Below, piece by piece: positions 1 through 64,000 of a stretch of DNA of 64,000 nucleotides. Made by a program: the position numbers and the translations under genes. Under the pieces are notes generated by a model. That model was not told where the DNA came from and did no database searches. It was given only the letters and a program-made list of their open reading frames with translations. The stretch is from an uncultured Solibacteraceae bacterium (GTDB lineage Bacteria; Acidobacteriota; Terriglobia; Bryobacterales; Bryobacteraceae), in the NCBI GenBank assembly GCA_964654065.1, contig CAZZHN010000005.1, positions 3,909 to 67,908 of the forward strand. Reading direction: 5' to 3'. Every line of letters starts with the position of its first letter. Positions within the stretch are counted from its first letter, which is position 1.

Positions 1-192
1 CGCCACGGCCGTGCCGAAAAGGAACGCCGCCACGAAATTGAAAAACGCGGCCCACAGCACGGCTTGCCCAGGAGAAAGCACACGCGTGGATACGATGGTG
101 GCGATGGAGTTGGCAGCATCGTGGAAGCCGTTGATATAGTCGAAGACCAGCGCGATGCCGATGATCAGGACAGCCAGTTCAACGGCTCCCAT
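1..192 (-). CDS. Inorganic phosphate transporter, PiT (PHO4) family; N-terminal 64 codons only, gene runs off the left edge
   Basis: Own translation of the minus strand from ATG (192-190): MGAVELAVLIIGIALVFDYINGFHDAANSIATIVSTRVLSPGQAVLWAAFFNFVAAFLFGTAVA. GFHDAANSIAT is the PiT family signature. It lies 2 nt downstream of a DUF47 gene, its usual partner. Absent from the ORF track because no stop lies in the window. Confidence 0.8.
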   Translation of the reverse strand, partial: MGAVELAVLIIGIALVFDYINGFHDAANSIATIVSTRVLSPGQAVLWAAFFNFVAAFLFGTAVA

Positions 193-194
193 GG

Positions 195-836
195 TCAGCT
201 GTTCTTGACCACGACATTCTGCAGCACGTCGGCCACATCCTCGCAATTGTCGATGGTCTCTTCGAAGAAGTCGTAGACCTCTTTGAGCTTGATCAACAGA
301 ATGGGGTCCTTCTCTTTGTTGAACAGGTCGGCCACCGCGCCGCGGCCGATCAGGTCGCCCTCGTTCTCCAGGCGATTGATCTCGATGCAGTGCTCCATCA
401 CGGGCTTGCCGGCTTCCAGCGCCTCGAACGCGCTGTGCATCGACTTGGCGCAGCTCTTCACAATTTCTGCCAGCGTGATCATAGTCGGCGGAATCGGGTC
501 GATGTGGTACGACAACAGCCGGTGCGACGTATCTTCCATGCCGTCCAGCACGTTGTCCAGCGACGAAGAGATGTTGTGAATGTCTTCCGGATCGAGCGGC
601 GTGATGAACGTCTGGTTGAGCCGGGTGAAGATTTCGTGGATGACTTCGTCGCCGCGGTGCTCCAGGACGTTGATTTCCATGGCAAACGCCGCCAGCCGCG
701 AATTGCCGGCGCGTACCCCTTCCAGCAGCAGGCGCGCCGCCTCGGAAATGATATCCGCCTGTTTCAGAAACAGGCCGTAGAACTTCTCTTCACGGGGAAG
801 GAGTCTCATAGCAAGATGGAACGAGGAGAAGCCCAT
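195..836 (-). CDS. DUF47 / PhoU-like phosphate-transport accessory protein (YkaA-type)
   Basis: 213-aa ORF. The helical repeat pattern (FYGLFLKQADII...EINVLEHRGDEVIHEIF...IEINRLENEGDLI...IDNCEDVADVL) is typical of DUF47. It sits immediately upstream of the pit gene. Confidence 0.85.
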   Translation of the reverse strand: MGFSSFHLAMRLLPREEKFYGLFLKQADIISEAARLLLEGVRAGNSRLAAFAMEINVLEHRGDEVIHEIFTRLNQTFITPLDPEDIHNISSSLDNVLDGMEDTSHRLLSYHIDPIPPTMITLAEIVKSCAKSMHSAFEALEAGKPVMEHCIEINRLENEGDLIGRGAVADLFNKEKDPILLIKLKEVYDFFEETIDNCEDVADVLQNVVVKNS

Positions 837-871
837 CTTAATCGCATTGCAACAATCAGGTCAATATTGGG

Positions 872-1663
872 TTACGATTCGATAACGATGGGAAACAGCT
901 CAGCGCCAGCATCTTCTTCGCTGTCACCATCCAGCTTGAGATAACGAGTGTCGAGCAGCCGCCCGGTCTCGATGTTCCCCATGGCGGAAAGAATGTTCTC
1001 CTTCAGGTGGGGATGCTCCCGTTCGAGGCTGGCGAACAGGTCGCGCAGCGAGCGCCGCACCGTGCCGGTCCGCTGCGAACAGCCGCACGGTATCACCGGG
1101 ACCCCGAGCGACTCGGCGTAGGCTCGCGTGATGTCTTCGCTGACGAACACCAGCGGCCGAATCAGCCGGAAATCGCGCTCGCGCGACCAGGTAACCGGCG
1201 GCAGGGCGCTTAGCCTCCCCGTGAACATCGTGTTGCGCAGCAGCGATTCGCAGAAATCGTCGGCCGTGTGGCCGAGCGCGATCACGTTGGCGTTCAATTC
1301 GCGGGCGATCTGGTACACCGCGCGCCGGCGGTAGCGGCTGCAGAGATCGCAGCCGTGTTCGGGCTGGTCCTCGAGCAGCTGGAGCGACGGCGCGTCGCGG
1401 AAGTACGTCCATGCCACGCCGCGCTCGCGCAAGTACTCGCCCAGCGGCTCAATGGGGCGCAGAAACTTGCCCTGCTCCACGGTGAACGCGCAGACGGAGA
1501 ACTCGATGGGAGCGCGCTTGGCGAGCAGCAGCAGCGCTTCCAGCAGCGTGGCGGAATCCTTGCCGCCCGACAGCGCCACCGCCACCCGGTCCCCATCGCG
1601 AATCATCCGGAAGCGATGGATGGCCTCGCCAACCTTACGCAGTAGTGTTTTTTCCAGATCCAC
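872..1663 (-). CDS. ttcA: tRNA 2-thiocytidine(32) synthetase TtcA-like PP-loop ATPase
   Basis: PP-loop SGGKDS. Cys motifs GCDLCSRYRR and IPCGCSQ. HTADDFCESLL block. 263 aa. Confidence 0.8.
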   Translation of the reverse strand: MDLEKTLLRKVGEAIHRFRMIRDGDRVAVALSGGKDSATLLEALLLLAKRAPIEFSVCAFTVEQGKFLRPIEPLGEYLRERGVAWTYFRDAPSLQLLEDQPEHGCDLCSRYRRRAVYQIARELNANVIALGHTADDFCESLLRNTMFTGRLSALPPVTWSRERDFRLIRPLVFVSEDITRAYAESLGVPVIPCGCSQRTGTVRRSLRDLFASLEREHPHLKENILSAMGNIETGRLLDTRYLKLDGDSEEDAGAELFPIVIES

Positions 1664-1714
1664 TGCTTCGATTATAGCGGCGTATCGAGGATACCCCCGG
1701 GTGCAGCCGGCGCG

Positions 1715-2068
1715 TCAAGCGGATTGCTGCGTCAGTTCGGCGGCGTCCGCCGCCAAGTCGGAGGCGAGAAACGGCTTTCCCAGCGTGCGGCAACTGCGGA
1801 ACTGGCCGGCCAGGGCGGGATCCGGAGACGACGCCATGTAGATGAGCGGAACCGTTTCCGCGAATTCGAGGAAGTATGCAGGCACGTTGGTGATGAGCAG
1901 GGAGACAGCACTGTGGCTCCGCAAAGTGCGCTGGGCTTCCTCCAATCCGGCTTCGACCACCGAATGGCCCTCGCGCTTGAGGATGCCGCTAACGAACTTC
2001 CGGATCAGCGGGTCTTCCACCACCAACACGCATCCTGGAGGGATCTTCTCCGGCATTTGCTGTCTCAC
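1715..2068 (-). CDS. Stand-alone receiver-like (pseudo-receiver) domain protein
   Basis: 117 aa with VLVVEDP (beta1) and a GKPF (beta5 Lys-Pro) pattern. The beta3 segment reads SLLITNVPAY with no Asp at the phospho-acceptor position. Confidence 0.5.
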   Translation of the reverse strand: MRQQMPEKIPPGCVLVVEDPLIRKFVSGILKREGHSVVEAGLEEAQRTLRSHSAVSLLITNVPAYFLEFAETVPLIYMASSPDPALAGQFRSCRTLGKPFLASDLAADAAELTQQSA

Positions 2069-2156
2069 AACGCAAACGATCTGATTGGGCTCTAAATACT
2101 ATTCTGTACACGGCTGCGCGCGGGCCACAATACCCGCATATGGGAGTTCGTACTGC

Positions 2157-2858
2157 CTAAGGGTGGGGTGATTGAATTGAAAGTGAATCGCACCAGCGCC
2201 CGAATATCTGCTTCGCTAGCACCGCCAAACGCGGCGCGTTCAATTCCGGATCAATCGGCGCCGTCACTTCCCGCAGATCTCCGCAATGAGAGTCCTGGTA
2301 GCACCAATCGGCGATCATCTCGGGGGTAACCTCCAGGTGAAACTGAAGCGCGTAAGTGCCGGAGCCGGCGCTAAAGGCCTGGTATGCGCAAGCGGCTGAG
2401 GAAGCCAGCCAGCGGGCGCCCGGCGGCAAGTCGAAAGTTTCGCCGTGCCACTGGAATACGGTTTCCCGCGGGCCCGCGCCCGAGAACAAGGCGTCGCCGG
2501 CAGTCTCGTGGGTGAAATCGACGTCGAACCAGCCGATCTCTTTGGCCCGGCCCGGATACACGCGGGCGCCGAGGGCCTTGGCGATCAACTGCGCGCCCAG
2601 GCACACCCCGAGCACGGGGCGGCGCGCCTTCACTGCCTGCGCAATCCAATCTGCTTCCCGGTCCAGGTAAGGCAGCCCCTCGTTGACCGACATGGGCCCG
2701 CCCATGAAAATCAGGCCGTCGTAGAGGGCAGGGTCGGGATCGAGCGCGGCGGAGAGGTAAAGGTCCGCGTAGTCGATGCCGATGCCGCGGCGCACCAGCT
2801 CGGGTTCAATCCGGCCAAGATGCTCGTGAGGAACGTGTCGGAACGCGAGCACGCGCAT
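2157..2858 (-). CDS. Class I glutamine amidotransferase (GATase1) family protein
   Basis: Nucleophile elbow GVCLGAQL and His/Glu pair in QFHLEV. 233 aa. Confidence 0.75.
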   Translation of the reverse strand: MRVLAFRHVPHEHLGRIEPELVRRGIGIDYADLYLSAALDPDPALYDGLIFMGGPMSVNEGLPYLDREADWIAQAVKARRPVLGVCLGAQLIAKALGARVYPGRAKEIGWFDVDFTHETAGDALFSGAGPRETVFQWHGETFDLPPGARWLASSAACAYQAFSAGSGTYALQFHLEVTPEMIADWCYQDSHCGDLREVTAPIDPELNAPRLAVLAKQIFGRWCDSLSIQSPHP

Positions 2859-2881
2859 AACTGAGGAAGGCGCCGGCCTGC

Positions 2882-4357
2882 TTACTTGTTTTGAGCCACC
2901 TGAAAATGGCTCAATCCCTCGGCGTAACGCTCCACCCCGCGGACCAGCGCCTCAGCGACCTTTTGCCGGTAATCCGGCCTGCGCAGCATCACTTCCTCTT
3001 TCGGGTTGCTGAGAAAACCGATTTCGGCCAGCACGGAGGGCATTGTGGCGCCGATCAGCACCACGAACGGGGCGCGGCGCACCCCGCGATCATGCTCGGT
3101 CGGGAAGTTGCGCACGTACAGCCCGAACAGGGACGTTTGAATCTTCGCGGCCAGATCCTTGGATTCTTCCGCTTTGTCGTGCAGGGTGATCCTCTGGATC
3201 AGGTCGTGCAGTTCCGAAATGCTCTCCATGGAACTGGCGTTTTCGCGCGAAGCCACCGACAGGGCGTCCCTGGCGTCGGTAAAATTCAGGTAATAGGTTT
3301 CGGCGCCGGAGACCTTGGGCGCGGAAGACGCATTGGCGTGGATCGAAATGAACAGGTCCGCCTTCTTTTCATTGGCCAGCGCGGTGCGGCTCTCCAGCGG
3401 AACGTATACGTCGGTGGAGCGGGTGTAGATCACCTCGGCGCGCAGGCGGTCCTGGATCAGGCTGCCGGCGCGCAGCGCGACATCCAGAACCAGGTCCTTT
3501 TCCAGCAGACCTTTCACGCCTTCCGTGCCCTGGTCGTGGCCGCCGTGGCCTGGATCGATCACCACCCGGTTTAACTTGAGTCCCAGGGCGCGGATCAGGG
3601 AAGTCTCGCCGCTGGCGGTGCGGTGCGCGGCTTTGCCTACCTCGAGCGGGAGCGTATCGGCCAGCTTCACGGCGTCCTTCAGAGCGGGAGCCAGGGGCAC
3701 GGCGGAATCTGCGGGTTTGGCCAGTGGCGGCGCGTCGGGAAGGACAGGCGTTGGGGCAACCAGGGTTTTCGGCGGCTCGATCGCTGCTGCAACCCTGACC
3801 GTCCTTGCCTCTGGCAAATGAATCGCCTCGGTGCTGTGCGTTACCGGCTCGGCGGGGCTATGCGCTACAGCTACGGCGCGGATGGTGGGCGGCGGCTTGG
3901 GCAGGTCCGGCTTCGTCGTCTCCCGGTCGGGAACCGACAGCCTGGTAAGAGTCATCGCGGCCGGCGCAGAGGCGCTGCGGAGTTCGATCATCAGCCGGCC
4001 CGGATTGGCGAGTTGCGTGGTGGTTACATGAATTTCGCCGGCCAGGTCAATCACCACGCGCGTGGTTCCGGGATTGGTCTCCGCCACGCGAATGCGCTTC
4101 ACCACCGGATCCGTAACGTCTTCCGCACGGTAGCGGCCGCCCAGGGCATAGCGCGCGTCCACGATATCGAAGTAGATGCGCTCCGGATTGTGCAGCCGGT
4201 CCCAGCGGTAGTGGAAATCGCCGGTGACTTCGACCGCGACGCGGGTGACATCGCCCAAAGACCAGTGGCGTACCGCGGTCACCGCGGCTGCGGGCACACT
4301 TCCGGGCTGCGCCCCCAGGGTGCACGAGAGGACCGAGAGTACGGCGAAACGCTTCAT
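2882..4357 (-). CDS. N-acetylmuramoyl-L-alanine amidase with N-terminal AMIN domain (AmiC-like)
   Basis: Signal peptide. AMIN-like N-terminus (VRHWSLGDVTRVAVEV...TTRVVIDL). Pro/Ala linker. Amidase_3 core (VVIDPGHGGHDQG...ISIHANA...ETGFLSN-like EIGFLSNP). Confidence 0.85.
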   Translation of the reverse strand: MKRFAVLSVLSCTLGAQPGSVPAAAVTAVRHWSLGDVTRVAVEVTGDFHYRWDRLHNPERIYFDIVDARYALGGRYRAEDVTDPVVKRIRVAETNPGTTRVVIDLAGEIHVTTTQLANPGRLMIELRSASAPAAMTLTRLSVPDRETTKPDLPKPPPTIRAVAVAHSPAEPVTHSTEAIHLPEARTVRVAAAIEPPKTLVAPTPVLPDAPPLAKPADSAVPLAPALKDAVKLADTLPLEVGKAAHRTASGETSLIRALGLKLNRVVIDPGHGGHDQGTEGVKGLLEKDLVLDVALRAGSLIQDRLRAEVIYTRSTDVYVPLESRTALANEKKADLFISIHANASSAPKVSGAETYYLNFTDARDALSVASRENASSMESISELHDLIQRITLHDKAEESKDLAAKIQTSLFGLYVRNFPTEHDRGVRRAPFVVLIGATMPSVLAEIGFLSNPKEEVMLRRPDYRQKVAEALVRGVERYAEGLSHFQVAQNK

Positions 4358-4369
4358 GCCGGTCTGCGA

Positions 4370-5098
4370 TTACCGCGAAACGTACCGCAAAACGCCATCT
4401 TCACCAACCACTGCCAGCACGTGTGTCGTATCGTCAGGCTTGACCGCCGGGGTCGTGGCCTCGTGCGCGGGCGTTTTTGCCGGGGCGGCCGGAGCGGCTG
4501 CGCGCAGCTGGCGCGCCACCAATTTCAGGTAATTCTGTGTTTCCGGATAGGGCGGGACGGTGTTGCCGTACTTCGCCACGGCGCCTTCGCCGGCGTTATA
4601 CGCCGCCAGGGCCAGCGGGTAGTCGCCGCCATAAAGGTCCAGCAGATACCGCAGGTAGCGGGCGCCGCCCTGGATGTTGTCGGCTGCGTCGAAGACGTTG
4701 GACACGCCGAAGCGGCGCGCCGTCGCCGGAATCAGCTGCATCAGGCCGAGCGCTCCCTTGGGCGACACCGCGGCCGCATCATAATTGCTTTCCACCTTGA
4801 TGACGGAGTGAATCAGCTGCGGGGGCAGCGAGTGCTGGGAGGCAGCCCGCTCGACCACTGCCGCGATCGCCGCCGGCGACATCGGCGCGGGCTTGGCGCT
4901 GGCTGCCGGAACCGGATCCGCCGGCCCGCCGGCCTGTGCGTCGCGCCTGGTTGTCACCACCACGCTTCTCACCAGTCTCCCTGTCCGCTGGTCCGTGTTC
5001 ACCACGCTGACCATGCGTTCCGCGGCGGCTGGCGCCGGCGACTCGGCCATTGCCGTCACCGCCGGTACCAAACACAGAATAAAACAAAACCGCCGCAA
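4370..5098 (-). CDS. Lytic transglycosylase (SLT domain), secreted
   Basis: TTG start with signal peptide RRFCFILCLVPAVTAMA. SLT motifs VIKVESNYD...GALGLMQLIP...AYNAGEGAV. 12 nt upstream of the amidase gene, so a probable operon. Confidence 0.85.
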   Translation of the reverse strand: MRRFCFILCLVPAVTAMAESPAPAAAERMVSVVNTDQRTGRLVRSVVVTTRRDAQAGGPADPVPAASAKPAPMSPAAIAAVVERAASQHSLPPQLIHSVIKVESNYDAAAVSPKGALGLMQLIPATARRFGVSNVFDAADNIQGGARYLRYLLDLYGGDYPLALAAYNAGEGAVAKYGNTVPPYPETQNYLKLVARQLRAAAPAAPAKTPAHEATTPAVKPDDTTHVLAVVGEDGVLRYVSR

Positions 5099-5120
5099 TA
5101 TGTTTTGACCTCTCAGTATA

Positions 5121-5149
5121 AAACAAAAAAGCGCTCTCGTGAAGCGCTT
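5121..5149 (-). terminator. Intrinsic-terminator-like hairpin + U-run, read on the minus strand, lying in the leader of the SLT/amidase operon
   Basis: Minus strand reads AGCGCTT-cacgag-AGCGCTT followed by TTTTTGTTT (7-bp perfect stem 5129-5135/5143-5149). There is no upstream minus-strand gene to terminate (mobA to the right is on +). Confidence 0.35.
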
Positions 5150-5172
5150 ATTTCCAATGGTATCATTTCCCT

Positions 5173-5727
5173 GTGAGCAGGGCCGGATTCGTGCTGACAG
5201 GCGGCCTCAGCAGCCGCATGGGGCGCGACAAGGCGCTGCTGCCGTTCCAGGGCGGATCGCTGGCCGGATTTGTGGCGCGCCTGGTGACGCAGGCGGCGGG
5301 CAGCGCATCCCTGGTGGGAAGCGCTCAACGCCACGCGGTCGTGGGCTACCCGGTGATTGAGGATCTCTATCCGGGCGAGGGGCCGCTGGGAGGAATCCTG
5401 ACCGCGCTCCAGAATACGACGGCCGACTGGAACCTGATTGTTGCCTGCGACATGCCGCGCCTGTCGACTCCATTCCTGACCCGCTTGCTCGAAGCTGCCG
5501 CGGATTCCGGCTGTGGCGCCCTGGTTCCGGCCGGACCGTCCGGACTGCTGGAACCCCTGTGCGCGGTTTACCATCGCCACTCGCTCGCCGTTCTCGGGGC
5601 TGCCTTTGGAAGCGGCGTGCGCAAAGTCGCCACCGCCTTGGAGGGCGCTCGCGTGACAGTTCTCCCTGTGACCGAAATTACACATTTTCAGAATGTAAAT
5701 ACCGCGGAGGAATGGGCCAACCGGTGA
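5173..5727 (+). CDS. mobA: Molybdenum cofactor guanylyltransferase MobA
   Basis: GTG start. LTGGLSSRMGRDKALL, GPLGGIL and ACDMP motifs. 184 aa. Confidence 0.8.
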   Translation: MSRAGFVLTGGLSSRMGRDKALLPFQGGSLAGFVARLVTQAAGSASLVGSAQRHAVVGYPVIEDLYPGEGPLGGILTALQNTTADWNLIVACDMPRLSTPFLTRLLEAAADSGCGALVPAGPSGLLEPLCAVYHRHSLAVLGAAFGSGVRKVATALEGARVTVLPVTEITHFQNVNTAEEWANR

Positions 5728-6482
5728 CCAGCGAACTGCACCCGCATTACGTCGAGTTCCGCCACGTCTATAAGACGTTCGACCAGCCGGTTTTAGTTGA
5801 CAGCAATTTCTACGTGAACGCGGGCGAAACCGTGGCCATCATCGGCCGCAGCGGTGTAGGCAAGTCCGTAACCCTCTCGCACATCATGGGTTTCCTGAAG
5901 CCGGACCAAGGTCAAGTGATAGTGGCTCATGAAGATATCACTGAGATGGATGAGACCGAACTGCGCCGCATCCGCAAGAAGGTAACGATGGTCTTCCAGT
6001 CGGGCGCGCTGTTCGATTCCCTGACGGTGGCTGAGAATGTGCTCTTCTCGCTCGAACTGCGCCAGGACTACGACGAACAGAACAAGGAGGATGTGGTCAA
6101 CGGCTTGTTGAAAATGGTGGATATCGCCGAAGCGCGCGACGCCTACCCCGCCGACCTGTCCACCGGCTACAAGCGGGCGGTAGCTATCGCCCGCGCGATC
6201 GCGGCGCAGCCGCAATGCATTCTCTACGACGAGCCCACCACCATGGTCGATCCCATCATGTCCGACCACCTGGCCACCATGATGCTGCGTCTCAAACACC
6301 AGCTCAAGCTCACGTCGGTGGTAGTGACGCACGATCTGGACCTGATGTATAAGGTGGCGGACCAGGTGGTTTTCCTGTTTGAAGGCGGCGTGATTTACTT
6401 CGGACCGGTCGACGGGCTGGCGAAATCCAAGCATCCTCACATCCAGGAGTTTCTGGAGATGGACCGCGTGGAACGGGTGTAG
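5712..6482 (+). CDS. ABC transporter ATP-binding protein, MlaF/Mkl-like, with no adjacent permease
   Basis: ATG at 5712 preceded by GGAGG (5706-5710). Walker A GRSGVGKS, signature variant LSTGYKR, Walker B ILYDEPT, H-loop THDL. The ORF-track 5' extension from 5559 overlaps mobA and is rejected. Confidence 0.8.
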   Translation: MGQPVTSELHPHYVEFRHVYKTFDQPVLVDSNFYVNAGETVAIIGRSGVGKSVTLSHIMGFLKPDQGQVIVAHEDITEMDETELRRIRKKVTMVFQSGALFDSLTVAENVLFSLELRQDYDEQNKEDVVNGLLKMVDIAEARDAYPADLSTGYKRAVAIARAIAAQPQCILYDEPTTMVDPIMSDHLATMMLRLKHQLKLTSVVVTHDLDLMYKVADQVVFLFEGGVIYFGPVDGLAKSKHPHIQEFLEMDRVERV

Positions 6483-6573
6483 CGCGTTCCGGCACCGGAG
6501 GGAACCGGCCGCCCGGATCTGCGTGTTATGCTGGCTGCCGGACGCGGGAAGTGCGAGAGGGGGCACTCCGGTG

Positions 6574-7746
6574 ATGGATCTGAAATCCGCGGCGCGCGAG
6601 CGTTTCGGCGCGGCCCGGCATGGATTGATCGATCTCAGCCACCGCATCCACGCTCACCCCGAGCTGGGCTTTGAGGAGGAACAGTCCTCCGCCTGGCTCT
6701 GCGAGGCGCTGGCCGACGGCGGCTTCGCGGTAGAGAAGAATCTTTGCGGCCTTCCCACGGCCTTCCGCGCCCGCGCCGGATCCGGCCCGCTGCACATCGG
6801 CATTTGCGCCGAGTACGACAGCCTTCCCGGGATCGGCCACGCCTGCGGCCATAACATCATCGCCGCCTCCGCGGTGGGCGCGGCACTGGCCGCGGCTAGA
6901 GTCGCGGACGAAGCGGGCCTCACCGTCAGCGTGATCGGCACGCCGGCCGAGGAGGTGGGGAACGCCAGCGGCAAGATCCTGCTGCTGGAGCGCGGCGCTT
7001 TTGCCGGCATTCACGCCTCCATGATGGTGCACCCCGCGCCCTTTGATATGCTCCGCGCCAAAATCATCGCCGCTTCCATGTTCGAGGTTCACTGCACCGG
7101 CAAGGAGTCCCATGCCTCGGCTTTTCCGGAGCTGGGCGTGAACGCGGCCGATGCGCTCACTATCGCGCAAACGGCGCTGGGCCTGCTGCGTCAGCATATC
7201 CGCTCCACGGATCGCATCCATGGCATTGTGACCAACGGCGGCGCCGCGCCCAACGTGATCCCGGCACACACCGCGGCGCGGTACATCATCCGTTCCGAAA
7301 CCCTGGAGCAGCTCGCCGAATTGCGGCCCAGGGTGTACCGCTGCTTTGAGGCCGGCGCCCTGGCTACAGGCGCGGCCATCGCCATCACCGGCGGCGACAA
7401 GCCCTACGCCGAGATGCGGCACGACGGCGTGATGGCGGCGTTTTACCGCGCGAACTCGGAGGCGCTGGGGCGGCCGTTCCCGAATCTCGGCGAATGGGAA
7501 ACGCGGCCTACCGGCTCCACCGACATGGGGAACGTGTCTCTGGCCATGCCATCCATCCATCCCATGATCGGCATCAACTCCCTCCCTGCCGTCAACCACC
7601 AGCCCGAATTCGCCGCGCACTGCGTCACGCCGGATGCGGACAAGGCGCTGGAAGACGGTGCGCTCGCCATGGCGTGGACCTGCATCGACCTGGCTGCGAA
7701 CCAGGGAGCGCGGGAGAACCTGATGGGCCGCACTTCGCAAGGATAG
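6574..7746 (+). CDS. M20D-family amidohydrolase / peptidase
   Basis: HAHPELGFEE and GHACGHN metal-binding motifs. Start chosen at ATG 6574 (MDLKSAA...). Confidence 0.8.
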   Translation: MDLKSAARERFGAARHGLIDLSHRIHAHPELGFEEEQSSAWLCEALADGGFAVEKNLCGLPTAFRARAGSGPLHIGICAEYDSLPGIGHACGHNIIAASAVGAALAAARVADEAGLTVSVIGTPAEEVGNASGKILLLERGAFAGIHASMMVHPAPFDMLRAKIIAASMFEVHCTGKESHASAFPELGVNAADALTIAQTALGLLRQHIRSTDRIHGIVTNGGAAPNVIPAHTAARYIIRSETLEQLAELRPRVYRCFEAGALATGAAIAITGGDKPYAEMRHDGVMAAFYRANSEALGRPFPNLGEWETRPTGSTDMGNVSLAMPSIHPMIGINSLPAVNHQPEFAAHCVTPDADKALEDGALAMAWTCIDLAANQGARENLMGRTSQG

Positions 7747-7750
7747 ATCT

Positions 7751-8299
7751 ATGGCCCTGGAGTTCACGACTTCGTATCTGAAGGATGCGCTCGGCGTATT
7801 CCGCTACTACAAGAACCTGGCGGAGCGAGCCATGGCCCAAACGACCGACGAACAGCTCCTGGCCGTGTTGGACGGCGAGATGAATTCGATCGCCATGATT
7901 GTGAAGCACATGGCCGGTAACATGCGGTCGCGGTGGACGGACTTCCTGACCAGCGACGGCGAGAAGCCGGACCGCCAGCGCGACACGGAATTCACCGACC
8001 CTCCGGCCACGCGCGAAGCGTTGCTCGCCGCATGGGAGGCGGGCTGGCAGTGCTTATTCGGCGCCCTGGAGCCGCTTGGTGAACAGGATCTGCAACGCAC
8101 CGTGATGATTCGCGGCGAGGCCCATTCCGTCATGCAGGCCATCAATCGCCAGGTGGCTCACTACGCCTACCATTGCGGGCAGATCGTGCTGCTGGCTAAG
8201 CATTTCAACCATGCGGGCTGGCAGTCGTTGACCATCCCGCGCCGCCAGTCAGCCGAATTCAATCGCCGCGTGCAAGCCGGCGAAGCCAGCCAGCGGTAG
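7751..8299 (+). CDS. DinB-superfamily protein (DUF1572-like)
   Basis: 182 aa. Four-helix DinB-like pattern with His residues (VKHMAGN...HYAYHCGQIVLL). Confidence 0.7.
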   Translation: MALEFTTSYLKDALGVFRYYKNLAERAMAQTTDEQLLAVLDGEMNSIAMIVKHMAGNMRSRWTDFLTSDGEKPDRQRDTEFTDPPATREALLAAWEAGWQCLFGALEPLGEQDLQRTVMIRGEAHSVMQAINRQVAHYAYHCGQIVLLAKHFNHAGWQSLTIPRRQSAEFNRRVQAGEASQR

Positions 8300-8458
8300 A
8301 AAAACTTTCACAAGCCGCTGGATGAGATTTTCAAAGCCTGGCGTGGCGCGGGCAGTCCTGCCTGCTGTGTCGAGAGTCATCTCGACATTTCTTCGATGCC
8401 TCCGCCTGGCAGAGGCTTTGCTTGAGTTCCCAATCGGGTTCAGCGATGATCAGCTTGG

Positions 8459-9042
8459 ATGCGTTACGCAATTGCCGCTCTGCTTCTGTTTGCGCCGGGC
8501 GGATGGGCGCAGGATTTCGTGCCCCACCTGACGGGCGAGGTCTCCCGCGGCCAGGAGTATCGCAAGGAGATCGGTGCGGGCCTGGTCTTCCTCTTGCGGC
8601 CCTCCCAGGAGGGATGGACGATCGAAATCCTCCCCATGGCCCCATGCGACAAGCCGGGAGACTGGGCTTCTGTGGTCAACGCGCCGTATCGAAACTATAA
8701 TGCGCTGCATGTGGACGCCAGCTACGGGATCACCGCGCAACAGGCCGTGGTGGAAATGAATCGCGCGAATTCTCATTCGTGGTGAGTTGCCGGGACTATC
8801 AGACCGAAAGCCGTCGGCTGGAAATCGTCCTCTGGGGTTATACGCACTCGCAGCAGGAAATCGACGAGGCCACGGCGAAACTCGGCAGTTCACCGCTGGG
8901 CAAAGGCAGGTTTACAATTCTGGATTCGAAAGTGAGCCCGGCTGAGAAGGAAATCGAAGGCAAGAACTACGGCAAGATCGATTGGCTCAAGTTCAGGCTG
9001 GACCTTACCCCTCCGGCCGCGCGGGCTCGGAAGACACGGTAG
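8459..9042 (+). pseudogene. Secreted hypothetical protein apparently split by a frameshift (two adjacent coding-quality ORFs, 8459-8785 and 8779-9042)
   Basis: ORF1 has a signal peptide (MRYAIAALLLFAPGGWAQ). ORF2 is open from 8701 in another frame and overlaps ORF1 for about 85 nt. Both show GC3-rich codon usage. ORF2 has only a GTG start and no RBS. Confidence 0.4.
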
Positions 9043-9059
9043 ACGGAGGCTCGAAATCC

Positions 9060-11387
9060 TCACCGGTAAAGCAGATACTTTTCCCGCGACTGCACGAAGT
9101 CGGCCACTGCGTCCGTGAAGCTTTGCTGGATGGTCCGCGCCTCCTCGCCGGCGGCCAGGCGGTGGATGACATCGTCGCTGCCGATCAGGCCGCCGCAAAC
9201 ACGGAAGTCGATCTTGCCTGGATAGAATTTCTCCAGCCCCGCGGCAAGTTCCAGTCCGAGCCGTGTGGAATCGAGCAGCTCGCGATTCGTCACCACGAAT
9301 CGCACGCCTTCAATGCGAACCCCGCGGAAGTTCGAATCCGCCGGCGTGAAGCTGGTGGGATAGGCGCGCACGCCGGGGATCTGGCGCGAGTTTAGCCACG
9401 CCGCCAGCTCGCGGCCGCCGATGAAATCCGCGCCCACCTGTTCGAATGGCGAATCCGTGCCGCGGCCCACCGAATAGTTCTTCGCCGCTTCCAGCAAAGC
9501 GACGCCCGGGTAAAGCGCGGCGGCGTTCAGGCTGCGCATATTGGGCGATGGAGTGATCCAGGGCAGGTTGGTGAAGTCGAACCAGTCGCCGCGCCGCCAG
9601 TCGTCCAGCGGTATCACCGTCAATGCCGCGCCAATCTTCTTTTCGCCGTTCACGAAGCGCGCCAACTCTCCCATCGTCAGCCCGTGACGGACCGGCAGGC
9701 CGGGCACATACCCGACGAACGAAGTGTGGCTGGCGTCCAGCAGTGGCCCTTCGACGTGCGTTCCCGTGATGGGGTTAGGCCGGTCCAGCACGTAGAACGG
9801 AATGCCGGCTTTGGCGGCGGCCTCCAGGGCGTAAAAGAGGGTCGTTTCGTAGGTCCAGAACCGCGCGCCGATATCCTGTGCATCGAAAACCAGCGCATCG
9901 ATGCCGCGCAGCATTTCCGGCGTCGGACGCTGGGTGGCGCCGTAGAGGCTCAATATGCGGATGCCGGTGAGGGGGTCTGTCGCGCCGCCGATGTTGGCCT
10001 GGTCCGCGCTGCCGCCGAAGCCATGCTCGGGAGAGAACAGCGCAGCCACGGTGACGCCCGCCTGCCGCATCAGATCGACATTGCGGCGGCCCAGCCGGTC
10101 CACGCCGGTCTGATTGGTGATCAGGCCCACGCGCTTTCCCTGCAGCGGCTGAAAATTCTGCTCGGCCAGCACATCGAGCCCGCTGCGGGTGGAGGCATTG
10201 CGCGCCACCTCGCGATGCACGCCAGCGCCTGTGAACGTTTCGCTGTAGCCGGTGAGTGTCAGCCCGCGCGTTTGAATCCCGACCGCCGCGGCGGTGATGG
10301 TGGCGACCTTCGATCGAAGCGCGGTGAGCGAGGGATGCCCGGCCGGATGCACGCTGTTGGCGAGGAGAATGACGTACGTCTGGCTGGCTGGATCGATCCA
10401 CAGAGAGGTGCCGGTGAAACCCGTGTGGCCGAACGAGCCGACAGGGAACAACTCGCCGCGGTTTCCGGAGTATGGCGAATCGATGTCCCAGCCGAGGCCG
10501 CGCAGAATCGGCTGATCGGGCGGCGACTGTGGTTCGGTGAATTTCTGGATGGTGGCCGCGCTGACGATGCGCACGCCGTCCAGTTCGCCGCCGTTGAGAA
10601 TCATCTGCGCGAAGCGAGCCAGGTCCTGGGTAGTCGAAAAGACGCCGGCGTGACCGGCCACGCCGCCCATGTTGCGGGCCGTGGGATCATGCACCACGCC
10701 GCGCAGCGGCAGGCCGTCCTTGGCCACGCGCTCGGTGGGCGCGATGCGCGGCACCAGTGCGGCCGGCGGCTGGAACATTGTATCCTTCATGCCCAGCGGG
10801 ACGAAGATATGGTCGCGCGCGTAATCGGAGAGCATCTGGCCGCTCAACCGGTGCACCAGCTCGCCGAGGAGGATAAAGTTGATATCGCTGTAAACGAAGC
10901 GCGCGCCGGGCGGCCCATCCGGGGGATCCGTGCAGGCGAGTTGGATGCCGGCCTGATAGCCGCTCCAGGGTGTGGAGAGCGGCACGTCGGGCTTGAGGCC
11001 GGAGAAATGCGTGAACAGGTTGCGCAGCGTGATGCCGCTGTTGCCGCCTTGAAACTCCGGGATGTAATCCGTGACCTTGTCATTCAGCCGGAACTTACCC
11101 TGCTCGAACAACTGCATCAGAGCGGTGGTGGTGGCGATCACTTTGGTGAGCGAGGCGAGGTCGAAAACGGTATCGGCCGTCATCGTTTCCGCTGCCGGAA
11201 CCGTGGCGCGCCTGCCGTAGGCCTTCGTGTAGATGGTCTGCCCGTCGTGGCCGATCAGAAGCACCGCGCCGGGCATCCGTCCCTGAGTGATGGCTTCGTC
11301 AATCGCCTTATCGATCGCCGGCCCGCCGGAAAAGTTCTGCGCCGCCAGCGCGGCGGCCGCCAGCGCCAGCCAGAGAAGGAGCTTCAT
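9060..11387 (-). CDS. Fusion protein: beta-lactamase-fold serine hydrolase (N) + DUF1343 / NamZ-type exo-beta-N-acetylmuramidase (C)
   Basis: Signal peptide. S-x-x-K motif in FDLASLTKVIATT and YSDINF (Y-x-N) in the N-terminal half. The C-terminal half (GLITNQTGVD...FSPEHGF...LVFDAQDIGARFWTY...LDRPNP) matches DUF1343. Confidence 0.8.
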   Translation of the reverse strand: MKLLLWLALAAAALAAQNFSGGPAIDKAIDEAITQGRMPGAVLLIGHDGQTIYTKAYGRRATVPAAETMTADTVFDLASLTKVIATTTALMQLFEQGKFRLNDKVTDYIPEFQGGNSGITLRNLFTHFSGLKPDVPLSTPWSGYQAGIQLACTDPPDGPPGARFVYSDINFILLGELVHRLSGQMLSDYARDHIFVPLGMKDTMFQPPAALVPRIAPTERVAKDGLPLRGVVHDPTARNMGGVAGHAGVFSTTQDLARFAQMILNGGELDGVRIVSAATIQKFTEPQSPPDQPILRGLGWDIDSPYSGNRGELFPVGSFGHTGFTGTSLWIDPASQTYVILLANSVHPAGHPSLTALRSKVATITAAAVGIQTRGLTLTGYSETFTGAGVHREVARNASTRSGLDVLAEQNFQPLQGKRVGLITNQTGVDRLGRRNVDLMRQAGVTVAALFSPEHGFGGSADQANIGGATDPLTGIRILSLYGATQRPTPEMLRGIDALVFDAQDIGARFWTYETTLFYALEAAAKAGIPFYVLDRPNPITGTHVEGPLLDASHTSFVGYVPGLPVRHGLTMGELARFVNGEKKIGAALTVIPLDDWRRGDWFDFTNLPWITPSPNMRSLNAAALYPGVALLEAAKNYSVGRGTDSPFEQVGADFIGGRELAAWLNSRQIPGVRAYPTSFTPADSNFRGVRIEGVRFVVTNRELLDSTRLGLELAAGLEKFYPGKIDFRVCGGLIGSDDVIHRLAAGEEARTIQQSFTDAVADFVQSREKYLLYR

Positions 11388-11526
11388 CAGCCTCTATAAT
11401 AGCGGCGAAAGGAACCAGGCCGTCCTGTGGGGCAAACCCCAGGTCTGCGGCCGACGCCTTCGTCGGCCTGGTTCTTGTGTTGGGATTTCAGGCCGCGAAT
11501 GAGCCGGACCAGCGGCCAAAGCGCGG

Positions 11527-13644
11527 CTAATTCGTTTTCACAGACTGTAGCTTGCCGATCATGGTGTCGGCCCACTGGGCATCGGAGGCGTCATAGCCCA
11601 GCTGCGTCAAGCGCCAGACGCCCTTTGGGTCCAGAATCCAGTTCTGCGGAATGGCCACCGAATCGAGCAGCGACAGCACGAAGCTGTAAGCCGGCAGCAC
11701 AGGGAAGGTGAAGCCCTTGTCCTTCATAAAGGGGGCAACCAGGCCAAGATCCTCGTCGATGTTGAGCGTGACGATCTGGAGATCCGGCTTGTCTTTCACC
11801 GACTGGTAAAGCTTATCGAGCTTGGGCAGCTCCGCATTACAGGGCCCGCACCAGGTGGCCCAGACGTTGATCAGCACGGATTTCCCTTCGAGGTTTTTCA
11901 CGCGCCAGATCTTCCCCGAAAGGTCTGCGAGCTCGAAGGGCGGCATCGTCTTGGTGGCCTTCTCCCAGCGGCCTTCCGCCAACTCCTGCGGTTTGCCGGC
12001 GGGCGGCGTCTTCCAGACATTCCAGGCAACCTCGGTGCCGCCCGACTCCTTCCATACCGCGGCGGCCTCATCCATGAGATCGTCCTTTACGCGCCCATGG
12101 TAGGGGCCGGGAGTGGTCTGGCGCGTGTAAAGCGCCTGCTGATAAAAGGTGAGCGCGTCGGCTTTGCGGCCCTCTACGGCGGCCAGGCGGGCCCGATTCA
12201 GCCAGTAGCCCGACTCCACTTTCACGTCGCCCGGCACGGCACCTTCGATCGTCGCTTTCAGCGCCTCGGCTTCGGCCGGCTTGCCGGCCAACCTGGCCGC
12301 GCGCAGCGCCATTCCCACCAGGGACTGGTCCATTAAAGCCTCCTGCTGCTGGTTGTCTTTGAGGTCATCGGCGCTAAGATTGTCGGACCGTTCCAGTTCG
12401 CGCTCGATCACGACCCACTTCCTGGCCTGCCCCGTCAACTCCAGGGCGCGCTCCGGCTCCCATTTGTGGTCGAGCAGGAAAGTCGCCGCTCGCAGATAGT
12501 CCCAGGCTCCGGGCTGATTGTAGACCGTGGATTCGGTCAGGTAGTCATCCAGCGCGCGCAAACCGTCTTTCTGCGAGATGTCCGGATCGTCGTAAATTGT
12601 GTTGAACCAGGCAATGTGGACGATGTACCGGTCGTCGGTGAATTGGGCAATCCAATCCCGGTAAGCGGCGTATCGTTCGGCATTGTATGCCTTCCACGCG
12701 GCGGCATCTTTCTGGTCTTCAGGCTCCTTGTGCGCCTTCTTCCACCGGTCGTACGCGATGCCGGCCGCCTCTTCGGAATGCGGGAATCCCTGGGTGATGT
12801 GGTTCTCGATGGCGGTAACCGTTTCTGCAGGCGCGCCGCTCTGCTTGTAGCCGTCCTTGAGGAAGGCCAGCCACCGCGCGTCTGGTTTCGGGTTCATTGG
12901 TTCGAGCCGCTTCAGGTCCTCAGCGACCTGCTTACGCAATGCGTCGTGTTCCTGCGGCGGGCGGCTGCGGAACTCCAGGCCCCACAGTACCGCGTAATCC
13001 CGCAGCCGCCTCGGCTCAGTCTCATCGGCAAGACGCGCGCGCAAGGCCGCGGCCACTTTCGCCTGCAATTCGACGCCACCAGCGCGGCTCAGGTTCCGTT
13101 GCGCCCCAGGGTCGGTAGACGACGGGCACGCAGTGAAGAACGCCGTGATTTCCGCGGACGCTTTCTTCTTGTCCGCCAGCTTGCCCGTGGAATAAATGTC
13201 GGTGAGTGCAAGGGCAGGCCAGGCGAAGCCCGGCGCCTTGGCCGCGGCTTGTTCCAGCAAGTGAATGCTGCGCGGCGTATCGGTGTCGTTGAGCACCAGG
13301 GCTGCCAGATAGAGGGCTAGCGCATCATCCGGGTGCTGGTCGGCCTGCTTGACGTATTGCTCTGTCAGGGTTGGGTAACGCTCAAAATCCTCCCAGCGCG
13401 TAAATTGGATCATCTGGCGGTAGGGAGCCAGTTCGCGTGGATACCGCGCAATCAGATCGCCGAGCACCTGGCCCTTGACCGCCACCTGGTCTACGAACTT
13501 TATGTCCTGGAGGGCCTTGCCGGATAGCTTCTCGTGGATGACGCCCTGCACCTCGGGAAGGGTCTCGCAACCCGGAAGCGAGCCCGGTTGCGCCTGCAGC
13601 ACAGGAAAGCCGGTAAGCATGAAAATAGCGGCCAGAGTGCGCAC
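11527..13644 (-). CDS. Secreted protein with long helical (TPR-like) N-terminal region and C-terminal TlpA-like thioredoxin domain
   Basis: Signal peptide. C-terminal redoxin motif VLINVWATWCGPCNAELPKL. 705 aa. Confidence 0.75.
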   Translation of the reverse strand: MRTLAAIFMLTGFPVLQAQPGSLPGCETLPEVQGVIHEKLSGKALQDIKFVDQVAVKGQVLGDLIARYPRELAPYRQMIQFTRWEDFERYPTLTEQYVKQADQHPDDALALYLAALVLNDTDTPRSIHLLEQAAAKAPGFAWPALALTDIYSTGKLADKKKASAEITAFFTACPSSTDPGAQRNLSRAGGVELQAKVAAALRARLADETEPRRLRDYAVLWGLEFRSRPPQEHDALRKQVAEDLKRLEPMNPKPDARWLAFLKDGYKQSGAPAETVTAIENHITQGFPHSEEAAGIAYDRWKKAHKEPEDQKDAAAWKAYNAERYAAYRDWIAQFTDDRYIVHIAWFNTIYDDPDISQKDGLRALDDYLTESTVYNQPGAWDYLRAATFLLDHKWEPERALELTGQARKWVVIERELERSDNLSADDLKDNQQQEALMDQSLVGMALRAARLAGKPAEAEALKATIEGAVPGDVKVESGYWLNRARLAAVEGRKADALTFYQQALYTRQTTPGPYHGRVKDDLMDEAAAVWKESGGTEVAWNVWKTPPAGKPQELAEGRWEKATKTMPPFELADLSGKIWRVKNLEGKSVLINVWATWCGPCNAELPKLDKLYQSVKDKPDLQIVTLNIDEDLGLVAPFMKDKGFTFPVLPAYSFVLSLLDSVAIPQNWILDPKGVWRLTQLGYDASDAQWADTMIGKLQSVKTN

Positions 13645-13768
13645 GGGGAAACCTCCTATTGGGTAAGTCTACACTGGCCGTCGAAAGCTCGCCCGGAGCG
13701 GCCGCATAATAAAGTGTTAAAACTTGCGATTGCTCGGCGCAGGGAAGTGGCGATCGCGCCGCGGTCCG

Positions 13769-13790
13769 GCGCGGACGAGGGCGTCCGCGC
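13769..13790 (-). terminator. GC-rich hairpin just downstream of the isomerase gene stop (no U-run)
   Basis: 9-bp perfect stem GCGCGGACG/CGTCCGCGC with a 4-nt loop, 8 nt after the stop at 13798. Confidence 0.3.
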
Positions 13791-13797
13791 ATAAGTT

Positions 13798-14655
13798 TCA
13801 ATACTGGAGCTTGGACAGGTACCCGAAGCTTTGGCGCAGGCTTTCCACTGGGTCGCCGGGGGTCTGATCCTGCTCGACAAAATAGTGCTGGACGCCAGCC
13901 GCTGCGGCGGCGCGCAAGATGGCCGGCCAGTCCAGCACCCCGCTGCCAACTTCTTTGAACGCGGCGCGGTCCACCGATTCCTTAAACATCACCGGCGTGC
14001 CCGGCGCCTTGTCCTTCAGGTGCACCAGCGGCACGCGGCCGGTAAGCTTCTGCAGCAGCGCCGCCGGATCTCGACCAGCGACGCTCACCCAGAAGCAATC
14101 CATTTCAAAGCCGCAGAGCTTCGGGTCCAGGCGGTCGATCATCACCTCAAACCCTGTGGTGCCCTCCATCGGCTCGAATTCGAATGCGTGGTTGTGATAA
14201 CAGAAGCCAATGCCGGCGGCGCGGCACTTCTCGCCGGCCCGGTTCAGCTTGTCGGCGAGGGCGCGGATTTTGTCCAACCCGCCGCGTTCGGCTGGAGGCA
14301 GGTAGGGAAAGACGGCGTAGCCGATGCCCCAAGCCTTCACCTGATCGATGGCCCGCGCCAGATCGTCCTCCTTTCCGGCATTCATCAGAGTGTTGTCCAG
14401 ATGAACGCTCACCGCCTTCAAGTGAGTGGCCTGGATGTGCGGCCAGAGCCCGTCGAGACCGCCGTACGTCGGCTCGATCTCGCGGTAGCCGATGGCCTCG
14501 ATGGCGCGCAGCGTCTCAGCGGGCTTTTGCGGCAGCACCGTCCGAACCGTATAGAGCTGCACGCCCACGGCCTGGAGTTGCCGCGCCGCCAGCCGGGTGG
14601 CGGGCAGTGCCGCGATCAGCGATATGGACTTGAGTAGTTCTCGCCGGGTGGACAT
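13798..14655 (-). CDS. Sugar phosphate isomerase/epimerase (xylose-isomerase-like TIM barrel), Tat-exported
   Basis: Start at ATG 14655 gives MSTRRELLKSISLIAALPATRLAA (twin-Arg signal). TIM-barrel family pattern (GYREIE...HNHAFEF...VHLKD). Confidence 0.75.
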   Translation of the reverse strand: MSTRRELLKSISLIAALPATRLAARQLQAVGVQLYTVRTVLPQKPAETLRAIEAIGYREIEPTYGGLDGLWPHIQATHLKAVSVHLDNTLMNAGKEDDLARAIDQVKAWGIGYAVFPYLPPAERGGLDKIRALADKLNRAGEKCRAAGIGFCYHNHAFEFEPMEGTTGFEVMIDRLDPKLCGFEMDCFWVSVAGRDPAALLQKLTGRVPLVHLKDKAPGTPVMFKESVDRAAFKEVGSGVLDWPAILRAAAAAGVQHYFVEQDQTPGDPVESLRQSFGYLSKLQY

Positions 14656-14746
14656 AGGGACATTGTATGCGTTAGCGGAGACGAGCTCATGGGGCAGGTT
14701 GGTAGCCTGCGGGCCGATTGCCAACCGGCCGCAGGCGGCGTGCGGT

Positions 14747-17425
14747 TTACTCATTTCGCAAGGCGACGGCGGGCTCAACCGCCGCTGCGCGCAGGGCGGG
14801 GCGGAATGCGGCCAGCGCGGCGGCAGCCAGGAGTGCGGCCAGCGGCAAAGCCAGGCTCCAGAAGTCGCCCGGCTTCACCTCGTAAAGCAGTTTCTCCACG
14901 GGGTGAGCCAGCAGCCGGCCGAGCAGAAGACCGGCCATCAGGCCCGCGGCGGCGACGGCGACAATCTCGCGAATCACCAGCCGGACGACCGACGCCTGCC
15001 TGGCGCCGAGCGCCATACGGATGCCGATCTCCTTGGTCCGCCGCACCACCGAGTAGCTGAGCACGCCGTACAGACCTACGCCCGCCAGCGCCAGCGCCGC
15101 CAGCGCGAAGAAGCCGGCCAGCAACGCCAGCAAGCGCTCGCGCACCAGCGCGTCATCCACCAGCGTGGATTGCAGAGTCACGCTGGTGGCGCGCGCGGAA
15201 TGGCCGAAGCTGCGGATTTGCTGCCGCACCAGCGGCACTACTCTCCAGGGATCGCCCTCCGGGCGCACCGCCAGCGTTCCGTAAGGCCAGCGCACCGGCT
15301 CGAACACGGTGAGCGGAGCCGGATCGCGGACACTCTGCAACCGAACATCCTTGACCACGCCAATGATGTCCTGCGGGATGTTCGGCGTGCCATTGGGAGT
15401 CGCGAAGCGCTTGCCCAGTGCATCTTCGCCGGGGTAGTAATGGCGCGCGAACGCCTGGTTCACCACCACCGCGGAGGACGTTGGAGTGACATCGGATGGC
15501 GCGAAGGACCGGCCTTCGAGAAGCCGCACGCCCATGGTTTCGAAGAACCCCGGCGAGATGGGGATGTAGTTGACCTCTGTGCTGTCTGGCGCACGGCCGG
15601 GGATGCGTACTTCCTGTGTCATCCAGGAGTGCGAGAAGAATCCGAACTCGCACAGCGCGGCATTCCGCACGCCGGGAAGCTCGCGGATACGGTCGAGCAG
15701 CTGCAAAGCTGCGATCTGGGCACCCGGCCTCTTCATCGCCGCGAATGGGTCAGGCTCCGAGGAAGCCAGGTCGATGAGGATGGGCCCGTTCCGGTCAAAG
15801 CCCAGATCGACGTGCGTCAGCTGGCGGAACGACTGCAGCAGCAGGCCGCTCACGAACAGCACAACGAAGCTGAATGCGATTTGAGCCGCCACCATGGGCT
15901 TGAGCGCATCGGTCCGGGCCGATTGCTTGCTGCCGCCGGATTTGAGTGCCTCGTGCGGCGAAAGGCCGGACGCGCGCAGGGCCGGCAACAGGGCGAAAAG
16001 GAGCGTGGCTGTTGTGCACGCCACCAGTAGAAACGCCAGCATGCGCCAATCCGGCCGGAGATCGAGGTATGCCTGGCTACCCGACGTGCCCAGCAGGCCG
16101 ACGATGGAAGGCGCGGCAATCGCCGCGAACAGCGCCGCCAGCAGGGTCGCCATGCCGGCCAGCATCGCGCCTTCCACCAGCAGCTGGCGAATCAGGCGGC
16201 CGCGGCCGGCGCCGATGGAGATCCGCAGCGCCATCTCCCGCTCGCGCGCCATCGCCCGTGCCGTGAAGAGGTTCGCCAGGTTGGAGCAGGCGATCAGCAG
16301 GAGCAGGCCGGCTACGGTCGCCAGGATCCACAGCGGCCGCGCGAACGTTTCCCGCAAGCGAGACGGGCCGTTTGGGGCGGGCTGCACGTGCAGGCGGCCG
16401 CGCAGGAAGCGATCGATCACAGTGCGTGGCTGGTCCGACCGGAAGTCCGCGAGGCGCTCGCGGAGGAAGTTGGTATAGACCCCTTGCAAAACCGGGCGGA
16501 CCGCTTCTACCGTGGCGCCCGGTTTCAACGTTCCCAGGACGCTAAACCAGAAGTTGTTCGGGCTGGCAAAGACTTTTGCGTTCGGATACATCATTGCCGG
16601 CGCCCAGAGGTCGGTGCCGATGCCCGGCTCGACACCCGTAAAACCCTTCTCGGTCACACCGACGATCTGAAACTGCCGAGTTCCCATGGTGAACCACTGT
16701 CCCAACACCGAAGGGCTGCCGCCGAAACGCCGCAGCCAGAGGTTGTAGCTGGCCACGGCCACCGGGTGCGCGCCGGGGTGGATATCGTCGCCCGGCATCA
16801 GGATGCGGCCCAATGCCGGCCGGATGCCGAGAGCCGGCAAAGCGTTGCCCGAAGTGTACTGCAGCCGGACCTTCTCCTCTCGCCCCTTGCTGAACACAAC
16901 CGTCCGCGGAGACTGGCCGCTGATGACGAACAGATCCAGTTTCCCGCGCGCGGCTTCGCGGCAGCGCTCGAAGAGGGGATAGTTGAAGCTGTCGTTTTCG
17001 GCTTCTTCGCTTTCGTCCCGGGTGGTCAGCTGGATCAGCCTCTCGGGTTGGTACACCGGCAGCGGCCGGAGGAGCAGGGCGTCGACCAGCGCGAAGGCAG
17101 CCGTTGAGGCGCCGATCGCCAGCGCCAGCGACGCCAGTGCTGCCATGGTCACGGCGCTGTCCTTGCGCAGCATGCGGGAGCCGAAGCGCGCGTCCTTGAG
17201 CAGCGATTCCAGCCACGGGGTCAGCCTCGCATCGTGACTGGTCTCGCGGGTGTGCAACTCATTGCCCAGCCGGGGCCGCGCCGCGCGGGCGGCCTCGTCT
17301 GGATTCGTGCCGCGGCGGACAGCTTCCTGAGCGCGAGCCTCGAGATGAAAGTGAAGCTCCTCTTCGAGTTCTGCGTCCAGCCGGTCGGGCCGGAAGGCGT
17401 TCGTCAATCGCGATAGCCAGGACAT
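14747..17425 (-). CDS. ADOP-family duplicated FtsX/MacB-type permease (copy 1)
   Basis: Start ATG 17425 preceded by GGGAGG. The N-terminus MSWLSRLTNAFRPDRLDAELEEELHFHLE is typical of the family. Two MacB_PCD + FtsX halves. 892 aa. No ATPase partner adjacent. Confidence 0.85.
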   Translation of the reverse strand: MSWLSRLTNAFRPDRLDAELEEELHFHLEARAQEAVRRGTNPDEAARAARPRLGNELHTRETSHDARLTPWLESLLKDARFGSRMLRKDSAVTMAALASLALAIGASTAAFALVDALLLRPLPVYQPERLIQLTTRDESEEAENDSFNYPLFERCREAARGKLDLFVISGQSPRTVVFSKGREEKVRLQYTSGNALPALGIRPALGRILMPGDDIHPGAHPVAVASYNLWLRRFGGSPSVLGQWFTMGTRQFQIVGVTEKGFTGVEPGIGTDLWAPAMMYPNAKVFASPNNFWFSVLGTLKPGATVEAVRPVLQGVYTNFLRERLADFRSDQPRTVIDRFLRGRLHVQPAPNGPSRLRETFARPLWILATVAGLLLLIACSNLANLFTARAMAREREMALRISIGAGRGRLIRQLLVEGAMLAGMATLLAALFAAIAAPSIVGLLGTSGSQAYLDLRPDWRMLAFLLVACTTATLLFALLPALRASGLSPHEALKSGGSKQSARTDALKPMVAAQIAFSFVVLFVSGLLLQSFRQLTHVDLGFDRNGPILIDLASSEPDPFAAMKRPGAQIAALQLLDRIRELPGVRNAALCEFGFFSHSWMTQEVRIPGRAPDSTEVNYIPISPGFFETMGVRLLEGRSFAPSDVTPTSSAVVVNQAFARHYYPGEDALGKRFATPNGTPNIPQDIIGVVKDVRLQSVRDPAPLTVFEPVRWPYGTLAVRPEGDPWRVVPLVRQQIRSFGHSARATSVTLQSTLVDDALVRERLLALLAGFFALAALALAGVGLYGVLSYSVVRRTKEIGIRMALGARQASVVRLVIREIVAVAAAGLMAGLLLGRLLAHPVEKLLYEVKPGDFWSLALPLAALLAAAALAAFRPALRAAAVEPAVALRNE

Positions 17426-17460
17426 GAGTTCCTCCCGTGAGACAAAGACCGTATTTCCGC

Positions 17461-18213
17461 TCAGCCCGGCGGCTGGCCGGCCGGGTCGAAGTGTTTGCTG
17501 GTGACGACGATCCGGCCGGCGCTCAGTCGAAACTTTACGTCCACCGATCCGCCGCTCGGGCAGCAGTTGGCATCCCCGGTCTTCCAGACCGATGAGTGAT
17601 ATGTCAACGATTCCAGATCCAGACCGCCGCCCTTCCAAACGCCGTAACCGTCCGGCAACACCGACTGGACCGCTTCGTGGATGGGGCCGGGGTCGATCCG
17701 AACCGCGCCGTCTGGTTGGAACCAGAAATAATCTTCGTAAAAGTGGTTGCCGGTGCCGGGGATCTGATCGCGCGTCACCAGGATTTCCTCGGCGCCGGCT
17801 TTCGAGAAGATTGACGGCTTGATCTCCGCGGCGGTTGGCTGCAGGTGATAAATCTCGCGGAACTGTCCCGGCGAGACCTCAACCAGAATCGACTTCCAGT
17901 CGATCTCGCCGGTGTCGACATGGTCGTCAAAGCGATAGAACAGATCGTAGATCGCGAACCTGTGCAGATCGCCGATTTTCTTGAGCTCGGTGCGGAACCT
18001 GTGACGGGTATGCACGGTGGCCTTGTCCGCCGGAGTGCAGGAGGTGCAGAAGTCGTCCCCGTCGTCCCGCAGGAAAGGATCGCGCGTGAAATACGCCAGC
18101 GAGTGAGGCGCCGGCGTGTCGAATGAATCGCCCTTGGGAGTGAAGACATGCCGCTGCCAGTCTGCCGCGTTTGCGGAAAGGGCTGCGAGGAAGCAGGGAA
18201 TGAGAAACTTCAT
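17461..18213 (-). CDS. Secreted hypothetical protein (250 aa) inserted between padR and the ADOP permease
   Basis: Signal peptide MKFLIPCFLAALSANA. No motif I recognise. Co-oriented with 51-nt and 35-nt gaps to its neighbours. Confidence 0.6.
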   Translation of the reverse strand: MKFLIPCFLAALSANAADWQRHVFTPKGDSFDTPAPHSLAYFTRDPFLRDDGDDFCTSCTPADKATVHTRHRFRTELKKIGDLHRFAIYDLFYRFDDHVDTGEIDWKSILVEVSPGQFREIYHLQPTAAEIKPSIFSKAGAEEILVTRDQIPGTGNHFYEDYFWFQPDGAVRIDPGPIHEAVQSVLPDGYGVWKGGGLDLESLTYHSSVWKTGDANCCPSGGSVDVKFRLSAGRIVVTSKHFDPAGQPPG

Positions 18214-18264
18214 ATGGCCACGCCGAATCGGGCTTGTATCCTGTTGGCCTCCGGCCGCCGGCGC

Positions 18265-18594
18265 CTAAGCGCGCTCCAGGACAATGTCGATCGCCGCCGT
18301 GATCGAGCGCCAGCGGCTTTCTTCGCCTTCCAGTTGCTTACGCCCGGCGGCGGTGATCTCATATGCCCGCGCGCGGCGATTGCTTTGCGTGGTGGCCCAC
18401 TTCGCCTTGATCCAGCCGGCTTCCTCCATGCGATGCAGCGCAGGATAGAGCGAGCCTTCTTCCACCCGCAGAATGTCTTCCGACATGGCCTCGATCTGGA
18501 CGGCAATGCCGTAGCCGTGGAGCGGCCCGCGACGGGCGAGAATTTTCAGTACCAGCAGCGGGAGCGACCCCTGTAATGCGTCCTGGCGCGCCAT
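18265..18594 (-). CDS. PadR-family transcriptional regulator (copy 1)
   Basis: LLVLKILARRGPLHGYGI...EGSLYPALHRMEEAGWI...RRARAYEITAAGR. 109 aa. Confidence 0.9.
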   Translation of the reverse strand: MARQDALQGSLPLLVLKILARRGPLHGYGIAVQIEAMSEDILRVEEGSLYPALHRMEEAGWIKAKWATTQSNRRARAYEITAAGRKQLEGEESRWRSITAAIDIVLERA

Positions 18595-18609
18595 ACCGAG
18601 ACTCCTTAC

Positions 18610-18621
18610 TAAGATAACTTA
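18610..18621. promoter_or_regulatory. Near-palindrome TAAGATAACTTA abutting the -10 of the padR-1 promoter (candidate operator)
   Basis: 5 of 6 symmetric pairs. It lies between the -10 and the AGGAG RBS. Confidence 0.3.
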
Positions 18622-18649
18622 TTATGGAGAGAAGTGGTGACGTTGTCAA
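18621..18649 (-). promoter_or_regulatory. Sigma70-type promoter of padR-1 operon: TTGACA-17 nt-CATAAT
   Basis: Minus strand reads TTGACA (18649-18644), a 17-nt spacer, CATAAT (18626-18621), then AGGAG and ATG at 18594. Confidence 0.5.
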
Positions 18650-18659
18650 GAATGCAGCT

Positions 18660-18763
18660 GTAACGCCGGCGGTCTTCGCCGCCGGTGTCTTTTGGGGCAA
18701 TCGAAGAACACAGGCAATTAAAGAAACGCCAAAATCACCGACGGCAAAGACCGCCGGCGCTAC
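18660..18763. repeat. REP-like doublet (family 2): two inverted GTA[A/G]+CGCCGGCGG hairpin units, tail-to-tail
   Basis: Plus strand 18660-18687 reads GTAACGCCGGCGGTCTTCGCCGCCGGTG. Minus strand of 18736-18763 reads GTAGCGCCGGCGGTCTTTGCCGTCGGTG. The two are separated by 48 nt in the padR/rsmB intergenic region. Confidence 0.6.
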
Positions 18764-18799
18764 GGCTGCGCAGCTCACATCTGTTACCCTGCCCATGAA

Positions 18800-19888
18800 A
18801 TGACCATCGCGCCTGCGCGCCAGACCGCGTTTGCCGTGCTGCTGAGAGTAGAGGGCGGCGGCTGGGCTTCGGATCTTCTGCTGGCGGCGACGGCGGGGCT
18901 CGATTCCCGCGATGCAGGCCTCGCTTCCGAAATTGTATTCGGCGTGCTGCGCTGCCGGGCGCAGCTCGATTTTCTGATCGAGCATTATGGCGGCCCGCGG
19001 CGGCTGGACGTGGAAGTGCGGCAGGCGCTGCGGATGGGCATCTACCAGCTTCGCTACCTGGCGCGCGTCCCGGCACATGCGGCGGTTGCGGAGAGCGTGG
19101 AACTGGTGAAGCGGGCGCGCAAGCGGTCGGCGGCGGGGATGGTGAATGCGGTGCTCCGCAAAGTGGACCGCGCGCCGGTCGAGTGGCCCACCCGCGAGGT
19201 GGAGCTTTCGTGTCCGGAGTGGCTGCTGGAACGCTGGGAGCGGCATCACGGTCGCGACGCCGCGCGCGGCATCGCTCTGGCGGCGCTCCAAGAGCCGGAG
19301 AAGTATGTGCGTGTTTCCTCGGCGGGCACGCGTTTCCAGGACATCGGCTCGCAATCGATCGTGCCGCTGCTCGAGCTCGAACCGGGCCATGCGTTCCTCG
19401 ATCTGTGCGCGGCGCCGGGCAACAAAACGGCGCAGGCGCTCGAAGCCGGCGTGCGCGCCGTGGCCTGTGATCTGCACCTGCATCGCCTGCGCGAATTAAA
19501 GGGTATGGCAGCCGAGCTGGTGGTTTTGGATGGAACGAAGCCGCTGCCGCTGGCGCGCCGCTTCGACCGCATCCTGGTGGATGCGCCGTGCTCGGGAACC
19601 GGGACGCTGGGGCGCAACCCGGAGATCAAGTGGCGCCTGCGGCCGGACGATCTGACCGATCTGCAAGGCCGGCAAACCGCGCTCCTGCGCCATGCGCTGG
19701 CGGTGCTGGCGCCGGGCGGCCGGCTGGTGTATTCCACCTGCTCGCTGGAACCGGAAGAGAACCAGCAGGTGGTGGCGGAAGCAGCGGCGGGGCGCGCCAT
19801 TGCCGTGTGGGAGCGCCTTCCGGGCCGCGACGCGGGAGATGGTTTCTGGGCCGCTGTGATAAAATCAGACGAATCCGCACATGGTTGA
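18800..19888 (+). CDS. rsmB: 16S rRNA (cytosine-C5)-methyltransferase RsmB/Sun family
   Basis: NusB-like N-terminal domain followed by FQDIGSQ, DLCAAPGNKT, DAPCSGTGTLGRNPEIKWR and STCSLEPEENQ. Confidence 0.75.
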   Translation: MTIAPARQTAFAVLLRVEGGGWASDLLLAATAGLDSRDAGLASEIVFGVLRCRAQLDFLIEHYGGPRRLDVEVRQALRMGIYQLRYLARVPAHAAVAESVELVKRARKRSAAGMVNAVLRKVDRAPVEWPTREVELSCPEWLLERWERHHGRDAARGIALAALQEPEKYVRVSSAGTRFQDIGSQSIVPLLELEPGHAFLDLCAAPGNKTAQALEAGVRAVACDLHLHRLRELKGMAAELVVLDGTKPLPLARRFDRILVDAPCSGTGTLGRNPEIKWRLRPDDLTDLQGRQTALLRHALAVLAPGGRLVYSTCSLEPEENQQVVAEAAAGRAIAVWERLPGRDAGDGFWAAVIKSDESAHG

Positions 19889-20555
19889 AATCGTCCCCTC
19901 CATTCTGTCCGCGGACTTCGCGCGCCTGGCCGAAGAAATCGCTTCGGTGGAGCGCGGCGGGGCCACCATCCTCCATCTCGACGTGATGGACGGCCATTTT
20001 GTGCCCAATATTACGATCGGGCCGCCGGTGGTCGAATCGATTCGCAAGGCCACGCGCGCGCACCTGGATTGCCACCTCATGATCGAGCGTCCGGAGCGGT
20101 ACGCCAAGGCCTTCGTCGAGGCGGGCGCGAATTCGGTTTCGGTGCATTATGAAGCCTGCCGCCACCTGGATGCGACGCTGACCATGATCAAAGAAGCGGG
20201 CGCGATGGCGGGTGTGGTTTTGAATCCGGCCACGCCGGTGGCGGTACTGGAAGACGTGCTGGAAGTGGCCGACTACGTGCTACTCATGAGCGTGAACCCG
20301 GGGTGGGGTGGCCAGAAGCTGATTCCGTATGTGTTCGAAAAGGCCCGCAAGCTGGAGCGCATGCGGCGCGAGAAGAAGTTAGCTTTTCCCATCGAAATCG
20401 ACGGCGGGATCCACCCGGAGAATCTGGCCGAAGCAGTACGCGCGGGGTGTGAATGGATCGTCACAGGGTCGGCCATCTTTCACAGTCCGAACCCGGAAGC
20501 CACTACGCGCGAGATGCGGGAAATTGCCGCCCAGGCGACCGCCATACAGTGCTGA
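19881..20555 (+). CDS. rpe: Ribulose-phosphate 3-epimerase
   Basis: PSILSADFARL...LHLDVMDGHFVPNITIGP...MSVNPGWGGQ...IEIDGG. Overlaps rsmB by 8 nt. Confidence 0.9.
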   Translation: MVEIVPSILSADFARLAEEIASVERGGATILHLDVMDGHFVPNITIGPPVVESIRKATRAHLDCHLMIERPERYAKAFVEAGANSVSVHYEACRHLDATLTMIKEAGAMAGVVLNPATPVAVLEDVLEVADYVLLMSVNPGWGGQKLIPYVFEKARKLERMRREKKLAFPIEIDGGIHPENLAEAVRAGCEWIVTGSAIFHSPNPEATTREMREIAAQATAIQC

Positions 20556-20603
20556 TGCGATCGGCGGCAAAACACCTGGCGGCAGATTGCTGGAGCTAGT
20601 GAA

Positions 20604-22073
20604 GTGAAATCGGTGCCTCTTATGTCGCGAAATGTCATCCGTCCTGCTGCCGTGCTGGCAGTGCTGTGCGCCCTGGCGCTGACCCCCGGCTGCGGGAAGA
20701 AGAAATACGAGAACCCGATCACCAAGGATACGCAGCAGCCGGATAAGGTGCTGTTCGACCGGGCGATCGACGACATCGAACACGCCCGCTACGAACAGGC
20801 CCGGCTGACGCTGCAAACCCTGATGAATACCTACGACACCAGCGAGTACCTGGCCAAAGCCAAGCTGGCGGTGGCCGATAGCTGGTATCGCGAGGGCGGC
20901 TCCCACGGGCTGGCGCAGGCCGAGGCCGAGTACAAGGACTTCATCCTGTTCTATCCGCAGCTGGAGGAAGCCGCGGAGGCGCAGGAGAAAGTCTGCAAGA
21001 TGCAGTACCAGCAAATGGACAAAGCGGATCGCGACCCGCTGCACGCGCGCCGCGCGGAGGACGAATGCCGGCAGCTGCTGGTGCAATTTCCCAATAGCAA
21101 GTTCGCACCCGACGCGCAGCAGTACCTGAGGATCGCCCAGGAGGTGCTGGGGGACGCGGAGTTTCGTGTGGGGTCGTTCTATTACAAGAGCAAAGGCAGC
21201 TTTCCGGCCGCTGCCAACCGGTTGACCGCGCTGACCGACCAGTTCCCGCTGTACAGCCGCGCGGATGACGCGCTGCTGTTGGAAGCCGATTCCTACCACC
21301 GCATGGGGGATCGGTACGAAGACCAGGAGGCGGCGGCGTATACGAGATTGGTTCGCGACTATCCGCTGAGTCCGCACGTGGCCGCAGCCACCAGTCAGCT
21401 CAAGGCCCGGAACCGGCCGGTGCCGGAGGCCGACCCGGTAGCTTACGCGCGCCAGAAATACGAAATGGAGAACCGCCGGAAGCGGAGCCTGCTGAGCAAG
21501 GCAGTGGGACCGTTTACCTCGCGCCCCGACACGCTGAACTCGGCCAAGTCCGGGTCGCCGCGGATGGAGACACTCAAACCGTACACGCCGGTGAGCGTAC
21601 CCGCCTCCGCCAAGGGCGGTGCGACGGACGGCCTCACGGGAGTCACCGCAGGCAGCGGCGGGAGCGATGTGAGTGTATCCACGGTGAACGACAGCAAGCT
21701 GATTGATGCGGCTCCGGACGCCCGCCAGAACCCCGGAACGCAGACGCAGCCGGCCGCGCCAGAAGCCGCCAAGGCCGCCCCGGGCGAGAAGCCGGCCCCA
21801 GGCGGGAAGCCGGCCCTGACTCCCGTCGCGTCGTCCGGCCCGGACGCTGCCCTGCCTCAAAACCACACTGGCAAGATGACGCCGGGGCAGCAGGCCAAGC
21901 TGATGAAGAAGCAGCAGGAACTGATGAAGAAGAAGCAGGAGATGATGGCCAAGGCGCAGAAGAAAGCGCAGGCAGATCAGGCCAAAAAGAAAAAGAAGGA
22001 AACAACCGCACCAGCGCCGGCCGCAACCCAACCACAGCCGGGGGATGCGGGAGGTAGTACCATCAAGCAATGA
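20604..22073 (+). CDS. bamD: Outer membrane protein assembly factor BamD-like lipoprotein with long low-complexity C-terminal tail
   Basis: Lipobox LTPGC. TPR-like BamD core (YEQARLTLQTL...YLAKAKLAVADSWY...FPNSKFAPDAQ...FPLYSRADDAL). C-terminal 150 aa are Pro/Ala then Lys/Gln-rich (KKQQELMKKKQEMMAKAQKKAQADQAKKKKK). Confidence 0.75.
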   Translation: MKSVPLMSRNVIRPAAVLAVLCALALTPGCGKKKYENPITKDTQQPDKVLFDRAIDDIEHARYEQARLTLQTLMNTYDTSEYLAKAKLAVADSWYREGGSHGLAQAEAEYKDFILFYPQLEEAAEAQEKVCKMQYQQMDKADRDPLHARRAEDECRQLLVQFPNSKFAPDAQQYLRIAQEVLGDAEFRVGSFYYKSKGSFPAAANRLTALTDQFPLYSRADDALLLEADSYHRMGDRYEDQEAAAYTRLVRDYPLSPHVAAATSQLKARNRPVPEADPVAYARQKYEMENRRKRSLLSKAVGPFTSRPDTLNSAKSGSPRMETLKPYTPVSVPASAKGGATDGLTGVTAGSGGSDVSVSTVNDSKLIDAAPDARQNPGTQTQPAAPEAAKAAPGEKPAPGGKPALTPVASSGPDAALPQNHTGKMTPGQQAKLMKKQQELMKKKQEMMAKAQKKAQADQAKKKKKETTAPAPAATQPQPGDAGGSTIKQ

Positions 22074-22867
22074 GCCGCGTTCTGCTGGTGGATGACAGCC
22101 CGCACGCGCAGCGGATGGGCGAGCGCATCCTGGCCGAAGAAGGCTACGAAGTCGTCACCGTCAGCAACGCCGAGGCCGCGCTAATCCGGCTGCAGGACGT
22201 GGATCCGGACGTGATTGTGGCGGACACGGTCATGCCTGGCCGCAGCGGTTACGACATCTGCCAGTACATCAAGATGAGCCCCCAGCACCGGCACGTGGGC
22301 GTGATTCTCACCGCCGGCGTCCTGGAAAAAGTGGATGAGGCGCAAGCCCAGCGGGTGGAAGCCGACGGAGTGCTGCACAAGCCGTTTGAAGCCTCGGCGC
22401 TGGTAGGGGCAGTGGGGCCGCTGGCGGAGAGAGCGCAGGAAACGCGCCGCCAAAACGCGCAAGGCGGCTTGGGCGCCCCGCGTCCCGCGGCGGCTGAAAC
22501 CGCGACGGCGGCAGCACCGTTCGTGGCCGTGGTGGATGCCGAGCAGGTGCGCGCCGCGGTGACGGTTGCGCTAGATGCTTCGATGGAGCGGATGGTGGAC
22601 GAAATCGCCAGGCACGTTCTGTCGGCGCTGGAAAGCCAGGAGGCAAAGCGTTCCTTGCCGGCTCATTCCGGCGCGCCAGTGGCGGACGAGGACCTGATGG
22701 ACATAGAGTCGCTGCCCACCGGGACAGAGGAAGCGGCGGCCGCCGAAGGCGAACAGAGCCCGTGGCCCGAGCCCGTGCACCGGGTGAAGCCGCTGCGCCG
22801 GCGCTCCGGCTCGATCCTGGGCCTGGATTACGCGTCCGGCCCGGAAGAGCCAGGAGCACCCGAATAG
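22070..22867 (+). CDS. Response regulator (canonical receiver domain) with uncharacterised Ala/Glu-rich C-terminal extension
   Basis: ATGA overlap with bamD. VLLVDDS, VIVADTVMPGRSG, ILTAG and HKPF motifs. Confidence 0.8.
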   Translation: MSRVLLVDDSPHAQRMGERILAEEGYEVVTVSNAEAALIRLQDVDPDVIVADTVMPGRSGYDICQYIKMSPQHRHVGVILTAGVLEKVDEAQAQRVEADGVLHKPFEASALVGAVGPLAERAQETRRQNAQGGLGAPRPAAAETATAAAPFVAVVDAEQVRAAVTVALDASMERMVDEIARHVLSALESQEAKRSLPAHSGAPVADEDLMDIESLPTGTEEAAAAEGEQSPWPEPVHRVKPLRRRSGSILGLDYASGPEEPGAPE

Positions 22868-22870
22868 ACT

Positions 22871-23371
22871 ATGCCCGATAACAGTTTTGATGTGGTTTCG
22901 AAGGTCGAAATTCCGGAAGTGCTGAATGCCGTGCAGCAGGCGCAGAAGGAAGTCCAGCAGCGCTACGACTTGAAGGATTCCCATTCCAGCATCGAGTTCA
23001 ACGAAAAGGACGCCAAGCTCGTGCTGGCCAGCAAGGACGAATTCAAGCTCAAGGCAGTGGTGGATATTCTGGAGTCGAAGCTGGTCAAGCGAAAGGTGCC
23101 GCTGAAGAATCTGAGCTTCGCGGCGGTGACGCCGGCGGCCGGATCGACGGTCCGCCAGGAAATTACCCTGCAGCAGGGCATCCCGACCGAGAAGGCGCGC
23201 GAAATCGTGAAAGCGATCAAAGACGCCAAGCTGAAAGTGCAGGCATCGATCCAGGGCGATTTCGTGCGCGTCGCCGGGCGGGACCGCGATACCCTGCAGC
23301 AGGCCATCCAGCTCTTGCGCGCGGCTGATTTCGGGCTGGAAATGCAGTTCACGAATTACCGGACGAACTAG
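22871..23371 (+). CDS. yajQ: YajQ-family nucleotide (c-di-GMP)-binding protein (UPF0234)
   Basis: MPDNSFDVVSKVEIPEVLNAVQQAQKEVQQRYDLK... is highly characteristic. 166 aa. Confidence 0.9.
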   Translation: MPDNSFDVVSKVEIPEVLNAVQQAQKEVQQRYDLKDSHSSIEFNEKDAKLVLASKDEFKLKAVVDILESKLVKRKVPLKNLSFAAVTPAAGSTVRQEITLQQGIPTEKAREIVKAIKDAKLKVQASIQGDFVRVAGRDRDTLQQAIQLLRAADFGLEMQFTNYRTN

Positions 23372-23484
23372 GTCAGCGGCGGGTTGACACGGAAGGGCCC
23401 GTCCCGCTCCTGGCGCGCCCGCTAGTGGGGCAGGCGATCCGCCTGCCAACTCTTTTTGTCGCTGTCTCCGCATGTAAAGAGCCC

Positions 23485-24117
23485 ATGACGCGCCGCATTG
23501 AATCGCACGAAATCGCCGGGCCCGCGGGCCGGTTGGAAGGGCTGCTGGAGGAACCGCACGACCGCGAGCCCTGGTGCGCGGTGGTTGTGTGCCATCCGCA
23601 CCCGCAGCACGGCGGGACTCTGCACAACAAGGTGGTCTACCGGCTGGCGCGCGGGCTGCGCCGCGCGGGGCTGGTGGTGCTGCGGTTCAATTATCGCGGG
23701 GTGGGCCGCAGCCAGGGAGAATACGCGGACCTGAAGGGAGAGATCGAAGACGCCCGCGCGGCATTGGCATGGCTGCGCGCGCGGTATTCGGGTTTGCCTC
23801 ACGCGCTGGCCGGCTTCTCCTTCGGCGCGCGGGTCATCACGCGTCTGGGATGCGAAATGGGCGCCGCGCGTTTTCTCATGGCGGCGGGATTTCCCACCTC
23901 CATGGGAGCTGCCGTGTACCTGGAACGCTGCGCCACTCCGAAGGTCTTCCTGCAGAGCACCAACGACCAATACGGACCGCGAGCCGAGCTGGAAGCCGCC
24001 GTGGCGCGATGGGCGGCGCCGAAGCGCGTCATCTGGATCGAAGCAACCGACCACTTTTTTGCGGAGGGGCTCGAAGCACTGGAAGAGCAGGTGGCGGCAG
24101 TGGCGGCAGAGTTGTAA
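23485..24117 (+). CDS. Alpha/beta hydrolase family protein
   Basis: Start at ATG 23485. HPHPQHGGTLHNKVV and nucleophile elbow GFSFG. 210 aa. Confidence 0.7.
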   Translation: MTRRIESHEIAGPAGRLEGLLEEPHDREPWCAVVVCHPHPQHGGTLHNKVVYRLARGLRRAGLVVLRFNYRGVGRSQGEYADLKGEIEDARAALAWLRARYSGLPHALAGFSFGARVITRLGCEMGAARFLMAAGFPTSMGAAVYLERCATPKVFLQSTNDQYGPRAELEAAVARWAAPKRVIWIEATDHFFAEGLEALEEQVAAVAAEL

Positions 24118-24140
24118 CTGTGGGATGCTGAACGGTTCTT

Positions 24141-24749
24141 ATGGATATCGTCACCGGCAAAGCGGGCTGGATTGAAGTCATCTGTGGGCCCATGTTTTCG
24201 GGCAAGAGCGAGGAACTGATCCGGCGCCTGCGCCGCGCCATGATCGCCCGCAAGCGGGTAGCGGTGTTCAAGCCGGTCATCGACGACCGCTATTCGGCCG
24301 GGGAAATTGTCTCTCACGGCGACCTGCGCCTGAACTCGCAGGTGGTTTCCGGCGCCAGCGAGATGCTGGAGCGGATCGACTGGCGGGCGGAAGTGGTGGG
24401 CGTCGACGAAGCCAATTTCATGGGCCCGGAGCTGGTGGATGTGGCGGGGCGCCTGGCCGACAGCGGCAAGCAGGTGATCATCGCCGGGCTGGATACGGAC
24501 TACCTGGGGCGGCCGTTCGCGCCAATTCCGGATTTGCTGGCGCAGGCCGAATCCATCACCAAGACGCTGGCAGTCTGCGTGCGCTGCGGCAACCCGGCCA
24601 AGCACACGCAGCGGTTGCGCGGCTCCGAGGACCTGATTGTGGTGGGCGCGGCGGATCTTTACGAAGCGCGCTGCCGGCGATGTTTCGAGCCCGGCATTCC
24701 CAAGCAGCAGGAAATCGATTTCGTGAAGGCCCGCAAGCACGAGCCGTAG
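24141..24749 (+). CDS. tdk: Thymidine kinase
   Basis: P-loop GPMFSGKSEELIRR, VDEANF, and Zn ribbon CVRCGNPA...CRRC. Confidence 0.9.
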   Translation: MDIVTGKAGWIEVICGPMFSGKSEELIRRLRRAMIARKRVAVFKPVIDDRYSAGEIVSHGDLRLNSQVVSGASEMLERIDWRAEVVGVDEANFMGPELVDVAGRLADSGKQVIIAGLDTDYLGRPFAPIPDLLAQAESITKTLAVCVRCGNPAKHTQRLRGSEDLIVVGAADLYEARCRRCFEPGIPKQQEIDFVKARKHEP

Positions 24750-24922
24750 CTGCTTATGGCGAGGGTGAGGCCTGGGCGCATTCGGAAATATTGTGACGAC
24801 TCTCGACGCGGCAGGGTGGGCGGCCCGCGCCAGGGCAGCTGGGTGCCGATCACGGCCCGCAGGCGGTGCGCCTAGTCCGCAGGGGACCGGACAGGCTAGA
24901 GTGGAAGGGAAGGAGTCTGGCA

Positions 24923-26941
24923 TTGTACAAGACCCTGTTTGTTCTCGCGCTGGCCGCCTGGAGTCTTTCCGGGCAGACCAAGGATCAGCCGGCCAGCGTG
25001 CTCGAATTCAACGTTAAGAATATCGACGCTACGGCGAATGCGTGCACGGATTTCTACCAGTATGCGTGCGGCAGCTGGCTGAAGAACAATCCGATTCCAG
25101 CGGATCAGTCGCGGTGGGGCCGGTTTGGCCAGTTGGAAGAGCACAATCGTGACGTGCTGCACGAGATTCTGGAGGCTTCCACCAAGCCGGACCCGAAGCG
25201 CGACGCCACGACTCGCCTGATCGGCGACTACTACGCGGCCTGCATGGACGAAAAGGCGGTGGAGGCCGCCGGACTGAAGCCGCTCGACGCCGAACTGGGG
25301 CGGATCCGCGGCATCAGGGACAAGGAGCAGCTGGCAGCAGCCATCGCGCATTTGCAGCGCGGCGGCGCCGACGTTATGTTCCAGTTCGGCTCCGGGCAGG
25401 ATTTCAAGGACTCCAACCAGGTGATCGCGCAAATCGACCAGGGCGGCCTGGGGCTGCCGGAGCGCGACTACTATGTGAAGCAGGACGCGGAGAGCGAGAA
25501 GCTGCGCCGTCAATATGTAGAGCACGTGGCGCGCATGTTCGTGCTGGCAGGCGAGCAACCGGCGGTGGCCAAGGCCCACGCGGAGACGGTGATGAAGATT
25601 GAGACCGCGCTCGCCCAGGGCTCGCTGGACATCGTGTCGCGGCGCGATCCGGAGAAGGTTTACCACAAGATGAGCGAGCGGGAAATGGAAGCGCTTACCC
25701 CCGCCTTTGCGTGGAAGGAATATTTGCGCCAGAGCGGGTCGCCGGATTTCGCGGCCATCGACGTGGCGTGGCCCGGGTTCCTGCAAGCGCTGAACGGCGC
25801 GATCCAACACTTCACCCTGGAGGACTGGAAGGTTTACCTGACGTGGCACCTGCTGCATTCCGATGCGCGCCTGCTGCCCGTGGCGTTCGTCAAAGAGAAC
25901 TTCGACTTCTTTGGCAAGACCCTGACGGGCACCACCGAGATGCGGCCGCGCTGGAAGCGGTGCGTGGACTTCACGGACGCCGAGCTGGGTGAAGCGCTGG
26001 GGAAGAAGTTCGTCGAGAAGACCTTCGGCGCCGAGGGGAAGGCGCGGACTCTGAAAATGGTGGACGCCCTGGAAAAGGCGCTCGGGCAGGACCTGGAACA
26101 ATTGCCGTGGATGACGGCGGAAACCAAGAAGCAGGCGCTGGTGAAACTGCATGCCATCACCAACAAGATCGGCTATCCGGAGCGATGGCGCGATTATTCC
26201 AGCGTGGCGATCCGGCGCGACGACCCGGTGGGCAATACGGACCGCACGGAGGCGTTTGAGTTCCAGCGGCAGCTAAACAAGATCGGCAAGCCGGTGGATC
26301 GCCAGGAGTGGACTATGACGCCGCCCACGGTGAACGCGTACTACGACCCTTTGATGAACAACATCAACTTCCCGGCGGGGATCCTGCAGCCGCCGTTCTA
26401 TGACAACGCGATGGACGATGCCGTGAACTTCGGCGGTATCGGCGCCGTGATCGGACACGAGCTGACCCACGGCTTTGACGATCAGGGCCGCCAGTTCGAT
26501 GCCCAGGGCAACCTGCGCGACTGGTGGACGCCGGAAGACGCCAAGGAATTCGAGAAGCGCGCGGCCTGCATCGATCAGGAGTACTCGAAGTTCGAGGTGG
26601 CGCCCGGCGCCAACGTGAATGGCAAGCTGACGCTGGGCGAGAACACAGCGGACAACGGCGGCGTGCGCATTGCGCTCATGGCCCTGTTGAACACGATCGG
26701 CGAAAGCCGCCAGAAGCTGGACGGCTTCACCCCCGAGCAGCGGGTGTTTTTGTCCTTCGGCCAGGTGTGGTGCGAAAGCGAGCGGGAAGAGTCGCTGCGC
26801 CTGCAGGTGAAGACGGATCCGCATGCGCCTGCCAGGGCGAGGGTGAACGGCGTGGTACAGAACATGCCGGAATTTCAGCGGGCGTTTTCCTGCAAGGCCG
26901 GCCAGCCGATGGTAAGCGCCAACGCGTGCAGGGTCTGGTAA
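24923..26941 (+). CDS. M13-family zinc metallopeptidase (PepO / endothelin-converting-enzyme-like), secreted
   Basis: HELTHGFDDQG zincin motif and ENTADNGG. I prefer the TTG at 24923 (GGAAGGAG 7 nt upstream, giving signal peptide MYKTLFVLALAAWSLSGQ). The ORF-track GTG at 24866 is the alternative. Confidence 0.85.
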   Translation: MYKTLFVLALAAWSLSGQTKDQPASVLEFNVKNIDATANACTDFYQYACGSWLKNNPIPADQSRWGRFGQLEEHNRDVLHEILEASTKPDPKRDATTRLIGDYYAACMDEKAVEAAGLKPLDAELGRIRGIRDKEQLAAAIAHLQRGGADVMFQFGSGQDFKDSNQVIAQIDQGGLGLPERDYYVKQDAESEKLRRQYVEHVARMFVLAGEQPAVAKAHAETVMKIETALAQGSLDIVSRRDPEKVYHKMSEREMEALTPAFAWKEYLRQSGSPDFAAIDVAWPGFLQALNGAIQHFTLEDWKVYLTWHLLHSDARLLPVAFVKENFDFFGKTLTGTTEMRPRWKRCVDFTDAELGEALGKKFVEKTFGAEGKARTLKMVDALEKALGQDLEQLPWMTAETKKQALVKLHAITNKIGYPERWRDYSSVAIRRDDPVGNTDRTEAFEFQRQLNKIGKPVDRQEWTMTPPTVNAYYDPLMNNINFPAGILQPPFYDNAMDDAVNFGGIGAVIGHELTHGFDDQGRQFDAQGNLRDWWTPEDAKEFEKRAACIDQEYSKFEVAPGANVNGKLTLGENTADNGGVRIALMALLNTIGESRQKLDGFTPEQRVFLSFGQVWCESEREESLRLQVKTDPHAPARARVNGVVQNMPEFQRAFSCKAGQPMVSANACRVW

Positions 26942-27019
26942 AAGGGGAATCGGAAGAGCCGGGCGCCTGATCGCGCCCCCAGCGAGCAACGCCAGGAGAA
27001 CGTTCCCAACCTCGCCGCG

Positions 27020-27964
27020 CTATCGGGCGCCTTCCAGGGTGGACTGCACCAGGTCGCCCAGCTGTTCCGCGCTGAACTCATTGCCTTCCAGGTTGGCGGC
27101 CAGCCTGCCTTGGCGGTCGATGACCGCCGTGCGCAGCGCATGGGTGAATGTGCCGTCGCTGCTCCAGAAGCTGACGCCAAACTCCCGGCACACGGCTTTC
27201 ACCGCCGGCGGCGGCCCGGTCAGGAAGTGCCATGAGCTGGGGTCCACCTTCCACGTGCTGGCGTACCTGGCTAGAACATCGGGCTGGTCGTTCACAGGAT
27301 CGAAGGTGATGCTGAGCAGCTCCAGGTCTTTTCCCAAACGGCCGGCGAAGCGCTTTTGCAAGCGCGCGAAATTGTTTGAGAGCCGCAGACAGTAATTGGG
27401 GAGCGGGCAGGTGGTGTAAAAAAATGTGAGCGCCACGATCCGGCCCCGGAATTCGGAGAGGGTGACGCGCCGCCCGGTCTGGTCGATCAAGGTAAAGTCG
27501 GGGACGAGCTGGCCTGGTGACAGGTCGTTGGTTCGCGCGATGCCTTGATCCTGCTCCTCGATCAGTTGCAGCCGCCGCGCGCGCAGGGCCTCCTGTTCCA
27601 GGCTTTGGAAGTGATGCAGGCGGATGTCCAGAACATAGGAGTCATCCTTCTCCACAACCAGGGTGAAGTCCACGAAGGCGCCCGGCTGCAAGCCGCTGAG
27701 CGCCTGCGGCTCTCGCACGGAAAACGGCATCACCATGGCCTCCATGTAGCCGGGGATGGCGTTAATGGACGCGACGATGGTTCGATGCGGCTGGTCGACC
27801 TTGAGGATGATGCCGGTTACGGGATAAGACTGGGCGGCGCGCATCCGCGCGGGCGCGACAGCGAGCGTCATGAGCAATAATGCAGCGGCGGGCGCCATGA
27901 GCCGTTCAGGCGCAGCACGCCGCCGGCGAGCTCCACAAGGGCCGGCTTGGGCAGGATGCAGCAT
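27020..27964 (-). CDS. SCO1/SenC-family copper chaperone fused to an N-terminal CusF-like metal-binding domain
   Basis: N-terminal part YPVTGIILKVDQPHRTIVASINAIPGYMEAMVMPFSV (Met-rich beta domain). Thioredoxin-fold part FRGRIVALTFFYTTCPLPNYC...H (Cys pair spaced CPLPNYC). ATG at 27898 is the alternative start. Confidence 0.8.
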   Translation of the reverse strand: MLHPAQAGPCGARRRRAAPERLMAPAAALLLMTLAVAPARMRAAQSYPVTGIILKVDQPHRTIVASINAIPGYMEAMVMPFSVREPQALSGLQPGAFVDFTLVVEKDDSYVLDIRLHHFQSLEQEALRARRLQLIEEQDQGIARTNDLSPGQLVPDFTLIDQTGRRVTLSEFRGRIVALTFFYTTCPLPNYCLRLSNNFARLQKRFAGRLGKDLELLSITFDPVNDQPDVLARYASTWKVDPSSWHFLTGPPPAVKAVCREFGVSFWSSDGTFTHALRTAVIDRQGRLAANLEGNEFSAEQLGDLVQSTLEGAR

Positions 27965-27968
27965 ATAG

Positions 27969-30596
27969 CTAACGGCTGCGGGATTGCGATTCGGCTGCGG
28001 TCGCCGCGGGTTCCCGGTGAAGGCCTCCTAAGCGAACGCGAGGCCGGACCAGCCGCTTGTAATCGCGGGCGAACTGGCGGATTTCGATGGCCTGGTTCTT
28101 CTCCACGTTGCTAAAGCGCTGCGCATTTCCGATGTCGCCCGGCCAGAGGATTTCCAGGCTCACGTTTTGCGCCGACTTTCCTAGTCCGATGTGCTGCTCC
28201 ATCGGCGAGGCGCCGAACGACCCGCCGCTGCCGACCGTCCGGTAGATGGAACGCGTTCCACGGGCGCTGCTCACGGTTACCTTGATGCGCGCGCCGACGC
28301 CGGGGCGATTCGCTTTCACGCCGACGAGTTTGAGGCTGATCCAGTCGTTATCGTGGCCGGGGTTCTCAAACAGGCGAAAAGCGTGGCTGTCTCCCGGCTC
28401 GGCGCCGCCAATCACGGTCAGGATATCTTCATCGCCGCGGTTGTCCATGTCGGCGAATGCAATCGCGTGCCCCTTGTGCAACTCGCCGGTGCCGGAGGAT
28501 GCGGTGATATCGACGAAGGACTTCCCCTCCTTGTTGCGCAGCAAGACGTTCGGAACCATGGCTGCGTATGAGGGACTGCCGGTGCCCAGATAGATGTCCA
28601 GGTAGCCGTCGTTGTCCACATCGCCGAAATTAGCGCCCATCGGCATGAAGACCTTGTTCAACCCGGCTTCCTCAGTGACGTCGCGGAAGGCTCCATTCCC
28701 GAGGTTCTTGTACAGCTTCAACGTGGTGGCGTTATGCGGAAGGCCGAAGTAGGTCTTGAGGGTCTCCTCGATGGACATATAGAAGCTGGTGACAAAGAGG
28801 TCCGGCCAGCCATCGTTGTCATAGTCGAAAAACCAGGTGGCGAAGCCGCGTCCGGAGCCCAGCACGCCGGCTTGCTTTGCGATGTCGGTGAAGGTGCCGT
28901 CGTGATTGTTATGGTAGAGCGAGCCGGCGCCCTGCAGGTTGGAAACGTAAAGGTCCATGTAACCGTCGTTGTCGTAGTCCCCGGCGGCGACTCCCTTGGT
29001 CACGGCGACCCGGTCCACACCCGCGGCGTGAGCGATATTCGTAAAAGTGCCGTCGCCGTTGTTGTGGTAGAGCTGGTTGGGGCCGACCTCGTTGCCAACG
29101 AAAAGATCGAGGAAGCCGTCATTGTCGATATCGACCCATACGGCTGTCTGCGTATCCGCGGTCACTTGGCCGAGGCCGCTCTCGAGAGTGACATCAGTGA
29201 AGGTGCCATTGCAGTTGTTGCGCAGCAGAGACACACGCTGCGGAACAGTCTGCCAGCCGCCGCGCAGAACCAGGAGATCCATGCAACCATCGTTGTTGTA
29301 ATCGGTCTGCATCAGATTGAGGCCGCCCAGTTGAGTGGAAAGGCCGGCGCTCTCGGTGCGGTCTGAGAACGTGCCATCGCCGTTGTTATGAAAGTAGTGC
29401 ATGGGGGCGCAGGTGCCCTGCGACGACGTGACCACGTCGAAACGGCCGTTGCCCTCGAAGTCATCCACCGCAACGCCGCCTGCCATCGAAAAACTGTTCA
29501 AGCCTGCCACAGGAGCCCGGTCGATGAACCGGCCGATATCCTCGGCCGAGGCGAACTGCGCGGGCGGCAGCAGATACGCTTTCGGAACTCCATTCGGGTA
29601 CTTACCCAGCGTGAGGTAGGAGATATTCAGCAGCCACTTCACTTCGAGGTCGTCCGGCTTCCGCTCGAGATACTTCAGAAAATGCTGGGCCGCCTTTTCC
29701 GAGTCCGCCGGCAGGCGGTACGCGGTGCTGACGCGCGGCGGAAACAGGCACCTGTCGCCGGGCTTGCGGTAGGCGTCGTTCTCCATTTCGGACTTGTGAA
29801 GGTAGCCGACACCGAGAAGCTCATCCAGGTAGGACACGGTATCCGCGGAGGACGCCGGAACACTCCGGTAGACAATCTCCCACTGCTCGATCGCCTGGTC
29901 CATGTTTCCGTCATACGCCCACAGTTGCCCCAGCGCCACCCGCATCGACATCGTGTCGTAAGCGGACCGGGTCTGCGCCCCTTCGGAAGCCGGATCGAGG
30001 TACTTTGCGGTGCCCTCGCGGGCCACCTCCAGCGACTTACGGCGGGCGAAGCAGATTTGCTGCAGATTCTGGCTCCAACCGGGCGGCTTCGGAATGTCCC
30101 CGAGAGCGGTTTCGGCCTCGAAGAGGCCGGAAAGGTCGAATGCGTAGCGGACGCCATTCGTGGGACTCAGCGCCTGCTGGATCGCGCGCTCCGCCTCCCG
30201 GGCCGCGGCTAACTCGGACGCCGGGACAACTTTCAGAATGGCAAAGCCGGCCGGCAGGTTGATTACTTGAGAAATGCGGCCCGGTTGAAGACCCCGCAGC
30301 GCATCGCGCAACTCGGCCCGCAAGGTCCCGGGAGCGACCTCACCCATCCAGCCGCCGTCGGCCGCCGTCGCGTCCACCGACTTTTCCTGGGCCAGCACGC
30401 CGAAGTCCGCGCCACGGTTCAGTAGTTCGAGGATCCGCTGCGCCTCGGCCAGGGAATTGACGACGATCAGCCGCAACGGGACGGTCCCGGCCGGCGAATC
30501 CTGTGCAACGGTCGGACGAAACAGCAGTCCCGCGCCCAGAATCACGGCCGCAAACCACGCATGCCTTACACGCCAGACCCTCAGAAAGCGTCGCAT
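27969..30596 (-). CDS. CRTAC1-family protein (FG-GAP/VCBS repeats + ASPIC/UnbV domain) with N-terminal parvulin-like domain
   Basis: Six D-x-D/N-x-D-G repeats (DYNNDGCMDLLV, DIDNDGFLDLFVGN, DYDNDGYMDLYVSN, DYDNDGWPDLFVT, DVDNDGYLDIYLG). UnbV_ASPIC end (RSIYRTVGSGGSFGASPMEQHIGLG). N-terminal PpiC-like segment (GADFGVLAQEKSVD...GGWMGEV...FAILKV). Confidence 0.85.
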   Translation of the reverse strand: MRRFLRVWRVRHAWFAAVILGAGLLFRPTVAQDSPAGTVPLRLIVVNSLAEAQRILELLNRGADFGVLAQEKSVDATAADGGWMGEVAPGTLRAELRDALRGLQPGRISQVINLPAGFAILKVVPASELAAAREAERAIQQALSPTNGVRYAFDLSGLFEAETALGDIPKPPGWSQNLQQICFARRKSLEVAREGTAKYLDPASEGAQTRSAYDTMSMRVALGQLWAYDGNMDQAIEQWEIVYRSVPASSADTVSYLDELLGVGYLHKSEMENDAYRKPGDRCLFPPRVSTAYRLPADSEKAAQHFLKYLERKPDDLEVKWLLNISYLTLGKYPNGVPKAYLLPPAQFASAEDIGRFIDRAPVAGLNSFSMAGGVAVDDFEGNGRFDVVTSSQGTCAPMHYFHNNGDGTFSDRTESAGLSTQLGGLNLMQTDYNNDGCMDLLVLRGGWQTVPQRVSLLRNNCNGTFTDVTLESGLGQVTADTQTAVWVDIDNDGFLDLFVGNEVGPNQLYHNNGDGTFTNIAHAAGVDRVAVTKGVAAGDYDNDGYMDLYVSNLQGAGSLYHNNHDGTFTDIAKQAGVLGSGRGFATWFFDYDNDGWPDLFVTSFYMSIEETLKTYFGLPHNATTLKLYKNLGNGAFRDVTEEAGLNKVFMPMGANFGDVDNDGYLDIYLGTGSPSYAAMVPNVLLRNKEGKSFVDITASSGTGELHKGHAIAFADMDNRGDEDILTVIGGAEPGDSHAFRLFENPGHDNDWISLKLVGVKANRPGVGARIKVTVSSARGTRSIYRTVGSGGSFGASPMEQHIGLGKSAQNVSLEILWPGDIGNAQRFSNVEKNQAIEIRQFARDYKRLVRPRVRLGGLHREPAATAAESQSRSR

Positions 30597-30819
30597 CCAG
30601 TGAGTCCATCATAGCGCCTGGGACGCGGCGGTTCTTTCCCCGGCCTAAGCCGGGAAAGGATTGGGCCGGCCGAGGGCGGGGTTCCAGAGGGTGGGATCGC
30701 CAGGCGCGGAACCCTCCGCATGTTACCGTACATTCGGCGCTGGATCCCTGAAAATACGGCAGCAGCCGCCCAGGCGCAGGGAACCAGTACTCCGCCAGAA
30801 AAATCCTTGTCCGTGCGCC

Positions 30820-30848
30820 TTGACACAACGCCGGAAACAGCTGAGAAT
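30820..30848 (+). promoter_or_regulatory. Candidate sigma70-type promoter of the six-gene operon: TTGACA-17 nt-GAGAAT
   Basis: TTGACA at 30820-30825 and GAGAAT at 30843-30848, then GGAGGG and the GTG start at 30869. Confidence 0.35.
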
Positions 30849-30868
30849 AGCCGTCACGGAGGGAAAGT

Positions 30869-31777
30869 GTGGCCAGGAGGGGGCTGACCCACGAGGATTG
30901 CTACATCGTTGTGCGGGGGTTGCGCCACCACTACGTCGATTATGGCGGCGCAGGGGAAGTCATCATCGCTCTTCCCGGTCTGGTGCAGACCGCCCGCGCT
31001 TTTGACTCGATTGCTCCACTGCTGGTGCCTCACGTCCGCCTGATCGCGCTCGATTTTCGCGGCCGGGGCGAGACCGATTGGGGTCCGCCGGAGAGGTATC
31101 GCTTCGATCAGTATTTGAAGGACGTCCGCGAGTTCATCAATCTTATGGGTTTTGAGAAGGTCGGGCTGATCGGCACCTCGCTGGGCGGCTTTATTGCCCG
31201 CATGTTCGCGACCGCGTACCCGGCCCGGGTGACCCGATTGATCCTCAACGATTGTGCGATCGGTGGCAATATGGCCGGATTACTCCGCGTCGGGGCGCGC
31301 CCGGCGACCGCGCCGAACGAGTTTGCCAGCCTGCAGGAGGCGGTGGAATGGTTTCACGCCACGCGCCCGGGCATGGATCGCATGGACGCTGAAACGCAGG
31401 AAGAGTATGTCTCACATTACTTGAAAGCCACGCCGGGAGGCGGGCTATGTTTCGACTGCGACCCTGCGGTGATCCGGATGGCCGATGGACTGGTGAACCA
31501 GCTCGCCGGGCTCCGGCGGACGGACCTGGAATCGAAGGTGGTGTGGGAACAGGCGAGCCGTTTAACCATGCCGCTGCTGTTGATTCGCGGAGCGCTGAGC
31601 GACGTAATCTCCCCGGTCACGATAGCCCGCATGCAAGAGGTGCTGCCTCACGCCAAATCGGTAGAGATCCCAGGGGTCAGCCATTCACCGACTCTCTACG
31701 AATCGGAAGCCCAGTCCGCCATCCGGGACTTCTTTGGTTTTCGAACCCAGGAACTAGCTGCGGAGGCGGCCATATAA
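30869..31777 (+). CDS. Alpha/beta hydrolase (operon gene 1)
   Basis: GTG start after GGAGGG. Nucleophile elbow GTSLGG and C-terminal GVSHSP (His). 302 aa. Confidence 0.8.
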   Translation: MARRGLTHEDCYIVVRGLRHHYVDYGGAGEVIIALPGLVQTARAFDSIAPLLVPHVRLIALDFRGRGETDWGPPERYRFDQYLKDVREFINLMGFEKVGLIGTSLGGFIARMFATAYPARVTRLILNDCAIGGNMAGLLRVGARPATAPNEFASLQEAVEWFHATRPGMDRMDAETQEEYVSHYLKATPGGGLCFDCDPAVIRMADGLVNQLAGLRRTDLESKVVWEQASRLTMPLLLIRGALSDVISPVTIARMQEVLPHAKSVEIPGVSHSPTLYESEAQSAIRDFFGFRTQELAAEAAI

Positions 31778-31819
31778 GCGGCTCTGCGCACGAAGCGCAC
31801 GAAGTATTGAGGGAATACT

Positions 31820-33124
31820 ATGCTCACTGCAACCGAAGCACAGATGTCAATCGGAGGGGTTTCGTCCGCCAGCCTGGCCAGCGAGTTCGGGACCCCTCTC
31901 TACGTTTACGATGCCGACGAGGTGCGCCGGTCGTTTCGCCGGATTGTGAGTGCCGTGCCGTATGCGCCGGTGACAATTCACTACGCGTGCGTAACGAATG
32001 CGAACCTGGCGCTGATGCGGCTGATCCACGCACTGGGCGGCGGCATCCATGCCAACACGTGGGGCGATGCCGTGATGGCCCTGCATGCCGGCTTCGCGTC
32101 CAAGGACATTGTCTACAGTGGAAGCAATATCAGCGCGGACGACTTTCAGAACATTTTTGCCAACCGGGTTCGCGTCAATGTGAATTCGCTGAGCCAGCTC
32201 CGCCAGTATGCGGCCCATCTGCATGACTTCGAGCGGCGGCACGGCGGCAATCTCAACGTCATGCGGGGAGTTGGCATGCGCATCCACCTGGAAGACAAGA
32301 TGCTCTACAGCCGGATGGGAGTGAAGACCAGCGAGATTGCCGAGGCGCGCGACATCGCGGCACGTGAGGGACTGCGGCTCACGGGCGTGCACTACTATCG
32401 CGGCACCGGCACCATCCACATCCATCATTTTCTGGAGCCGTTCCCGTACCTGATGGAGGTGGGCAAGCAGCTCGGCGAAACGCTGGAGTATGTCGACATC
32501 GGCGGCGGTTTCGGCTATCCCTACATGCCGGGCGGCCCGGACGACTTCAACTGGGAATTCTTCGGCGCCAGCATGAACGGCATGCTGGAGGATCTTTCGA
32601 GCACGATCGGGCGGCGGGTGTCGCTCGTACTCGAGCCGGGCCGGAGCGTGGTGGCTTCGTCCGGGTATGTGCTGTCCCGGGTAGTGGCGGTAGACCGGCG
32701 CGCGGCGGGCGGGCAGGTGGTGGGCGTCGATACCACGGTGAGTCACATCAGCAGCGAGACGTTTCGCGTGTACGGTGGCTACCGGCGCATCGCCCTTGCC
32801 AACCGGGATAGTGACGAACAGCCGGTGCCGACCGACGTGGTCGGATCCACGACATTCTCCGACGACTACATCGGACGAGCCCCGCGCTACGACAAGACCG
32901 ACAGAGGAATCCTGCTTCCCCCGCTTCATGAAGGGGACCTGCTCGCCGTGCTCGACGCTGGCGGCTACGGATTTGCGTTCGCATCCAACTTCCTCAACAA
33001 GCCGAGGCCGGCAGAAGTCCTGATCGACGGCGGACAGGCGCGCCTGGTCCGCAGGCGCGAGACCTACGACGACATGCTCCGGCTCCAGCAGGAAGTGGAG
33101 CTGAGCAAATCGGCGACAGCCTGA
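31820..33124 (+). CDS. Fold-type-III (Orn/DAP/Arg decarboxylase family 2) homolog lacking the PLP Schiff-base lysine (operon gene 2)
   Basis: Clear DapDC-like collinearity: FGTPLYVYD, VDIGGGFGYPY, LEPGRSVVA, DAGGYGF, ARLVRRRETYDD. The Y-A-x-K-x-N site reads HYACVTN (Lys replaced by Val). C-E-S-G-D reads TFSDD. H-x-G-S reads YYRGTG. Confidence 0.85.
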   Translation: MLTATEAQMSIGGVSSASLASEFGTPLYVYDADEVRRSFRRIVSAVPYAPVTIHYACVTNANLALMRLIHALGGGIHANTWGDAVMALHAGFASKDIVYSGSNISADDFQNIFANRVRVNVNSLSQLRQYAAHLHDFERRHGGNLNVMRGVGMRIHLEDKMLYSRMGVKTSEIAEARDIAAREGLRLTGVHYYRGTGTIHIHHFLEPFPYLMEVGKQLGETLEYVDIGGGFGYPYMPGGPDDFNWEFFGASMNGMLEDLSSTIGRRVSLVLEPGRSVVASSGYVLSRVVAVDRRAAGGQVVGVDTTVSHISSETFRVYGGYRRIALANRDSDEQPVPTDVVGSTTFSDDYIGRAPRYDKTDRGILLPPLHEGDLLAVLDAGGYGFAFASNFLNKPRPAEVLIDGGQARLVRRRETYDDMLRLQQEVELSKSATA

Positions 33125-33127
33125 CCA

Positions 33128-34162
33128 ATGTACATCCTGGTCTCGGTGCCCAATGAGGCGTTCCATCGCGTGATGGTGGCGCGCGCCCTGCATCGCAGGC
33201 TCGGCGTGGAATCGTCGGTGTACCGCAACGCTTCTGAACTGCTGCGCCGCGTGGAGCGATCCTACGGCGGGCGCATCGTTCTGCTCGACTGGACCAGGCG
33301 GCAGATTGCAGCCGATGTGAAGGTGGCGGGCGCCTCCGGACTCGCCATCGGAAAGGATGCGATCTACTGTTCGAGCTGGACCGGGAACTGCGTCGAGCGC
33401 CTGCAGAGAGGCGCGCCGCGCCGCGAGATCTCTCACCCCTGGTTCAACCATCTGCACACGGTGGAGTTTACCGAGGCGGGGACGCTGCTGGTGGCTAGCG
33501 CCGGCGCGGACCTGATTCTGGAGATGTCGGTAGAAGGGGAGGTGCTTTGGCATTGGTTCGGGCCGGATCACGGATTCGCGCCGAAGACGCCCGGGCCATC
33601 CTCCTCGTTCGACCCGGATACCGATTACCGCGAGGTGCGCCGCAGCACCTCCGAGCGGGGCATGCACGTGACCTCGGCGCTGGCGGTGGGCGCCGGCAAG
33701 GTGCTGGCCGCCCTGTTTCACCAGGGCCAGCTGATCCTGATCGACCGCAAGACCGGCGCCGCCGAGACCATACTCAGCGGACTGGTGCGGCCGCACGGCA
33801 TCCACCGGCGTCCCGGCGGCTTCATTCTTTCCGACACGCTGGGCCATCGCATCCTGCTTCTCGACGATGCCCTCCGGATGTGCACCGAGATTCCGTTTGG
33901 TTCGCAGTGGCTGCAAGACACGATTCTCACCAGCGCCGGGACTTACTTCACGCTGGAGAATGTCCACATCGATCAGGAGCCGCAGCCCGGGCTGTCCAAC
34001 CACATTGCCGAGATTGATCGGGCCGGCACGCCTCTGGGCGGGATTCAAGTGCCGCCCGACCACCGGCTCTTCGCGGTGCGCGAGATCCCTGACGATGCGG
34101 CGCAGTGGATGATCGCCGAGTGGGGATCGAGCGGCGATCTGGATGGCTGGGCGTGGAACTGA
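33128..34162 (+). CDS. Hypothetical protein, possibly beta-propeller-like (operon gene 3)
   Basis: 344 aa, starting 3 nt after gene 2. Repeated strand-like segments (LLVASAGADLILEMSVEGEVLWHW, GQLILIDRKTG, GGFILSDTLGHRILLLD). No family recognised with confidence. Confidence 0.6.
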   Translation: MYILVSVPNEAFHRVMVARALHRRLGVESSVYRNASELLRRVERSYGGRIVLLDWTRRQIAADVKVAGASGLAIGKDAIYCSSWTGNCVERLQRGAPRREISHPWFNHLHTVEFTEAGTLLVASAGADLILEMSVEGEVLWHWFGPDHGFAPKTPGPSSSFDPDTDYREVRRSTSERGMHVTSALAVGAGKVLAALFHQGQLILIDRKTGAAETILSGLVRPHGIHRRPGGFILSDTLGHRILLLDDALRMCTEIPFGSQWLQDTILTSAGTYFTLENVHIDQEPQPGLSNHIAEIDRAGTPLGGIQVPPDHRLFAVREIPDDAAQWMIAEWGSSGDLDGWAWN

Positions 34163-35211
34163 CGGCGTCGCATTACTTCACCGATCGCCTGGAAGAGGCG
34201 TACGCCCACATCGACCGGCTGGGTGCGCACTTCTGTTTCCGGCTGGCGCACGAGTTCCGGTTGTTGGAGGAGCCGAACGCAAAACCGGCCTGGCTGGCGC
34301 CGGAGGCGGAATATCTTTGGCGCTATGTCCTCGACGTGCTCGCAGAGGAGGGGTGCCTGGTGCGCGAAGGCGGCGGGTGGCGCGCAGCCGCGCCGTGCCC
34401 CGCCGATGAGAGTTCGCGGTTGTACGCCGGGGCCGCGTCGGCCTGCCCCGAAGCGGCGGCGATCTTCGAGCTGATGAAACGCTGCTACGATCATGCTCCT
34501 GCGTTTCTGAGCGGCAGGCAGACGGGCGTGAGTGTCGTTTTTCCGCGCGGCGACCTGTGCTTATGGGAGCGCGTGCACCGGCAGGACGCTGTCATGTCGA
34601 TCTACGCGGACCCGGTTCCGGCCGCCCTGGCGGACGTGTTGCAGCCGGGCGCGCGGGTGCTCGAGGTGGGTGCGGGAGTGGGCGCGGTATTGCGCCGGTG
34701 TCTGCCGATGCTGAAGGAGGGGGAACTTGCCGAATACTGGTTCACCGACCTCGGGCGGCTCTTCGTGCAGCGTGCCGAGCAGGAATACGCAGGGGAAGGG
34801 TTGGCCCGATTCGCGGTGCTCGACCTGGACCAGCCGCTCGCGCCGCAGGGGTTCGCGCCGGGACAGTTCGACGTGGTTCTGGGTGTGAACGTGTTCCATT
34901 CGGCGCGGAACCTGGAATTCAGCTTGCAGGAATTGCGATCGCTGCTGCGGGACGGGGGAACTGTGATTCTGGGAGAGGGTTCGCCGCCGCGGGAAGGGAA
35001 GCGATGGCGGCTCGACTTTGTCTTCGCCTTCCTGCGAGGCTGGTGGGATGTCACGCTCGATTCCGCGTTCCGGCCGCGACCCGGCTTCCTGTTTCCCCGC
35101 GAGTGGATCCGGCTGTTCCAGCACTGCGGCTACCAGCGCGTCGCGGCGTTTCCGGGCGAGCAATGGTTTCCAGGCGCCTGCCGCGGCGGACTGGTGGTAG
35201 CCACAAAATGA
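34153..35211 (+). CDS. Class I SAM-dependent methyltransferase with N-terminal helical domain (operon gene 4)
   Basis: Motif I ARVLEVGAGVGAV, then DVVLGVNVFH and GGTVILGE. GTG 34153 overlaps the gene 3 stop (GTGGAACTGA). ATG 34105 is the alternative start. Confidence 0.75.
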   Translation: MELTASHYFTDRLEEAYAHIDRLGAHFCFRLAHEFRLLEEPNAKPAWLAPEAEYLWRYVLDVLAEEGCLVREGGGWRAAAPCPADESSRLYAGAASACPEAAAIFELMKRCYDHAPAFLSGRQTGVSVVFPRGDLCLWERVHRQDAVMSIYADPVPAALADVLQPGARVLEVGAGVGAVLRRCLPMLKEGELAEYWFTDLGRLFVQRAEQEYAGEGLARFAVLDLDQPLAPQGFAPGQFDVVLGVNVFHSARNLEFSLQELRSLLRDGGTVILGEGSPPREGKRWRLDFVFAFLRGWWDVTLDSAFRPRPGFLFPREWIRLFQHCGYQRVAAFPGEQWFPGACRGGLVVATK

Positions 35212-36860
35212 CCGCTGATCTGCTTCTGGGAACTGACTGGCTGCGGCCGGTTCACCATGCTCCGGGGTATGTGTTTGGTGCGGCGGCGCCGGCGGAGTCG
35301 ACGGTGACGGGAGTGCTGGCCCGGCAGGCGGCGGCGATGCCGGATGCTCCGTTCCTGACCGGCCTGGACGATGCGCCGCGGCGGGTGCTCAGGTATGCCG
35401 AGGCGCATGCGGAAGTCTCGCGCCGCGTGGGTGTGCTTCGCGGATGGGGGTTGCAGCGGGGAGATCGCATCGGCGTCCTCGGGCAGAATTCGCTCGATTT
35501 CGTGCTCGCCGTGCTGGCATGCCTTGAGGCGGGTGCGGTCGCCGTACTTCTGAATCACCGGGATCCGGTGGCGCGCATCGCTAATCGCGCGGCGTTCACC
35601 GGCGTCCGGTTTCTCCTCTATGAAGCCTGTCTGGCGGCGCTCGCCGAAAACTGTACCGGTGTGGAACGGCTGTGCGGGTTCGACGAATTGAAGCGCCTGG
35701 CCGCCAGCGTCAGGGAGACCCGCAGTAGTGCGCCGCCCAAGCCGACGGACGCGGCCCTCATCTTTTTCACCTCGGGGACGACCGGCATGCCGAAGGCGGT
35801 GGTTCAGTCCCATTACGCGCTGGCGCAGAATGCGCTCTCCCTGGCGAGGCACCATCGTATCCTGCGGGGGATGAACCTGCTTTGCGTGTTGCCGCTGCAC
35901 CACGTCAACGGGCTGGAGTTCACGATTCTGGGCGTTCTTTGCGGCGGTGGTCACACGGTGGTCTGCCGGGGGTTCGACGGGCTGAAATTCTGGACCCTGG
36001 TGGAGGAGCACCGGATCGAGATCGCGAGCCTGGTGCCGAACCTGCTGCGGCTGCTGGCCGACCGTCCCGCACTGCGCGGAGGCCGCGGCAAGAGCCTGCG
36101 CTACGCGGTTTCGGCGGCGGCGCCGCTTTCCATCGCCATCGCGGAGAGCGCGTGGTCGCGTCTCGGACTGAGGATTGTGCAAGGCTACGGCCTGTCCGAA
36201 GTGACCAACTTTACCTGTGTCATGCCGCCCGATTTGAGCGTGGAGGAATATGAGCGGTGGATGACGAAGGGCCGGCGGACCTCGATTGGGCCGGCGCTGC
36301 CGGGGCAGGAGGTCCGCATCGATGTTGAAGCGGGCGAGGAAGGCGAGATTCTCATCCGCGGCAACTCGGTGATGAGCGGTTATCTGCACAACGAGCAGGC
36401 GACAGAAGAAGTATTCTCAGGTGGATGGTTCCATTCCGGCGACCTCGGCTACGCGATTGCGGACGGTGCGGGGCGCCAGTTCATCCATGTGTCGGGACGG
36501 GTGCGCGAAATTGCCAAGCGTTCCGGCGCCATGATCAACCTGCTGGAGGTGGATGAGGTGTTGGGCACGATCCCGGGAGTTTCGGATTTCGCGTCGGCAG
36601 CGTTTGCCAACAAGTGGGTGGACGAGGAGATCGGCGCCGTCGTGGTGAAGGAGCCGGACAGCAGCGTGACCGAGGAGAGCGTCCTGGAGTACTGCCGGCA
36701 GCGGCTGCCGTTTACGGAGTCGCCCAAGGCGGTCGTGTTCGTGGAGGACGTGCCGCGTACGGCCACCGGCAAGGTTCGACGGGCCGAGATCGCGAGCCAT
36801 TTTGCGGCGCACGCGGACCGCCTGTTCGTGGATCGCCGGGCCGCGGTGGCTAAGGAGTGA
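35208..36860 (+). CDS. ANL-superfamily adenylate-forming ligase (acyl/aminoacyl-carrier-protein or CoA ligase) (operon gene 5)
   Basis: ATGA overlap with gene 4. Core motifs FFTSGTTGMPKAVVQSH, QGYGLSEVT, GWFHSGDLGY, GRVREIAKRSG, PRTATGKVRR. The 767-aa ORF-track version is an out-of-frame upstream extension. Confidence 0.85.
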   Translation: MTADLLLGTDWLRPVHHAPGYVFGAAAPAESTVTGVLARQAAAMPDAPFLTGLDDAPRRVLRYAEAHAEVSRRVGVLRGWGLQRGDRIGVLGQNSLDFVLAVLACLEAGAVAVLLNHRDPVARIANRAAFTGVRFLLYEACLAALAENCTGVERLCGFDELKRLAASVRETRSSAPPKPTDAALIFFTSGTTGMPKAVVQSHYALAQNALSLARHHRILRGMNLLCVLPLHHVNGLEFTILGVLCGGGHTVVCRGFDGLKFWTLVEEHRIEIASLVPNLLRLLADRPALRGGRGKSLRYAVSAAAPLSIAIAESAWSRLGLRIVQGYGLSEVTNFTCVMPPDLSVEEYERWMTKGRRTSIGPALPGQEVRIDVEAGEEGEILIRGNSVMSGYLHNEQATEEVFSGGWFHSGDLGYAIADGAGRQFIHVSGRVREIAKRSGAMINLLEVDEVLGTIPGVSDFASAAFANKWVDEEIGAVVVKEPDSSVTEESVLEYCRQRLPFTESPKAVVFVEDVPRTATGKVRRAEIASHFAAHADRLFVDRRAAVAKE

Positions 36861-36865
36861 ATGGT

Positions 36866-37132
36866 ATGGTCGAGCTGACGAACCGTGTGCTGGCGTGCGC
36901 CAACAAGGTGGCCGGAAAATCGCTGGCGCTGCCGGATGGCGAAGATCTTGCCCTGGAGGCGTTCCAGTTCGATTCGTTGAGCATTTTCGCCTTCATGGTC
37001 GAGCTCGAAAACGAGTTTGGGGTGAGCATTGACGAGGCTCTTCTGAACGATCAGGAACTGCGCACCGTGCGGTCAACGGCGGCGTTCGTGGCATCGCAGC
37101 AGGGCGGGGGAACGGGAGCGGCCGCCGGTTAG
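36866..37132 (+). CDS. Stand-alone acyl/peptidyl carrier protein (operon gene 6)
   Basis: AAGGAG 8 nt upstream of ATG 36866. Phosphopantetheine-site context FQFDSLSIFAFMVELENEFGV. About 88 aa. Confidence 0.8.
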   Translation: MVELTNRVLACANKVAGKSLALPDGEDLALEAFQFDSLSIFAFMVELENEFGVSIDEALLNDQELRTVRSTAAFVASQQGGGTGAAAG

Positions 37133-37143
37133 GCGCACGAACC

Positions 37144-37167
37144 GGGCCGGGCATGCCCGGCCCCTAC
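37144..37167 (-). repeat. REP-like element (family 1): GTAG + perfect 20-nt GC palindrome
   Basis: Minus strand reads GTAG-GGGCCGGGCATGCCCGGCCC. It lies 12 nt after the carrier-protein stop. An identical 24-nt core recurs at 54258-54281. Confidence 0.6.
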
Positions 37168-37290
37168 GAACGGATCGCGGCGTGCCGAACTTGCCTTGAG
37201 CGGGTCTGGCCATTCTGCTATCCTCAATACGTTGAATTCATGACTAGTTCTTTCCCGGCCGTGTGAGGCCGGGTCACTCCGAGGTTTACC

Positions 37291-38037
37291 ATGTCAGGCC
37301 ATTCCAAGTGGGCCACCATCAAGCATAAGAAGGCGGCTACGGACGCGAAGCGCGGAAAAGCGTTCACGCGCATCATCAAGGAAATCACCATCGCCGCACG
37401 CAGCGGAGGCGACCCGGACGGCAATCCCCGGTTACGCAGCGCTGTGCTGGCGGCCAAAGCCGCGAGTATGCCCTCGGACAACATCAAGAAGGCGATCATG
37501 CGCGGCACCGGCGAGCTGGAGGGCGGGCAGATCGAAGAAGTGATGTTCGAAGGCTACGGGCCGGGCGGCGCTGCGGTGCTGGTGAACGTGGCCACGGACA
37601 ACCGCAACCGGACGGTGAGTGAGCTGCGCCATGTCTTTTCCAAGAACGGCGGCAACATGGGAGAGCAGGGCTGCGTCGCCTGGATGTTCGACCGCAAGAG
37701 CCAGATCTACGTGGATGGCGAAAAGGCGGGGGAAGACCAGCTGATGAACGTCGCGCTGGAAGCGGGCGGCGACGACCTGCGCCAGGACGGCGAGAGCTGG
37801 GAAATCCTGTCGGCTCCAGAGGCCCACGAAGCGGTGCAGAAAGCGCTGGCGGCCGCCGGCATTCCGGTGCTGGAGGCCTCGATCGCCATGGTTCCCAAGA
37901 ACTTGGTGAAGCTGGAAGGCAAGAACGCTTCCGGCATGCTGCGGCTCAACGATGCGCTGGAAGAGCACGACGACGTGCAAAACGTGTACTCCAACTTCGA
38001 TATCGACGAGAAGGAGATGGAGGCCCTCGAGCGCTGA
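37291..38037 (+). CDS. yebC: YebC/PmpR-family DNA-binding transcriptional regulator
   Basis: [37 protein letters not shown]... is diagnostic. Confidence 0.9.
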
Positions 38038-38038
38038 C

Positions 38039-38533
38039 GTGCGGGTGCTCGGCATCGATTGCGGGTCGGCGCGCACCGGTTACGGCATCATTGACAGCGA
38101 CGGATGCCGCCACCGCATGGTGGCTGCCGGCGTGATCCGCACCAGCACAGGCTGGCCGTTTGAAAAGCGGCTGCTCAAAATTGCCGGCGACCTGCGCGCG
38201 CTGCTGCGGGAGCACGCACCGGAAGCGGCGGCGGTGGAGGGAATTTTCTACTCGGCCAACGTGCAGACGGCGTTGAAGCTGGCACAAGTGCGCGGCATCG
38301 CGCTGCTGGTGGTGGCGGAGGCGGGCGTGGCGCTGGCCGAGTATTCGCCTCTCGAAGTGAAGACCAGCGTGGTCGGTTACGGGCGGGCGGAAAAATCGCA
38401 GGTGCAATTGATGGTGCAATCGCTGCTGCACCTGGCGGCCACGATTGAGTCCGAGGACGCAGCTGATGCCCTCGCCGTGGCGATCTGCCACGCCACCCGC
38501 GAAGCAACGCAGGCGAGGATTGAGCGGGCATGA
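38039..38533 (+). CDS. ruvC: Crossover junction endodeoxyribonuclease RuvC
   Basis: GTG start. [22 protein letters not shown] and [13 protein letters not shown] motifs. The ORF-track 5' extension overlaps yebC. Confidence 0.9.
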
Positions 38534-39153
38534 ACGTCGCGGTCCGGCTCTCCCTTTTGCTCTGCACGGCGATGGTTTTGGCTGCCGGCGACGGGCACCT
38601 GTTCTTTTCCCGCACGTTCCCGGGCAGCGCTCCGCCATACATCGAAGTGCGTGTCGAAGCCACTGGCGACGCGGAATACCGGGAGGCGACCGACGAGGAA
38701 TTGCCGGTAAAATTCAAGCTCTCAGACGAGGAGATTGCAACCGTTTTCGGCCTGGTGGAGAAGCTGGATTATTTCCGGCATCCGCTCGAATCGCCCGCCA
38801 AAGTGGCGTTTATGGGAACCAAACTGTTGCGCTACGAGGGCGACAAGGCCAAGGGCGAAGTAAAGTTCAACTACTCCGAGGATGTTACGGCGCAAACGCT
38901 GCTGGAATGGTTCGAACGGATGGCGGAATCGGCGGAACTGCACATCGATCTGGAGCGCGCCGCCAAGTACGATCATCTCGGCGTCATGAAAGCACTGGTC
39001 GCGCTGGATGCGGCGCTGGATGGCCACCAGGTGGTGGCGGCGGGGCAGTTCCTGCCGCTGCTGGAACGCATCGCCAACAACGAGACCTACATGCACACCG
39101 CGCGGACGCTGGCGGCAGACCTGGCCGGAGCTATTCGCAACCCGAAGAAGTGA
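38530..39153 (+). CDS. Secreted hypothetical protein translationally coupled to ruvC
   Basis: ATGA overlap with ruvC. Signal peptide [20 protein letters not shown]. 207 aa, no recognised family. It occupies the position where ruvA commonly follows ruvC. Confidence 0.6.
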
Positions 39154-39361
39154 GGGCGGGGATCTGGCGCCGACGGGCGGCGGAGGAAGTGGTACTGTAG
39201 GAATGAATCGCGCGGAAGAGGCTCACGCCTTTTGTGTTGGGTTACGGTCCGTCGGTCCCCTGGTTTAGGGGAAAGCGGCTGGGGGTATACCAGCACGGCC
39301 GGGCATCCGAAATGGAGACCCAGGCTATGCCGTTGGTATTTCCGATTCAGGAGGACTTTTC

Positions 39362-39976
39362 GTGAAGCGATTCGTAAACGTAACCCTGTTGCTGACCCTT
39401 GCTGTGCCGGCATTCGCCAAAATGCAATCCGATGTCTTTATCGTCCCTTGCAGCGTGCTGTGGCCCGCAGTGAATGATACCGTCAAGAACTCAGGGAAGT
39501 ACGGGATCATAGGTGTCGACAACACCGCGCTGACCACTTCGTTCACCACCGGCGGCGGTCCCGGGATGCGCACCATCTGGGTGGTCCTGAAAGCCCAGGG
39601 AAACAGTTGCGAAATGCAGACGCAGGTCAGCGCCGGGCCTCCGCACGGCGACGCGGGCGCTTTCAAGAATCGAGTAACAGCGTCTCTGGCCAAGCTCCAG
39701 GCGGCGCCAGCCACTGCGTCGACCCAACCGGAACCAGTCGTCAGTCCGGCGGCACAAGAGGGCTCGGAAAAACCGCGTGCCGGAGCCCCGTTAACCAACG
39801 CAGACGTGCTCAAGCTCACAAACGCCGGGCTTAGCGAGCAGATCATCATCGAGAAGATCAATGTCTCGCCGGCCCAGTTCCATCTCGAAACGGATGATCT
39901 CCTGCAGCTCAAGCAAGCTGGTGTCAGCGACGCGATCATCCGCGCAATGATCCATGCCTCGCAACGCCAACAGTGA
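39362..39976 (+). CDS. Secreted hypothetical protein with duplicated C-terminal approx 25-aa motif
   Basis: GTG start after AGGAGG. Signal peptide. C-terminal repeat LTNADVLKLTNAGLSEQIIIEKI / LETDDLLQLKQAGVSDAIIRAMI. Confidence 0.6.
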   Translation: MKRFVNVTLLLTLAVPAFAKMQSDVFIVPCSVLWPAVNDTVKNSGKYGIIGVDNTALTTSFTTGGGPGMRTIWVVLKAQGNSCEMQTQVSAGPPHGDAGAFKNRVTASLAKLQAAPATASTQPEPVVSPAAQEGSEKPRAGAPLTNADVLKLTNAGLSEQIIIEKINVSPAQFHLETDDLLQLKQAGVSDAIIRAMIHASQRQQ

Positions 39977-40154
39977 GGGATCGGCAAAACGCGTTCAGGA
40001 ATCTGTCGCGCTACCGCGCCGGGGCGCGGTCGATGTGCAGCACGGGGCGCAAGAGAACGGTGCCCAGATCGCACGTCTGACTGAGAAGTAGCTCAGGTCG
40101 AACCGCACCCGCTCCCTGGATACAATGGACAGAACCGTGATCCAGAGGATCCAC

Positions 40155-41516
40155 ATGACTCCTGATGCGAAAGGTACCAAGCTCACTCGACGAGGCCTTT
40201 TCCTCGCCGGTACGGCGGCGCTTTTGTCGCCCCGCAACCAGGCGGCCGGGCCGTCCGCCAGCCTCATCACTCTTTCTCCCGGCCCAAAAGACCTCGAGAT
40301 GCCGGTCGAAGCCTTCATCGACGAAATCACAGCCGTCGAACATTTTTTCGTCCGGTGCCACACAATGGTTCCGCAAGTCGAACTCCCCGGGTGGAAACTT
40401 GAAATCGCGGGGCTCGTCGATCACCCGCTCACCCTCACCGTCGCCGATTTGAAGAAGCTGCCCCGTGCCGAGCTCGTCAGCGCGCTGGAATGTGCCGGAA
40501 ATGGGCGCGCCTTTTACCAGCCTCGCGTCGCGGGGGCCCAATGGCGCTTCGGCAGCGTCGGCAATGCTCGCTGGACCGGCGTACGACTCAAGGATGTCCT
40601 GGAGAAAGCCGGCGTGAAACCCGCCGCCACGCAACTCCTGGACGGCGCCGATGTGCCCCTCGGCAAAATGCCGAAGTTTCAGCGGACTCTGGCGGTCGGC
40701 AAAGCGATGCATCCCGACACCCTGCTCGCCTGGGAGATGAACGGCAAGCCCCTCACCGCCGATCACGGCTTCCCCCTCCGCGTTATCGCGCCCGGCTGGG
40801 CCGGCGACTCCTGGGTCAAGTGACTCACCCGAATCGAACTCCTCGATCACAATCTCGATGGCTTCTGGATGAAGACTGCCTACCGGCATCCCGCCGGGCA
40901 CGTCGCGCCAGGCACCGCCGTCGACCCGAAGGACATGGTTCCCGTCACCGATCTCAACCCAAAGTCGGTGATCGCAAGTCCCGCCGGGTGGGCTGCGGCG
41001 GGAGTCATCACCGTGCAGGGCGTAGCATGGTCCAACACTTCTCCGGTCGCCAAAGTGGAAGTCTCGGTGGACGCCGGCAAGACATGGTCCGCCGCGAGCT
41101 TCACGGGCCGGCCCACCCGGTACGGCTTCCGCAAGTTCGCGTATAAGTGGAAAGCCGCTGAAGGGCAGTACACGCTGATGGCGCGCGCCACCAATGAATC
41201 CGGCCAATCCCAGCCGCTCGAGCCGGAATGGAATCCCAACGGCTACCTCTACAACGCCGCGCAACCGAAGGCCGTTACGATATCCAGGACGCAACCTGTT
41301 CCCACCGCGGCGGCCGAGGCCGAAGCTCAACCCGAACCCGACGGCTACAAATCAAGCTGCCTGACCTGCCACGATGATCATATGATGCGCCAGCAGCGCC
41401 TCACACGTGAGCAGTGGAATCGCGAAGTCACGAAAATGGTCGGATGGGGCGCCCCGGTCACCCCTGAGCAGCGCAATGGCCTGCTCGACTACCTGTCGGA
41501 GCGCTACAAGCCCTGA
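40155..41516 (+). pseudogene. Sulfite-oxidase-family molybdopterin oxidoreductase + Moco dimerisation domain + C-terminal c-type cytochrome domain, interrupted by one in-frame TGA (40821-40823)
   Basis: Tat signal TRRGLFLAG. Mo-ligand motif ECAGNGR. GFPLRVIAPGWAGDSWVK-TGA-LTRIELLDHNLDGFWMKTAYRHP is continuous in one frame across the two ORF-track pieces (40125-40823 and 40869-41516). CLTCH heme motif near the C-terminus. Confidence 0.7.
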
Positions 41517-41616
41517 TGGCGGCTTGCGTTAGGTCCCGAAGGTTCGGAAAGGTATCTATCTATTGGGGTAAGAGGAGTAAACCCGGGGGATAGCCTGGCG
41601 CTGAGCAGAGCGGGCT

Positions 41617-41670
41617 ATCCTTTGCACTTGGGCAGCGAAATGGAAACACGTAGCCTGTCAGTGGTTTTTC
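41617..41670 (+). repeat. Islet repeat copy 1 (direct)
   Basis: ATCCTTTGCACTTGGGCAGCGAAATGGAAACACGTAGCCTGTCAGTGGTTTTTC. Confidence 0.8.
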
Positions 41671-41762
41671 TGGCGAAGGGGTCGGAGACGTGGTATTTGT
41701 ACGGTGGGAAGTGGCTGAAATTGACCGGGGCAGACTGACAGTTACCCACGGAAAAGAAGATT

Positions 41763-42365
41763 ATGACGCCCGAAGATCGTTTCAATGAACACTACAAAGA
41801 AGGCTCGGCACCTTGGGATATTGGCAAGCCGGATTTCAACCTGATTCAAATCGTGACCACCACACCAATTGCTCCTTGCAATGCTCTGGAAATCGGATGT
41901 GGAACCGGAGATAACGCAATCTGGCTCTCACAATGGACTTTCGATGTGGTCGGAGTTGATAGTTCCGAGATTGCGATAGAGAAGGCCAGGGAAAAAGCTG
42001 CCTATGCTAATGTCACTTGTAAGTATGCCGTGCTGAACTTCCTCAAGAGCTACGTTGAGGGAGCGCCATTTGCCTTCGCCTTTGATCGGGGCTGCTTCCA
42101 TACGCTGGATTCCGCCAGTAAACGGCAGACTTTCGCCAAGCAGGTCAACCGTCATTTGGGCGAGAACGGCTTGTGGCTCAGTCTAGTTGGAAACGCCGAT
42201 GAACGTCTGAGCGAAGGCCCTCCAAAGCGGACTGCCAGAGACATTGTTGGCGCTGTCGAACCGTACTTCGAGATTCTGTCTCTGGTTTCAAGCCAATTCG
42301 AGACTCATCTTCCAGCCCCACCGAGAGCTTGGGTTTGCTTGATGCGGAAGCGGCGGCCTGAATGA
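41763..42365 (+). CDS. Class I SAM-dependent methyltransferase (TPMT-like), low-GC, probable horizontally acquired cargo
   Basis: APWDIGKPDF...ALEIGCGTGDNAIWLS...VVGVDSSEIAIEKA. The codon usage is much less GC3-rich than in neighbouring genes. Confidence 0.8.
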   Translation: MTPEDRFNEHYKEGSAPWDIGKPDFNLIQIVTTTPIAPCNALEIGCGTGDNAIWLSQWTFDVVGVDSSEIAIEKAREKAAYANVTCKYAVLNFLKSYVEGAPFAFAFDRGCFHTLDSASKRQTFAKQVNRHLGENGLWLSLVGNADERLSEGPPKRTARDIVGAVEPYFEILSLVSSQFETHLPAPPRAWVCLMRKRRPE

Positions 42366-42395
42366 TTGGATGTTGGCGGTAAGTTCGGGGTATGA

Positions 42396-42533
42396 TCGGC
42401 AATAGATCGCAACGGTCTCGAAGAGCTAAGAATGTCCGACCAAGACGACATCAACGGTGCTCTTGAGACCTTCAGACTGGACTGTGGCCGTTACCCAACA
42501 GAAGAGGAAAAAACCCGTGAAAAAAACCCGTGA
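42396..42533 (+). pseudogene. Possible remnant of a GspG-like pseudopilin gene truncated at the repeat
   Basis: The short frame reads ...DINGALETFRLDCGRYPTEEE..., resembling the pseudopilin core (AL..F..D.GRYPT). There is no prepilin N-terminus. The frame ends inside a perfect 13-nt tandem duplication AAAAAACCCGTGA x2 (42508-42533). Confidence 0.3.
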
Positions 42534-42549
42534 CAGGCTACGTGTTCCC
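42522..42549 (-). repeat. Islet repeat copy 2 (inverted)
   Basis: Minus strand reads GGGAACACGTAGCCTGTCACGGGTTTTT. It lies 42 nt upstream of the transposase start. Confidence 0.75.
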
Positions 42550-42590
42550 ACTTTTCTGAGGCGAACAGTCGCCGCCGACCACGACTTCTC

Positions 42591-43331
42591 GTGTCAAGAC
42601 TCGCGCGGGTCGTCGCGGTCGGGCTGCCTCATCACGTCACGCAGCGCGGTAATTACCGGCAGGACGTGTTTGATAGCTGTGGCGACCGCGTCACGTATTT
42701 AGGGCTGATTTCCGGGTACTGCAAACCGGCACGTCACCGGCTGATTGGCTATTGCCTGATGACCAATCACGTGCACCTGATCGCGGTGCCGGAGCGCGAG
42801 GATTCCCTGGCGCGCGCTTTGGGGCACGCACATTGCCGTTACGCGCACTTCGTGAATGCCCGCCGGCACTCGACCGGGCACCTCTGGCAGAATCGTTTCT
42901 ATTCCACGGTGATGGATGAGGCGCACCTGCTGTTTGCCATGCGCTATATCGAGAGGAATCCGGTGCGGGCCGGCATGGTGGCGGACGCAGCGGACTACCG
43001 CTGGTCCAGCGCGCGCGCCCATCTGACCGGAGTGGATGTAACTGGAAGCCTCGATCTGGCGTACTGGGCCGCACGCGCCGGTCCGGAGGAATGGCGCTGG
43101 CAGTTAGGAGTGGCGGAGGAGCCCGACGAACGGGCACCAATCCGCGCACACACGGCGACTGGGAGGCCATTCGGCTCAGCCGACTTCGTAGCCGCGCTGG
43201 GCCGGAAGATGCGCCGCGTGCTGGAACCGCGCGCGATTGGACGACCGAGGAAGAACCCGCACGACGGCGTTACTGGCGCCGTGCAGACCGCGGCATCCTT
43301 TGCGGTTGGGTCGGAAAATGGAAACACGTAG
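42591..43331 (+). CDS. REP-associated tyrosine transposase (RAYT) / IS200-like Y1 transposase
   Basis: PHHVTQRGNYRQDVF, HuH motif CLMTNHVHLI, GHLWQNRFYS, catalytic Tyr context MRYIERNPVRAGMV, DYRWSS. The stop codon and last 5 codons lie inside repeat copy 3. Confidence 0.85.
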   Translation: MSRLARVVAVGLPHHVTQRGNYRQDVFDSCGDRVTYLGLISGYCKPARHRLIGYCLMTNHVHLIAVPEREDSLARALGHAHCRYAHFVNARRHSTGHLWQNRFYSTVMDEAHLLFAMRYIERNPVRAGMVADAADYRWSSARAHLTGVDVTGSLDLAYWAARAGPEEWRWQLGVAEEPDERAPIRAHTATGRPFGSADFVAALGRKMRRVLEPRAIGRPRKNPHDGVTGAVQTAASFAVGSENGNT

Positions 43332-43348
43332 CCTGTCACTGGTTTTTC
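43295..43348 (+). repeat. Islet repeat copy 3 (direct), overlapping the 3' end of the transposase gene
   Basis: ATCCTTTGCGGTTGGGTCGGAAAATGGAAACACGTAGCCTGTCACTGGTTTTTC. Confidence 0.8.
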
Positions 43349-43594
43349 GTGTAATACGACCTGAACCTCTTCAAAACCACATATGCATTCATTAAGCGCC
43401 ACGTGCCCTCGCCAGTGGAGTAGGAACCAGTGGGCGCGGCGGCTGGAAACCAATCCAGCTCATGCGGCGAGTTCCTCGGCAGACGTGAATTGGCCCAGAC
43501 CGTGGCCTCAAAGCGGAGCTTGGAGCGATTGACGCTCGCCGTGCGATGTGCTGGAATCGTGCCAGCCCTCAATACGGGCAAGGTGCGTTCCAAC

Positions 43595-44815
43595 ATGACC
43601 AGTCGCCGTTCTTTCTTAGTCAGTACCGGCCTGACGGCCGCTTTAGCGCGCTCCGCCGCGGGTGCGAACGAGCGGATCCGCGTGGGCGCCATCGGTACTG
43701 GCGTTCGGGGGTCCTACTTAGCTCCGGTGTTCGCCTCGAACCCGGACTGCGAGGTCGTTGCGGTTTGCGACGTCTTCAAACCCCATCGCGACCAAACAAC
43801 GGCCGCGCTGCCAGCGCCGGCCGATTCCGTTGTCGACTACCGCCGTATCCTGGAGCGCAAAGATGTTGACGCCGTTCTCATCGCGACGCCGGACCACTGG
43901 CACGCCCCGATGATTATCGAGAGCACCCAGGCCGGCAAGGACGTCTACTGCGAGAAGCCCCTCTCCAATAACATTGACGCCGCTACGCGAGCCGTCGAGG
44001 CTGTCAGGACATCGGGGCGTGTCGTTCAAATCGGCCTGCAACAGCGCAGTTGGGAGCATTTCCAGAAGTGCCAACCATGGGTCCAAGGAGGCCGATTCGG
44101 TACCATCTATCACGCCCAAATGCAGTGGCAAGGCCACTATAGCCAAGCTCCTGAAACGCCCACCGACCCTCCAGCTGACCTCGACTGGGAGCTCTTTCAG
44201 GGTCCGGCCGCCCGCAAGCCCTACTCGGCCGGCCGTCAGCATAGCTGGCGCGGTTATTACGATTACGGCGGCGGCATCATCACCGACCAGGGCGTTCATC
44301 TCTGCGACCTGGTCCGCTGGTACCTCGATGCCGGCCAGCCGCTCTCGGTTGCCGCTTCGGCCCGATGGGTCCGCGTAGCGCCGCCCAACCCGGAGCAACC
44401 ACCCGACACGTTCGCCATCACGTGGCGGTACGACAAGTTCGTCATGAGCTTCGCCAACACGCTGATGCCGAGCACGGACATCTTCGCCGACCATGGCGTT
44501 TTCTTCTTCGGCACGGTCGGCTCGCTCCATATCAGCCGCGCGTCGTACACCGCCCGTCCGCTGCCCGTGCGTGTACCGCACGGGCAGACCGCTCCGCCGC
44601 CGCCGTTCGATCCGGTCAACGAGCACATCCCCTACAATGGCCAACCCGCGGACCACGCACACGTCCGCAACTTCCTGGACTGCGTGAAATCCCGTCAGAA
44701 GCCGCTCACCGGCGTCGAAACCGGTTTCAACTCCACGCTTCCTTTGTTGCTCGGCGTGCTCGCCGTCCGGACCGGCAAGCAGTACGCATGGAATGGCAGC
44801 GAAGCGACGGCCTGA
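43595..44815 (+). CDS. Gfo/Idh/MocA-family oxidoreductase, Tat-exported
   Basis: Start ATG 43595 gives MTSRRSFLVSTGLTAALARSAAG. Rossmann motif RVGAIGTGVRG and the EKP motif (YCEKPL). Confidence 0.85.
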   Translation: MTSRRSFLVSTGLTAALARSAAGANERIRVGAIGTGVRGSYLAPVFASNPDCEVVAVCDVFKPHRDQTTAALPAPADSVVDYRRILERKDVDAVLIATPDHWHAPMIIESTQAGKDVYCEKPLSNNIDAATRAVEAVRTSGRVVQIGLQQRSWEHFQKCQPWVQGGRFGTIYHAQMQWQGHYSQAPETPTDPPADLDWELFQGPAARKPYSAGRQHSWRGYYDYGGGIITDQGVHLCDLVRWYLDAGQPLSVAASARWVRVAPPNPEQPPDTFAITWRYDKFVMSFANTLMPSTDIFADHGVFFFGTVGSLHISRASYTARPLPVRVPHGQTAPPPPFDPVNEHIPYNGQPADHAHVRNFLDCVKSRQKPLTGVETGFNSTLPLLLGVLAVRTGKQYAWNGSEATA

Positions 44816-44830
44816 GCAGTAACGAGGGAA

Positions 44831-44869
44831 GCAAAGGGGACAAGCAAAGGGGACAAGCAAAGGGGACGG
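44831..44869. repeat. 13-nt tandem repeat x3 (GCAAAGGGGACAA)
   Basis: Two perfect units (44831-44843 and 44844-44856) plus a third differing in its last 2 nt. Located in the intergenic region between convergent genes. Confidence 0.8.
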
Positions 44870-44982
44870 CCTGAACTGCGTGAGCGTATTCGGATGCGTC
44901 CGCGCTTTTGCGTCGTGCCGCCGCCCGCGGTTCACATCAAACTAGCTGGGGAACTGCTTGCGCTCGATTGCCCGGGCGGTAC

Positions 44983-46416
44983 TCAGCTCCCGTTGTCGCG
45001 CTTGCGGCCGATGCCGATGACGGAGACGGAGGGCCAGGGAAACGCGCCGTCGATGCGGCGCCAGAGCCAGACCAGGCGGTCGAAGAACCAGAGCAGGGTG
45101 CGGCTGGAGTTGCGGCGCTTGAGCACGCGGCCGCTCAACCACCAGCCGGGGCGCGTGATGCGGTTGAAATGCAGCACGCTCTCCACGGCCAGGCCGGCGG
45201 CTTCCATCCTGGCGCGCAGTTCGCCTTCGCTGTAGCGGCGGAAGTGCCCCAGTTCCTCGTCGAGCGTGCCATAAATCGACTGGTCCTGCGGCACCAGCAC
45301 GATGGCGATGCCGCCCGGAACCAGCGCGCCGGCGATGTTGGCCAGGCCGGTGGCATCGTTCTCGATATGTTCGAGCACGTTGAGGCAGATCACGGTGTCA
45401 GCTTGGCCGGCCAGCTCCCTGAAATCCTGCGGAGAGCCCAGGTCGCAGTGCCGCAGCTTCACGTTGGGACGATTCTGGAAACGCACGCGCAGGCGGGCCA
45501 GGTGCTCGGGGTCGATATCGGTCGCGATGTAGAGCTTGCGGCCGGCGGCGAGGTGCCGCGTGAGGTTGCCCATGCCGGCGCCGATTTCGATCACGCGCGC
45601 GCCCACCCAGGGGCGGATGGTATCCGCCATCCAGCGGTTGAAGCGCGGCGTCTGCGAGAGGGCATCCAGCATGCCAGCGCCACGGTCGCGATAGATATCG
45701 CGCCGCAGGCCGTACCAGAGGACGGTGAACAAGGCCCACACCGCGTCCCGGAAGCCGATTTTTTTGCCTTCCTCATAGGTGCGGCCGCGGTAGCTGATGG
45801 GGACCTCATACAGGGCTACGCGGCGCTGGGCGAGCTTGACCGTAATCTCCGGATCGAAACCGAAGCGATTGCAGCGCAGCGGGATCGAGCGCACCAGCGA
45901 CAGGCGGAACGCCTTGTAGCCGGTTTCCATGTCGGTGAGATTCAGGTCCGCCACGGCGTTGCCCACGGTGGTCAGGAAATGATTGGCTAGCGAATGCCAG
46001 AAGTACATCACGCGGCGTTCGCCGGAGCTGGCGAAGCGCGAGCCGAAGACCGCGTCGGCGTGGCCCTCCAGAAGCGGCGCAAGAACTTTGGGCAGGTCGA
46101 GCGGGTTGTATTCCAGGTCGCTGTCCTGGATGACCGCGAATTCTCCGGAGGCGTGATCGATGGCGGTGCGGATCGCCGCTCCCTTGCCGCGGTTGCGGCC
46201 GTGCCGGATCACCTGAATTGCGCCGGGGTGCAGCCCGGCCATCTCTTCCAAAGCCTCCCCGGACCCATCGGTCGAACCGTCGTCAATTGCCACGATTTCG
46301 ATCGGCACCTGCTCCCACAGCGGAACCGCCAGCAGGCGCGTGATCAACGACGCCAGGTACTCCGCTTCGTTGTACACCGGGATCAGGATGGAGACTCGGG
46401 GGTTCGCGGGTACCAA
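44983..46416 (-). CDS. Bifunctional family-2 glycosyltransferase + class I SAM methyltransferase fusion
   Basis: N-terminal half: SILIPVYNE...IDDGSTDGS...IQDSDLEY (GT2, DPM1-like). C-terminal half: VIEIGAGMGNLT...LNVLEHIEND...GGIAIVLVP (methyltransferase). TTG start. Confidence 0.8.
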   Translation of the reverse strand: MVPANPRVSILIPVYNEAEYLASLITRLLAVPLWEQVPIEIVAIDDGSTDGSGEALEEMAGLHPGAIQVIRHGRNRGKGAAIRTAIDHASGEFAVIQDSDLEYNPLDLPKVLAPLLEGHADAVFGSRFASSGERRVMYFWHSLANHFLTTVGNAVADLNLTDMETGYKAFRLSLVRSIPLRCNRFGFDPEITVKLAQRRVALYEVPISYRGRTYEEGKKIGFRDAVWALFTVLWYGLRRDIYRDRGAGMLDALSQTPRFNRWMADTIRPWVGARVIEIGAGMGNLTRHLAAGRKLYIATDIDPEHLARLRVRFQNRPNVKLRHCDLGSPQDFRELAGQADTVICLNVLEHIENDATGLANIAGALVPGGIAIVLVPQDQSIYGTLDEELGHFRRYSEGELRARMEAAGLAVESVLHFNRITRPGWWLSGRVLKRRNSSRTLLWFFDRLVWLWRRIDGAFPWPSVSVIGIGRKRDNGS

Positions 46417-46584
46417 AACACGATGGTAGTACGGCGCGCCGGGTCCACGGAACCGTGCGACCCAACCGGCAGGCGGCGGCCTCGCTTGGATGTTGCAGCG
46501 GTAAACACCTCTGTCTCTAAATAGCTACCGGCAGGCCATTGACTTCCCATACAATAGAGTCACACTGTACTTGAGAGGTGCAAG

Positions 46585-47814
46585 ATGAAGCCGGTAGGGA
46601 TCGCAATCCTGTCCATCGCACTGCTGGCCATCACTGCGGCTCCGGGCAAGGCGCAGTATGTTGTGTCCGCCAAGTCCGGCATGGTCAATCTCACGGAGGG
46701 CCAGGTGGAGTTGAACGGCCAACCCGTGGAATCGTCGCTAACCCACTACCCCGACATCAAAGAAGGAAACGTGCTGCGCACCGAGGACGGGCGCGCCGAG
46801 GTGTTGCTGACCCCCGGCGTGACTCTGCGCCTGGGTGACCACGCCAGCTTCAAAATGCTCACGAACCGGCTGATCGATACCCGCCTGGAATTGTTGGAGG
46901 GATCGGCGATTGTGGAGGCCGGCCAGATCAGCAAGGACACCAGCGTCACGGTTGTCGTCAACAACGCTGCGGTGTCCCTGCCCAAAGCCGGCATCTACCG
47001 GTTCAGTTTCGAACCCGCGCAAGTCAGGGTGTTCAGCGGTGAGGCCGCGGTGCAGATCGGCCCCGACACCACGCTGGTAGCAGCCGGCAGAATGTGCGCG
47101 CTCGGCGCCACGGCTGCGGTAGAGAAGTTCAACGCGAACGAGACCGATGCGCTGGATCACTGGAGCCACCGCCGCGCGGAATTGATGTCGATGGCGAACG
47201 TTTCCGGCGCGAGCTCGCTCAATTCCAGCTCGGCGTCGTATAGCCCGGGCTACTGGGGCGGATTCGGGATGCTCGGGATGGGCGGCTGCTCCGGCCTCGG
47301 CTATATGCCGTTCGGCTATGGTTCCTATGGTTCCGGGTTCTGGTCGTTCAATCCCTGGTACGGCATGTACACCTACATTCCGTGCAACGGGATGGCTTAT
47401 AGCCCGTACGGCTACGGATACTGGAGTCCGGGCACGGTGCAGACCTTTGTTAACTCCGGGGGCACAGCGGGCGGCACCACCGGCGTGGTACGCCGTGGAC
47501 CCGGCATCACCGGGCATGGTCCCGTCGTTTCGCCCGGGCGAGCGCCGCTGGCACTGGCCGTCAACGGGTCGCACACCCCGGGATACCGGGCCGGAACCGG
47601 AACAGGCGCCATCTACGGCCGTCCTAGTTCTGGCGGCGGGTTTGGCGGCGGGTATAGCGGTGGATTTGGCGCATCGCGCGGAACTTCAGCAGGCAGCAGC
47701 GGCGGATCCAGTGCGGCCGCCAGTCACAGCAGCGCCGGTGGTGGACTTGCCGGCGGTGCGGGAATCGGCACGGGTCTGCCCGTTGGTGGTGGCGGCGGGG
47801 CTAGCCACAAGTAA
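46585..47814 (+). CDS. Secreted FecR-domain protein with Gly/Tyr/Trp-rich then Gly/Ser-rich low-complexity C-terminus
   Basis: Signal peptide. FecR-like beta region (GNVLRTEDGRAEVLLTPGVTLRLGDHASFKM...GSAIVEAG). Tail GYWGGFGMLGMGG...YGYGYWSPG...GGGFGGGYSGGFG. Confidence 0.7.
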   Translation: MKPVGIAILSIALLAITAAPGKAQYVVSAKSGMVNLTEGQVELNGQPVESSLTHYPDIKEGNVLRTEDGRAEVLLTPGVTLRLGDHASFKMLTNRLIDTRLELLEGSAIVEAGQISKDTSVTVVVNNAAVSLPKAGIYRFSFEPAQVRVFSGEAAVQIGPDTTLVAAGRMCALGATAAVEKFNANETDALDHWSHRRAELMSMANVSGASSLNSSSASYSPGYWGGFGMLGMGGCSGLGYMPFGYGSYGSGFWSFNPWYGMYTYIPCNGMAYSPYGYGYWSPGTVQTFVNSGGTAGGTTGVVRRGPGITGHGPVVSPGRAPLALAVNGSHTPGYRAGTGTGAIYGRPSSGGGFGGGYSGGFGASRGTSAGSSGGSSAAASHSSAGGGLAGGAGIGTGLPVGGGGGASHK

Positions 47815-47840
47815 GGCGAAAGACCTCTTAGACGGGTAAA

Positions 47841-47875
47841 GGCCCGATGGCGTAACCGCCATCGGGCCTTTTTTC
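47841..47875 (+). terminator. Rho-independent terminator between convergent genes
   Basis: Perfect 12-bp stem GGCCCGATGGCG/CGCCATCGGGCC, loop TAAC, followed by TTTTTTC. Confidence 0.8.
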
Positions 47876-47921
47876 TTGGTCTTAGCGAATCCTTCTGAAT
47901 GGCGCGGTTTAGCTGTGCCGG

Positions 47922-48362
47922 TCAGACTGCCTGGCGCAACGGACGGTGACGGCGACTGGCGCGGACCCCGATCAGTTCCGCCACTTCCCCTAGCAGGGCC
48001 GGCAGATTCTCCGTGTAAATCGAGACCTCGGAAGCTGCTCGTTGGTAACGGCTTTTCGATTTGCTTTGGCCCGATGTGATGAAGGCGGTAGCCGGACGAT
48101 ACTCCTTGACGCGGGCATACGCCAGAAGATTGCGTCCGGCGGTATCGGCGCCGCTCTCGCCGTCGCTCAAAACGAGGTCGTATTCTCCCTCATCCAGCTT
48201 GGCCAGCGCTTCGGCTGGTGTCGCGGCGGCGTCCACCGCATATCCGCTCGCCTGGAGAATAGTCTGAATGGTTAGCCGAGGTGCAAGATCGCCATGCATC
48301 AGCAGAACACGGGCGAGATCTAACGCCCGGTGCTTCGAATTGTAGCCAGTGGTTATCTGCAT
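47922..48362 (-). CDS. Single-domain receiver-like protein (divergent CheY-like)
   Basis: RVLLMHGD...YDLVLSD...AFITSG pattern. The acidic pair and the conserved Lys are not evident. Confidence 0.55.
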   Translation of the reverse strand: MQITTGYNSKHRALDLARVLLMHGDLAPRLTIQTILQASGYAVDAAATPAEALAKLDEGEYDLVLSDGESGADTAGRNLLAYARVKEYRPATAFITSGQSKSKSRYQRAASEVSIYTENLPALLGEVAELIGVRASRRHRPLRQAV

Positions 48363-48519
48363 CAGAGGCCCTAAGACTACTTTAACCGAGAATGCCCGAT
48401 TTCGAGCCGGAAAATTTGGATGCTCAACAATTTAGACGAGATAGCACTAATCTCGGCCGAGAGTCATAGTACCTTTGGTCTACATCATGCGAAGCGTTTG
48501 GCCCAAAGTATGCCGTAAA

Positions 48520-49395
48520 TCACTGCAAGTGCCCCATCTTGCCGGATCGGTAGTCATCCATGGCCTGTTGCAATTCCTCGCGGGTGTTCATCACGAATGG
48601 ACCATAGCGGGAAACCGGCTCGCCAATTGGCTGGCCAGCGATCAACAAAAGGCTGAGCGGAGCGGAACCAGTGTTGCGAATACCAACACCATCGGCCCCG
48701 CGGTCGAATAGCACTACCTGATTGGCGGATGCAGCGCTGGCTCCGAACGCAGCCTGGCCCTCAATCACGAACGCAAAGGCGTTATGGGTTGTGTCGAGCG
48801 GCTGAGAGTGGTCCGCCCCGGGCGCCAGGGTAAGGTGCAGGTACAGGATCGGGATGCGAGTTTCGATCACACCCGGCACGCCGAGTGCCTGGCCGGTGAT
48901 CACCTTGGCCGTGACGCTGCCGTCGGCGCTGCGGGCGACCGGGATGCGGGCGGCCGGCGTGTCCTGGTAGCGCGGCGTAATCATCTTGTCGCGGCGCGGC
49001 AGGTTGACCCAGAGCTGGAATCCGTGAAGCCGGCCGCCCTCGCGCACCAGCGAATCGCCGGGCAGTTCGGAATGGACCAGGCCGGAGCCGGCCGTCATCC
49101 ACTGCACGTCGCCGGCACGGAGCGTGCCATGGTTTCCCCAGGAATCGCGGTGCTCCATTTCGCCACTCAAGAGGTAGGTGACGGTTTCGAAGCCGCGGTG
49201 AGGATGCGGCGGGAAACCAGGTACCTTGCCCGGCTGAGTGTCGAGCGGGCCCATCTGGTCCAGAAGCAGGAAGGGGTCGAAATCCATCAACTGGGCGCCC
49301 GGGAACGCGCGCCGCAAGGGAACGCCGGCGCCATCCTCCGCGCGGGGTGCCGTAAAGACGCGGCTTACACCGCGCAAATCCGTTTGAGCCGTCAT
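48520..49395 (-). CDS. Pirin-family protein
   Basis: Start ATG 49395 after GGGAGGAG. FPPHPHRGFETVTYLLSGEMEHRDS...WMTAGSGLVHSE is a diagnostic cupin motif. The ORF-track 5' extension is rejected. Confidence 0.9.
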   Translation of the reverse strand: MTAQTDLRGVSRVFTAPRAEDGAGVPLRRAFPGAQLMDFDPFLLLDQMGPLDTQPGKVPGFPPHPHRGFETVTYLLSGEMEHRDSWGNHGTLRAGDVQWMTAGSGLVHSELPGDSLVREGGRLHGFQLWVNLPRRDKMITPRYQDTPAARIPVARSADGSVTAKVITGQALGVPGVIETRIPILYLHLTLAPGADHSQPLDTTHNAFAFVIEGQAAFGASAASANQVVLFDRGADGVGIRNTGSAPLSLLLIAGQPIGEPVSRYGPFVMNTREELQQAMDDYRSGKMGHLQ

Positions 49396-49465
49396 GGTTC
49401 TCCTCCCGAGTGCCGCCGGACCGGGTCTTCCAGAGGGAAAAGGCCGGCCCGCAGCCTCGATATTT

Positions 49466-49481
49466 ATCTTGATATCAAGAT
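49466..49481. promoter_or_regulatory. Perfect 16-bp palindrome ATCTTGATATCAAGAT in the pirin/marR divergent region (candidate MarR operator)
   Basis: Overlaps the putative -35 (TTGATA 49469-49474) of the marR promoter. Confidence 0.45.
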
Positions 49482-49496
49482 ATTTGATGCTAAGAT
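49469..49496 (+). promoter_or_regulatory. Candidate marR promoter TTGATA-16 nt-TAAGAT
   Basis: Hexamers at 49469-49474 and 49491-49496. AAGGA RBS, then ATG 49515. Confidence 0.4.
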
Positions 49497-49514
49497 ACAG
49501 CCAAGGATGCAGGC

Positions 49515-49970
49515 ATGCAGACCGCCAGCGGCACGAGGCTTTGGCTGATTCTCTGGAAGGCATTCGACAGTTTGCGGCAGCACGCCGAGCGGCACATACG
49601 TTCGCTCGGCCTGGGGTTGTCGGATTTCGGCGTGTTGGAGATCCTTTTTCACAAAGGCTGCCAGCCGGTGAACGTGATCGGAGGCATGCTGCGGCTCACC
49701 AGCGGCTCGATCACCGTTGCCATAGACCGGCTGGCTGGCAAGGGTCTGGTGAAGAGGTCGGGAGATCCGCACGACGGCCGTGCGCGCCTGATTCACCTGA
49801 CCGCGGCAGGCAGAGCGCTGATCAGTTGCGCCTTTGCCGATCACGAACGCGCGATGGAGAACGCCACCGCCGGCCTAACCGCCCGCGAACGCGGCCAAGC
49901 CGTCCGGCTGCTGAAGAAGCTCGGCCTGACGGCGCAAGCCAGGCTGGAAGACCGCGCGAAGCCAGTCTGA
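49515..49970 (+). CDS. MarR-family transcriptional regulator
   Basis: Winged-helix pattern LGLGLSDFGVLEILFHKG...LTSGSITVAIDRLAGKGLVKRSGDPHDGRARLIHLT. Confidence 0.85.
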   Translation: MQTASGTRLWLILWKAFDSLRQHAERHIRSLGLGLSDFGVLEILFHKGCQPVNVIGGMLRLTSGSITVAIDRLAGKGLVKRSGDPHDGRARLIHLTAAGRALISCAFADHERAMENATAGLTARERGQAVRLLKKLGLTAQARLEDRAKPV

Positions 49971-49982
49971 CGGGTGCCGTGG

Positions 49983-51617
49983 CTACAGGCGGCGGGCTAC
50001 CACCAGGGTGATGTCGTCCGCCTGCGGCGCCCCGGCGGTGAACTCCTTGAGAGCGGAGGTAACCGCCTCGACGATCTCCCGCGCAGGGCGTGCGCGGTTT
50101 TCGCTCAAGACCTTGATAAAGCGCTCCTCGCCGAACTCGTCGTACTCCAGATTGTTGGCTTCCGTGACGCCGTCGCTGTAGAGCACGAGCAGGTCGCCGG
50201 GCGCCAGGTTGGCGGTCTGCTCGCTGTAAGGAGCGATGGAAATGATGCCCAGCACCGGGCCGCCGCCTTCGAGCATCTGCGCCTCGCCGGAGGCGCGCAG
50301 CAGGACCGGCGGATTATGACCCGCGTTGGCAAACCGCAGATCGCCCGAAACCGCGTCGAGAACGCTGAAGAAGAACGTGATGAAGCGGTTGCTGGGGCAG
50401 GTGGCGCAGGTAGCTTTGTTGATCCGCGCCATGAAATCGCCGAGGTCCCCGGGGTTCTCCGCCAGCACGTGAACGCGCGCGTGCAGCGCCATCATCATCA
50501 GCGAGGCCGGCATGCCTTTGCCCGAAACGTCGCCCAGCGCGAGACCGACGCTGGGGCCGGCGTACGGGAAGAAATCGTAGTAATCGCCGCCGACGGTGCG
50601 GCACGGCACGTTGAAGCCGGCCAGGTCCAGACCGGCGATTTCCGGCGCCTGGGCTGGCAGCATACCGCCCTGGATCTCGGCAGCCTGCGACAAATCGCGC
50701 TGCATGATGCGCTCGGCGGCCTCTACTTCGGCCAGGCGCGCGTGTTCGATGCGGATGGCCGCCACGTTGGCCATCACCGTCAGCAGGCTGAGATCGTTGC
50801 GGGTGAACTCGCGGAGGATGAAGGGCGAATCCACGTAGATCAGGCCGATGATGCGCTCCTTGGTCTGGAGCGGGACGGCCATCATGGTGTGAACCTTCTG
50901 CTCCACGATGCTCATCCGGCCCTTGAAGGCGTCGTCGAGCTGCGCGTCGCGCACCAGCACGGACGATCTTTCTTTGAGCACCCGGTCGCGAACCGCAGTG
51001 GAGATCCGGAAGGCGTCGCCCTTGTGGGCCTTGGCAACCAGATCCTCGCCCTCCAGCAGCAGCAGCACGCCGCGCTGCGCGTTGACCGCCTGAATCGACA
51101 AATCCAGAATGAGCGGGAACAGCTCCATGAGCGGCCGGCTCTCGGCCAGCTCCTGGCCGGCGTGAATCAACGCCTGCATGGCGGCGGAGGGCTTGGCGCC
51201 GCCGCCGGGCTCCACAACGATGGTGCGGTTTGCGTTTTCCAGGCTGGTAATCAAAGTCGACGTGCTGGGCGAATCGGTCTCGCCGCCCTCGAACACCACG
51301 ACGCCGGGCGGTGCAGCGTTGGCCGGGGGAGCGAACACGATGGCCAGGTGGCCGGCGGTGACGCGGTCGCCGGGGCGCAGCACCAGCCTCGCCTTGAGTG
51401 GAATGCCGTTGACAAATGTGCCGTTCTTGCTGCCCAGGTCCTGTACCGTCCAGTCGTCTCCGGCAGGCTCGAGGGCGAAGTGCTGGCGCGAGAGGCCGGC
51501 ATCTTCCGGAAAGCTCAATTCGACCGCACTGGAGCGTCCAACCGTCAACCGGCTGCCGGAAAGCGGAACGGTCTTCGCCTGCCCATCGGGACCTTGAATC
51601 AGAATTTCGAGCGCCAT
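49983..51617 (-). CDS. FHA + GAF + PP2C/SpoIIE-type serine phosphatase
   Basis: FHA (LTVGRSS...SRQHFAL...VQDLGSKNGTFVNG). Central GAF-like region. SpoIIE motifs (GGDYYDFF, LGDVSGKGMPASLMM, NAGHNPP, LYSDGVTEA). Confidence 0.85.
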   Translation of the reverse strand: MALEILIQGPDGQAKTVPLSGSRLTVGRSSAVELSFPEDAGLSRQHFALEPAGDDWTVQDLGSKNGTFVNGIPLKARLVLRPGDRVTAGHLAIVFAPPANAAPPGVVVFEGGETDSPSTSTLITSLENANRTIVVEPGGGAKPSAAMQALIHAGQELAESRPLMELFPLILDLSIQAVNAQRGVLLLLEGEDLVAKAHKGDAFRISTAVRDRVLKERSSVLVRDAQLDDAFKGRMSIVEQKVHTMMAVPLQTKERIIGLIYVDSPFILREFTRNDLSLLTVMANVAAIRIEHARLAEVEAAERIMQRDLSQAAEIQGGMLPAQAPEIAGLDLAGFNVPCRTVGGDYYDFFPYAGPSVGLALGDVSGKGMPASLMMMALHARVHVLAENPGDLGDFMARINKATCATCPSNRFITFFFSVLDAVSGDLRFANAGHNPPVLLRASGEAQMLEGGGPVLGIISIAPYSEQTANLAPGDLLVLYSDGVTEANNLEYDEFGEERFIKVLSENRARPAREIVEAVTSALKEFTAGAPQADDITLVVARRL

Positions 51618-51681
51618 CGGTGTGAACCATTCTAGCGCGGACCCGTTGCGAGTGACGGTTTGGGGGTGGGACGATACTTAT

Positions 51682-54171
51682 ATGACCCTGCGGCTTATTC
51701 CGGTAGCCGCGCTCTTGGTGTTTTCGGCATTCGCGCAGCCTTCGCGCCTCAATCTCCCCGCCCGTGGCTTCGCCGGGGAGTCCATCAGCGCCCTTACCTT
51801 TGGCGGTTCCGGCCATGATTCCATCAATGCGGCCGCGGTGGATCTGGCTGGAAACATCTATGTGACCGGCACGACGTCGTCTTTCGATTTCCCGCGCGCT
51901 AACGCTTTTCAGAGTTACAACCCAGGCAAGCAGGTTGTCGTCAGCAGCGATGCCGGCGCCATGTGGCAGGGGGTGGCCACGCCATTTCCAGCCGCCACGG
52001 GCACGGTTTGGATTACACCCGACCCGACCAACGGCCAGATTGTCTATTTCGCTTACGGTCAGAGTGTCTGCAAGAGCACGGATAGCGGCATTCAGTTCCA
52101 TTGCGTAACGCTGCCGCTCAGTTCTCAGGCAACTGTCACCTCCCTCGCCATTGACCCGCTGCAGCCGCTGACCGTTTACGCGAGCGCCGAGTCGAACGGC
52201 GGCGCATTCAAGAGCGTGGACGGCGGCCAGACCTGGGCGAATGCGAGTTCGGGCCTGCCGGCGGGCGGGTTCATCGACACGGTCACGATCGATCCGTTTC
52301 ACACCAACGTGCTTTTCGCCTGGGCGGGCTACCAGGCATCGGTATCCAACGACGGCGCGACTACCTGGGTGCCCCTGGCCTTGCCGTGGCCGCCGGGCGG
52401 GTCCGTTTCCGGCGGCGTGCACTTCACCTTCGACCCGGTTATGCCGGGGATTGTTTATGGCCCGTCGCTTTCGCTGAGCCAGTTCGGCGTCCAGAAAAGC
52501 ACCGACGGCGGCGCCACCTGGACGCAGCTAAGCACTCCGTTCGTCGGTTCCAACGTAGTTCCCGACCCGAAGGTTTCGGGGCTGTTGTATGCGATTGCTC
52601 CGCCGGTGAACAGTCAAAGCCCGTCGTTCCCGCTCTGGAAAAGTGCTGATGGCGGCGCCACCTGGACGTCTTCCCCGTCGCCCGCCGACTCGGAGAGCGT
52701 TCTGGCCGTGGATCCTGCGAACTCGCAGATCATGCTGGCAGGAGCGTTTCGCAGCACCGACGGCGGCCAAACCTGGAGCCCCACCAACGTTTCCCGCGAC
52801 ATTGAGCCCGCGTTCGCGCCGTCCGCAGCCGGTTTGGTCTACGCGACTGCTCCGATCACCACCGACGCGTTCCTCGCCAAGTTTTTACCCGACGGCAAGA
52901 CGGTCGTGTTCTCGACATACTTCGGCGGCATGGGAAACGATACCGGGCAAGGCATCGCACTCGATTCATCCGGAAATATCTGCATCACCGGCAGCACGTC
53001 CTCGTTTGACCTGCCGGTTACTCCGGGCGCTTCGCAGAGCACGCTGCTCGGTGTGACCAACACCTTCGCCGCGAAATTCTCCAATCAAGGCGAGCTGCTG
53101 GCAGCCACCTACCTGGGCGGCTCCAGCAGCGACCAGGGATTGGGCATCGCCATCGGCCCGCAAGGAAATCCCTGGTTGATCGGCAACTGGAGTTCGGCTG
53201 ATTTTCCTTTTACCACCGCGCCACCCGCGACTCTTCCGCCTACACCGGTCGGATTTCTGGCCGAACTTGATCCCTCCGCCGGGCGGCTGCTATATTCGGC
53301 CAACATCGGCGCGGCGCTCGATGGAAATGGGAAAGGGATCGCGATCGATCCCTCGGGGAACATCACGCTGACGGGCTCGGTTTACGGCACGTTCCCGGTC
53401 ACTCCCGGCGCGTTCCAGGCAGGCGAAGCCGATGCCAATGCGCCCAAGGCTTTCGTGCTCAAACTGACTCCATCCGCGAGCGTAGTCTATTCGACTTTTT
53501 TTGGCGGAACCGCAGGCTCGCCGACAACCGGCAGCTATGAACCCACGCAGGATTATGGCGTCGCCGTGGCCGTGGACAGAGCAGGCAACGCTTACGTCGC
53601 GGGCCGCACCGACGACACCGATTTTCCGGTTACAGCCGGCGCGTATCAGACCATTCTTGCTGCGGGCTGCTCTTATCCCGCCGTCTCGATCGACACCGGT
53701 TTCGTCGGCAACATTCTCGACTGGTACGTGGACGATGTCTTCGTAATCAAGCTGAGCCCGGATGGCAAGACCGCGCTGTTTTCGACGCTCCTCGGCGGGT
53801 CGTGCTATGACCGCCCGACCAGCATTGCGCTGGATACGACAGGCCGCATTTATGTAGCCGGAGAAACCGATTCCGAGAATTTTCCGCGGGTTTCGGCCGT
53901 CGAACCCGCCCCGACGGACTCTCAATACGCTTCGTTCGTGTCGGTGTTGAATCCGGCCGGATCCGCCTTGACCTTCTCGACGTACCTTTATGCGGGCTCG
54001 GCGCCCACCGTCGTGGTCGGCCCCGAAAGAGCGATTCGAGTCGCCGGCAGCACCGGCACCGGCGCACAGACCAGCCCCTTCTTAGGCTGCTACCCCGGCC
54101 CTTGTCCTGCCACCACCATGCACGGCGATCTGGTGCTGATCAAGCCGCGCGAGCAGCGGCCCGCTTTCTGA
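51682..54171 (+). CDS. Secreted BNR/Asp-box beta-propeller + SBBP (beta-propeller repeat) protein
   Basis: Start ATG 51682 (signal MTLRLIPVAALLVFSAFAQ). At least 6 Asp-boxes (SVDGGQTW, STDGGATW, SADGGATW, STDGGQTW...). SBBP units (FSTYFGGMGNDTGQGIALDSSGNICITGSTSSFDLPVT and others). Confidence 0.8.
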   Translation: MTLRLIPVAALLVFSAFAQPSRLNLPARGFAGESISALTFGGSGHDSINAAAVDLAGNIYVTGTTSSFDFPRANAFQSYNPGKQVVVSSDAGAMWQGVATPFPAATGTVWITPDPTNGQIVYFAYGQSVCKSTDSGIQFHCVTLPLSSQATVTSLAIDPLQPLTVYASAESNGGAFKSVDGGQTWANASSGLPAGGFIDTVTIDPFHTNVLFAWAGYQASVSNDGATTWVPLALPWPPGGSVSGGVHFTFDPVMPGIVYGPSLSLSQFGVQKSTDGGATWTQLSTPFVGSNVVPDPKVSGLLYAIAPPVNSQSPSFPLWKSADGGATWTSSPSPADSESVLAVDPANSQIMLAGAFRSTDGGQTWSPTNVSRDIEPAFAPSAAGLVYATAPITTDAFLAKFLPDGKTVVFSTYFGGMGNDTGQGIALDSSGNICITGSTSSFDLPVTPGASQSTLLGVTNTFAAKFSNQGELLAATYLGGSSSDQGLGIAIGPQGNPWLIGNWSSADFPFTTAPPATLPPTPVGFLAELDPSAGRLLYSANIGAALDGNGKGIAIDPSGNITLTGSVYGTFPVTPGAFQAGEADANAPKAFVLKLTPSASVVYSTFFGGTAGSPTTGSYEPTQDYGVAVAVDRAGNAYVAGRTDDTDFPVTAGAYQTILAAGCSYPAVSIDTGFVGNILDWYVDDVFVIKLSPDGKTALFSTLLGGSCYDRPTSIALDTTGRIYVAGETDSENFPRVSAVEPAPTDSQYASFVSVLNPAGSALTFSTYLYAGSAPTVVVGPERAIRVAGSTGTGAQTSPFLGCYPGPCPATTMHGDLVLIKPREQRPAF

Positions 54172-54196
54172 TCCGGCTCCGCTCAGGGCTCCGGCT

Positions 54197-54216
54197 GGCA
54201 GGCGGAAGCGCCTGCC
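54197..54216 (+). terminator. GC hairpin after the SBBP gene (no U-run)
   Basis: GGCAGGCG-GAAG-CGCCTGCC, an 8-bp perfect stem 25 nt after the stop. Confidence 0.3.
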
Positions 54217-54257
54217 CCACTCCGTTCGCGGAAATCATTATGGAACGTCTATGATGC

Positions 54258-54281
54258 GGGCCGGGCATGCCCGGCCCCTAC
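54258..54281 (-). repeat. REP-like element (family 1), second copy
   Basis: Minus strand reads GTAG-GGGCCGGGCATGCCCGGCCC, identical to 37144-37167. Located between convergent genes. Confidence 0.6.
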
Positions 54282-54296
54282 AACGGTTCGGCAACC

Positions 54297-57200
54297 CTAC
54301 TGGGTGCGGAACGGGGTCTTGGCCTCGTAGAGGGCAATCCTCACCGTGAGGCCGGCAGCCAGGTCCCGGTCGTTTTGTTGCCTGGCGATCGCGAGGGCGT
54401 GCCGGGCCGTTTCGGTGGCTTCGGGAAAGCGTCCGGCCTCGGCATAGGCGGCGGCGAGCGTGTCCAATATCGCCGGCTGCTGGCCTCCGGTCAGCCTGGC
54501 GGCGCGCTCGGCAAGCTCGACTGCTTCGCTGCCGTTGCGGAGCGCCGGGTTCGGATTAGATGCCAGCACCTCCGCGATGCGGTACAAAGCCGGCACATAG
54601 TTCGCGTCCAGATCAATCGCTTTGCGCCACTCTCCCACGGCGTTGGCGATTCTGCCCAACCCTCCATAGGCGACTCCGAGATGGTAGTGGGCGTCCGGGC
54701 TCTCGGGAGCGGTCTGCACCGCCTGTTCCAGGTGAGGGATCGCAGCATCCATCCGGCCGCGCTCCACCAGCGCCGCGCCCAGATTGGTCTGAATCCCCGG
54801 ATCGCCGGGGGCAAGCTGCGCGGCCTTCTCCAGGTGCGGAATGGCTTCGTCCACTTTTCCTGATTGCGCCAGCGCGATGGCCAGGTTGACCATCGCCTGC
54901 ACATCGTCGGGATGGGCTTCCAGCGCGGTCTTGAAATGGGGAATGGCTTCGACGATCCGGCCCTTCTGGGCCAGCGCGGCGCCCAGGTTGCTCTGGAAGC
55001 TCGCATCGGCCGGAGCCAGTTCGGCGGCTTTTTCAAAGTGCGGCAAGGCATCATCCGGCTTACCGGCATTGGCCAGCGCGATGGCCAGATTGGTGTGAGC
55101 TTGCGCGTCCTTCGGATCCAGCACGAGGGCCTTCCGGCAGTGCGCAATGGCATCCTCCAGGAGGCCCTTTTGCGTCAGCGCCGCGCCCAGATTGCTTTCT
55201 ACCGCCTCATCCTTCGGGTTGAGATCGAGCGCCTTATTCAAGAGCGGAATCGCCTCATCCGGCTTTCCGGATTGCGCCAGCGCCACTCCCATATGGCCGT
55301 ACGACTTGGCATAGGCGGGATCGATCTGCTGTGCTTTGCGGTAATGGTCGATGGCTTCCGCGAGGTGGCCGGTGTTGGCCAGCGCCGCGCCCAGATTGTC
55401 CTGGAGCTTGGCGTCATCGGGCCGCAACTGGACGGCTTTCTGGTAATAAGGCACCGAGTCCGCTGGTTTGCCCGTGCGCACCAGCAGCGAAGCCATGGCG
55501 CTGTAGGCATTGGCGTTCACCGGGTTGAGGTCAATGGCCTTCTGATAATGCACCAGAGCGGCATCGGGCTGCCCGGTTTCGGCCAGCGCGGATCCCAGGT
55601 TGATGTGGGCCTTGGCGTCGGAGGGGTCCAGCTCCAGGGCCTTCTTCCATTCCGGAATGGCGGCCTCGTACTGGCGCTTGTTGGACAAAATGAAAGCCGT
55701 ATCAAACTGCTTGTAGAAATCGGTGGCCGGCACGTCGATCTTTTCAATGCCGTTGGGCGCGATGTTGACGAATTCAGGAATGTTGATGGCGCGGTTTGCC
55801 GCTGTCGAATTCTCGATCAGAATGGCTGGGCTTGCGTTGCCATCTTTGTCGAGATGAGTGAGGAACATTTTCGTGTAGGGCGAGCGGCTCTTGGACGAAA
55901 AGACCAGCCAGCGCCCGTTCGGCGAAAAGCTGTGCCACGAGTTCATCAGCGGCGTGTTGCACGCCAGACGTCGCGCCTCGCCGCCCTGCGCGGGCACGAT
56001 GTACAACTGGCTATCTGGCCGCATCAACTGTCCGTTCTTGCACTTCACAAAGACAATCCAGCGGCCGTCGGGCGAAACCTTGGGGAAGGTATTGCTCATG
56101 CCGTTCTCGGAAGCGCCTTCGATCCGCTCCGGCTGCCCACCCTGGCCGTCGTTGAAGGGAATGCGGTAGAGATCGTATTGGATGCGAACCTCGGCAGGGT
56201 CGTTGGCGTACTCGGCAAGCTTACCGTCCGCAGGATCGGGGCTGCGGGCCGCCGCGCGGGCGAACACCAGGTACTTGCCATCCGGGCTCCAGACGCCGTC
56301 GGTCTGCACGTAGCGAGGATCGTCGGCGCCGGGCAGCGGTTGTTCGCGGCCGCTGGCGCGGTCGTACCAGGCCAGGATGCCGGCCGTGGGATAGAAGACC
56401 TGCAGGAAGCGGTAGTCCTTGAAATTGACTACGTAGAAGTTGCTTTGCGTGGGCCGGACGGTCCCGCTGACGGTGGTGACGACGTATTTTCCATCGGGTG
56501 AGACCTGCGACATGAAACCGACGCGGCTCTGGCCGTACTGGCGGTCCGCCGAACGGTTCCAGGAGATCATGTCCTCAGTGCGAATCGACATTTGCGGCTT
56601 GACCGCTGCCAGCGCGTACAGACCTTTGTCGTTCTGCGGCCCATCCAGGTCCATCCCCAGGGTTTTGCCGTCGGCCGAGAAGGAATGGCAATTGGCGCAG
56701 GTGTGCATACCGGTCAGCAGCACACGGCTGCGGGGTTCGGCGATATTGCGCAGGCGCCAGGCGATGAGTGGGATGGCCTGCGGCCCCAGCGGCTTGATGA
56801 TTCCCTTTTCCGTCTCGGAGGGCGCCAGCGGCACGTCGCGATAGAAGATCGGCGCGCCCACCGGATCCTTCGAAGTCTGGAGGGTCACCTGGCCGTGGGA
56901 AAGGGTCTGACCGCCCGCCATGCCGGAGATGGTGACGGTGGCGGTCTGTTCCCCGGAGCGGCGCTTGATGGCTGCCCAGGTTGCGGCAACGGGAGTCCAG
57001 GTGTGCGAAGCGGCCTGTTGCGGCGTAAGTTCGGGCAGCTTGTTGGTGGGCGCGATGCACCGCTCGTCAATTTCGCCAACCTTCATGAATTCGCCTTTTG
57101 ACTGCAGGCGGATGGGCGCTCCCTCGGCGAAGGAAACTTCGATCTGCCACTCCGCAACCCCGGCGGTGGCGTCGCGCCAGAGGAAAGTGGGAGCTGCGAT

Positions 57201-57371
57201 GTCGGGAGGAAACAGGGAATCCGGGCTGGGATAATCGATAGTGAGGCCTTCCGCCTGGGCGGCGGCCGCGGGCGGTCCGTCAGCGGCGCGCTGCGCCAGA
57301 AGCAGGCCGGCCAGGCCACCCGCGGCCAGGGCAAGACCCAGAGCGAGCACACGGGTCGCAGGCCGCTTCAT
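54297..57371 (-). CDS. Large secreted protein: N-terminal domain with CxxCH motif + PD40/TolB-like beta-propeller + about 12 TPR repeats
   Basis: Start ATG 57371 after GGAGG. Signal peptide. HTCANCHS. PD40 units (SPDGKYVV, SPDGKYLVF, SPDGRWIVF, SPNGRWLVF). Long array of 34-aa TPR units (A..Y.KA..L.P.DA.A..NLG.AL). Confidence 0.85.
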   Translation of the reverse strand: MKRPATRVLALGLALAAGGLAGLLLAQRAADGPPAAAAQAEGLTIDYPSPDSLFPPDIAAPTFLWRDATAGVAEWQIEVSFAEGAPIRLQSKGEFMKVGEIDERCIAPTNKLPELTPQQAASHTWTPVAATWAAIKRRSGEQTATVTISGMAGGQTLSHGQVTLQTSKDPVGAPIFYRDVPLAPSETEKGIIKPLGPQAIPLIAWRLRNIAEPRSRVLLTGMHTCANCHSFSADGKTLGMDLDGPQNDKGLYALAAVKPQMSIRTEDMISWNRSADRQYGQSRVGFMSQVSPDGKYVVTTVSGTVRPTQSNFYVVNFKDYRFLQVFYPTAGILAWYDRASGREQPLPGADDPRYVQTDGVWSPDGKYLVFARAAARSPDPADGKLAEYANDPAEVRIQYDLYRIPFNDGQGGQPERIEGASENGMSNTFPKVSPDGRWIVFVKCKNGQLMRPDSQLYIVPAQGGEARRLACNTPLMNSWHSFSPNGRWLVFSSKSRSPYTKMFLTHLDKDGNASPAILIENSTAANRAINIPEFVNIAPNGIEKIDVPATDFYKQFDTAFILSNKRQYEAAIPEWKKALELDPSDAKAHINLGSALAETGQPDAALVHYQKAIDLNPVNANAYSAMASLLVRTGKPADSVPYYQKAVQLRPDDAKLQDNLGAALANTGHLAEAIDHYRKAQQIDPAYAKSYGHMGVALAQSGKPDEAIPLLNKALDLNPKDEAVESNLGAALTQKGLLEDAIAHCRKALVLDPKDAQAHTNLAIALANAGKPDDALPHFEKAAELAPADASFQSNLGAALAQKGRIVEAIPHFKTALEAHPDDVQAMVNLAIALAQSGKVDEAIPHLEKAAQLAPGDPGIQTNLGAALVERGRMDAAIPHLEQAVQTAPESPDAHYHLGVAYGGLGRIANAVGEWRKAIDLDANYVPALYRIAEVLASNPNPALRNGSEAVELAERAARLTGGQQPAILDTLAAAYAEAGRFPEATETARHALAIARQQNDRDLAAGLTVRIALYEAKTPFRTQ

Positions 57372-57510
57372 AGGGACCTCCATTTTTTCCACACTCCCTC
57401 GGATACACCTATCTTACAGGAATCCGGATTTACCCAGCGGGCGCGGTGAAACGGGTTCAGGAATGTAAACGGCAGGGCAGTAGCCCGGGGAAGTGGGCCC
57501 CAAAAAAGAA

Positions 57511-57571
57511 CACCGGCGGCAAGACCGCCGGCGCTACGAAGAGGGTAGCGCCGGGGGCTTGGCCGCCTGTG
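57511..57571. repeat. REP-like doublet (family 2), head-to-head
   Basis: Minus strand of 57511-57537 reads GTAGCGCCGGCGGTCTTGCCGCCGGTG. Plus strand 57545-57571 reads GTAGCGCCGGGGGCTTGGCCGCCTGTG (a degenerate copy). The two are 7 nt apart. Confidence 0.55.
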
Positions 57572-57587
57572 CATTCTTGCAAAATCC

Positions 57588-58517
57588 CTAGTGGGCGTGC
57601 GTGTGGTGCTGCGCGCCGGCTTTCGACTGCAGCAGTTCCTGGAACTGCGCAGAGGGCAGCGTCAGCGCAATATTGACCGTGGCGCCGTTGGCACTGACGG
57701 TCAGCGCTTTGGCCAGCGCCTGGACCTGCGGCTCGTCGGAAGCTTTCATCTGCGCCAGATTCACCAGCAACTGGATCAGGCTGGCGATGCTGGTGGCATC
57801 CTGAGCGGTGGAGGCCTGGGCCTGCGCGGTCATCACCACGTTGGCTCCGAACTTGATGCCGGCGCTGCCGGACTGGACGGTTCCCAAGATGTTCCCGGCG
57901 CCATTGCCGACCCCGGGGACGGCGGGGGCGCCGGCGGCGGGCTTCAAACTGGAGGGCGGCACCGTGGTAAGCCCCCAAGCGTCATTCGCGGCGCTCAACT
58001 GGCCGACCTCGACCAGCAGGGAGGCAGGCAGAATGGAAGGAGCCGAGACGCGATCAATGGCGGCCTTCAAGTTCGTCACATCGCCGGCAGCCGCGATCGA
58101 GTTGCTCAAGAACGCAAGGCCCGCGTCCTTTTCCTTGTTCTCAAAGATGGTGACGCCGTGATAGGTTTCGGTGACCACTTTTTGCAGGGCGATCACTCCG
58201 CTGATGGCGGCAACATTGAAGTTGCCGTTAGCCAGCGCGAGGCCGGCATGCTGCCCCGCGCCGTTGCCGGCGACTAACAGTTCGTTGACGTCCTTGGTCG
58301 GGTCGAATCCGGTGAGCGTGGCGAGCTGCTGGAGCTGTTGTGTCTCTACCTGCAGCAAGACATACTGGCCAAACGGCGAAGTCCTGGCTTGCGCCACGTT
58401 GATATCGGCCATCACCTTAACGTCGGGCATGACCAGGTTGAGCAGTTGTGGATCGGCGGCCGGCAGCACGCCGCAGAAAAGGGCCGCAAAAGCGGCGGAA
58501 GTGACTAGAGCCTTCAT
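57588..58517 (-). CDS. Secreted hypothetical protein with His-rich C-terminus
   Basis: Signal peptide MKALVTSAAFAALFCGVLPA. 309 aa, Ala/Gly/Gln-rich, ending HHTHAH. No recognised family. Confidence 0.6.
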   Translation of the reverse strand: MKALVTSAAFAALFCGVLPAADPQLLNLVMPDVKVMADINVAQARTSPFGQYVLLQVETQQLQQLATLTGFDPTKDVNELLVAGNGAGQHAGLALANGNFNVAAISGVIALQKVVTETYHGVTIFENKEKDAGLAFLSNSIAAAGDVTNLKAAIDRVSAPSILPASLLVEVGQLSAANDAWGLTTVPPSSLKPAAGAPAVPGVGNGAGNILGTVQSGSAGIKFGANVVMTAQAQASTAQDATSIASLIQLLVNLAQMKASDEPQVQALAKALTVSANGATVNIALTLPSAQFQELLQSKAGAQHHTHAH

Positions 58518-58595
58518 ACCAGTTTGGACGCAGCGGTTGCCCGATTATTAACCGCCAGTGGGCAAGACCGCAAGCGTACCCCCATTTGAGCCAGA

Positions 58596-59729
58596 TCAGT
58601 GCCCGATCGGCACCTGGTCAACGATCTCGATACCGAAGCCCTCCAGGGCGACGATCTTGCGCGGGTGATTGGTCAGCAGGCGAATGGTGTGCAGGCCGAG
58701 ATCGGACAGGATCTGCGCCCCGATGCCATGCTCGTGCTGGAGCTGGCGCTGGCCGGCGTCGCCCTGGTAATGCGAGAACTCGCGATTGTGGGATAGCATG
58801 CGCGCCGGCCCGGCCGGGGAATCTTCGGTGCGGAAGCCTGGCCCGGTTTCGTGCAGATAGACCAGCACGCCGTGGCCTTCGCGCGCGATGGCCTGGAGAG
58901 AGCAGCGAACCAGGCGGCCGCAATCGCAGGACGTGGAGCCGAAAACGTCGCCATAGAGGCAGCGGGCATGCATGCGGACGAGGACGCCTTCGCGGCCGGC
59001 CAGTTCGCCGCGCACCAGCGCCAGGTGGTACTCGGGATTGAGGTCGCTGGTGTAGGCGACGGTTCGAAACGGGCCGAACTCGGTTTCGATGGAGCCTTCC
59101 GCCACACGCCGCAGGAAGCGTTCGGTGCGCATCCGGTGGCGAATCAGGTCGGCCACCGAAATCATCTTCAGGCCATGGGCGGCGCAGAATTCCCGGAGCT
59201 GCGGCACGCGCGCCATGGTGCCGTCGGCGTTCATGATCTCGCAGATCACGCCGGCTGGTGACAGGCCGGCCATACGCCCCAGGTCCACCGAGGCCTCGGT
59301 CTGACCGGCGCGGACCAGCACGCCGCCGTCGCGCGCGCGGAGGGGGAAGACGTGGCCGGGGCGGGCGAGGTCACCCGGACGGCACGCCGGGTCGATCGCC
59401 TTCAAAATCGTCTTGGTGCGGTCGGCGGCGGAAATCCCGGTGGTGACGCCGTCGCGGGCGTCGATCGACTCACAAAACGCGGTGCCGAAGTTGGAGGTGT
59501 TGAGCGGGCTCATCAGCGGCAGGCGCAACTGGTCGCAGCGTTCGCCGGTGAGCGCCAGGCAGACCAGGCCGCGGCCGTAGGTGGCCATGAAGTTGACGAT
59601 CTCCGGCGTAATTTTCTCGGCGGCAAGGGTGAGGTCGCCTTCGTTTTCGCGGTCTTCGTCGTCCACCACCACCAGGAGGCGGCCCGCACGCACTTCTTCA
59701 AGCGCATCCGGGATCGAGACAAACGGCAT
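58596..59729 (-). CDS. ribBA: Bifunctional 3,4-dihydroxy-2-butanone-4-phosphate synthase / GTP cyclohydrolase II
   Basis: [21 protein letters not shown] and RAGQTEA (RibB half). [20 protein letters not shown] and LLTNHPRK (RibA half). Confidence 0.9.
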
Positions 59730-59769
59730 GATTCATTGTAGCTGGAGGGTGTTGGATCGCCGGTTCGAG

Positions 59770-62418
59770 CTATTCGTAGCGCAGGGCTACCACGGGCGAA
59801 ATGCGGGTGGAGCGCAGCGCAGGAAGGAAGGTGGCGAGCAGAACGACGATCAGGATGGCGGCCGGCGCCGAGAGGAATGTCCACGGGTCGGTTACGTCAA
59901 TGCCGAAGAGCATCGTCCTTAAGAGACGCGTCAGCCCGAAAGCTCCGGCGAGGCCGAGCACGATTCCGATGGCGGCCAGCGTTGCGCCCTGGCGGACCAC
60001 CATGCGCACCACGGCGGCCCGATCCGCCCCCAACGCCATGCGCACGCCGATTTCATGCGTACGCTGCGCCACCGAGTAAGCAATCAGCCCGTAAATGCCC
60101 ACCGCGGCCAGCAACAGCGCAATTCCCGCGAACAGAGCCAGCAGCATGGTGTCGAAACGCGGTTGCGAGACGGAAACCTGCAATGCCTGCTGCATGGTGC
60201 TGACTTGCGCCAGGGTGATCCCAGGATCAATGGATTGAATTTCGCGGCGCAGCGCCGGCGCCAGGCGGGTGGCGTCGCCGGAGGAGCGCACCACCAGAAA
60301 CATGCGCGCGCCGTAGTTTTGCGCGAAAGGCATGTAGTAGGCCGGATCCGTGTCGACCGTCAAGCCGAGGTATTTGACATTGCCGACTACACCGACAATC
60401 TCCAGCCAGTTGTTGCCGAACCCCGGCCCGCTTTGCCGGATGCGCTTGCCGATCGGCTGCTGATTGTTCAGGAACCGGCGCACAAAGCCCTCGCTGACGA
60501 TCGCCACCGGCGCCGCATCCTGCGTGTCGTGGCTGGAAAAAGACCGGCCCTTGAGGAGCGGGATGCCGAGCGCATGGAAGAACTCCGGATCCGCCGTGAC
60601 ATCGGAAATAATGGGGTCGATGTCTCCGGGCGACAGGGTCTGCCCTTCGATGGCGAAGGTGTCCGCGTCTCCCTGCCGGTCAGGGGGCAGCGAGTCGGTG
60701 AGGGCGGCCGCCTCCACGCCGGGCACGCTGCGGGCGTGGCGGAGCACCTCCTGGTAGAAGGCGAGCCCGGCAGTGGTGTCGTTGTATTTCCGGTTGCCGG
60801 GCGAAATCAGGATGGTCAGTATCCGCTCCGGAGCCACCGTGAATCCGCCGCTTACCCCCTGCAGCTTCACGAAGCTGCGGAGCAGCAGCCCGGCGCCGAC
60901 CAGGAGCATTAAAGAAACCGCGATCTCAGCCACTACCAGGGCCGAGCGCACGCGCCGGCGCGCACGGCTGGCAGCGGCGGAGCGTCCGCCTTCTTTGATG
61001 GTTGCGTTCAGGTCGGCGCGGGCGCTTTCGCGAGCCGGCGCCAGTCCGAACAGGATGCCGGTGAGCATGGAGAGGAACACCATGAAGGCTAATGCGGCGC
61101 CATCCAGGCGCACGGAATCGATGAGGGGCAAATCACCCGGATTCCAGACGCGGATGAGTTCAATGCCGCCCCATGCCAGCGCCAGCCCGGCAGCGCCGCC
61201 CATCAAACCCAGCAGCACGCTTTCGGTGAGCAACTGACGCACCAGGCGGCCACGGCTGGCGCCGAGAGAGAGGCGCAGCGCCATCTCGCGCTCGCGCACG
61301 GTGGCCCGGGCCAGCATGAGGTTGGCGACGTTGACCACCGCGATCAGCAGCACCAGGCCTACGGCGCCGGCCAAGACCAGGATGGCGGGTTTGAGCGTGA
61401 CTCCCAGAACCGCATCGCGCAATCCGAGAACGGCCAGCGTCAGCCGCTTGTAGAAAGGGTTCTGCTGCATCATGCGCAGCCCGATGTGGTTGAGCTCACT
61501 CTGCGCCTGCTGCATGGCGACGCCCGGATTCAGGCGCGCTACGCCGCGATAGAACCACGGGCCGTACCGCGTCGGAGGAACCAGCGTCAGGTTGGTCCAG
61601 ACTTCGGTGTCGCGCCGGGGGAACCGGAGCGCGGTGGGCATGACGCCGATCACCGTAGCCGGCGACCCGTTCACCAGGATGGTCTGGCCCAGCACGGCGG
61701 AGCTGGCCCCGAAACGCCTCCGCCAGATCGACTCGCTGAGCAGGGCCAGCGAGGCAGCCGTAGGCCGGTCTTCGTCTGCCGCCAATGTGCGGCCGATCAG
61801 AGCGGGCACTCCCAGGGTGGAAAAGAAACCCGCGGTTACCTTGGCTCCCTGTACCTGCTCCGGCACGCCCTCGTGCCCGCCGATATCCATCCGCAGGCTT
61901 TGAAAGAGCGAAGGGTTCTGGAAGGCGTGATTATTATCCTTCCACATGAGGTAGTCGCGCATGCACATGGTGCCGAAGGCAAAATCCCGCGGAAAGTAGC
62001 GCATGTAGACAACCGCCAGGCGATCGGCGTCGGCATAGGGCAAGGGCCGCAGCAGTATGCCGTAAGCCACGCTGAACATCGCGGTATTGGCGCCGATGCC
62101 CAGCGCCAGCGCGAGCACCGCGACCACCGCGAACGCAGGATTCTTCAGCAGCGTCCGGGCGCCATGGCGAAGGTCTTGCAAAAACTCTTCCAGCATTCGA
62201 CCGCTCCTCACTTGCCGGACTTCCTCTTTCACCTGTTCCATGCCGCCGAAATCGATGCCCGCCGCGCGGAGGGCGTCCGGCGCGCTCATGCCGCCGCGGC
62301 GCTTCTCGTCGGTCAACTCGTCCAGGCAGGCGTGCAGCTCGTCGTCGAGGTCCCTTTCGACACGGGGCCGCGCGAACAGGTTGCGCCCGAAGCTGGCGAG
62401 GCGGCTCAGTACCGGCAT
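59770..62418 (-). CDS. ADOP-family duplicated FtsX/MacB-type permease (copy 2)
   Basis: Start ATG 62418 ([30 protein letters not shown]...), 14 nt after the padR-2 stop. Two MacB_PCD + FtsX halves. 882 aa. Confidence 0.85.
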
Positions 62419-62432
62419 AATAGAAGCTCCAT

Positions 62433-62759
62433 TCAGCTTGCCTGCAGCGCACTGGCGATGGCCAGCGCGATGGTCTCCCACTGCTCGGTTTCACTCTTCA
62501 GCTGCCGCCGGCCAGCCGCAGTGAGCCGATAAAACCTGGCCCGCCGGTTGTTTTCGGACTCTCCCCAGGCAGCAGAAAGCCAGCCGGCCTCCTCCATGCG
62601 GTGCAGGGCGGGAAACAGGGAGCCTGGTTTCACCTGGAACGTGCCGCCTGTCATCTGCGCGATGCGATGGGAGATGGCGAGCCCGTGCATTTCGGTGAGC
62701 GCCAGCGCCTTGAGAATCAGGAGATCCAGGGTTCCTTGCAAGAGATTGGTAGCCGGCAT
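62433..62759 (-). CDS. PadR-family transcriptional regulator (copy 2)
   Basis: LLILKALALTEMHGLAI...PGSLFPALHRMEEAGWL...RRARFYRLTAAGR. 108 aa. Confidence 0.9.
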   Translation of the reverse strand: MPATNLLQGTLDLLILKALALTEMHGLAISHRIAQMTGGTFQVKPGSLFPALHRMEEAGWLSAAWGESENNRRARFYRLTAAGRRQLKSETEQWETIALAIASALQAS

Positions 62760-62760
62760 G

Positions 62761-62783
62761 TTCGTATAGAGAGTCTATACGAA
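62761..62783. promoter_or_regulatory. Perfect inverted repeat TTCGTATAGA-gag-TCTATACGAA, 1 nt upstream of the padR-2 start codon (candidate PadR operator)
   Basis: 10-bp arms with a 3-nt spacer. The right arm contains the putative -10. Confidence 0.5.
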
Positions 62784-62801
62784 TCTCATACAGAATGTCA
62801 A
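62774..62801 (-). promoter_or_regulatory. Candidate padR-2 promoter TTGACA-16 nt-TATAGA, giving a near-leaderless mRNA
   Basis: Minus strand reads TTGACA (62801-62796) and TATAGA (62779-62774). Only 14 nt separate the -10 from the ATG, and there is no SD sequence. Confidence 0.45.
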
Positions 62802-62891
62802 TAGGAGTGGGAAGGGGCTGCGGACGGGCACAACCGGCAGGCGTGGGCTAAGATGAAAGTTCGGGACGGAACGGTCCCGGTTCAGCGATTC

Positions 62892-63773
62892 ATGTCACAG
62901 TTTCTACGACACTTGCCGGCGCTGCCGGAGCTGGATGCGATCGGCGCCATCGACATCCTGGTGGTGGCGTTCCTGGTCTACCAGTGCCTGATGGTGGTGC
63001 GCGGCACGCGCGCGGCGCCCATCCTGCTGGGCATCGTAGTGATCGTCTGCCTTTACCTGGTTGCGGTGTGGGCAGGCCTGGAGGCGCTGCATTCCGTTCT
63101 GTCGCTGATTGTTCCCTACATCGGCCTGGCGGTGATCGTGCTTTTCCAGTCCGAAATCCGGCGCACCCTGGCGCGTCTCGGCCGCCGGCGGCTGTTCGGG
63201 CTGGCAGGAGGATTTCGCGCGCCGGAAGCAGCCAGCGAGATTTTGATGGCGGTGGAGCAGTTGGCGCAGCAAAAGACTGGTGCACTGATCGTGCTGGAGC
63301 GCGATATCGGCCTGCGCACGTTCATCGAAAGCGGCGTGCGGCTGGAGTCGTTCATCTCGCGCGACCTGCTGCTCAGCATTTTTCAACCAGGCCTGCCGCT
63401 GCACGACGGCGCAGTGATCATCCAGAAGGACCGTGTGGCAGCGGCGGCCTGCTTCCTCCCGCTCACCATCAATCCAACCCTGTCGCGCAAGCTGGGCACG
63501 CGCCACCGCGCCGCCATCGGCATCACGGAAGAGACCGATTGCTTGTCGCTGGTGGTCTCCGAGGAGACCGGCCGCATCTCGGTGGCCGCGTTTGGCGAAC
63601 TGATCCAGGGCCTCTCGGTGCCGGACGTCCTCGAACGGATTCACCGGCACTTCGGCGTGGAGCGGCCTTCGCCGATGCAGATCGACGAGTTTGCGGCGGA
63701 CATCCCGCTGGCGTTTAAGAGCGATGCGCCCCCGCCGGCAGGGCCGGTGCAGGAAAGGGCCGGCCACTCATGA
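62892..63773 (+). CDS. cdaA: Diadenylate cyclase CdaA (DisA_N domain, membrane-anchored)
   Basis: N-terminal TM helices. DAC motifs GALIVLERD, PLHDGAVII, LGTRHRAAIGITEETD, VVSEETGRISVA. ORF-track start 62853 is the alternative. Confidence 0.85.
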   Translation: MSQFLRHLPALPELDAIGAIDILVVAFLVYQCLMVVRGTRAAPILLGIVVIVCLYLVAVWAGLEALHSVLSLIVPYIGLAVIVLFQSEIRRTLARLGRRRLFGLAGGFRAPEAASEILMAVEQLAQQKTGALIVLERDIGLRTFIESGVRLESFISRDLLLSIFQPGLPLHDGAVIIQKDRVAAAACFLPLTINPTLSRKLGTRHRAAIGITEETDCLSLVVSEETGRISVAAFGELIQGLSVPDVLERIHRHFGVERPSPMQIDEFAADIPLAFKSDAPPPAGPVQERAGHS

Positions 63774-64000
63774 AGACGGTCCAGTGGGTCGGCCGGCTGG
63801 TCAGCAACAATTTCTGGTGGAAAGTGTTGGCGGTGGGCATCGCCATTCTGATTTGGGTTCTGGTGGCAAGCGAGCCGGAGCTCTCCACGTTTGCCACCGC
63901 GCACCTGGAATACAAGAACCTGCCGGATGAGCTGGAGATCAGCTCGGAGCCGGTAACGCAAGTCGTGCTCGAATTGCGGGGCCCCTCCGGAGAGCTGCGC
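63770..64000 (+). CDS. cdaR: CdaR/YbbR-like regulator of CdaA, 5' part (runs off the right edge)
   Basis: ATGA overlap with cdaA. Own translation: MKTVQWVGRLVSNNFWWKVLAVGIAILIWVLVASEPELSTFATAHLEYKNLPDELEISSEPVTQVVLELRGPSGELR (TM anchor + YbbR-like beta segment). Confidence 0.6.
   Translation, partial: MKTVQWVGRLVSNNFWWKVLAVGIAILIWVLVASEPELSTFATAHLEYKNLPDELEISSEPVTQVVLELRGPSGELR

Follow-up and report, generated by a model that had tools for sequence, protein, structure and literature searches.

A block of six co-directional, translationally coupled genes, numbered g1 to g6, was found by ORF inspection on the + strand at 30869-37132 of the window, by which is meant the whole 64,000-nt stretch of DNA analysed here. 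The bacterium that carries it is a soil acidobacterium and belongs to the Bryobacteraceae. The operon's probable role is to attach a carboxylic acid to a small carrier protein and to methylate the tethered acid. The chances are about even that the operon is accessory, has been shared horizontally and encodes a small-molecule pathway that depends on a carrier protein, with a C-methylated, acid-derived metabolite as the product. No literature on the cassette was found, and two of the encoded proteins fall into families not yet described. Against NCBIfam none of the six proteins scored above a curated cutoff for any characterised pathway, which agrees with the original prediction of a tightly coupled block of unassigned function.

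Organization and distribution of the operon

The genes are separated by 42 nt (g1-g2) and 3 nt (g2-g3), or overlap at GTGGAACTGA (g3/g4, 34153-34162) and at ATGA (g4/g5, 35208). An AAGGAG motif at 36852-36857 lies 8 nt 5' of the g6 ATG at 36866, and a GGAGGG Shine-Dalgarno sequence at 30858-30863 precedes the GTG start of g1. The gaps, overlaps and AAGGAG-ATG junction described earlier were all reproduced. The g4 ORF opens at 34105, and its start is likely the GTG at 34153 because orthologue alignments begin there. Depending on the start, g6 has 88 residues (ATG 36866) or 91 (GTG 36857).

A promoter had been proposed upstream of g1. The TTGACA-17-GAGAAT site is present, but a scan gave one site against 1.0 expected by chance in the region. 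Its frequency is therefore no higher than chance, and the site is only a candidate promoter. Past the last stop codon, where a REP hairpin had been predicted, a repeated palindrome was found. An identical second copy lies at 54258-54277, compared with 0.04 expected by chance, and the label 'REP-like' is therefore fair.

Table 1. Features of the operon and of the segment that carries it.
Feature	Coordinates	Strand	Remark
10,240-bp indel segment	26950..37189		absent from close Bryobacteraceae relatives
sigma-70-like promoter candidate TTGACA-17-GAGAAT	30820..30848	+	pattern scan
g1, alpha/beta-fold hydrolase, 302 aa	30869..31777	+	Pfam Abhydrolase_1; GTG start
g2, DapDC-fold protein, 434 aa	31820..33124	+	optional cassette member
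g3, six-bladed NHL-type beta-propeller (modelled), 344 aa	33128..34162	+	cassette signature gene
g4, stand-alone PKS-type C-methyltransferase (from sequence)	34153..35211	+	best PDB match CurJ 5thy
g5, ANL-superfamily adenylating ligase, 550 aa	35208..36860	+	AMP-binding + AMP-binding_C
g6, stand-alone acyl carrier protein	36866..37132	+	Pfam PP-binding; FDSLS serine
GC-rich perfect palindrome, REP-like hairpin GGGCCGGGCATGCCCGGCCC	37144..37163		12 nt past g6 stop codon

The palindrome sits at the right edge of a 10.2-kb indel, a status of the block that the original prediction had missed. In close Bryobacteraceae relatives only 87 bp separate the M13 peptidase gene from yebC, and the flanks of the indel share about 84% nucleotide identity with these relatives. 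Besides the six-gene cassette and the hairpin, the segment contains two genes, one SCO1/CusF-like and one CRTAC1-like. Its composition is near-native, and it has no flanking direct repeats. The neighbours in the window encode a YfiO-domain outer-membrane lipoprotein, a response regulator, the M13 peptidase, SCO1, the CRTAC1-like protein, YebC and RuvC.

A synteny survey showed the order hydrolase, (DapDC-like), propeller, methyltransferase, ligase, ACP at about 15 independent metagenomic loci. Since the order recurs at so many independent loci, the arrangement is far beyond chance. The hosts represent at least three phylum-level backgrounds: Acidobacteriota, an alphaproteobacterial MAG (locus L003) and a contig with planctomycete-type PSCyt2/PSD1 genes (L002). 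In the syntenic loci g1 is always upstream and g6 always follows g5. The core of the cassette is five genes and not six, which had also been overlooked: six of about 18 informative loci, or about a third of cassettes, lack g2 while keeping all other cassette genes. One locus (L074) lacks g4. The accessory genes near the cassettes are of biosynthetic kinds. Genes for B12-rSAM proteins are inserted inside the cassette at four loci (L001, L078, L079 and L089), and the cassettes of L001 and L077-79 are flanked by genes for a Sulfotransfer_3 protein, a CMAS-like methyltransferase, a TE-PP protein and a PPTase.

The encoded proteins and the pathways they suggest

Pfam supported the domain calls made earlier. 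The ligase g5 matches AMP-binding (PF00501, 7.6e-71, 239 bits) and AMP-binding_C (PF13193, 37 bits). As had been claimed, the ANL core motifs are all present (TSGTTGMPKA, GYGLSE, SGDLG and TGKVRR), with the catalytic Lys of A10 among them, and g6 carries its phosphopantetheine-attachment serine in FDSLS; the ligase motifs and the DSL are kept in orthologues. The match of g6 to PP-binding (5e-7) has 30.3 bits, above the 20.8-bit cutoff. The closest relatives of g5 are acyl-CoA, oxalyl-CoA, malonyl-CoA and 4-coumarate ligases, its PDB matches include FadD13, oxalate-CoA ligase, 4CL and MatB, and its best NCBIfam match reaches 272 bits against a 476-bit cutoff. With the amino-acid adenylation model TIGR01733 it scores 175 bits, below the 317-bit cutoff, and its A4 region reads PLHHVNG, as in acyl-CoA ligases. 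By these features g5 looks like an acyl-CoA/4CL-type ANL enzyme rather than an amino-acid adenylase. It has no FAAL-type insertion, and it could form a CoA thioester instead of loading the ACP directly.

The methyltransferase g4 combines a class I SAM fold, its GxGxG motif intact, with an N-terminal lid. It scores 59 bits with Methyltransf_12, above the 30-bit cutoff. Its best PDB match is CurJ (5thy; 4.2e-38, 134 bits), residues 48-339 aligning to CurJ 99-389, with further matches to DisA, AprA MT2, AmxMT1 (7dmb), PksCT, LovB and PsoF. The NVFH and LGE of g4 align to NVLH and LYE of CurJ, and the His-Glu spacing is 26 residues in both. This dyad has been defined for C-methyltransferases (PMC9821293), and the motifs of g4, dyad included, are kept in orthologues. 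On sequence, g4 is a PKS-type C-methyltransferase with an intact His-Glu dyad, an identity that the original prediction had missed.

The homologues of g4 thus include C-methyltransferases embedded in PKSs, AprA MT2 and anammox AmxMT1, a stand-alone enzyme with an ACP of its own (PMC9821293), and this raises the question of whether the cassette is a starter-unit supply module. In that case it would pass an alpha-methylated acyl-ACP in trans to a PKS or fatty-acid synthase whose genes lie elsewhere, with no free product. At L002 a FAAL-ACP-KS-AT-DH PKS indeed begins about 0.9 kb past g6. Nevertheless, a PKS adjoins the cassette at only one of the roughly 15 loci, none lies within 10 kb in the window or on the 767-kb contig, and the dedicated alpha/beta hydrolase that is always present suggests release within the cassette. 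A supply module is thus unlikely.

That hydrolase, g1, matches Abhydrolase_1 (6.3e-20) and has the triad motifs GTSLGG (nucleophile elbow), SD (acid) and SH (histidine), all kept in orthologues. Its best NCBIfam match is PcaD, with 69 bits against a 256-bit cutoff, and its best PDB match is 3bwx, a protein of unknown function. An off-loading hydrolase or acyltransferase is proposed. BioC/BioH and Art28/Art9 combine a methyltransferase and an alpha/beta hydrolase on an ACP-bound dicarboxylate (PMC8302727), a trio matched here by g4, the BioH-like-fold g1 and g6. By the same protecting-group logic g4 would O-methyl-esterify an ACP dicarboxylate half-thioester and g1 would later remove the ester; the resemblance of g5 to dicarboxylate (oxalate, malonate) CoA ligases and weak matches of g1 to BioH (35 bits) and g4 to BioC (16 bits) are consistent with this. 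These scores are, however, far below the cutoffs of 207 and 185 bits, and g4, with its lid domain and His-Glu dyad, is clearly of the PKS C-methyltransferase type, which makes a protecting-group role quite improbable.

No family was assigned to g3 in searches of Pfam and NCBIfam. Its AlphaFold2 model (pLDDT 89.4) has at least 24 strands in six blades. The top Foldseek matches are NHL/YVTN propellers (E about 1e-10, TM about 0.5), and the family profile matches NHL domains; these propeller matches are generic only. The model confirmed g3 as a six-bladed NHL-type beta-propeller, as the earlier term 'propeller-like' had anticipated, and this assigns a fold, not a function. Invariant residues are His110, His180, His198, His223, Asp128 and Asp236.

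An ASST-like propeller acting in sulfuryl transfer or on sulfate esters would instead place g3 in a sulfation-linked pathway, one that makes or remodels a sulfated lipid-like compound, possibly by CurM-like sulfonation, hydrolysis and decarboxylative elimination. Weak Arylsulfotrans matches were obtained for 11 of 30 superfamily members (best E = 3.6e-4), Sulfotransfer_3 and alkyl-sulfatase-like genes flank the cassettes of L001, L077-79 and L088, and in many Ktedonobacteria and one Levybacteria MAG the immediate neighbours of distant g3 homologues are APS kinase and ATP sulfurylase. Nevertheless, all of the ASST matches are below the gathering score (best 20.1 bits, threshold 24.2), NHL matches are equally frequent, and g3 itself gives only E = 0.28 and 11 bits with ASST (PF05935/PF14269), also below threshold. 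Sulfur genes are missing from the surroundings of most cassettes, the present one included, the operon seen in Ktedonobacteria resembles one for sulfur assimilation, and other distant g3 homologues lie in unrelated clusters. A sulfated product is accordingly a poor prospect.

The original description of g2 as a catalytically stripped DapDC homologue proved accurate. The PLP-lysine position is Val (HYACVTNAN), HxHxGSQ is replaced by HYYRGTG (His to Tyr) and CES by TTFS (Cys-Glu to Thr-Phe), while the GGGFG, EPGR and GxYG motifs are retained. The Val is found in every g2 orthologue, and among the 49 orthologues no Lys is invariant anywhere in the protein. The fold is kept, the AF2 model (pLDDT 90.4) giving TM 0.8-0.88 to DapDC structures. 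Diaminopimelate decarboxylase (LysA) was rejected as an identity: the TIGR01048 score of 244.4 bits is below the 297.9-bit cutoff, and the catalytic Lys, His and Cys are replaced.

The BtrK-type logic of tethered amino-acid decarboxylation, brought up earlier, was not supported. In a module of the BtrI/J/K or Vin/Flv/Cta type, Glu, Asp or a DAP-like acid would be tethered via its side-chain carboxyl and alpha-decarboxylated by the DapDC homologue, giving a beta- or gamma-amino acyl-ACP. Such ACP-tethered decarboxylation is established for butirosin, fluvirucin and closthioamide (PMC11350588). The parts list of adenylating enzyme, stand-alone ACP and DapDC-fold protein matches, and g2 aligns full-length to BtrK (117 bits, TM 0.8). 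The residues described above tell against it, however, since substitutions have removed the Schiff-base lysine, the stacking His and the proton-donor motif Cys-Glu alike. Moreover, g2 is dispensable in about a third of the cassettes and g5 has an acyl-CoA-ligase-type motif. Decarboxylation of this type is very improbable.

The exosortase-A-associated cassette of TIGR03098-03101, with a ligase, a PLP decarboxylase, two hydrolases and an ACP, had been put forward as a parallel with overlapping enzyme classes. A member or analogue of that cassette, modifying an exopolysaccharide or PEP-CTERM protein, is hardly credible here, as g2 reaches 116 bits against the 478.45-bit TIGR03099 cutoff (the best of 49 Lys-less relatives giving only E = 6.5e-49), g5 has 108 NCBIfam matches, all below cutoff, whose best 25 do not include the ligase model, and g1 has 29 (E <= 0.01), whose best 25 do not include the hydrolase models. 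Neither in the window nor at the syntenic loci do exosortase, PEP-CTERM or EPS genes occur within 10 kb, as had been noted for the window, where the flanking genes are housekeeping genes. Membership is refuted by these HMM scores and by the neighbourhood.

The protein g2 belongs to a broad Lys-less clade with V, M or F at the PLP-lysine position. Wherever the Lys is replaced in this clade, the His has also become Tyr and the Cys-Glu motif is gone, but the GGGFG loop that binds phosphate persists, as do EPGR and the Tyr. In the present cassette its partners are ANL and ACP proteins; in cyanobacteria, myxobacteria and Blastocatellia they are Asn-synthase-like enzymes. It is conceivable, if somewhat on the unlikely side, that these proteins form a widespread undescribed enzyme or adaptor family serving carboxylate-adenylating enzymes, either by a reaction that proceeds without a PLP internal aldimine or by substrate gating for the activated acyl group, and that the cassette, with its family-less His-rich propeller, gives uncultured soil bacteria a methyl-branched metabolite of new structure.

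Proposed pathway

In the pathway favoured here, that to a C-methylated acid-derived metabolite, g5 would adenylate a non-amino carboxylic acid and load it as a thioester onto its dedicated ACP, g6. Direct loading is suggested because the coupling of g5 and g6 is invariant. The CurJ-type g4 is then predicted to methylate the thioester at its activated alpha-carbon, with SAM as the donor. Because a ketosynthase is lacking, the substrate would have to be of the beta-oxo or malonyl type. Nor do the core genes encode an oxidase or anything else that would plainly supply a beta-oxo group, so the substrate of g4 is explained only if the acid taken by the ligase is itself of the beta-oxo or malonyl type.

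The His-rich propeller g3 may perform a further transformation of the tethered or released intermediate. Presumably unable to form an internal PLP aldimine, g2 might be an optional accessory, either a partner that assists the adenylating step by binding or chaperoning, or an enzyme independent of a PLP Schiff base. The roles of g3 and g2 are guesses. Finally, the Ser-Asp-His hydrolase g1 would off-load the product, a small C-methylated acid-derived metabolite. In some lineages this may be elaborated by B12-radical-SAM and CMAS-like methylases and PAPS-type sulfotransferases, or a PKS adjoins the cassette.

Comparison with known systems

The C-methyltransferase of CurJ, like those of DisA, PksCT, LovB (CMeT) and PsoF, resembles g4 in the alignment of lid and core, the SAM motif and the dyad spacing, and by homology g4 is expected to act on an ACP-bound thioester. 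Unlike these, g4 is free-standing, in an operon without KS, AT or KR. Anammox AmxMT1/AmxACP3 (7dmb) is likewise a stand-alone PKS-like C-methyltransferase with a dedicated ACP outside a megasynthase; the sequence similarity of g4 to AmxMT1 is modest (2e-19), and the AmxMT1 system lies in a FASII cluster without ligase, propeller or DapDC-like partners (PMC9821293). AprA and AmxMT1/AmxACP3-type systems have been proposed to supply starter units in trans. BioC and Art28 differ from g4 in being of the short UbiE/BioC type.

What the present genes have in common with BtrJ/BtrI/BtrK, FlvN/L/O and CtaD/E/F is that a single operon encodes an adenylating enzyme together with a stand-alone ACP and a protein of DapDC fold. 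The Ser-site carrier protein beside an adenylating enzyme that goes with BtrK/VinO/FlvO/CtaF-type proteins is found here in g6 and g5. In contrast to those modules, g2 is without the PLP lysine and the other catalytic residues and g5 does not look like an amino-acid-activating type, while the conserved core here includes the C-methyltransferase, the propeller and the hydrolase. The first two of these also distinguish the operon from the exosortase-A-associated cassette.

For g2 a precedent is offered by antizyme inhibitor, a fold-type-III decarboxylase homologue that has lost catalysis and is now a binding protein. This catalytically dead ODC homologue is among the distant PDB matches of the g2 family profile. 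Antizyme inhibitor is eukaryotic and regulatory and stands in an unrelated context, whereas the g2 clade is bacterial, highly conserved at the remodelled site and linked to adenylating enzymes.

Layout and recurrence of the cassette

The six-gene block, g1 to g6, is a conserved, mobile biosynthetic cassette of 6.3 kb. All six open reading frames were found on the + strand where the original prediction had placed them, and the junctions it described were likewise recovered: gaps of 42 and 3 nt, a 10-nt start/stop overlap, an ATGA overlap and an AAGGAG motif 8 nt ahead of the ATG at 36866. As orthologue alignments of g4 start at the GTG at 34153, this is its likely start codon. The predicted promoter, TTGACA-17-GAGAAT, is present at 30820–30848. 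Nevertheless, one such site was found against one expected by chance, which leaves it no more than a candidate.

Pfam searches backed the predicted domains of five proteins: Abhydrolase_1 in the alpha/beta hydrolase g1, Orn_Arg_deC_N and Orn_DAP_Arg_deC in the DapDC-like g2, Methyltransf_12 in the methyltransferase g4, AMP-binding and AMP-binding_C in the ANL ligase g5 and PP-binding in the stand-alone ACP g6. The 344-aa propeller g3 had no Pfam match. None of the six reached a curated NCBIfam cutoff, the top scores including lysA (244 bits against 298), PcaD (69 against 256) and the long-chain acyl-CoA ligase PRK06187 (272 against 476). The cassette was not found in the literature on DapDC/ACP/C-methyltransferase clusters, Lys-less decarboxylases and exosortase cassettes. 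The catalytic motifs of g1, g4, g5 and g6 are kept throughout the orthologues.

Features of the cassette, its segment and the compared loci (L numbers are handles of other loci or contigs in the neighborhood comparison)
Feature	Contig	Position	Strand	Basis or remark
g1	window	30869–31777	+	ORF
g2	window	31820–33124	+	ORF
g3	window	33128–34162	+	ORF
g4	window	ORF opens 34105; likely start GTG 34153	+	ORF and orthologue alignments
g5	window	35208–36860	+	ORF
g6	window	36866 (or 36857) to 37132	+	ORF
CRTAC1-like gene	window	27969–30596	−	N-terminal PPIC-type rotamase domain, FG-GAP repeats, ASPIC/UnbV domain
SCO1/CusF-like gene	window	27020–27964	−	CusF-like copper-binding domain fused to SCO1/SenC
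~175-aa gene	L003	2112–2642		C-terminal part matching Cupin_2/AraC_binding
~175-aa gene	L064	8096–8608		as L003
~175-aa gene	L065	8049–8585		as L003
~175-aa gene	L084	447–980		as L003
B12-binding radical-SAM insert	L001	8133–10001
B12-binding radical-SAM insert	L078	3894–5759
B12-binding radical-SAM insert	L079	1–1107
B12-binding radical-SAM insert	L089	626–2488
Propeller gene running to ligase gene	L074	3931–6645
Lys-less DapDC trio	L062	8095–12701
Lys-less DapDC trio	L063	10001–15934
Distant g3 homologue with APS kinase/ATP sulfurylase	L025	5974–14983
Further loci listed with L025	L007, L011, L014, L018, L019, L021, L024, L028, L034, L040, L047, L052, L060
Distant g3-family propeller, unrelated small-molecule-type cluster	L043	6941–14164
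Distant g3-family propeller, unrelated small-molecule-type cluster	L027	7129–14266

Genomic contexts were gathered by exact look-up and a metagenome scan. The order g3-g4-g5-g6 with g1 upstream recurs in about 15 independent loci, confirming the block as predicted. The exceptions are L089, in which a B12-radical-SAM gene separates g3 from g4, and L074, which lacks g4. In the latter, the propeller gene runs straight to the ligase gene, and the missing C-methyltransferase reflects either natural variation or an artefact of assembly. About 12 loci have g2 and six lack it (L003, L064, L065, L073, L080 and L084); the core of the cassette is therefore five genes, with g2 a frequent accessory. Four of the six g2-less loci have a conserved cupin-domain gene of about 175 aa upstream in place of g2, which may be a functional substitute for it or a regulator fragment.

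A B12-radical-SAM gene is inserted between g2 and g3 in L001 and L078, and the L079 contig begins inside such a gene just upstream of g3. Sulfotransfer_3 genes lie near the cassette in L001, L077–79 and L088, and further biosynthetic neighbors in some lineages are a CMAS-like methyltransferase, alkyl-sulfatase-like MBLs, a TE-PP protein and a PPTase. Loci with the insert and these flanking genes carry an expanded version of the pathway.

The hosts include the present Bryobacteraceae genome, whose YebC is 93–95% identical to that of named MAGs, and an alphaproteobacterial MAG (L003); the L002 contig carries PSCyt2/PSD1 genes. Among 185,579 GTDB species representatives scanned, a close copy was present in L003 only, and no cultured carrier of the cassette was found. 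In L002, a FAAL-ACP-KS-AT-DH PKS follows immediately after g6. This one locus supports the strongest rival to a pathway of its own, namely that the cassette supplies starter units to a PKS or FAS.

At 18766–26949 and 37190–39158, the window is collinear with two related Bryobacteraceae assemblies (L147 and L148), with about 84% nucleotide identity. The stretch from the M13 peptidase gene to yebC measures 10,240 bp in the window (26950–37189) versus 87 bp in these relatives (9811–9897). Besides the cassette, the additional segment contains the SCO1/CusF-like and CRTAC1-like genes, and a REP-like hairpin lies at its right edge. L067, the nearest copy of the cassette, has 74–90% amino-acid identity over the shared genes and does not adjoin yebC. 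Together, the missing segment and the different location of the L067 copy show the cassette to be accessory. No direct repeats were found flanking the segment, and the tetranucleotide correlation of the cassette is only marginally atypical (0.965 versus 0.969–0.987 in background windows), so the difference may be a gain in the window genome or a loss in the relatives.

The palindrome GGGCCGGGCATGCCCGGCCC at 37144–37163 has an identical 20-nt GC-rich copy at 54258–54277, with 0.04 expected. Both copies are intergenic and have a core of about 27 nt in common (CGGGCCGGGCATGCCCGGCCCCTAC). The repeat thus probably belongs to a REP-like family of the host genome, as had been proposed for the hairpin downstream of the cassette. 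The hairpin region folds no more stably than shuffled sequence (z = −0.98) and a T-run is absent; it is therefore not a clear intrinsic terminator.

Methyltransferase and ligase

The closest solved structures to g4 are PKS C-methyltransferase domains, CurJ being the top match (4.2e-38) with an alignment spanning lid and core, followed by DisA, AprA MT2, the stand-alone anammox AmxMT1, PksCT, LovB and PsoF. The His (NVFH) and Glu (LGE) of g4 match the catalytic pair of CurJ, with a 26-residue spacing in both. Such a His-Glu dyad is the catalytic device with which PKS C-methyltransferases add a methyl group to the alpha-carbon of beta-ketoacyl thioesters bound to an ACP (PMC9821293). On sequence grounds, g4 is predicted to be a PKS-type C-methyltransferase, an assignment more specific than plain methyltransferase. 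It is encoded as a free-standing enzyme without an adjoining ketosynthase. A protecting-group role of the BioC/BioH kind would match the parts list of the cassette, but not the methyltransferase family to which g4 belongs.

The ligase g5 is closest to FadD13, oxalate-CoA ligase, feruloyl- and 4-coumarate-CoA ligases and malonyl-CoA synthetase. PLHHVNG is the sequence of its A4 region, and the protein scored 175 bits with the amino-acid adenylation model, short of the cutoff of 317. These features point to a non-amino carboxylic acid as the more likely substrate.

Lys-less DapDC homologue and propeller

The g2 protein aligned over its full length to DapDC and BtrK structures. Its model is a complete DapDC fold (pLDDT 90.4; TM 0.8–0.88 to DapDC) and the GGGFG, EPGR and GxYG motifs are retained. 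Nevertheless, the protein is catalytically stripped, as originally predicted: the Schiff-base Lys is replaced by Val (HYACVTNAN versus YAVKAN), the PLP-stacking His by Tyr (HYYRGTG) and Cys-Glu by Thr-Phe. No compensating lysine was found in g2, and 49 orthologues share no invariant Lys at any position.

Of the 120 best 90%-cluster matches, 116 are full-length, and every one of these has Val in the PLP-lysine column. Among the best 50%-identity representatives, 133 are full-length; about 30 of them have V, M, F or I in this column, always accompanied by Tyr for His and the loss of Cys-Glu. By alignment, these substitutions mark out a putative clade far wider than g2, with no member among solved structures or NCBIfam models. 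Many further residues are invariant across it, marking the site as conserved and remodelled and not decayed. A BtrK-type reading of g2 and the cassette, as the original prediction had suggested, is disfavored, given that the PLP lysine is gone, g2 is optional and the ligase is not of the amino-acid type.

Distant Lys-less members belong to a different conserved trio, together with one or two Asn-synthase-like genes and a gene for an unknown protein of 415–448 aa (L062 and L063). Their motifs are of the HYAIVCNKN and HFASVTNGN types, and the sources are a Microcoleus genome and a large JGI metagenome contig. This trio could be another orphan system on the same dead-decarboxylase fold. Carboxylate-adenylating enzymes are present both in this context and in that of g2.

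The g3 model is a six-bladed propeller (pLDDT 89.4, pTM 0.89). Foldseek and profile searches of the PDB returned generic NHL/YVTN propellers only (TM about 0.5), with no enzyme-specific match. Among relatives of 25–54% identity, His110, His180, His198, His223, Asp128 and Asp236 are invariant, a conservation suggestive of a catalytic site or a metal site. Clustering at 90% gave 93 homologues, of which 92 have ≥47% identity; all are without a name or labelled hypothetical protein, and nearly all are metagenomic.

More distant homologues (25–42% identity), many from Ktedonobacteria, have APS kinase, ATP sulfurylase and an NMT1-type binding protein with an ABC transporter directly downstream; a PALP enzyme precedes the propeller in some of these loci. 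In a Levybacteria MAG, ATP sulfurylase and APS kinase lie immediately upstream. Several homologues from such loci give sub-threshold Arylsulfotrans matches. Other distant propellers have different neighbors: an HMGL-like protein, a 2-hydroxyacid dehydrogenase, an MFS transporter and an aldehyde dehydrogenase in Fulvivirga marina, and an aldehyde dehydrogenase, a carbamoyltransferase and an esterase in Nocardia tenerifensis. The superfamily apparently serves diverse pathways. A link of g3 to sulfation, as the APS kinase and ATP sulfurylase genes and the sub-threshold matches might suggest, is a rival reading of low probability; other paralogues lie in unrelated clusters.

Proposed pathway and known systems

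In the proposed pathway, g5 would activate a non-amino acid and then load g6, presumably directly. The g4 enzyme would C-methylate the activated alpha-carbon of the g6 thioester, the substrate presumably being beta-oxo or malonyl. The propeller, and g2 where present, might act on or escort the intermediate, and g1 would release the product. Behind this scheme stand the domain families, the intact catalytic motifs, the invariant gene coupling and the biosynthetic accessory neighbors. Its main weakness is a core with neither a ketosynthase nor an oxidase to make the beta-oxo group needed by such C-methyltransferases.

A large store of natural-product chemistry in the Acidobacteria and other uncultured phyla of soil has barely been tapped. 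The cassette, compact and self-contained, recurs across phyla and lends itself to heterologous expression, and it holds two families without a function, the His-rich NHL propeller and the Lys-less DapDC clade. Once solved, its chemistry would give a function to about 90 propeller orthologue clusters. It might also account for a whole branch of genes annotated 'diaminopimelate decarboxylase', whose products cannot be conventional decarboxylases and which are at present misnamed in public annotation. Interest would be high if this clade turns out to have its own chemistry.

Membership of the exosortase-A-associated cassette, the other parallel originally drawn, was rejected, as every test for it was negative (g2 scored 116 bits with the exosortase-A decarboxylase model TIGR03099, against a cutoff of 478). 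The cassette follows the familiar logic of ligase, ACP and tailoring enzymes and is not a new category. It does include a PKS-type C-methyltransferase without a ketosynthase, a propeller without a family and one protein from the unrecognised Lys-less DapDC clade.

Follow-up and report, generated by a model that had tools for sequence, protein, structure and literature searches.

A clade of diaminopimelate decarboxylase-fold proteins without the Schiff-base lysine, represented in an acyl carrier protein cassette

A six-gene cassette encoding a Lys-less protein

The window, a 64,000-nucleotide stretch of DNA from an uncultured Solibacteraceae bacterium (contig CAZZHN010000005.1), carries a tight cassette of six genes, the second of which encodes a protein with the fold of diaminopimelate decarboxylases (DapDC) and without their Schiff-base Lys. 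The features of the cassette are as follows.

30820..30848, + strand: promoter-like TTGACA-17-GAGAAT, 20 nt before the first gene; fits an operon start
30869..31777, + strand: alpha/beta-hydrolase, 302 aa, first cassette gene (Pfam Abhydrolase_1, 6e-20)
31820..33124, + strand: Lys-less DapDC-fold protein, 434 aa (ORF, Pfam, alignment and AF2 model)
33128..34162, + strand: orphan six-bladed beta-propeller, 344 aa (AF2 pLDDT 90); 3-nt gap to the Lys-less gene, translationally coupled
34153..35211, + strand: stand-alone PKS-type C-methyltransferase (C-MT), 352 aa (Pfam Methyltransf_12/11/23)
35208..36860, + strand: ANL-family acyl-AMP ligase, 550 aa (Pfam AMP-binding, 2e-70)
36866..37132, + strand: acyl carrier protein (ACP), 88 aa, with a DSL motif (Ser codon 36974-36976; Pfam PP-binding, 5e-07)

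The order hydrolase, Lys-less protein, propeller, C-MT, ligase, ACP is kept in 6/6 loci of close relatives (clade A), whose flanks are unrelated, and in all six the hydrolase gene lies directly upstream of the Lys-less gene. The successive junctions in the window are +42, +3, -10, -4 and +5 nt, the C-MT gene overlapping its neighbours by 10 and 4 nt. No other sigma-70-like match lies in 30400-37400, but one match is what shuffled sequence would be expected to give, so the promoter-like site is weak evidence.

The hydrolase (dN/dS 0.085) showed only generic matches in NCBIfam and the PDB. The propeller had no match in Pfam or NCBIfam, and Foldseek returned only generic NHL/YVTN propellers (TM ~0.5); its family is small (93 proteins) and confined to clade-A-type contigs. 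Many His residues are invariant in this family. The best PDB matches of the C-MT were the CurJ C-MT (5thy, 4e-38), DisA, AprA MT2 and the CMeT domains of citrinin and LovB, which places it closest to PKS C-MTs active on ACP-bound substrates. The nearest solved relatives of the ligase are FadD13 and the oxalate-, feruloyl- and malonyl-CoA ligases; its NCBIfam matches, including that to the NRPS A-domain model, were all below cutoff.

The ORF at 31820-33124 starts with ATG, with a Shine-Dalgarno sequence (GAGGGA) 8 nt upstream, and its GC3 (0.80) is similar to that of the neighbouring genes. A sequence-only reading of this DNA had described an intact gene with good codon usage inside a coupled operon, and the junctions and GC3 bear this out. 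The gene is intact and under strong purifying selection (dN/dS 0.062). The retained, repurposed role suggested in that reading likewise agrees with the dN/dS and with retention of the cassette in the six related loci. A pseudogene or decaying gene was rejected in view of the dN/dS of 0.06 and clade-wide conservation.

Employing Pfam, we found above-cutoff matches of the 434-aa protein to PF02784 (1.3e-22, 80.8 bits) and to PF00278 (38.1 bits). LysA gave the best sequence and profile match (Aquifex LysA, 2p3e, 2e-40). The AF2 model (pLDDT 84, pTM 0.86) was matched by Foldseek to E. coli and Aquifex LysA with TM ~0.8, and the predicted two-domain architecture, a TIM-barrel plus a beta-sandwich, is common to LysA (2p3e, 1knw, 2yxx), with which the protein is collinear. 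The collinearity with diaminopimelate decarboxylases had been proposed from short motifs, all of which are present; Pfam, 2p3e and the AF2 model agree with it. Sequence and model thus provide solid support for assigning the protein to the homologs of Orn/DAP/Arg decarboxylase family 2, with a predicted DapDC fold. It scored 244.4 bits against the lysA equivalog TIGR01048, below the cutoff of 297.9, and 116 bits against the exosortase-A-associated PLP decarboxylase model TIGR03099, below the cutoff of 478.

Residues replaced and kept in the cofactor pocket

Residue equivalences were established by pairwise and profile alignments against solved LysA structures, which located the following sites.

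31991..31993, + strand: codon of Val58, which takes the place of the PLP Schiff-base Lys; Val invariant in a 40-sequence family alignment
32048..32056, + strand: His77-Ala78-Asn79, an invariant clade-specific triad in place of Asp-x-Val
32396..32407, + strand: Tyr193-Arg-Gly-Thr196, with Tyr for the PLP-stacking His and Thr for the phosphate-binding Ser
32501..32509, + strand: Gly228-Gly230, the phosphate-binding glycine loop, kept (VDIGGGFG)
32633..32644, + strand: Glu272-Pro-Gly-Arg275, kept; Glu is the pyridine N1 partner, Arg a carboxylate/phosphate contact
32849..32866, + strand: Thr344-Thr345-Phe346-Ser-Asp-Asp349, the active-site loop, standing for x-Cys-Glu-Ser-Gly-Asp of G-P-x-C-E-S-G-D
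32966..32968, + strand: Tyr383, the phosphate-binding Tyr of GxYG, kept

A conserved Lys that forms an internal aldimine is the defining feature of fold-type III PLP decarboxylases. In the 434-aa protein, the attachment motif [FY]-[PA]-x-K reads Y-A-C-V, with V58 opposite the Lys, and His77 occupies the place of the Asp that partners this Lys (D65 in TmDAPDC). The canonical Asp is a partner of both the Schiff-base Lys and the pyridine N1 (PMC8277567). The ring-stacking segment H-x-H-x-G-S reads H-Y-Y-R-G-T (Tyr193 codon, 32396-32398). In the active-site loop, which in canonical enzymes comes from the partner subunit, T345 aligns to the catalytic Cys and F346 to the Glu. The distal-carboxylate Arg of R-P-x-x-Y is also lost, its position aligning to Val or Glu in a low-confidence loop; in the canonical enzyme this Arg and the Glu of C-E serve the L-centre of meso-DAP at the distal site (PMC8277567). 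The loop matching the canonical lid appears ~10 residues shorter in Lys-less proteins. The substitutions previously read as Y-A-C-V, YYRGTG and T-F-S-D-D were therefore confirmed by the alignments, as V58, Y193, T345 and F346. The view that the protein does not act as a canonical DAP, Orn, Lys or Arg decarboxylase is supported as well.

That reading had called for a check for another Lys at the cofactor site. In a 120-sequence family alignment, no alternative Schiff-base Lys is conserved, and Lys reaches at most 56% in any column; none of the seven lysines of the 434-aa protein is conserved in either the 120- or the 40-sequence alignment. For R154, the HMMER alignment and the AF2 strand assignment place the region differently with respect to the canonical strand Arg.

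By contrast, the positions assigned to the cofactor phosphate (GGG loop, T196, Y383), to its pyridine N1 (E272) and to a carboxylate (R275) have been kept. VDIGGGFG, LEPGRS and GGYGF are present in the protein and invariant in the family, and the Glu of EPGR, equivalent to E272, protonates the pyridine N1 in the canonical enzyme (PMC8277567). Compared to LysA, the protein keeps the GGG phosphate loop, EPGR, the GxYG Tyr and the C-terminal RRRET motif; it lacks the Lys of the Schiff base together with the Asp that pairs with it, the His that stacks on the ring, the Cys-Glu loop and the distal-carboxylate Arg. LysA belongs to the lysine pathway, whereas the 434-aa protein belongs to an ACP cassette. 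Columns are invariant at 8/10 canonical active-site positions, against a background of 55/434 (P = 1.5e-6). Conservation within the protein is thus highest in the pocket.

The Lys-less clade and its genomic company

The substitutions of Lys, His, Cys and Glu are common to all 120 closest homologs. We further searched 1.84 billion cluster representatives and compared the best 137 full-length representatives at 50% identity. The Lys was absent in 40 of these 137, and 39 of the 40 also lacked the His, Cys and Glu. Among the 40 Lys-less representatives, E272, D349 and Y383 are universal (40/40), R275 is kept in 39 and G229, the central loop Gly, in 38; Tyr takes the stacking-His position in 36/40, and the position of H77 is His in 13/40 and otherwise Phe, Gln or Leu. 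The replacement set across the clade is Lys to Val, Met or Phe; His to Tyr; Cys to Thr or Val; and Glu to an aromatic or aliphatic residue. Whether orthologs share the K-to-V change had been posed as a check: Val is invariant in the 40-sequence family alignment, whereas the wider clade has Val, Met or Phe.

In a neighbour-joining tree built with the signature columns left out (76 bootstrap replicates), 38/40 Lys-less representatives shared one bipartition containing no Lys-bearing members, with bootstrap support of 64/76 (84%). The 434-aa protein has the replacement set, the kept E272, R275, Y383 and Gly loop, and a place in this monophyletic group. As judged from alignments and tree, the Lys-less proteins constitute what appears to be an old, monophyletic clade of fold-type III PLP proteins that belongs to the DapDC branch. 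The earlier description of the Lys as lost, in the sense of a private change, is thus replaced by that of a fixed replacement set across the clade.

One subclade gave 511 matches among 185,579 species representatives, distributed over cyanobacteria, Acidobacteria, myxobacteria and others. Identity of the clade with TIGR03099, lysA, DokD, FslC or NspC was rejected, the scores being below cutoff except for one Lys-less protein that marginally passes lysA; against TIGR03099, the other Lys-less subgroups scored 107-167 bits (cutoff 478). Searches with two family profiles found no solved structure of a Lys-less member in the PDB, our literature search found no account of a Lys-less DapDC-fold clade, and no curated family model for it was found. 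Apparently, the clade has not been described or named before.

The distant Lys-less relatives adjoin B12 radical SAM enzymes, spermidine-synthase-like enzymes, methyltransferase fusions or Asn-synthase-like enzymes. In the spermidine-synthase-like clusters, the Lys-less protein is the sole decarboxylase-type gene product, and in one case its gene is fused to the spermidine-synthase-like gene; this position argues that clade members may supply a real catalytic step. When the window neighbours were compared by tblastn with 83 loci of the Asn-synthase-type subclade and with three contigs identical to the window, matches were confined to those three contigs. Since the neighbours are absent from other Lys-less subclades, function may differ between subclades. 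In none of three context types is a catalytically intact, Lys-bearing paralog encoded nearby, so there is no obvious prozyme-type partner, and a prozyme-type heterodimer with an active paralog was rejected on this ground.

A large, old and conserved Lys-less branch with an otherwise intact cofactor pocket would be an exception to the fold-type III rule: either PLP chemistry runs without the Lys in this fold type, or what was a PLP pocket now serves a different ligand or reaction. The Lys-less proteins are now annotated as diaminopimelate decarboxylase, and at least one clears the NCBI lysA equivalog threshold; reconstructions of the lysine pathway and annotations of BGCs that rely on this label may therefore be wrong. 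The clade also marks several unexplored small cassettes, of the ACP/C-MT, multi-B12-rSAM, spermidine-synthase-like and Asn-synthase-like types.

Possible functions and comparison with known systems

Because the PLP phosphate and N1 residues are kept in 38-40/40 Lys-less representatives, a cofactor- or ligand-binding and probably catalytic pocket is favoured over a scaffold or non-PLP chemistry. Of the roles suggested in the sequence-only reading, scaffolding and non-PLP chemistry are thereby disfavoured. We tentatively prefer, as a plausible reading that still falls short of probable, a functional, re-tooled enzyme that binds PLP or PMP non-covalently and acts on an ACP-tethered intermediate. 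The ligase would tether the intermediate to the ACP and the C-MT would also modify it; the Lys-less protein would work on the untethered end of this intermediate, an amino-acid or carboxy group. PLP (or PMP) would still be held, non-covalently and without an internal aldimine; the substrate's own amine might form the aldimine directly; decarboxylation-type chemistry would then proceed in a pocket devoid of the usual proton donors, and release or transfer of the product would fall to the hydrolase. Counting against Lys-less catalysis, mutation of the Lys slows ODC and related enzymes by orders of magnitude. The roles of the canonical Lys in the internal aldimine, product release and C-alpha proton donation (PMC8277567) count against it as well.

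The proposed ACP-tethered role follows the logic of known triads of an adenylating enzyme, an ACP and a DapDC-fold protein. BtrK, FlvO and CtaF have the canonical Lys and work with partners that activate amino acids. In the triads BtrJ/I/K, FlvN/L/O and CtaD/E/F, an adenylating enzyme and an ACP are combined with a PLP-dependent DapDC-fold decarboxylase (PMC11350588). The window shares with these systems an adenylating enzyme, a stand-alone ACP and a DapDC-fold protein in one tight operon, to which it adds the PKS-type C-MT, the hydrolase and the orphan propeller. It differs from them in having V58 in place of the Lys of a PLP-dependent decarboxylase, and the 434-aa protein is not specifically nearer to BtrK than to LysA. 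The adenylating partners in the triads are Glu/Asp-specific and load the side-chain carboxylate. The window ligase resembles fatty-acid and small-dicarboxylate CoA ligases rather than amino-acid-activating enzymes; an amino-acid substrate is therefore not indicated.

A non-catalytic pseudoenzyme, binding the ACP, its phosphopantetheine arm or the intermediate and serving as a scaffold, chaperone or specificity subunit in the manner of antizyme inhibitor or the trypanosomatid prozymes, seems rather unlikely to us. Every residue known for acid-base chemistry in this fold (Lys, Cys, His, Asp, Glu) has been exchanged, in most cases for a non-ionisable one, as such a protein would allow; to our knowledge, most natural Lys-less PLP-fold proteins so far described are non-catalytic; the Lys-less protein always occurs among real enzymes and is fused to them in some relatives; and the phosphate pocket could equally take the phosphate of phosphopantetheine. 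Against this, the replacement residues are themselves invariant in the most conserved part of the protein, where degenerate binders usually drift, and the N1-protonating E272, needless for a pure phosphate or protein binder, is found in 40/40 representatives. The want of an adjoining intact paralog in the three context types and the sole-decarboxylase position in spermidine-synthase-type clusters also speak against a pseudoenzyme. Antizyme inhibitor (AZIN1/2) is alike in being a fold-type III homolog without the parental decarboxylase chemistry, and the earlier reading had drawn on this analogy; in eukaryotes it acts as a regulatory binder, and its cofactor site is degenerate. The analogy fits poorly in view of the 8/10 invariant active-site positions: unlike antizyme inhibitor, the Lys-less proteins have both cofactor-holding and substituted pocket residues invariant over hundreds of bacterial species, and no antizyme system.

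The kept cofactor-holding residues would also suit a PLP/PMP enzyme with a reaction other than decarboxylation, such as PMP chemistry on a carbonyl with H77 or Y193 as base, or epimerisation or elimination on an ACP-bound amino acid; we regard this as unlikely. It would draw on the His that is invariant in the window subclade beside the former Lys site, where canonical enzymes have the Lys-pairing Asp, and on a type of C-MT that handles beta-keto and malonyl thioesters, i.e. carbonyl-activated ACP substrates. Across the whole clade, however, this position is His in only the 13/40 noted above, and the cassette has no evident amino donor or reductase to regenerate PMP. The precedent, the ColD/E1 sugar 3-dehydratases, are PMP-dependent enzymes of type I fold in which the Lys is replaced by a catalytic His and the cofactor is non-covalent. 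They resemble the Lys-less proteins as PLP-fold enzymes without a Schiff-base Lys; they differ in fold and substrates, and the Lys-less clade has Val, Met or Phe, not His, at the Lys site. We consider very improbable a cofactor-independent decarboxylase, or another enzyme, whose substrate would be a carboxy-thioester, e.g. (methyl)malonyl-ACP, with the thioester as electron sink and the old PLP site binding the pantetheine phosphate. Such chemistry runs without the Lys, and both the likeness of the ligase to malonyl- and oxalyl-CoA ligases and that of the C-MT to AprA/CurJ-type enzymes, which methylate malonyl- or beta-ketoacyl-ACP, are in line with it; but it leaves the universal N1-binding Glu and the Tyr stacker at the place of the pyridine ring unexplained, and it does not agree with the ACP-free contexts of other Lys-less subclades.

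Beyond the preferred reading of a re-tooled enzyme, we considered whether the clade might represent a novel class of PLP enzymes for decarboxylative C-methylation or C-alkylation, which we hold to be decidedly unlikely. The quinonoid carbanion arising on decarboxylation of the substrate-PLP aldimine would then stay unprotonated and be captured by the electrophile of a partner SAM-fold enzyme, and the exchange of Lys, Cys, His, Asp and Glu for Val/Met/Phe, Thr/Val, Tyr and hydrophobic or aromatic residues would amount to removal of all proton donors. This would explain the kept electron-sink residues, the inert acid-base replacements and the shorter lid loop, as well as the frequent fusion or adjacency to C-methyltransferases, spermidine-synthase-like transferases and B12 radical-SAM methylases. 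In the Asn-synthase-linked subclade, no such association with SAM-fold enzymes is seen. The decarboxylases of MccD/MccE-type pairs and the carboxyspermidine decarboxylases are canonical, Lys-bearing PLP enzymes. In these systems, a DapDC-fold decarboxylase works with a SAM-fold transferase on an aminocarboxypropyl group (PMC8503589). The Met-type Lys-less relatives, with spermidine-synthase-like and methyltransferase genes around them, show a similar arrangement; no Lys-less subgroup reaches the curated models of either type. Members of the clade occur in cultured Microcoleus, Nostoc, Okeania and Anabaena strains, which make the question of Lys-less chemistry directly testable.

The Lys-less gene and its pocket

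The gene occupies exactly positions 31820-33124 (+), as the sequence-only reading had placed it, and encodes 434 amino acids from an ATG start with a GAGGGA ribosome-binding site ahead. Both Orn/DAP/Arg decarboxylase domains of Pfam were recognized in the protein (PF02784, 1.3e-22; PF00278, 2e-09). Its best solved relatives were diaminopimelate decarboxylases (DapDCs) of Aquifex (2p3e, 2e-40) and E. coli (1knw, 4e-38), and BtrK matched at 1e-32. An AlphaFold2 (AF2) model built with 40 homologs as input (pLDDT 84, pTM 0.86) showed a TM score of ~0.8 to LysA structures. All 50 Foldseek matches listed for this model were decarboxylases of the DapDC fold: LysA, D-Orn/Lys decarboxylase, BtrK, N-citrylornithine decarboxylase and lysine/ornithine decarboxylase. 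The domains, the solved relatives and the model confirmed the DapDC/ODC fold claimed before. To our knowledge, all the kinds of decarboxylases in the list of known activities given below for this fold are Lys-bearing PLP enzymes.

In LysA of Thermotoga, as described in PMC8277567, Lys46 both forms the internal aldimine and serves as the C-alpha proton donor. Asp65 and Glu246 hold N1 protonated, and the ring is stacked by His179. The phosphate ligands are Ser182 and Tyr343; the distal carboxylate is bound by Arg249 and Arg285, and the distal amine by Glu315. Residues 133-152 form the lid. The canonical positions of the Lys-less protein were assigned as follows.

Residues of the Lys-less protein at canonical positions (pairwise and profile alignments, codons checked)
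V58: at the Schiff-base Lys
H77: at the Asp pairing with the Schiff-base Lys
Y193: at the ring-stacking His
T196: at the phosphate-binding Ser
T345, F346: at the Cys-Glu pair

Substitution of the PLP Lys, the stacking His and the Cys-Glu pair, noticed earlier, was reproduced in both kinds of alignment, and two more changes were found: Asp is replaced with His77, and the distal Arg is lost. No other Lys, which would have counted against the earlier reading, was found for the cofactor site: there is no conserved Lys column in the family alignment, and 0 of the 7 lysines of the query are conserved. A tentative match of R154 with the canonical strand Arg, and an apparent shortening of the lid loop by ~10 residues, follow from the AF2 strand assignment, the sequence alignment being inconsistent there.

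Relative to the ortholog in L172, a locus from another metagenome (89% protein identity), dN/dS of the Lys-less gene was 0.062 at a dS of ~1.0, near saturation; the adjacent hydrolase gene was less tightly constrained (0.085). Judged from these rates, the Lys-less gene is under strong selection. In a 40-sequence family alignment, invariant columns made up 8 of 10 canonical active-site positions but just 55 of all 434 (hypergeometric P = 1.5e-6), and five of the eight bear new residues. This makes the pocket the most constrained region of the protein, the opposite of what is expected for a decaying or purely structural pseudoenzyme.

Spread and phylogeny of the Lys-less state

The K-to-V change proved common to orthologs, a point left to be checked before: Val stood at the Lys position in 120 of the 120 best database homologs, accompanied by the H-to-Y and CE-to-T[FYH] changes. 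These homologs split into a tight group including the window's protein (at least 59% identity; signature HYACV[TA]N...HYYRGTGT...TTFSDD) and a second group at 40-46% identity, whose hosts are cyanobacteria (Microcoleus, Nostoc, Okeania, Coleofasciculus and Anabaena), Blastocatellia and other Acidobacteriota, and Myxococcaceae/Archangium. With family-specific peptide patterns, 511 Lys-less genes were found among 185,579 GTDB species representatives; none of the 511 belonged to the tight group, the best identity being 46%.

We further searched 1.84 billion cluster representatives exhaustively with a profile; 137 of the best 150 proteins were full-length and were scored. Lys was absent in 40 of the 137, replaced with Met (24), Val (8), Phe (5), Ser (2) or Arg (1). 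All but one of the 40 also lacked the stacking His, the Cys (now Thr or Val) and the Glu, and 36 had Tyr at the stacking position. E272, D349 and Y383 were retained in 40/40, R275 in 39/40 and the central Gly of the phosphate loop in 38/40. In a neighbour-joining tree (nine signature columns removed), 38 of the 40 lay on one side of a single bipartition with zero Lys-bearing proteins; its bootstrap was 64 of 76 replicates, a few saturated distances giving numerical warnings. These alignments and the tree indicate that the Lys-less state is a clade character, not a lesion, and that the protein, of DapDC fold, belongs to a monophyletic Lys-less clade whose remodelled pocket is conserved.

Of the features that define the DapDC family, the protein has the fold and the phosphate loop but not the Lys, the His or the Cys-Glu pair. 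It scored 244 bits against NCBIfam lysA (cutoff 297.9) and 116 bits against TIGR03099, the exosortase-A-associated decarboxylase (cutoff 478). No Lys-less subgroup reached any NCBIfam cutoff except P0224, a Lys-less representative from outside the window (HFACMANNN...GTHMYLGTN...GNTVASED) with 298.2 bits against the lysA cutoff of 297.9; it would be automatically annotated as a true diaminopimelate decarboxylase and thus mis-named. The JGI label of the window's protein and most relatives is likewise 'diaminopimelate decarboxylase'. The activities listed for the fold comprise DAPDC, ODC, ADC, Lys/Orn decarboxylases, carboxy(nor)spermidine decarboxylases, citryl-amine decarboxylases, MccE and BtrK, all presented as working decarboxylases (PMC8503589). 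A family-profile search found no PDB entry in the Lys-less clade, and no published description of it was found in the literature searched, absence there not being proof.

Gene company and proposed function

Six co-oriented genes are packed tightly together, the Lys-less gene being the second; their junctions measure +42, +3, -10, -4 and +5 nt, in agreement with the coupled operon proposed from the sequence. GC3 of the Lys-less gene (0.80) is similar to that of adjacent genes.

Six-gene cassette in the window
30869-31777, co-oriented with the Lys-less gene: alpha/beta-hydrolase
31820-33124 (+): Lys-less DapDC-fold protein
33128-34162 (+): predicted six-bladed beta-propeller, NHL/YVTN-like, no family match (AF2 model, pLDDT 90)
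34153-35211 (+): methyltransferase; best solved relatives are PKS C-methyltransferases
35208-36860, co-oriented: ANL-family acyl-AMP ligase, nearest to FadD13 and oxalate-, feruloyl- and malonyl-CoA ligases
36866-37132, co-oriented: ACP with DSL motif

One promoter-like site lies ahead of the first gene, a count equal to chance expectation; downstream are yebC, ruvC and one unannotated gene, of housekeeping type. In 6/6 loci examined of clade A, the window's close relatives, the ortholog lay within this six-gene set in unchanged order, with otherwise unrelated flanks. Some of these loci hold extra genes for B12 radical-SAM proteins, sulfotransferases, thioesterase-PP, a FAAL-ACP-KS PKS or radical-SAM proteins.

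The propeller protein (344 aa) had no Pfam or NCBIfam match and only 93 homologs in 5.8 billion clusters, all 'hypothetical'; invariant or nearly invariant His residues include H103, H110, H148, H180, H198, H223, H226, H240 and H280. In the window, its gene and the Lys-less gene are translationally coupled, and an unannotated gene for 329-344 aa follows the Lys-less gene in 6/6 clade-A loci examined. At locus L087, a B12 radical-SAM gene is inserted between the two. The C-methyltransferase matched those of CurJ (4e-38), DisA, AprA (MT2), citrinin (CMeT) and lovastatin (LovB CMeT). It stands alone outside any PKS and has an N-terminal extension of ~100-150 aa; free-standing PKS-type C-methyltransferases acting on a discrete ACP are unusual.

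None of the cassette neighbours recurs in the 40-46% group. Its conserved core (L004-L086; e.g. L004 7680-14321, L005 10001-15934), found in cyanobacteria, Blastocatellia and myxobacteria, is unrelated to the cassette and includes an Asn-synthase-like amidotransferase (82 loci, one or often two copies), a 207-aa membrane protein that contains a hydrophobic segment and weakly matches an anti-sigma factor, and a 434-aa protein (72 loci) in which hydrophobic stretches come after a Cys-rich, zinc-ribbon-like motif at the N-terminus.

Among the distant relatives with Met at the Lys position, one to four B12-binding radical-SAM genes surround the Lys-less gene in 42 of 76 loci. Clusters with up to four such genes also hold two unannotated proteins of ~381 and ~335 aa. 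A second arrangement combines a SPASM radical-SAM gene with B12 radical-SAM genes; a third consists of overlapping genes for the Lys-less protein, a spermidine-synthase-like protein, a methyltransferase, another spermidine-synthase-like protein and an EamA exporter, with no SpeD nearby. Within this third kind, the Lys-less domain is also naturally fused to a spermidine-synthase domain (P0326) or to a CMAS-type methyltransferase (P0244). In L095, the N-terminus of the ORF that follows the exporter resembles a homocysteine S-methyltransferase (MetH-type) domain, by eye only.

Loci of fusions and Met-type clusters
L090 525-2648; L091 2055-4250; L095 and L100 ~7977-12850: Lys-less fusions and spermidine-synthase-like overlapping-gene clusters
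L126, L132, L149, L114, L156; L107-L109, L143, L147, L155: B12 or SPASM radical-SAM clusters

Two kinds of partner recur across the clade: those that adenylate carboxylates (ANL ligase with ACP, or Asn-synthase-like) and those that consume SAM (C-methyltransferase, CMAS-type methyltransferase, aminopropyl-transferase fold, B12 radical SAM).

The pocket most likely still holds PLP or PMP non-covalently, because the N1-protonating Glu, an aromatic residue at the stacking position and a complete phosphate cradle are kept clade-wide. A DapDC-fold decarboxylase working with an ACP and an adenylating enzyme is known to produce GABA- or beta-Ala-ACP (PMC11350588), and the window's cassette contains the same three parts. 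Given this likeness and the retained cofactor-holding residues, we tentatively favour an enzyme whose substrate is an intermediate tethered to the ACP and acted on at its free end. In this proposal, the aldimine would form with the amine of the substrate itself, the same tethered species would also be a target of the C-methyltransferase, and the hydrolase would off-load the product. We stop short of calling the proposal probable because Lys normally has three jobs in this fold, the ligase does not resemble an amino-acid-specific enzyme, and cofactor binding is a prediction.

A non-catalytic binder or scaffold is rather unlikely, since degenerate binders usually drift in the pocket, here the most constrained region; the antizyme-inhibitor precedent invoked earlier fits poorly because this pocket is conserved, not degenerate. 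It is also unlikely that the protein catalyzes a different PLP/PMP reaction with His77 or Tyr193 as the base, and very unlikely that it performs a cofactor-independent reaction on a malonyl-type thioester. Removal of every proton donor could itself be the purpose, a long-lived quinonoid being captured by a SAM-derived electrophile in a decarboxylative C-alkylation. We consider this improbable; if true, it would also account for the company of SAM enzymes and the fusions.

Other features of the window

In L172 (1013-2791), the cassette directly follows thymidine kinase. The corresponding interval of the window (24866-30596) has ~6 kb intercalated, with genes for an M13 peptidase, a SCO1-CusF fusion (-) and an 875-aa PPIase + FG-GAP + ASPIC protein (-); the difference is an indel between close relatives adjoining the cassette. 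The contigs are of metagenomic origin; MacB/FtsX and FG-GAP/ASPIC domain genes are present and may point to a Gram-negative host from soil. Positions 9060-11387 (-) of the window encode a 775-aa protein in which a serine beta-lactamase/PBP-like domain is fused to the N- and C-terminal domains of exo-beta-N-acetylmuramidase NamZ. At 42591-43331 (+) lies a gene for a Y1 transposase (IS200/IS605-type); the called lengths of the transposase and the adjoining methyltransferase differ between the otherwise identical metagenome contigs L001 and L002, which suggests assembly or strain variation.
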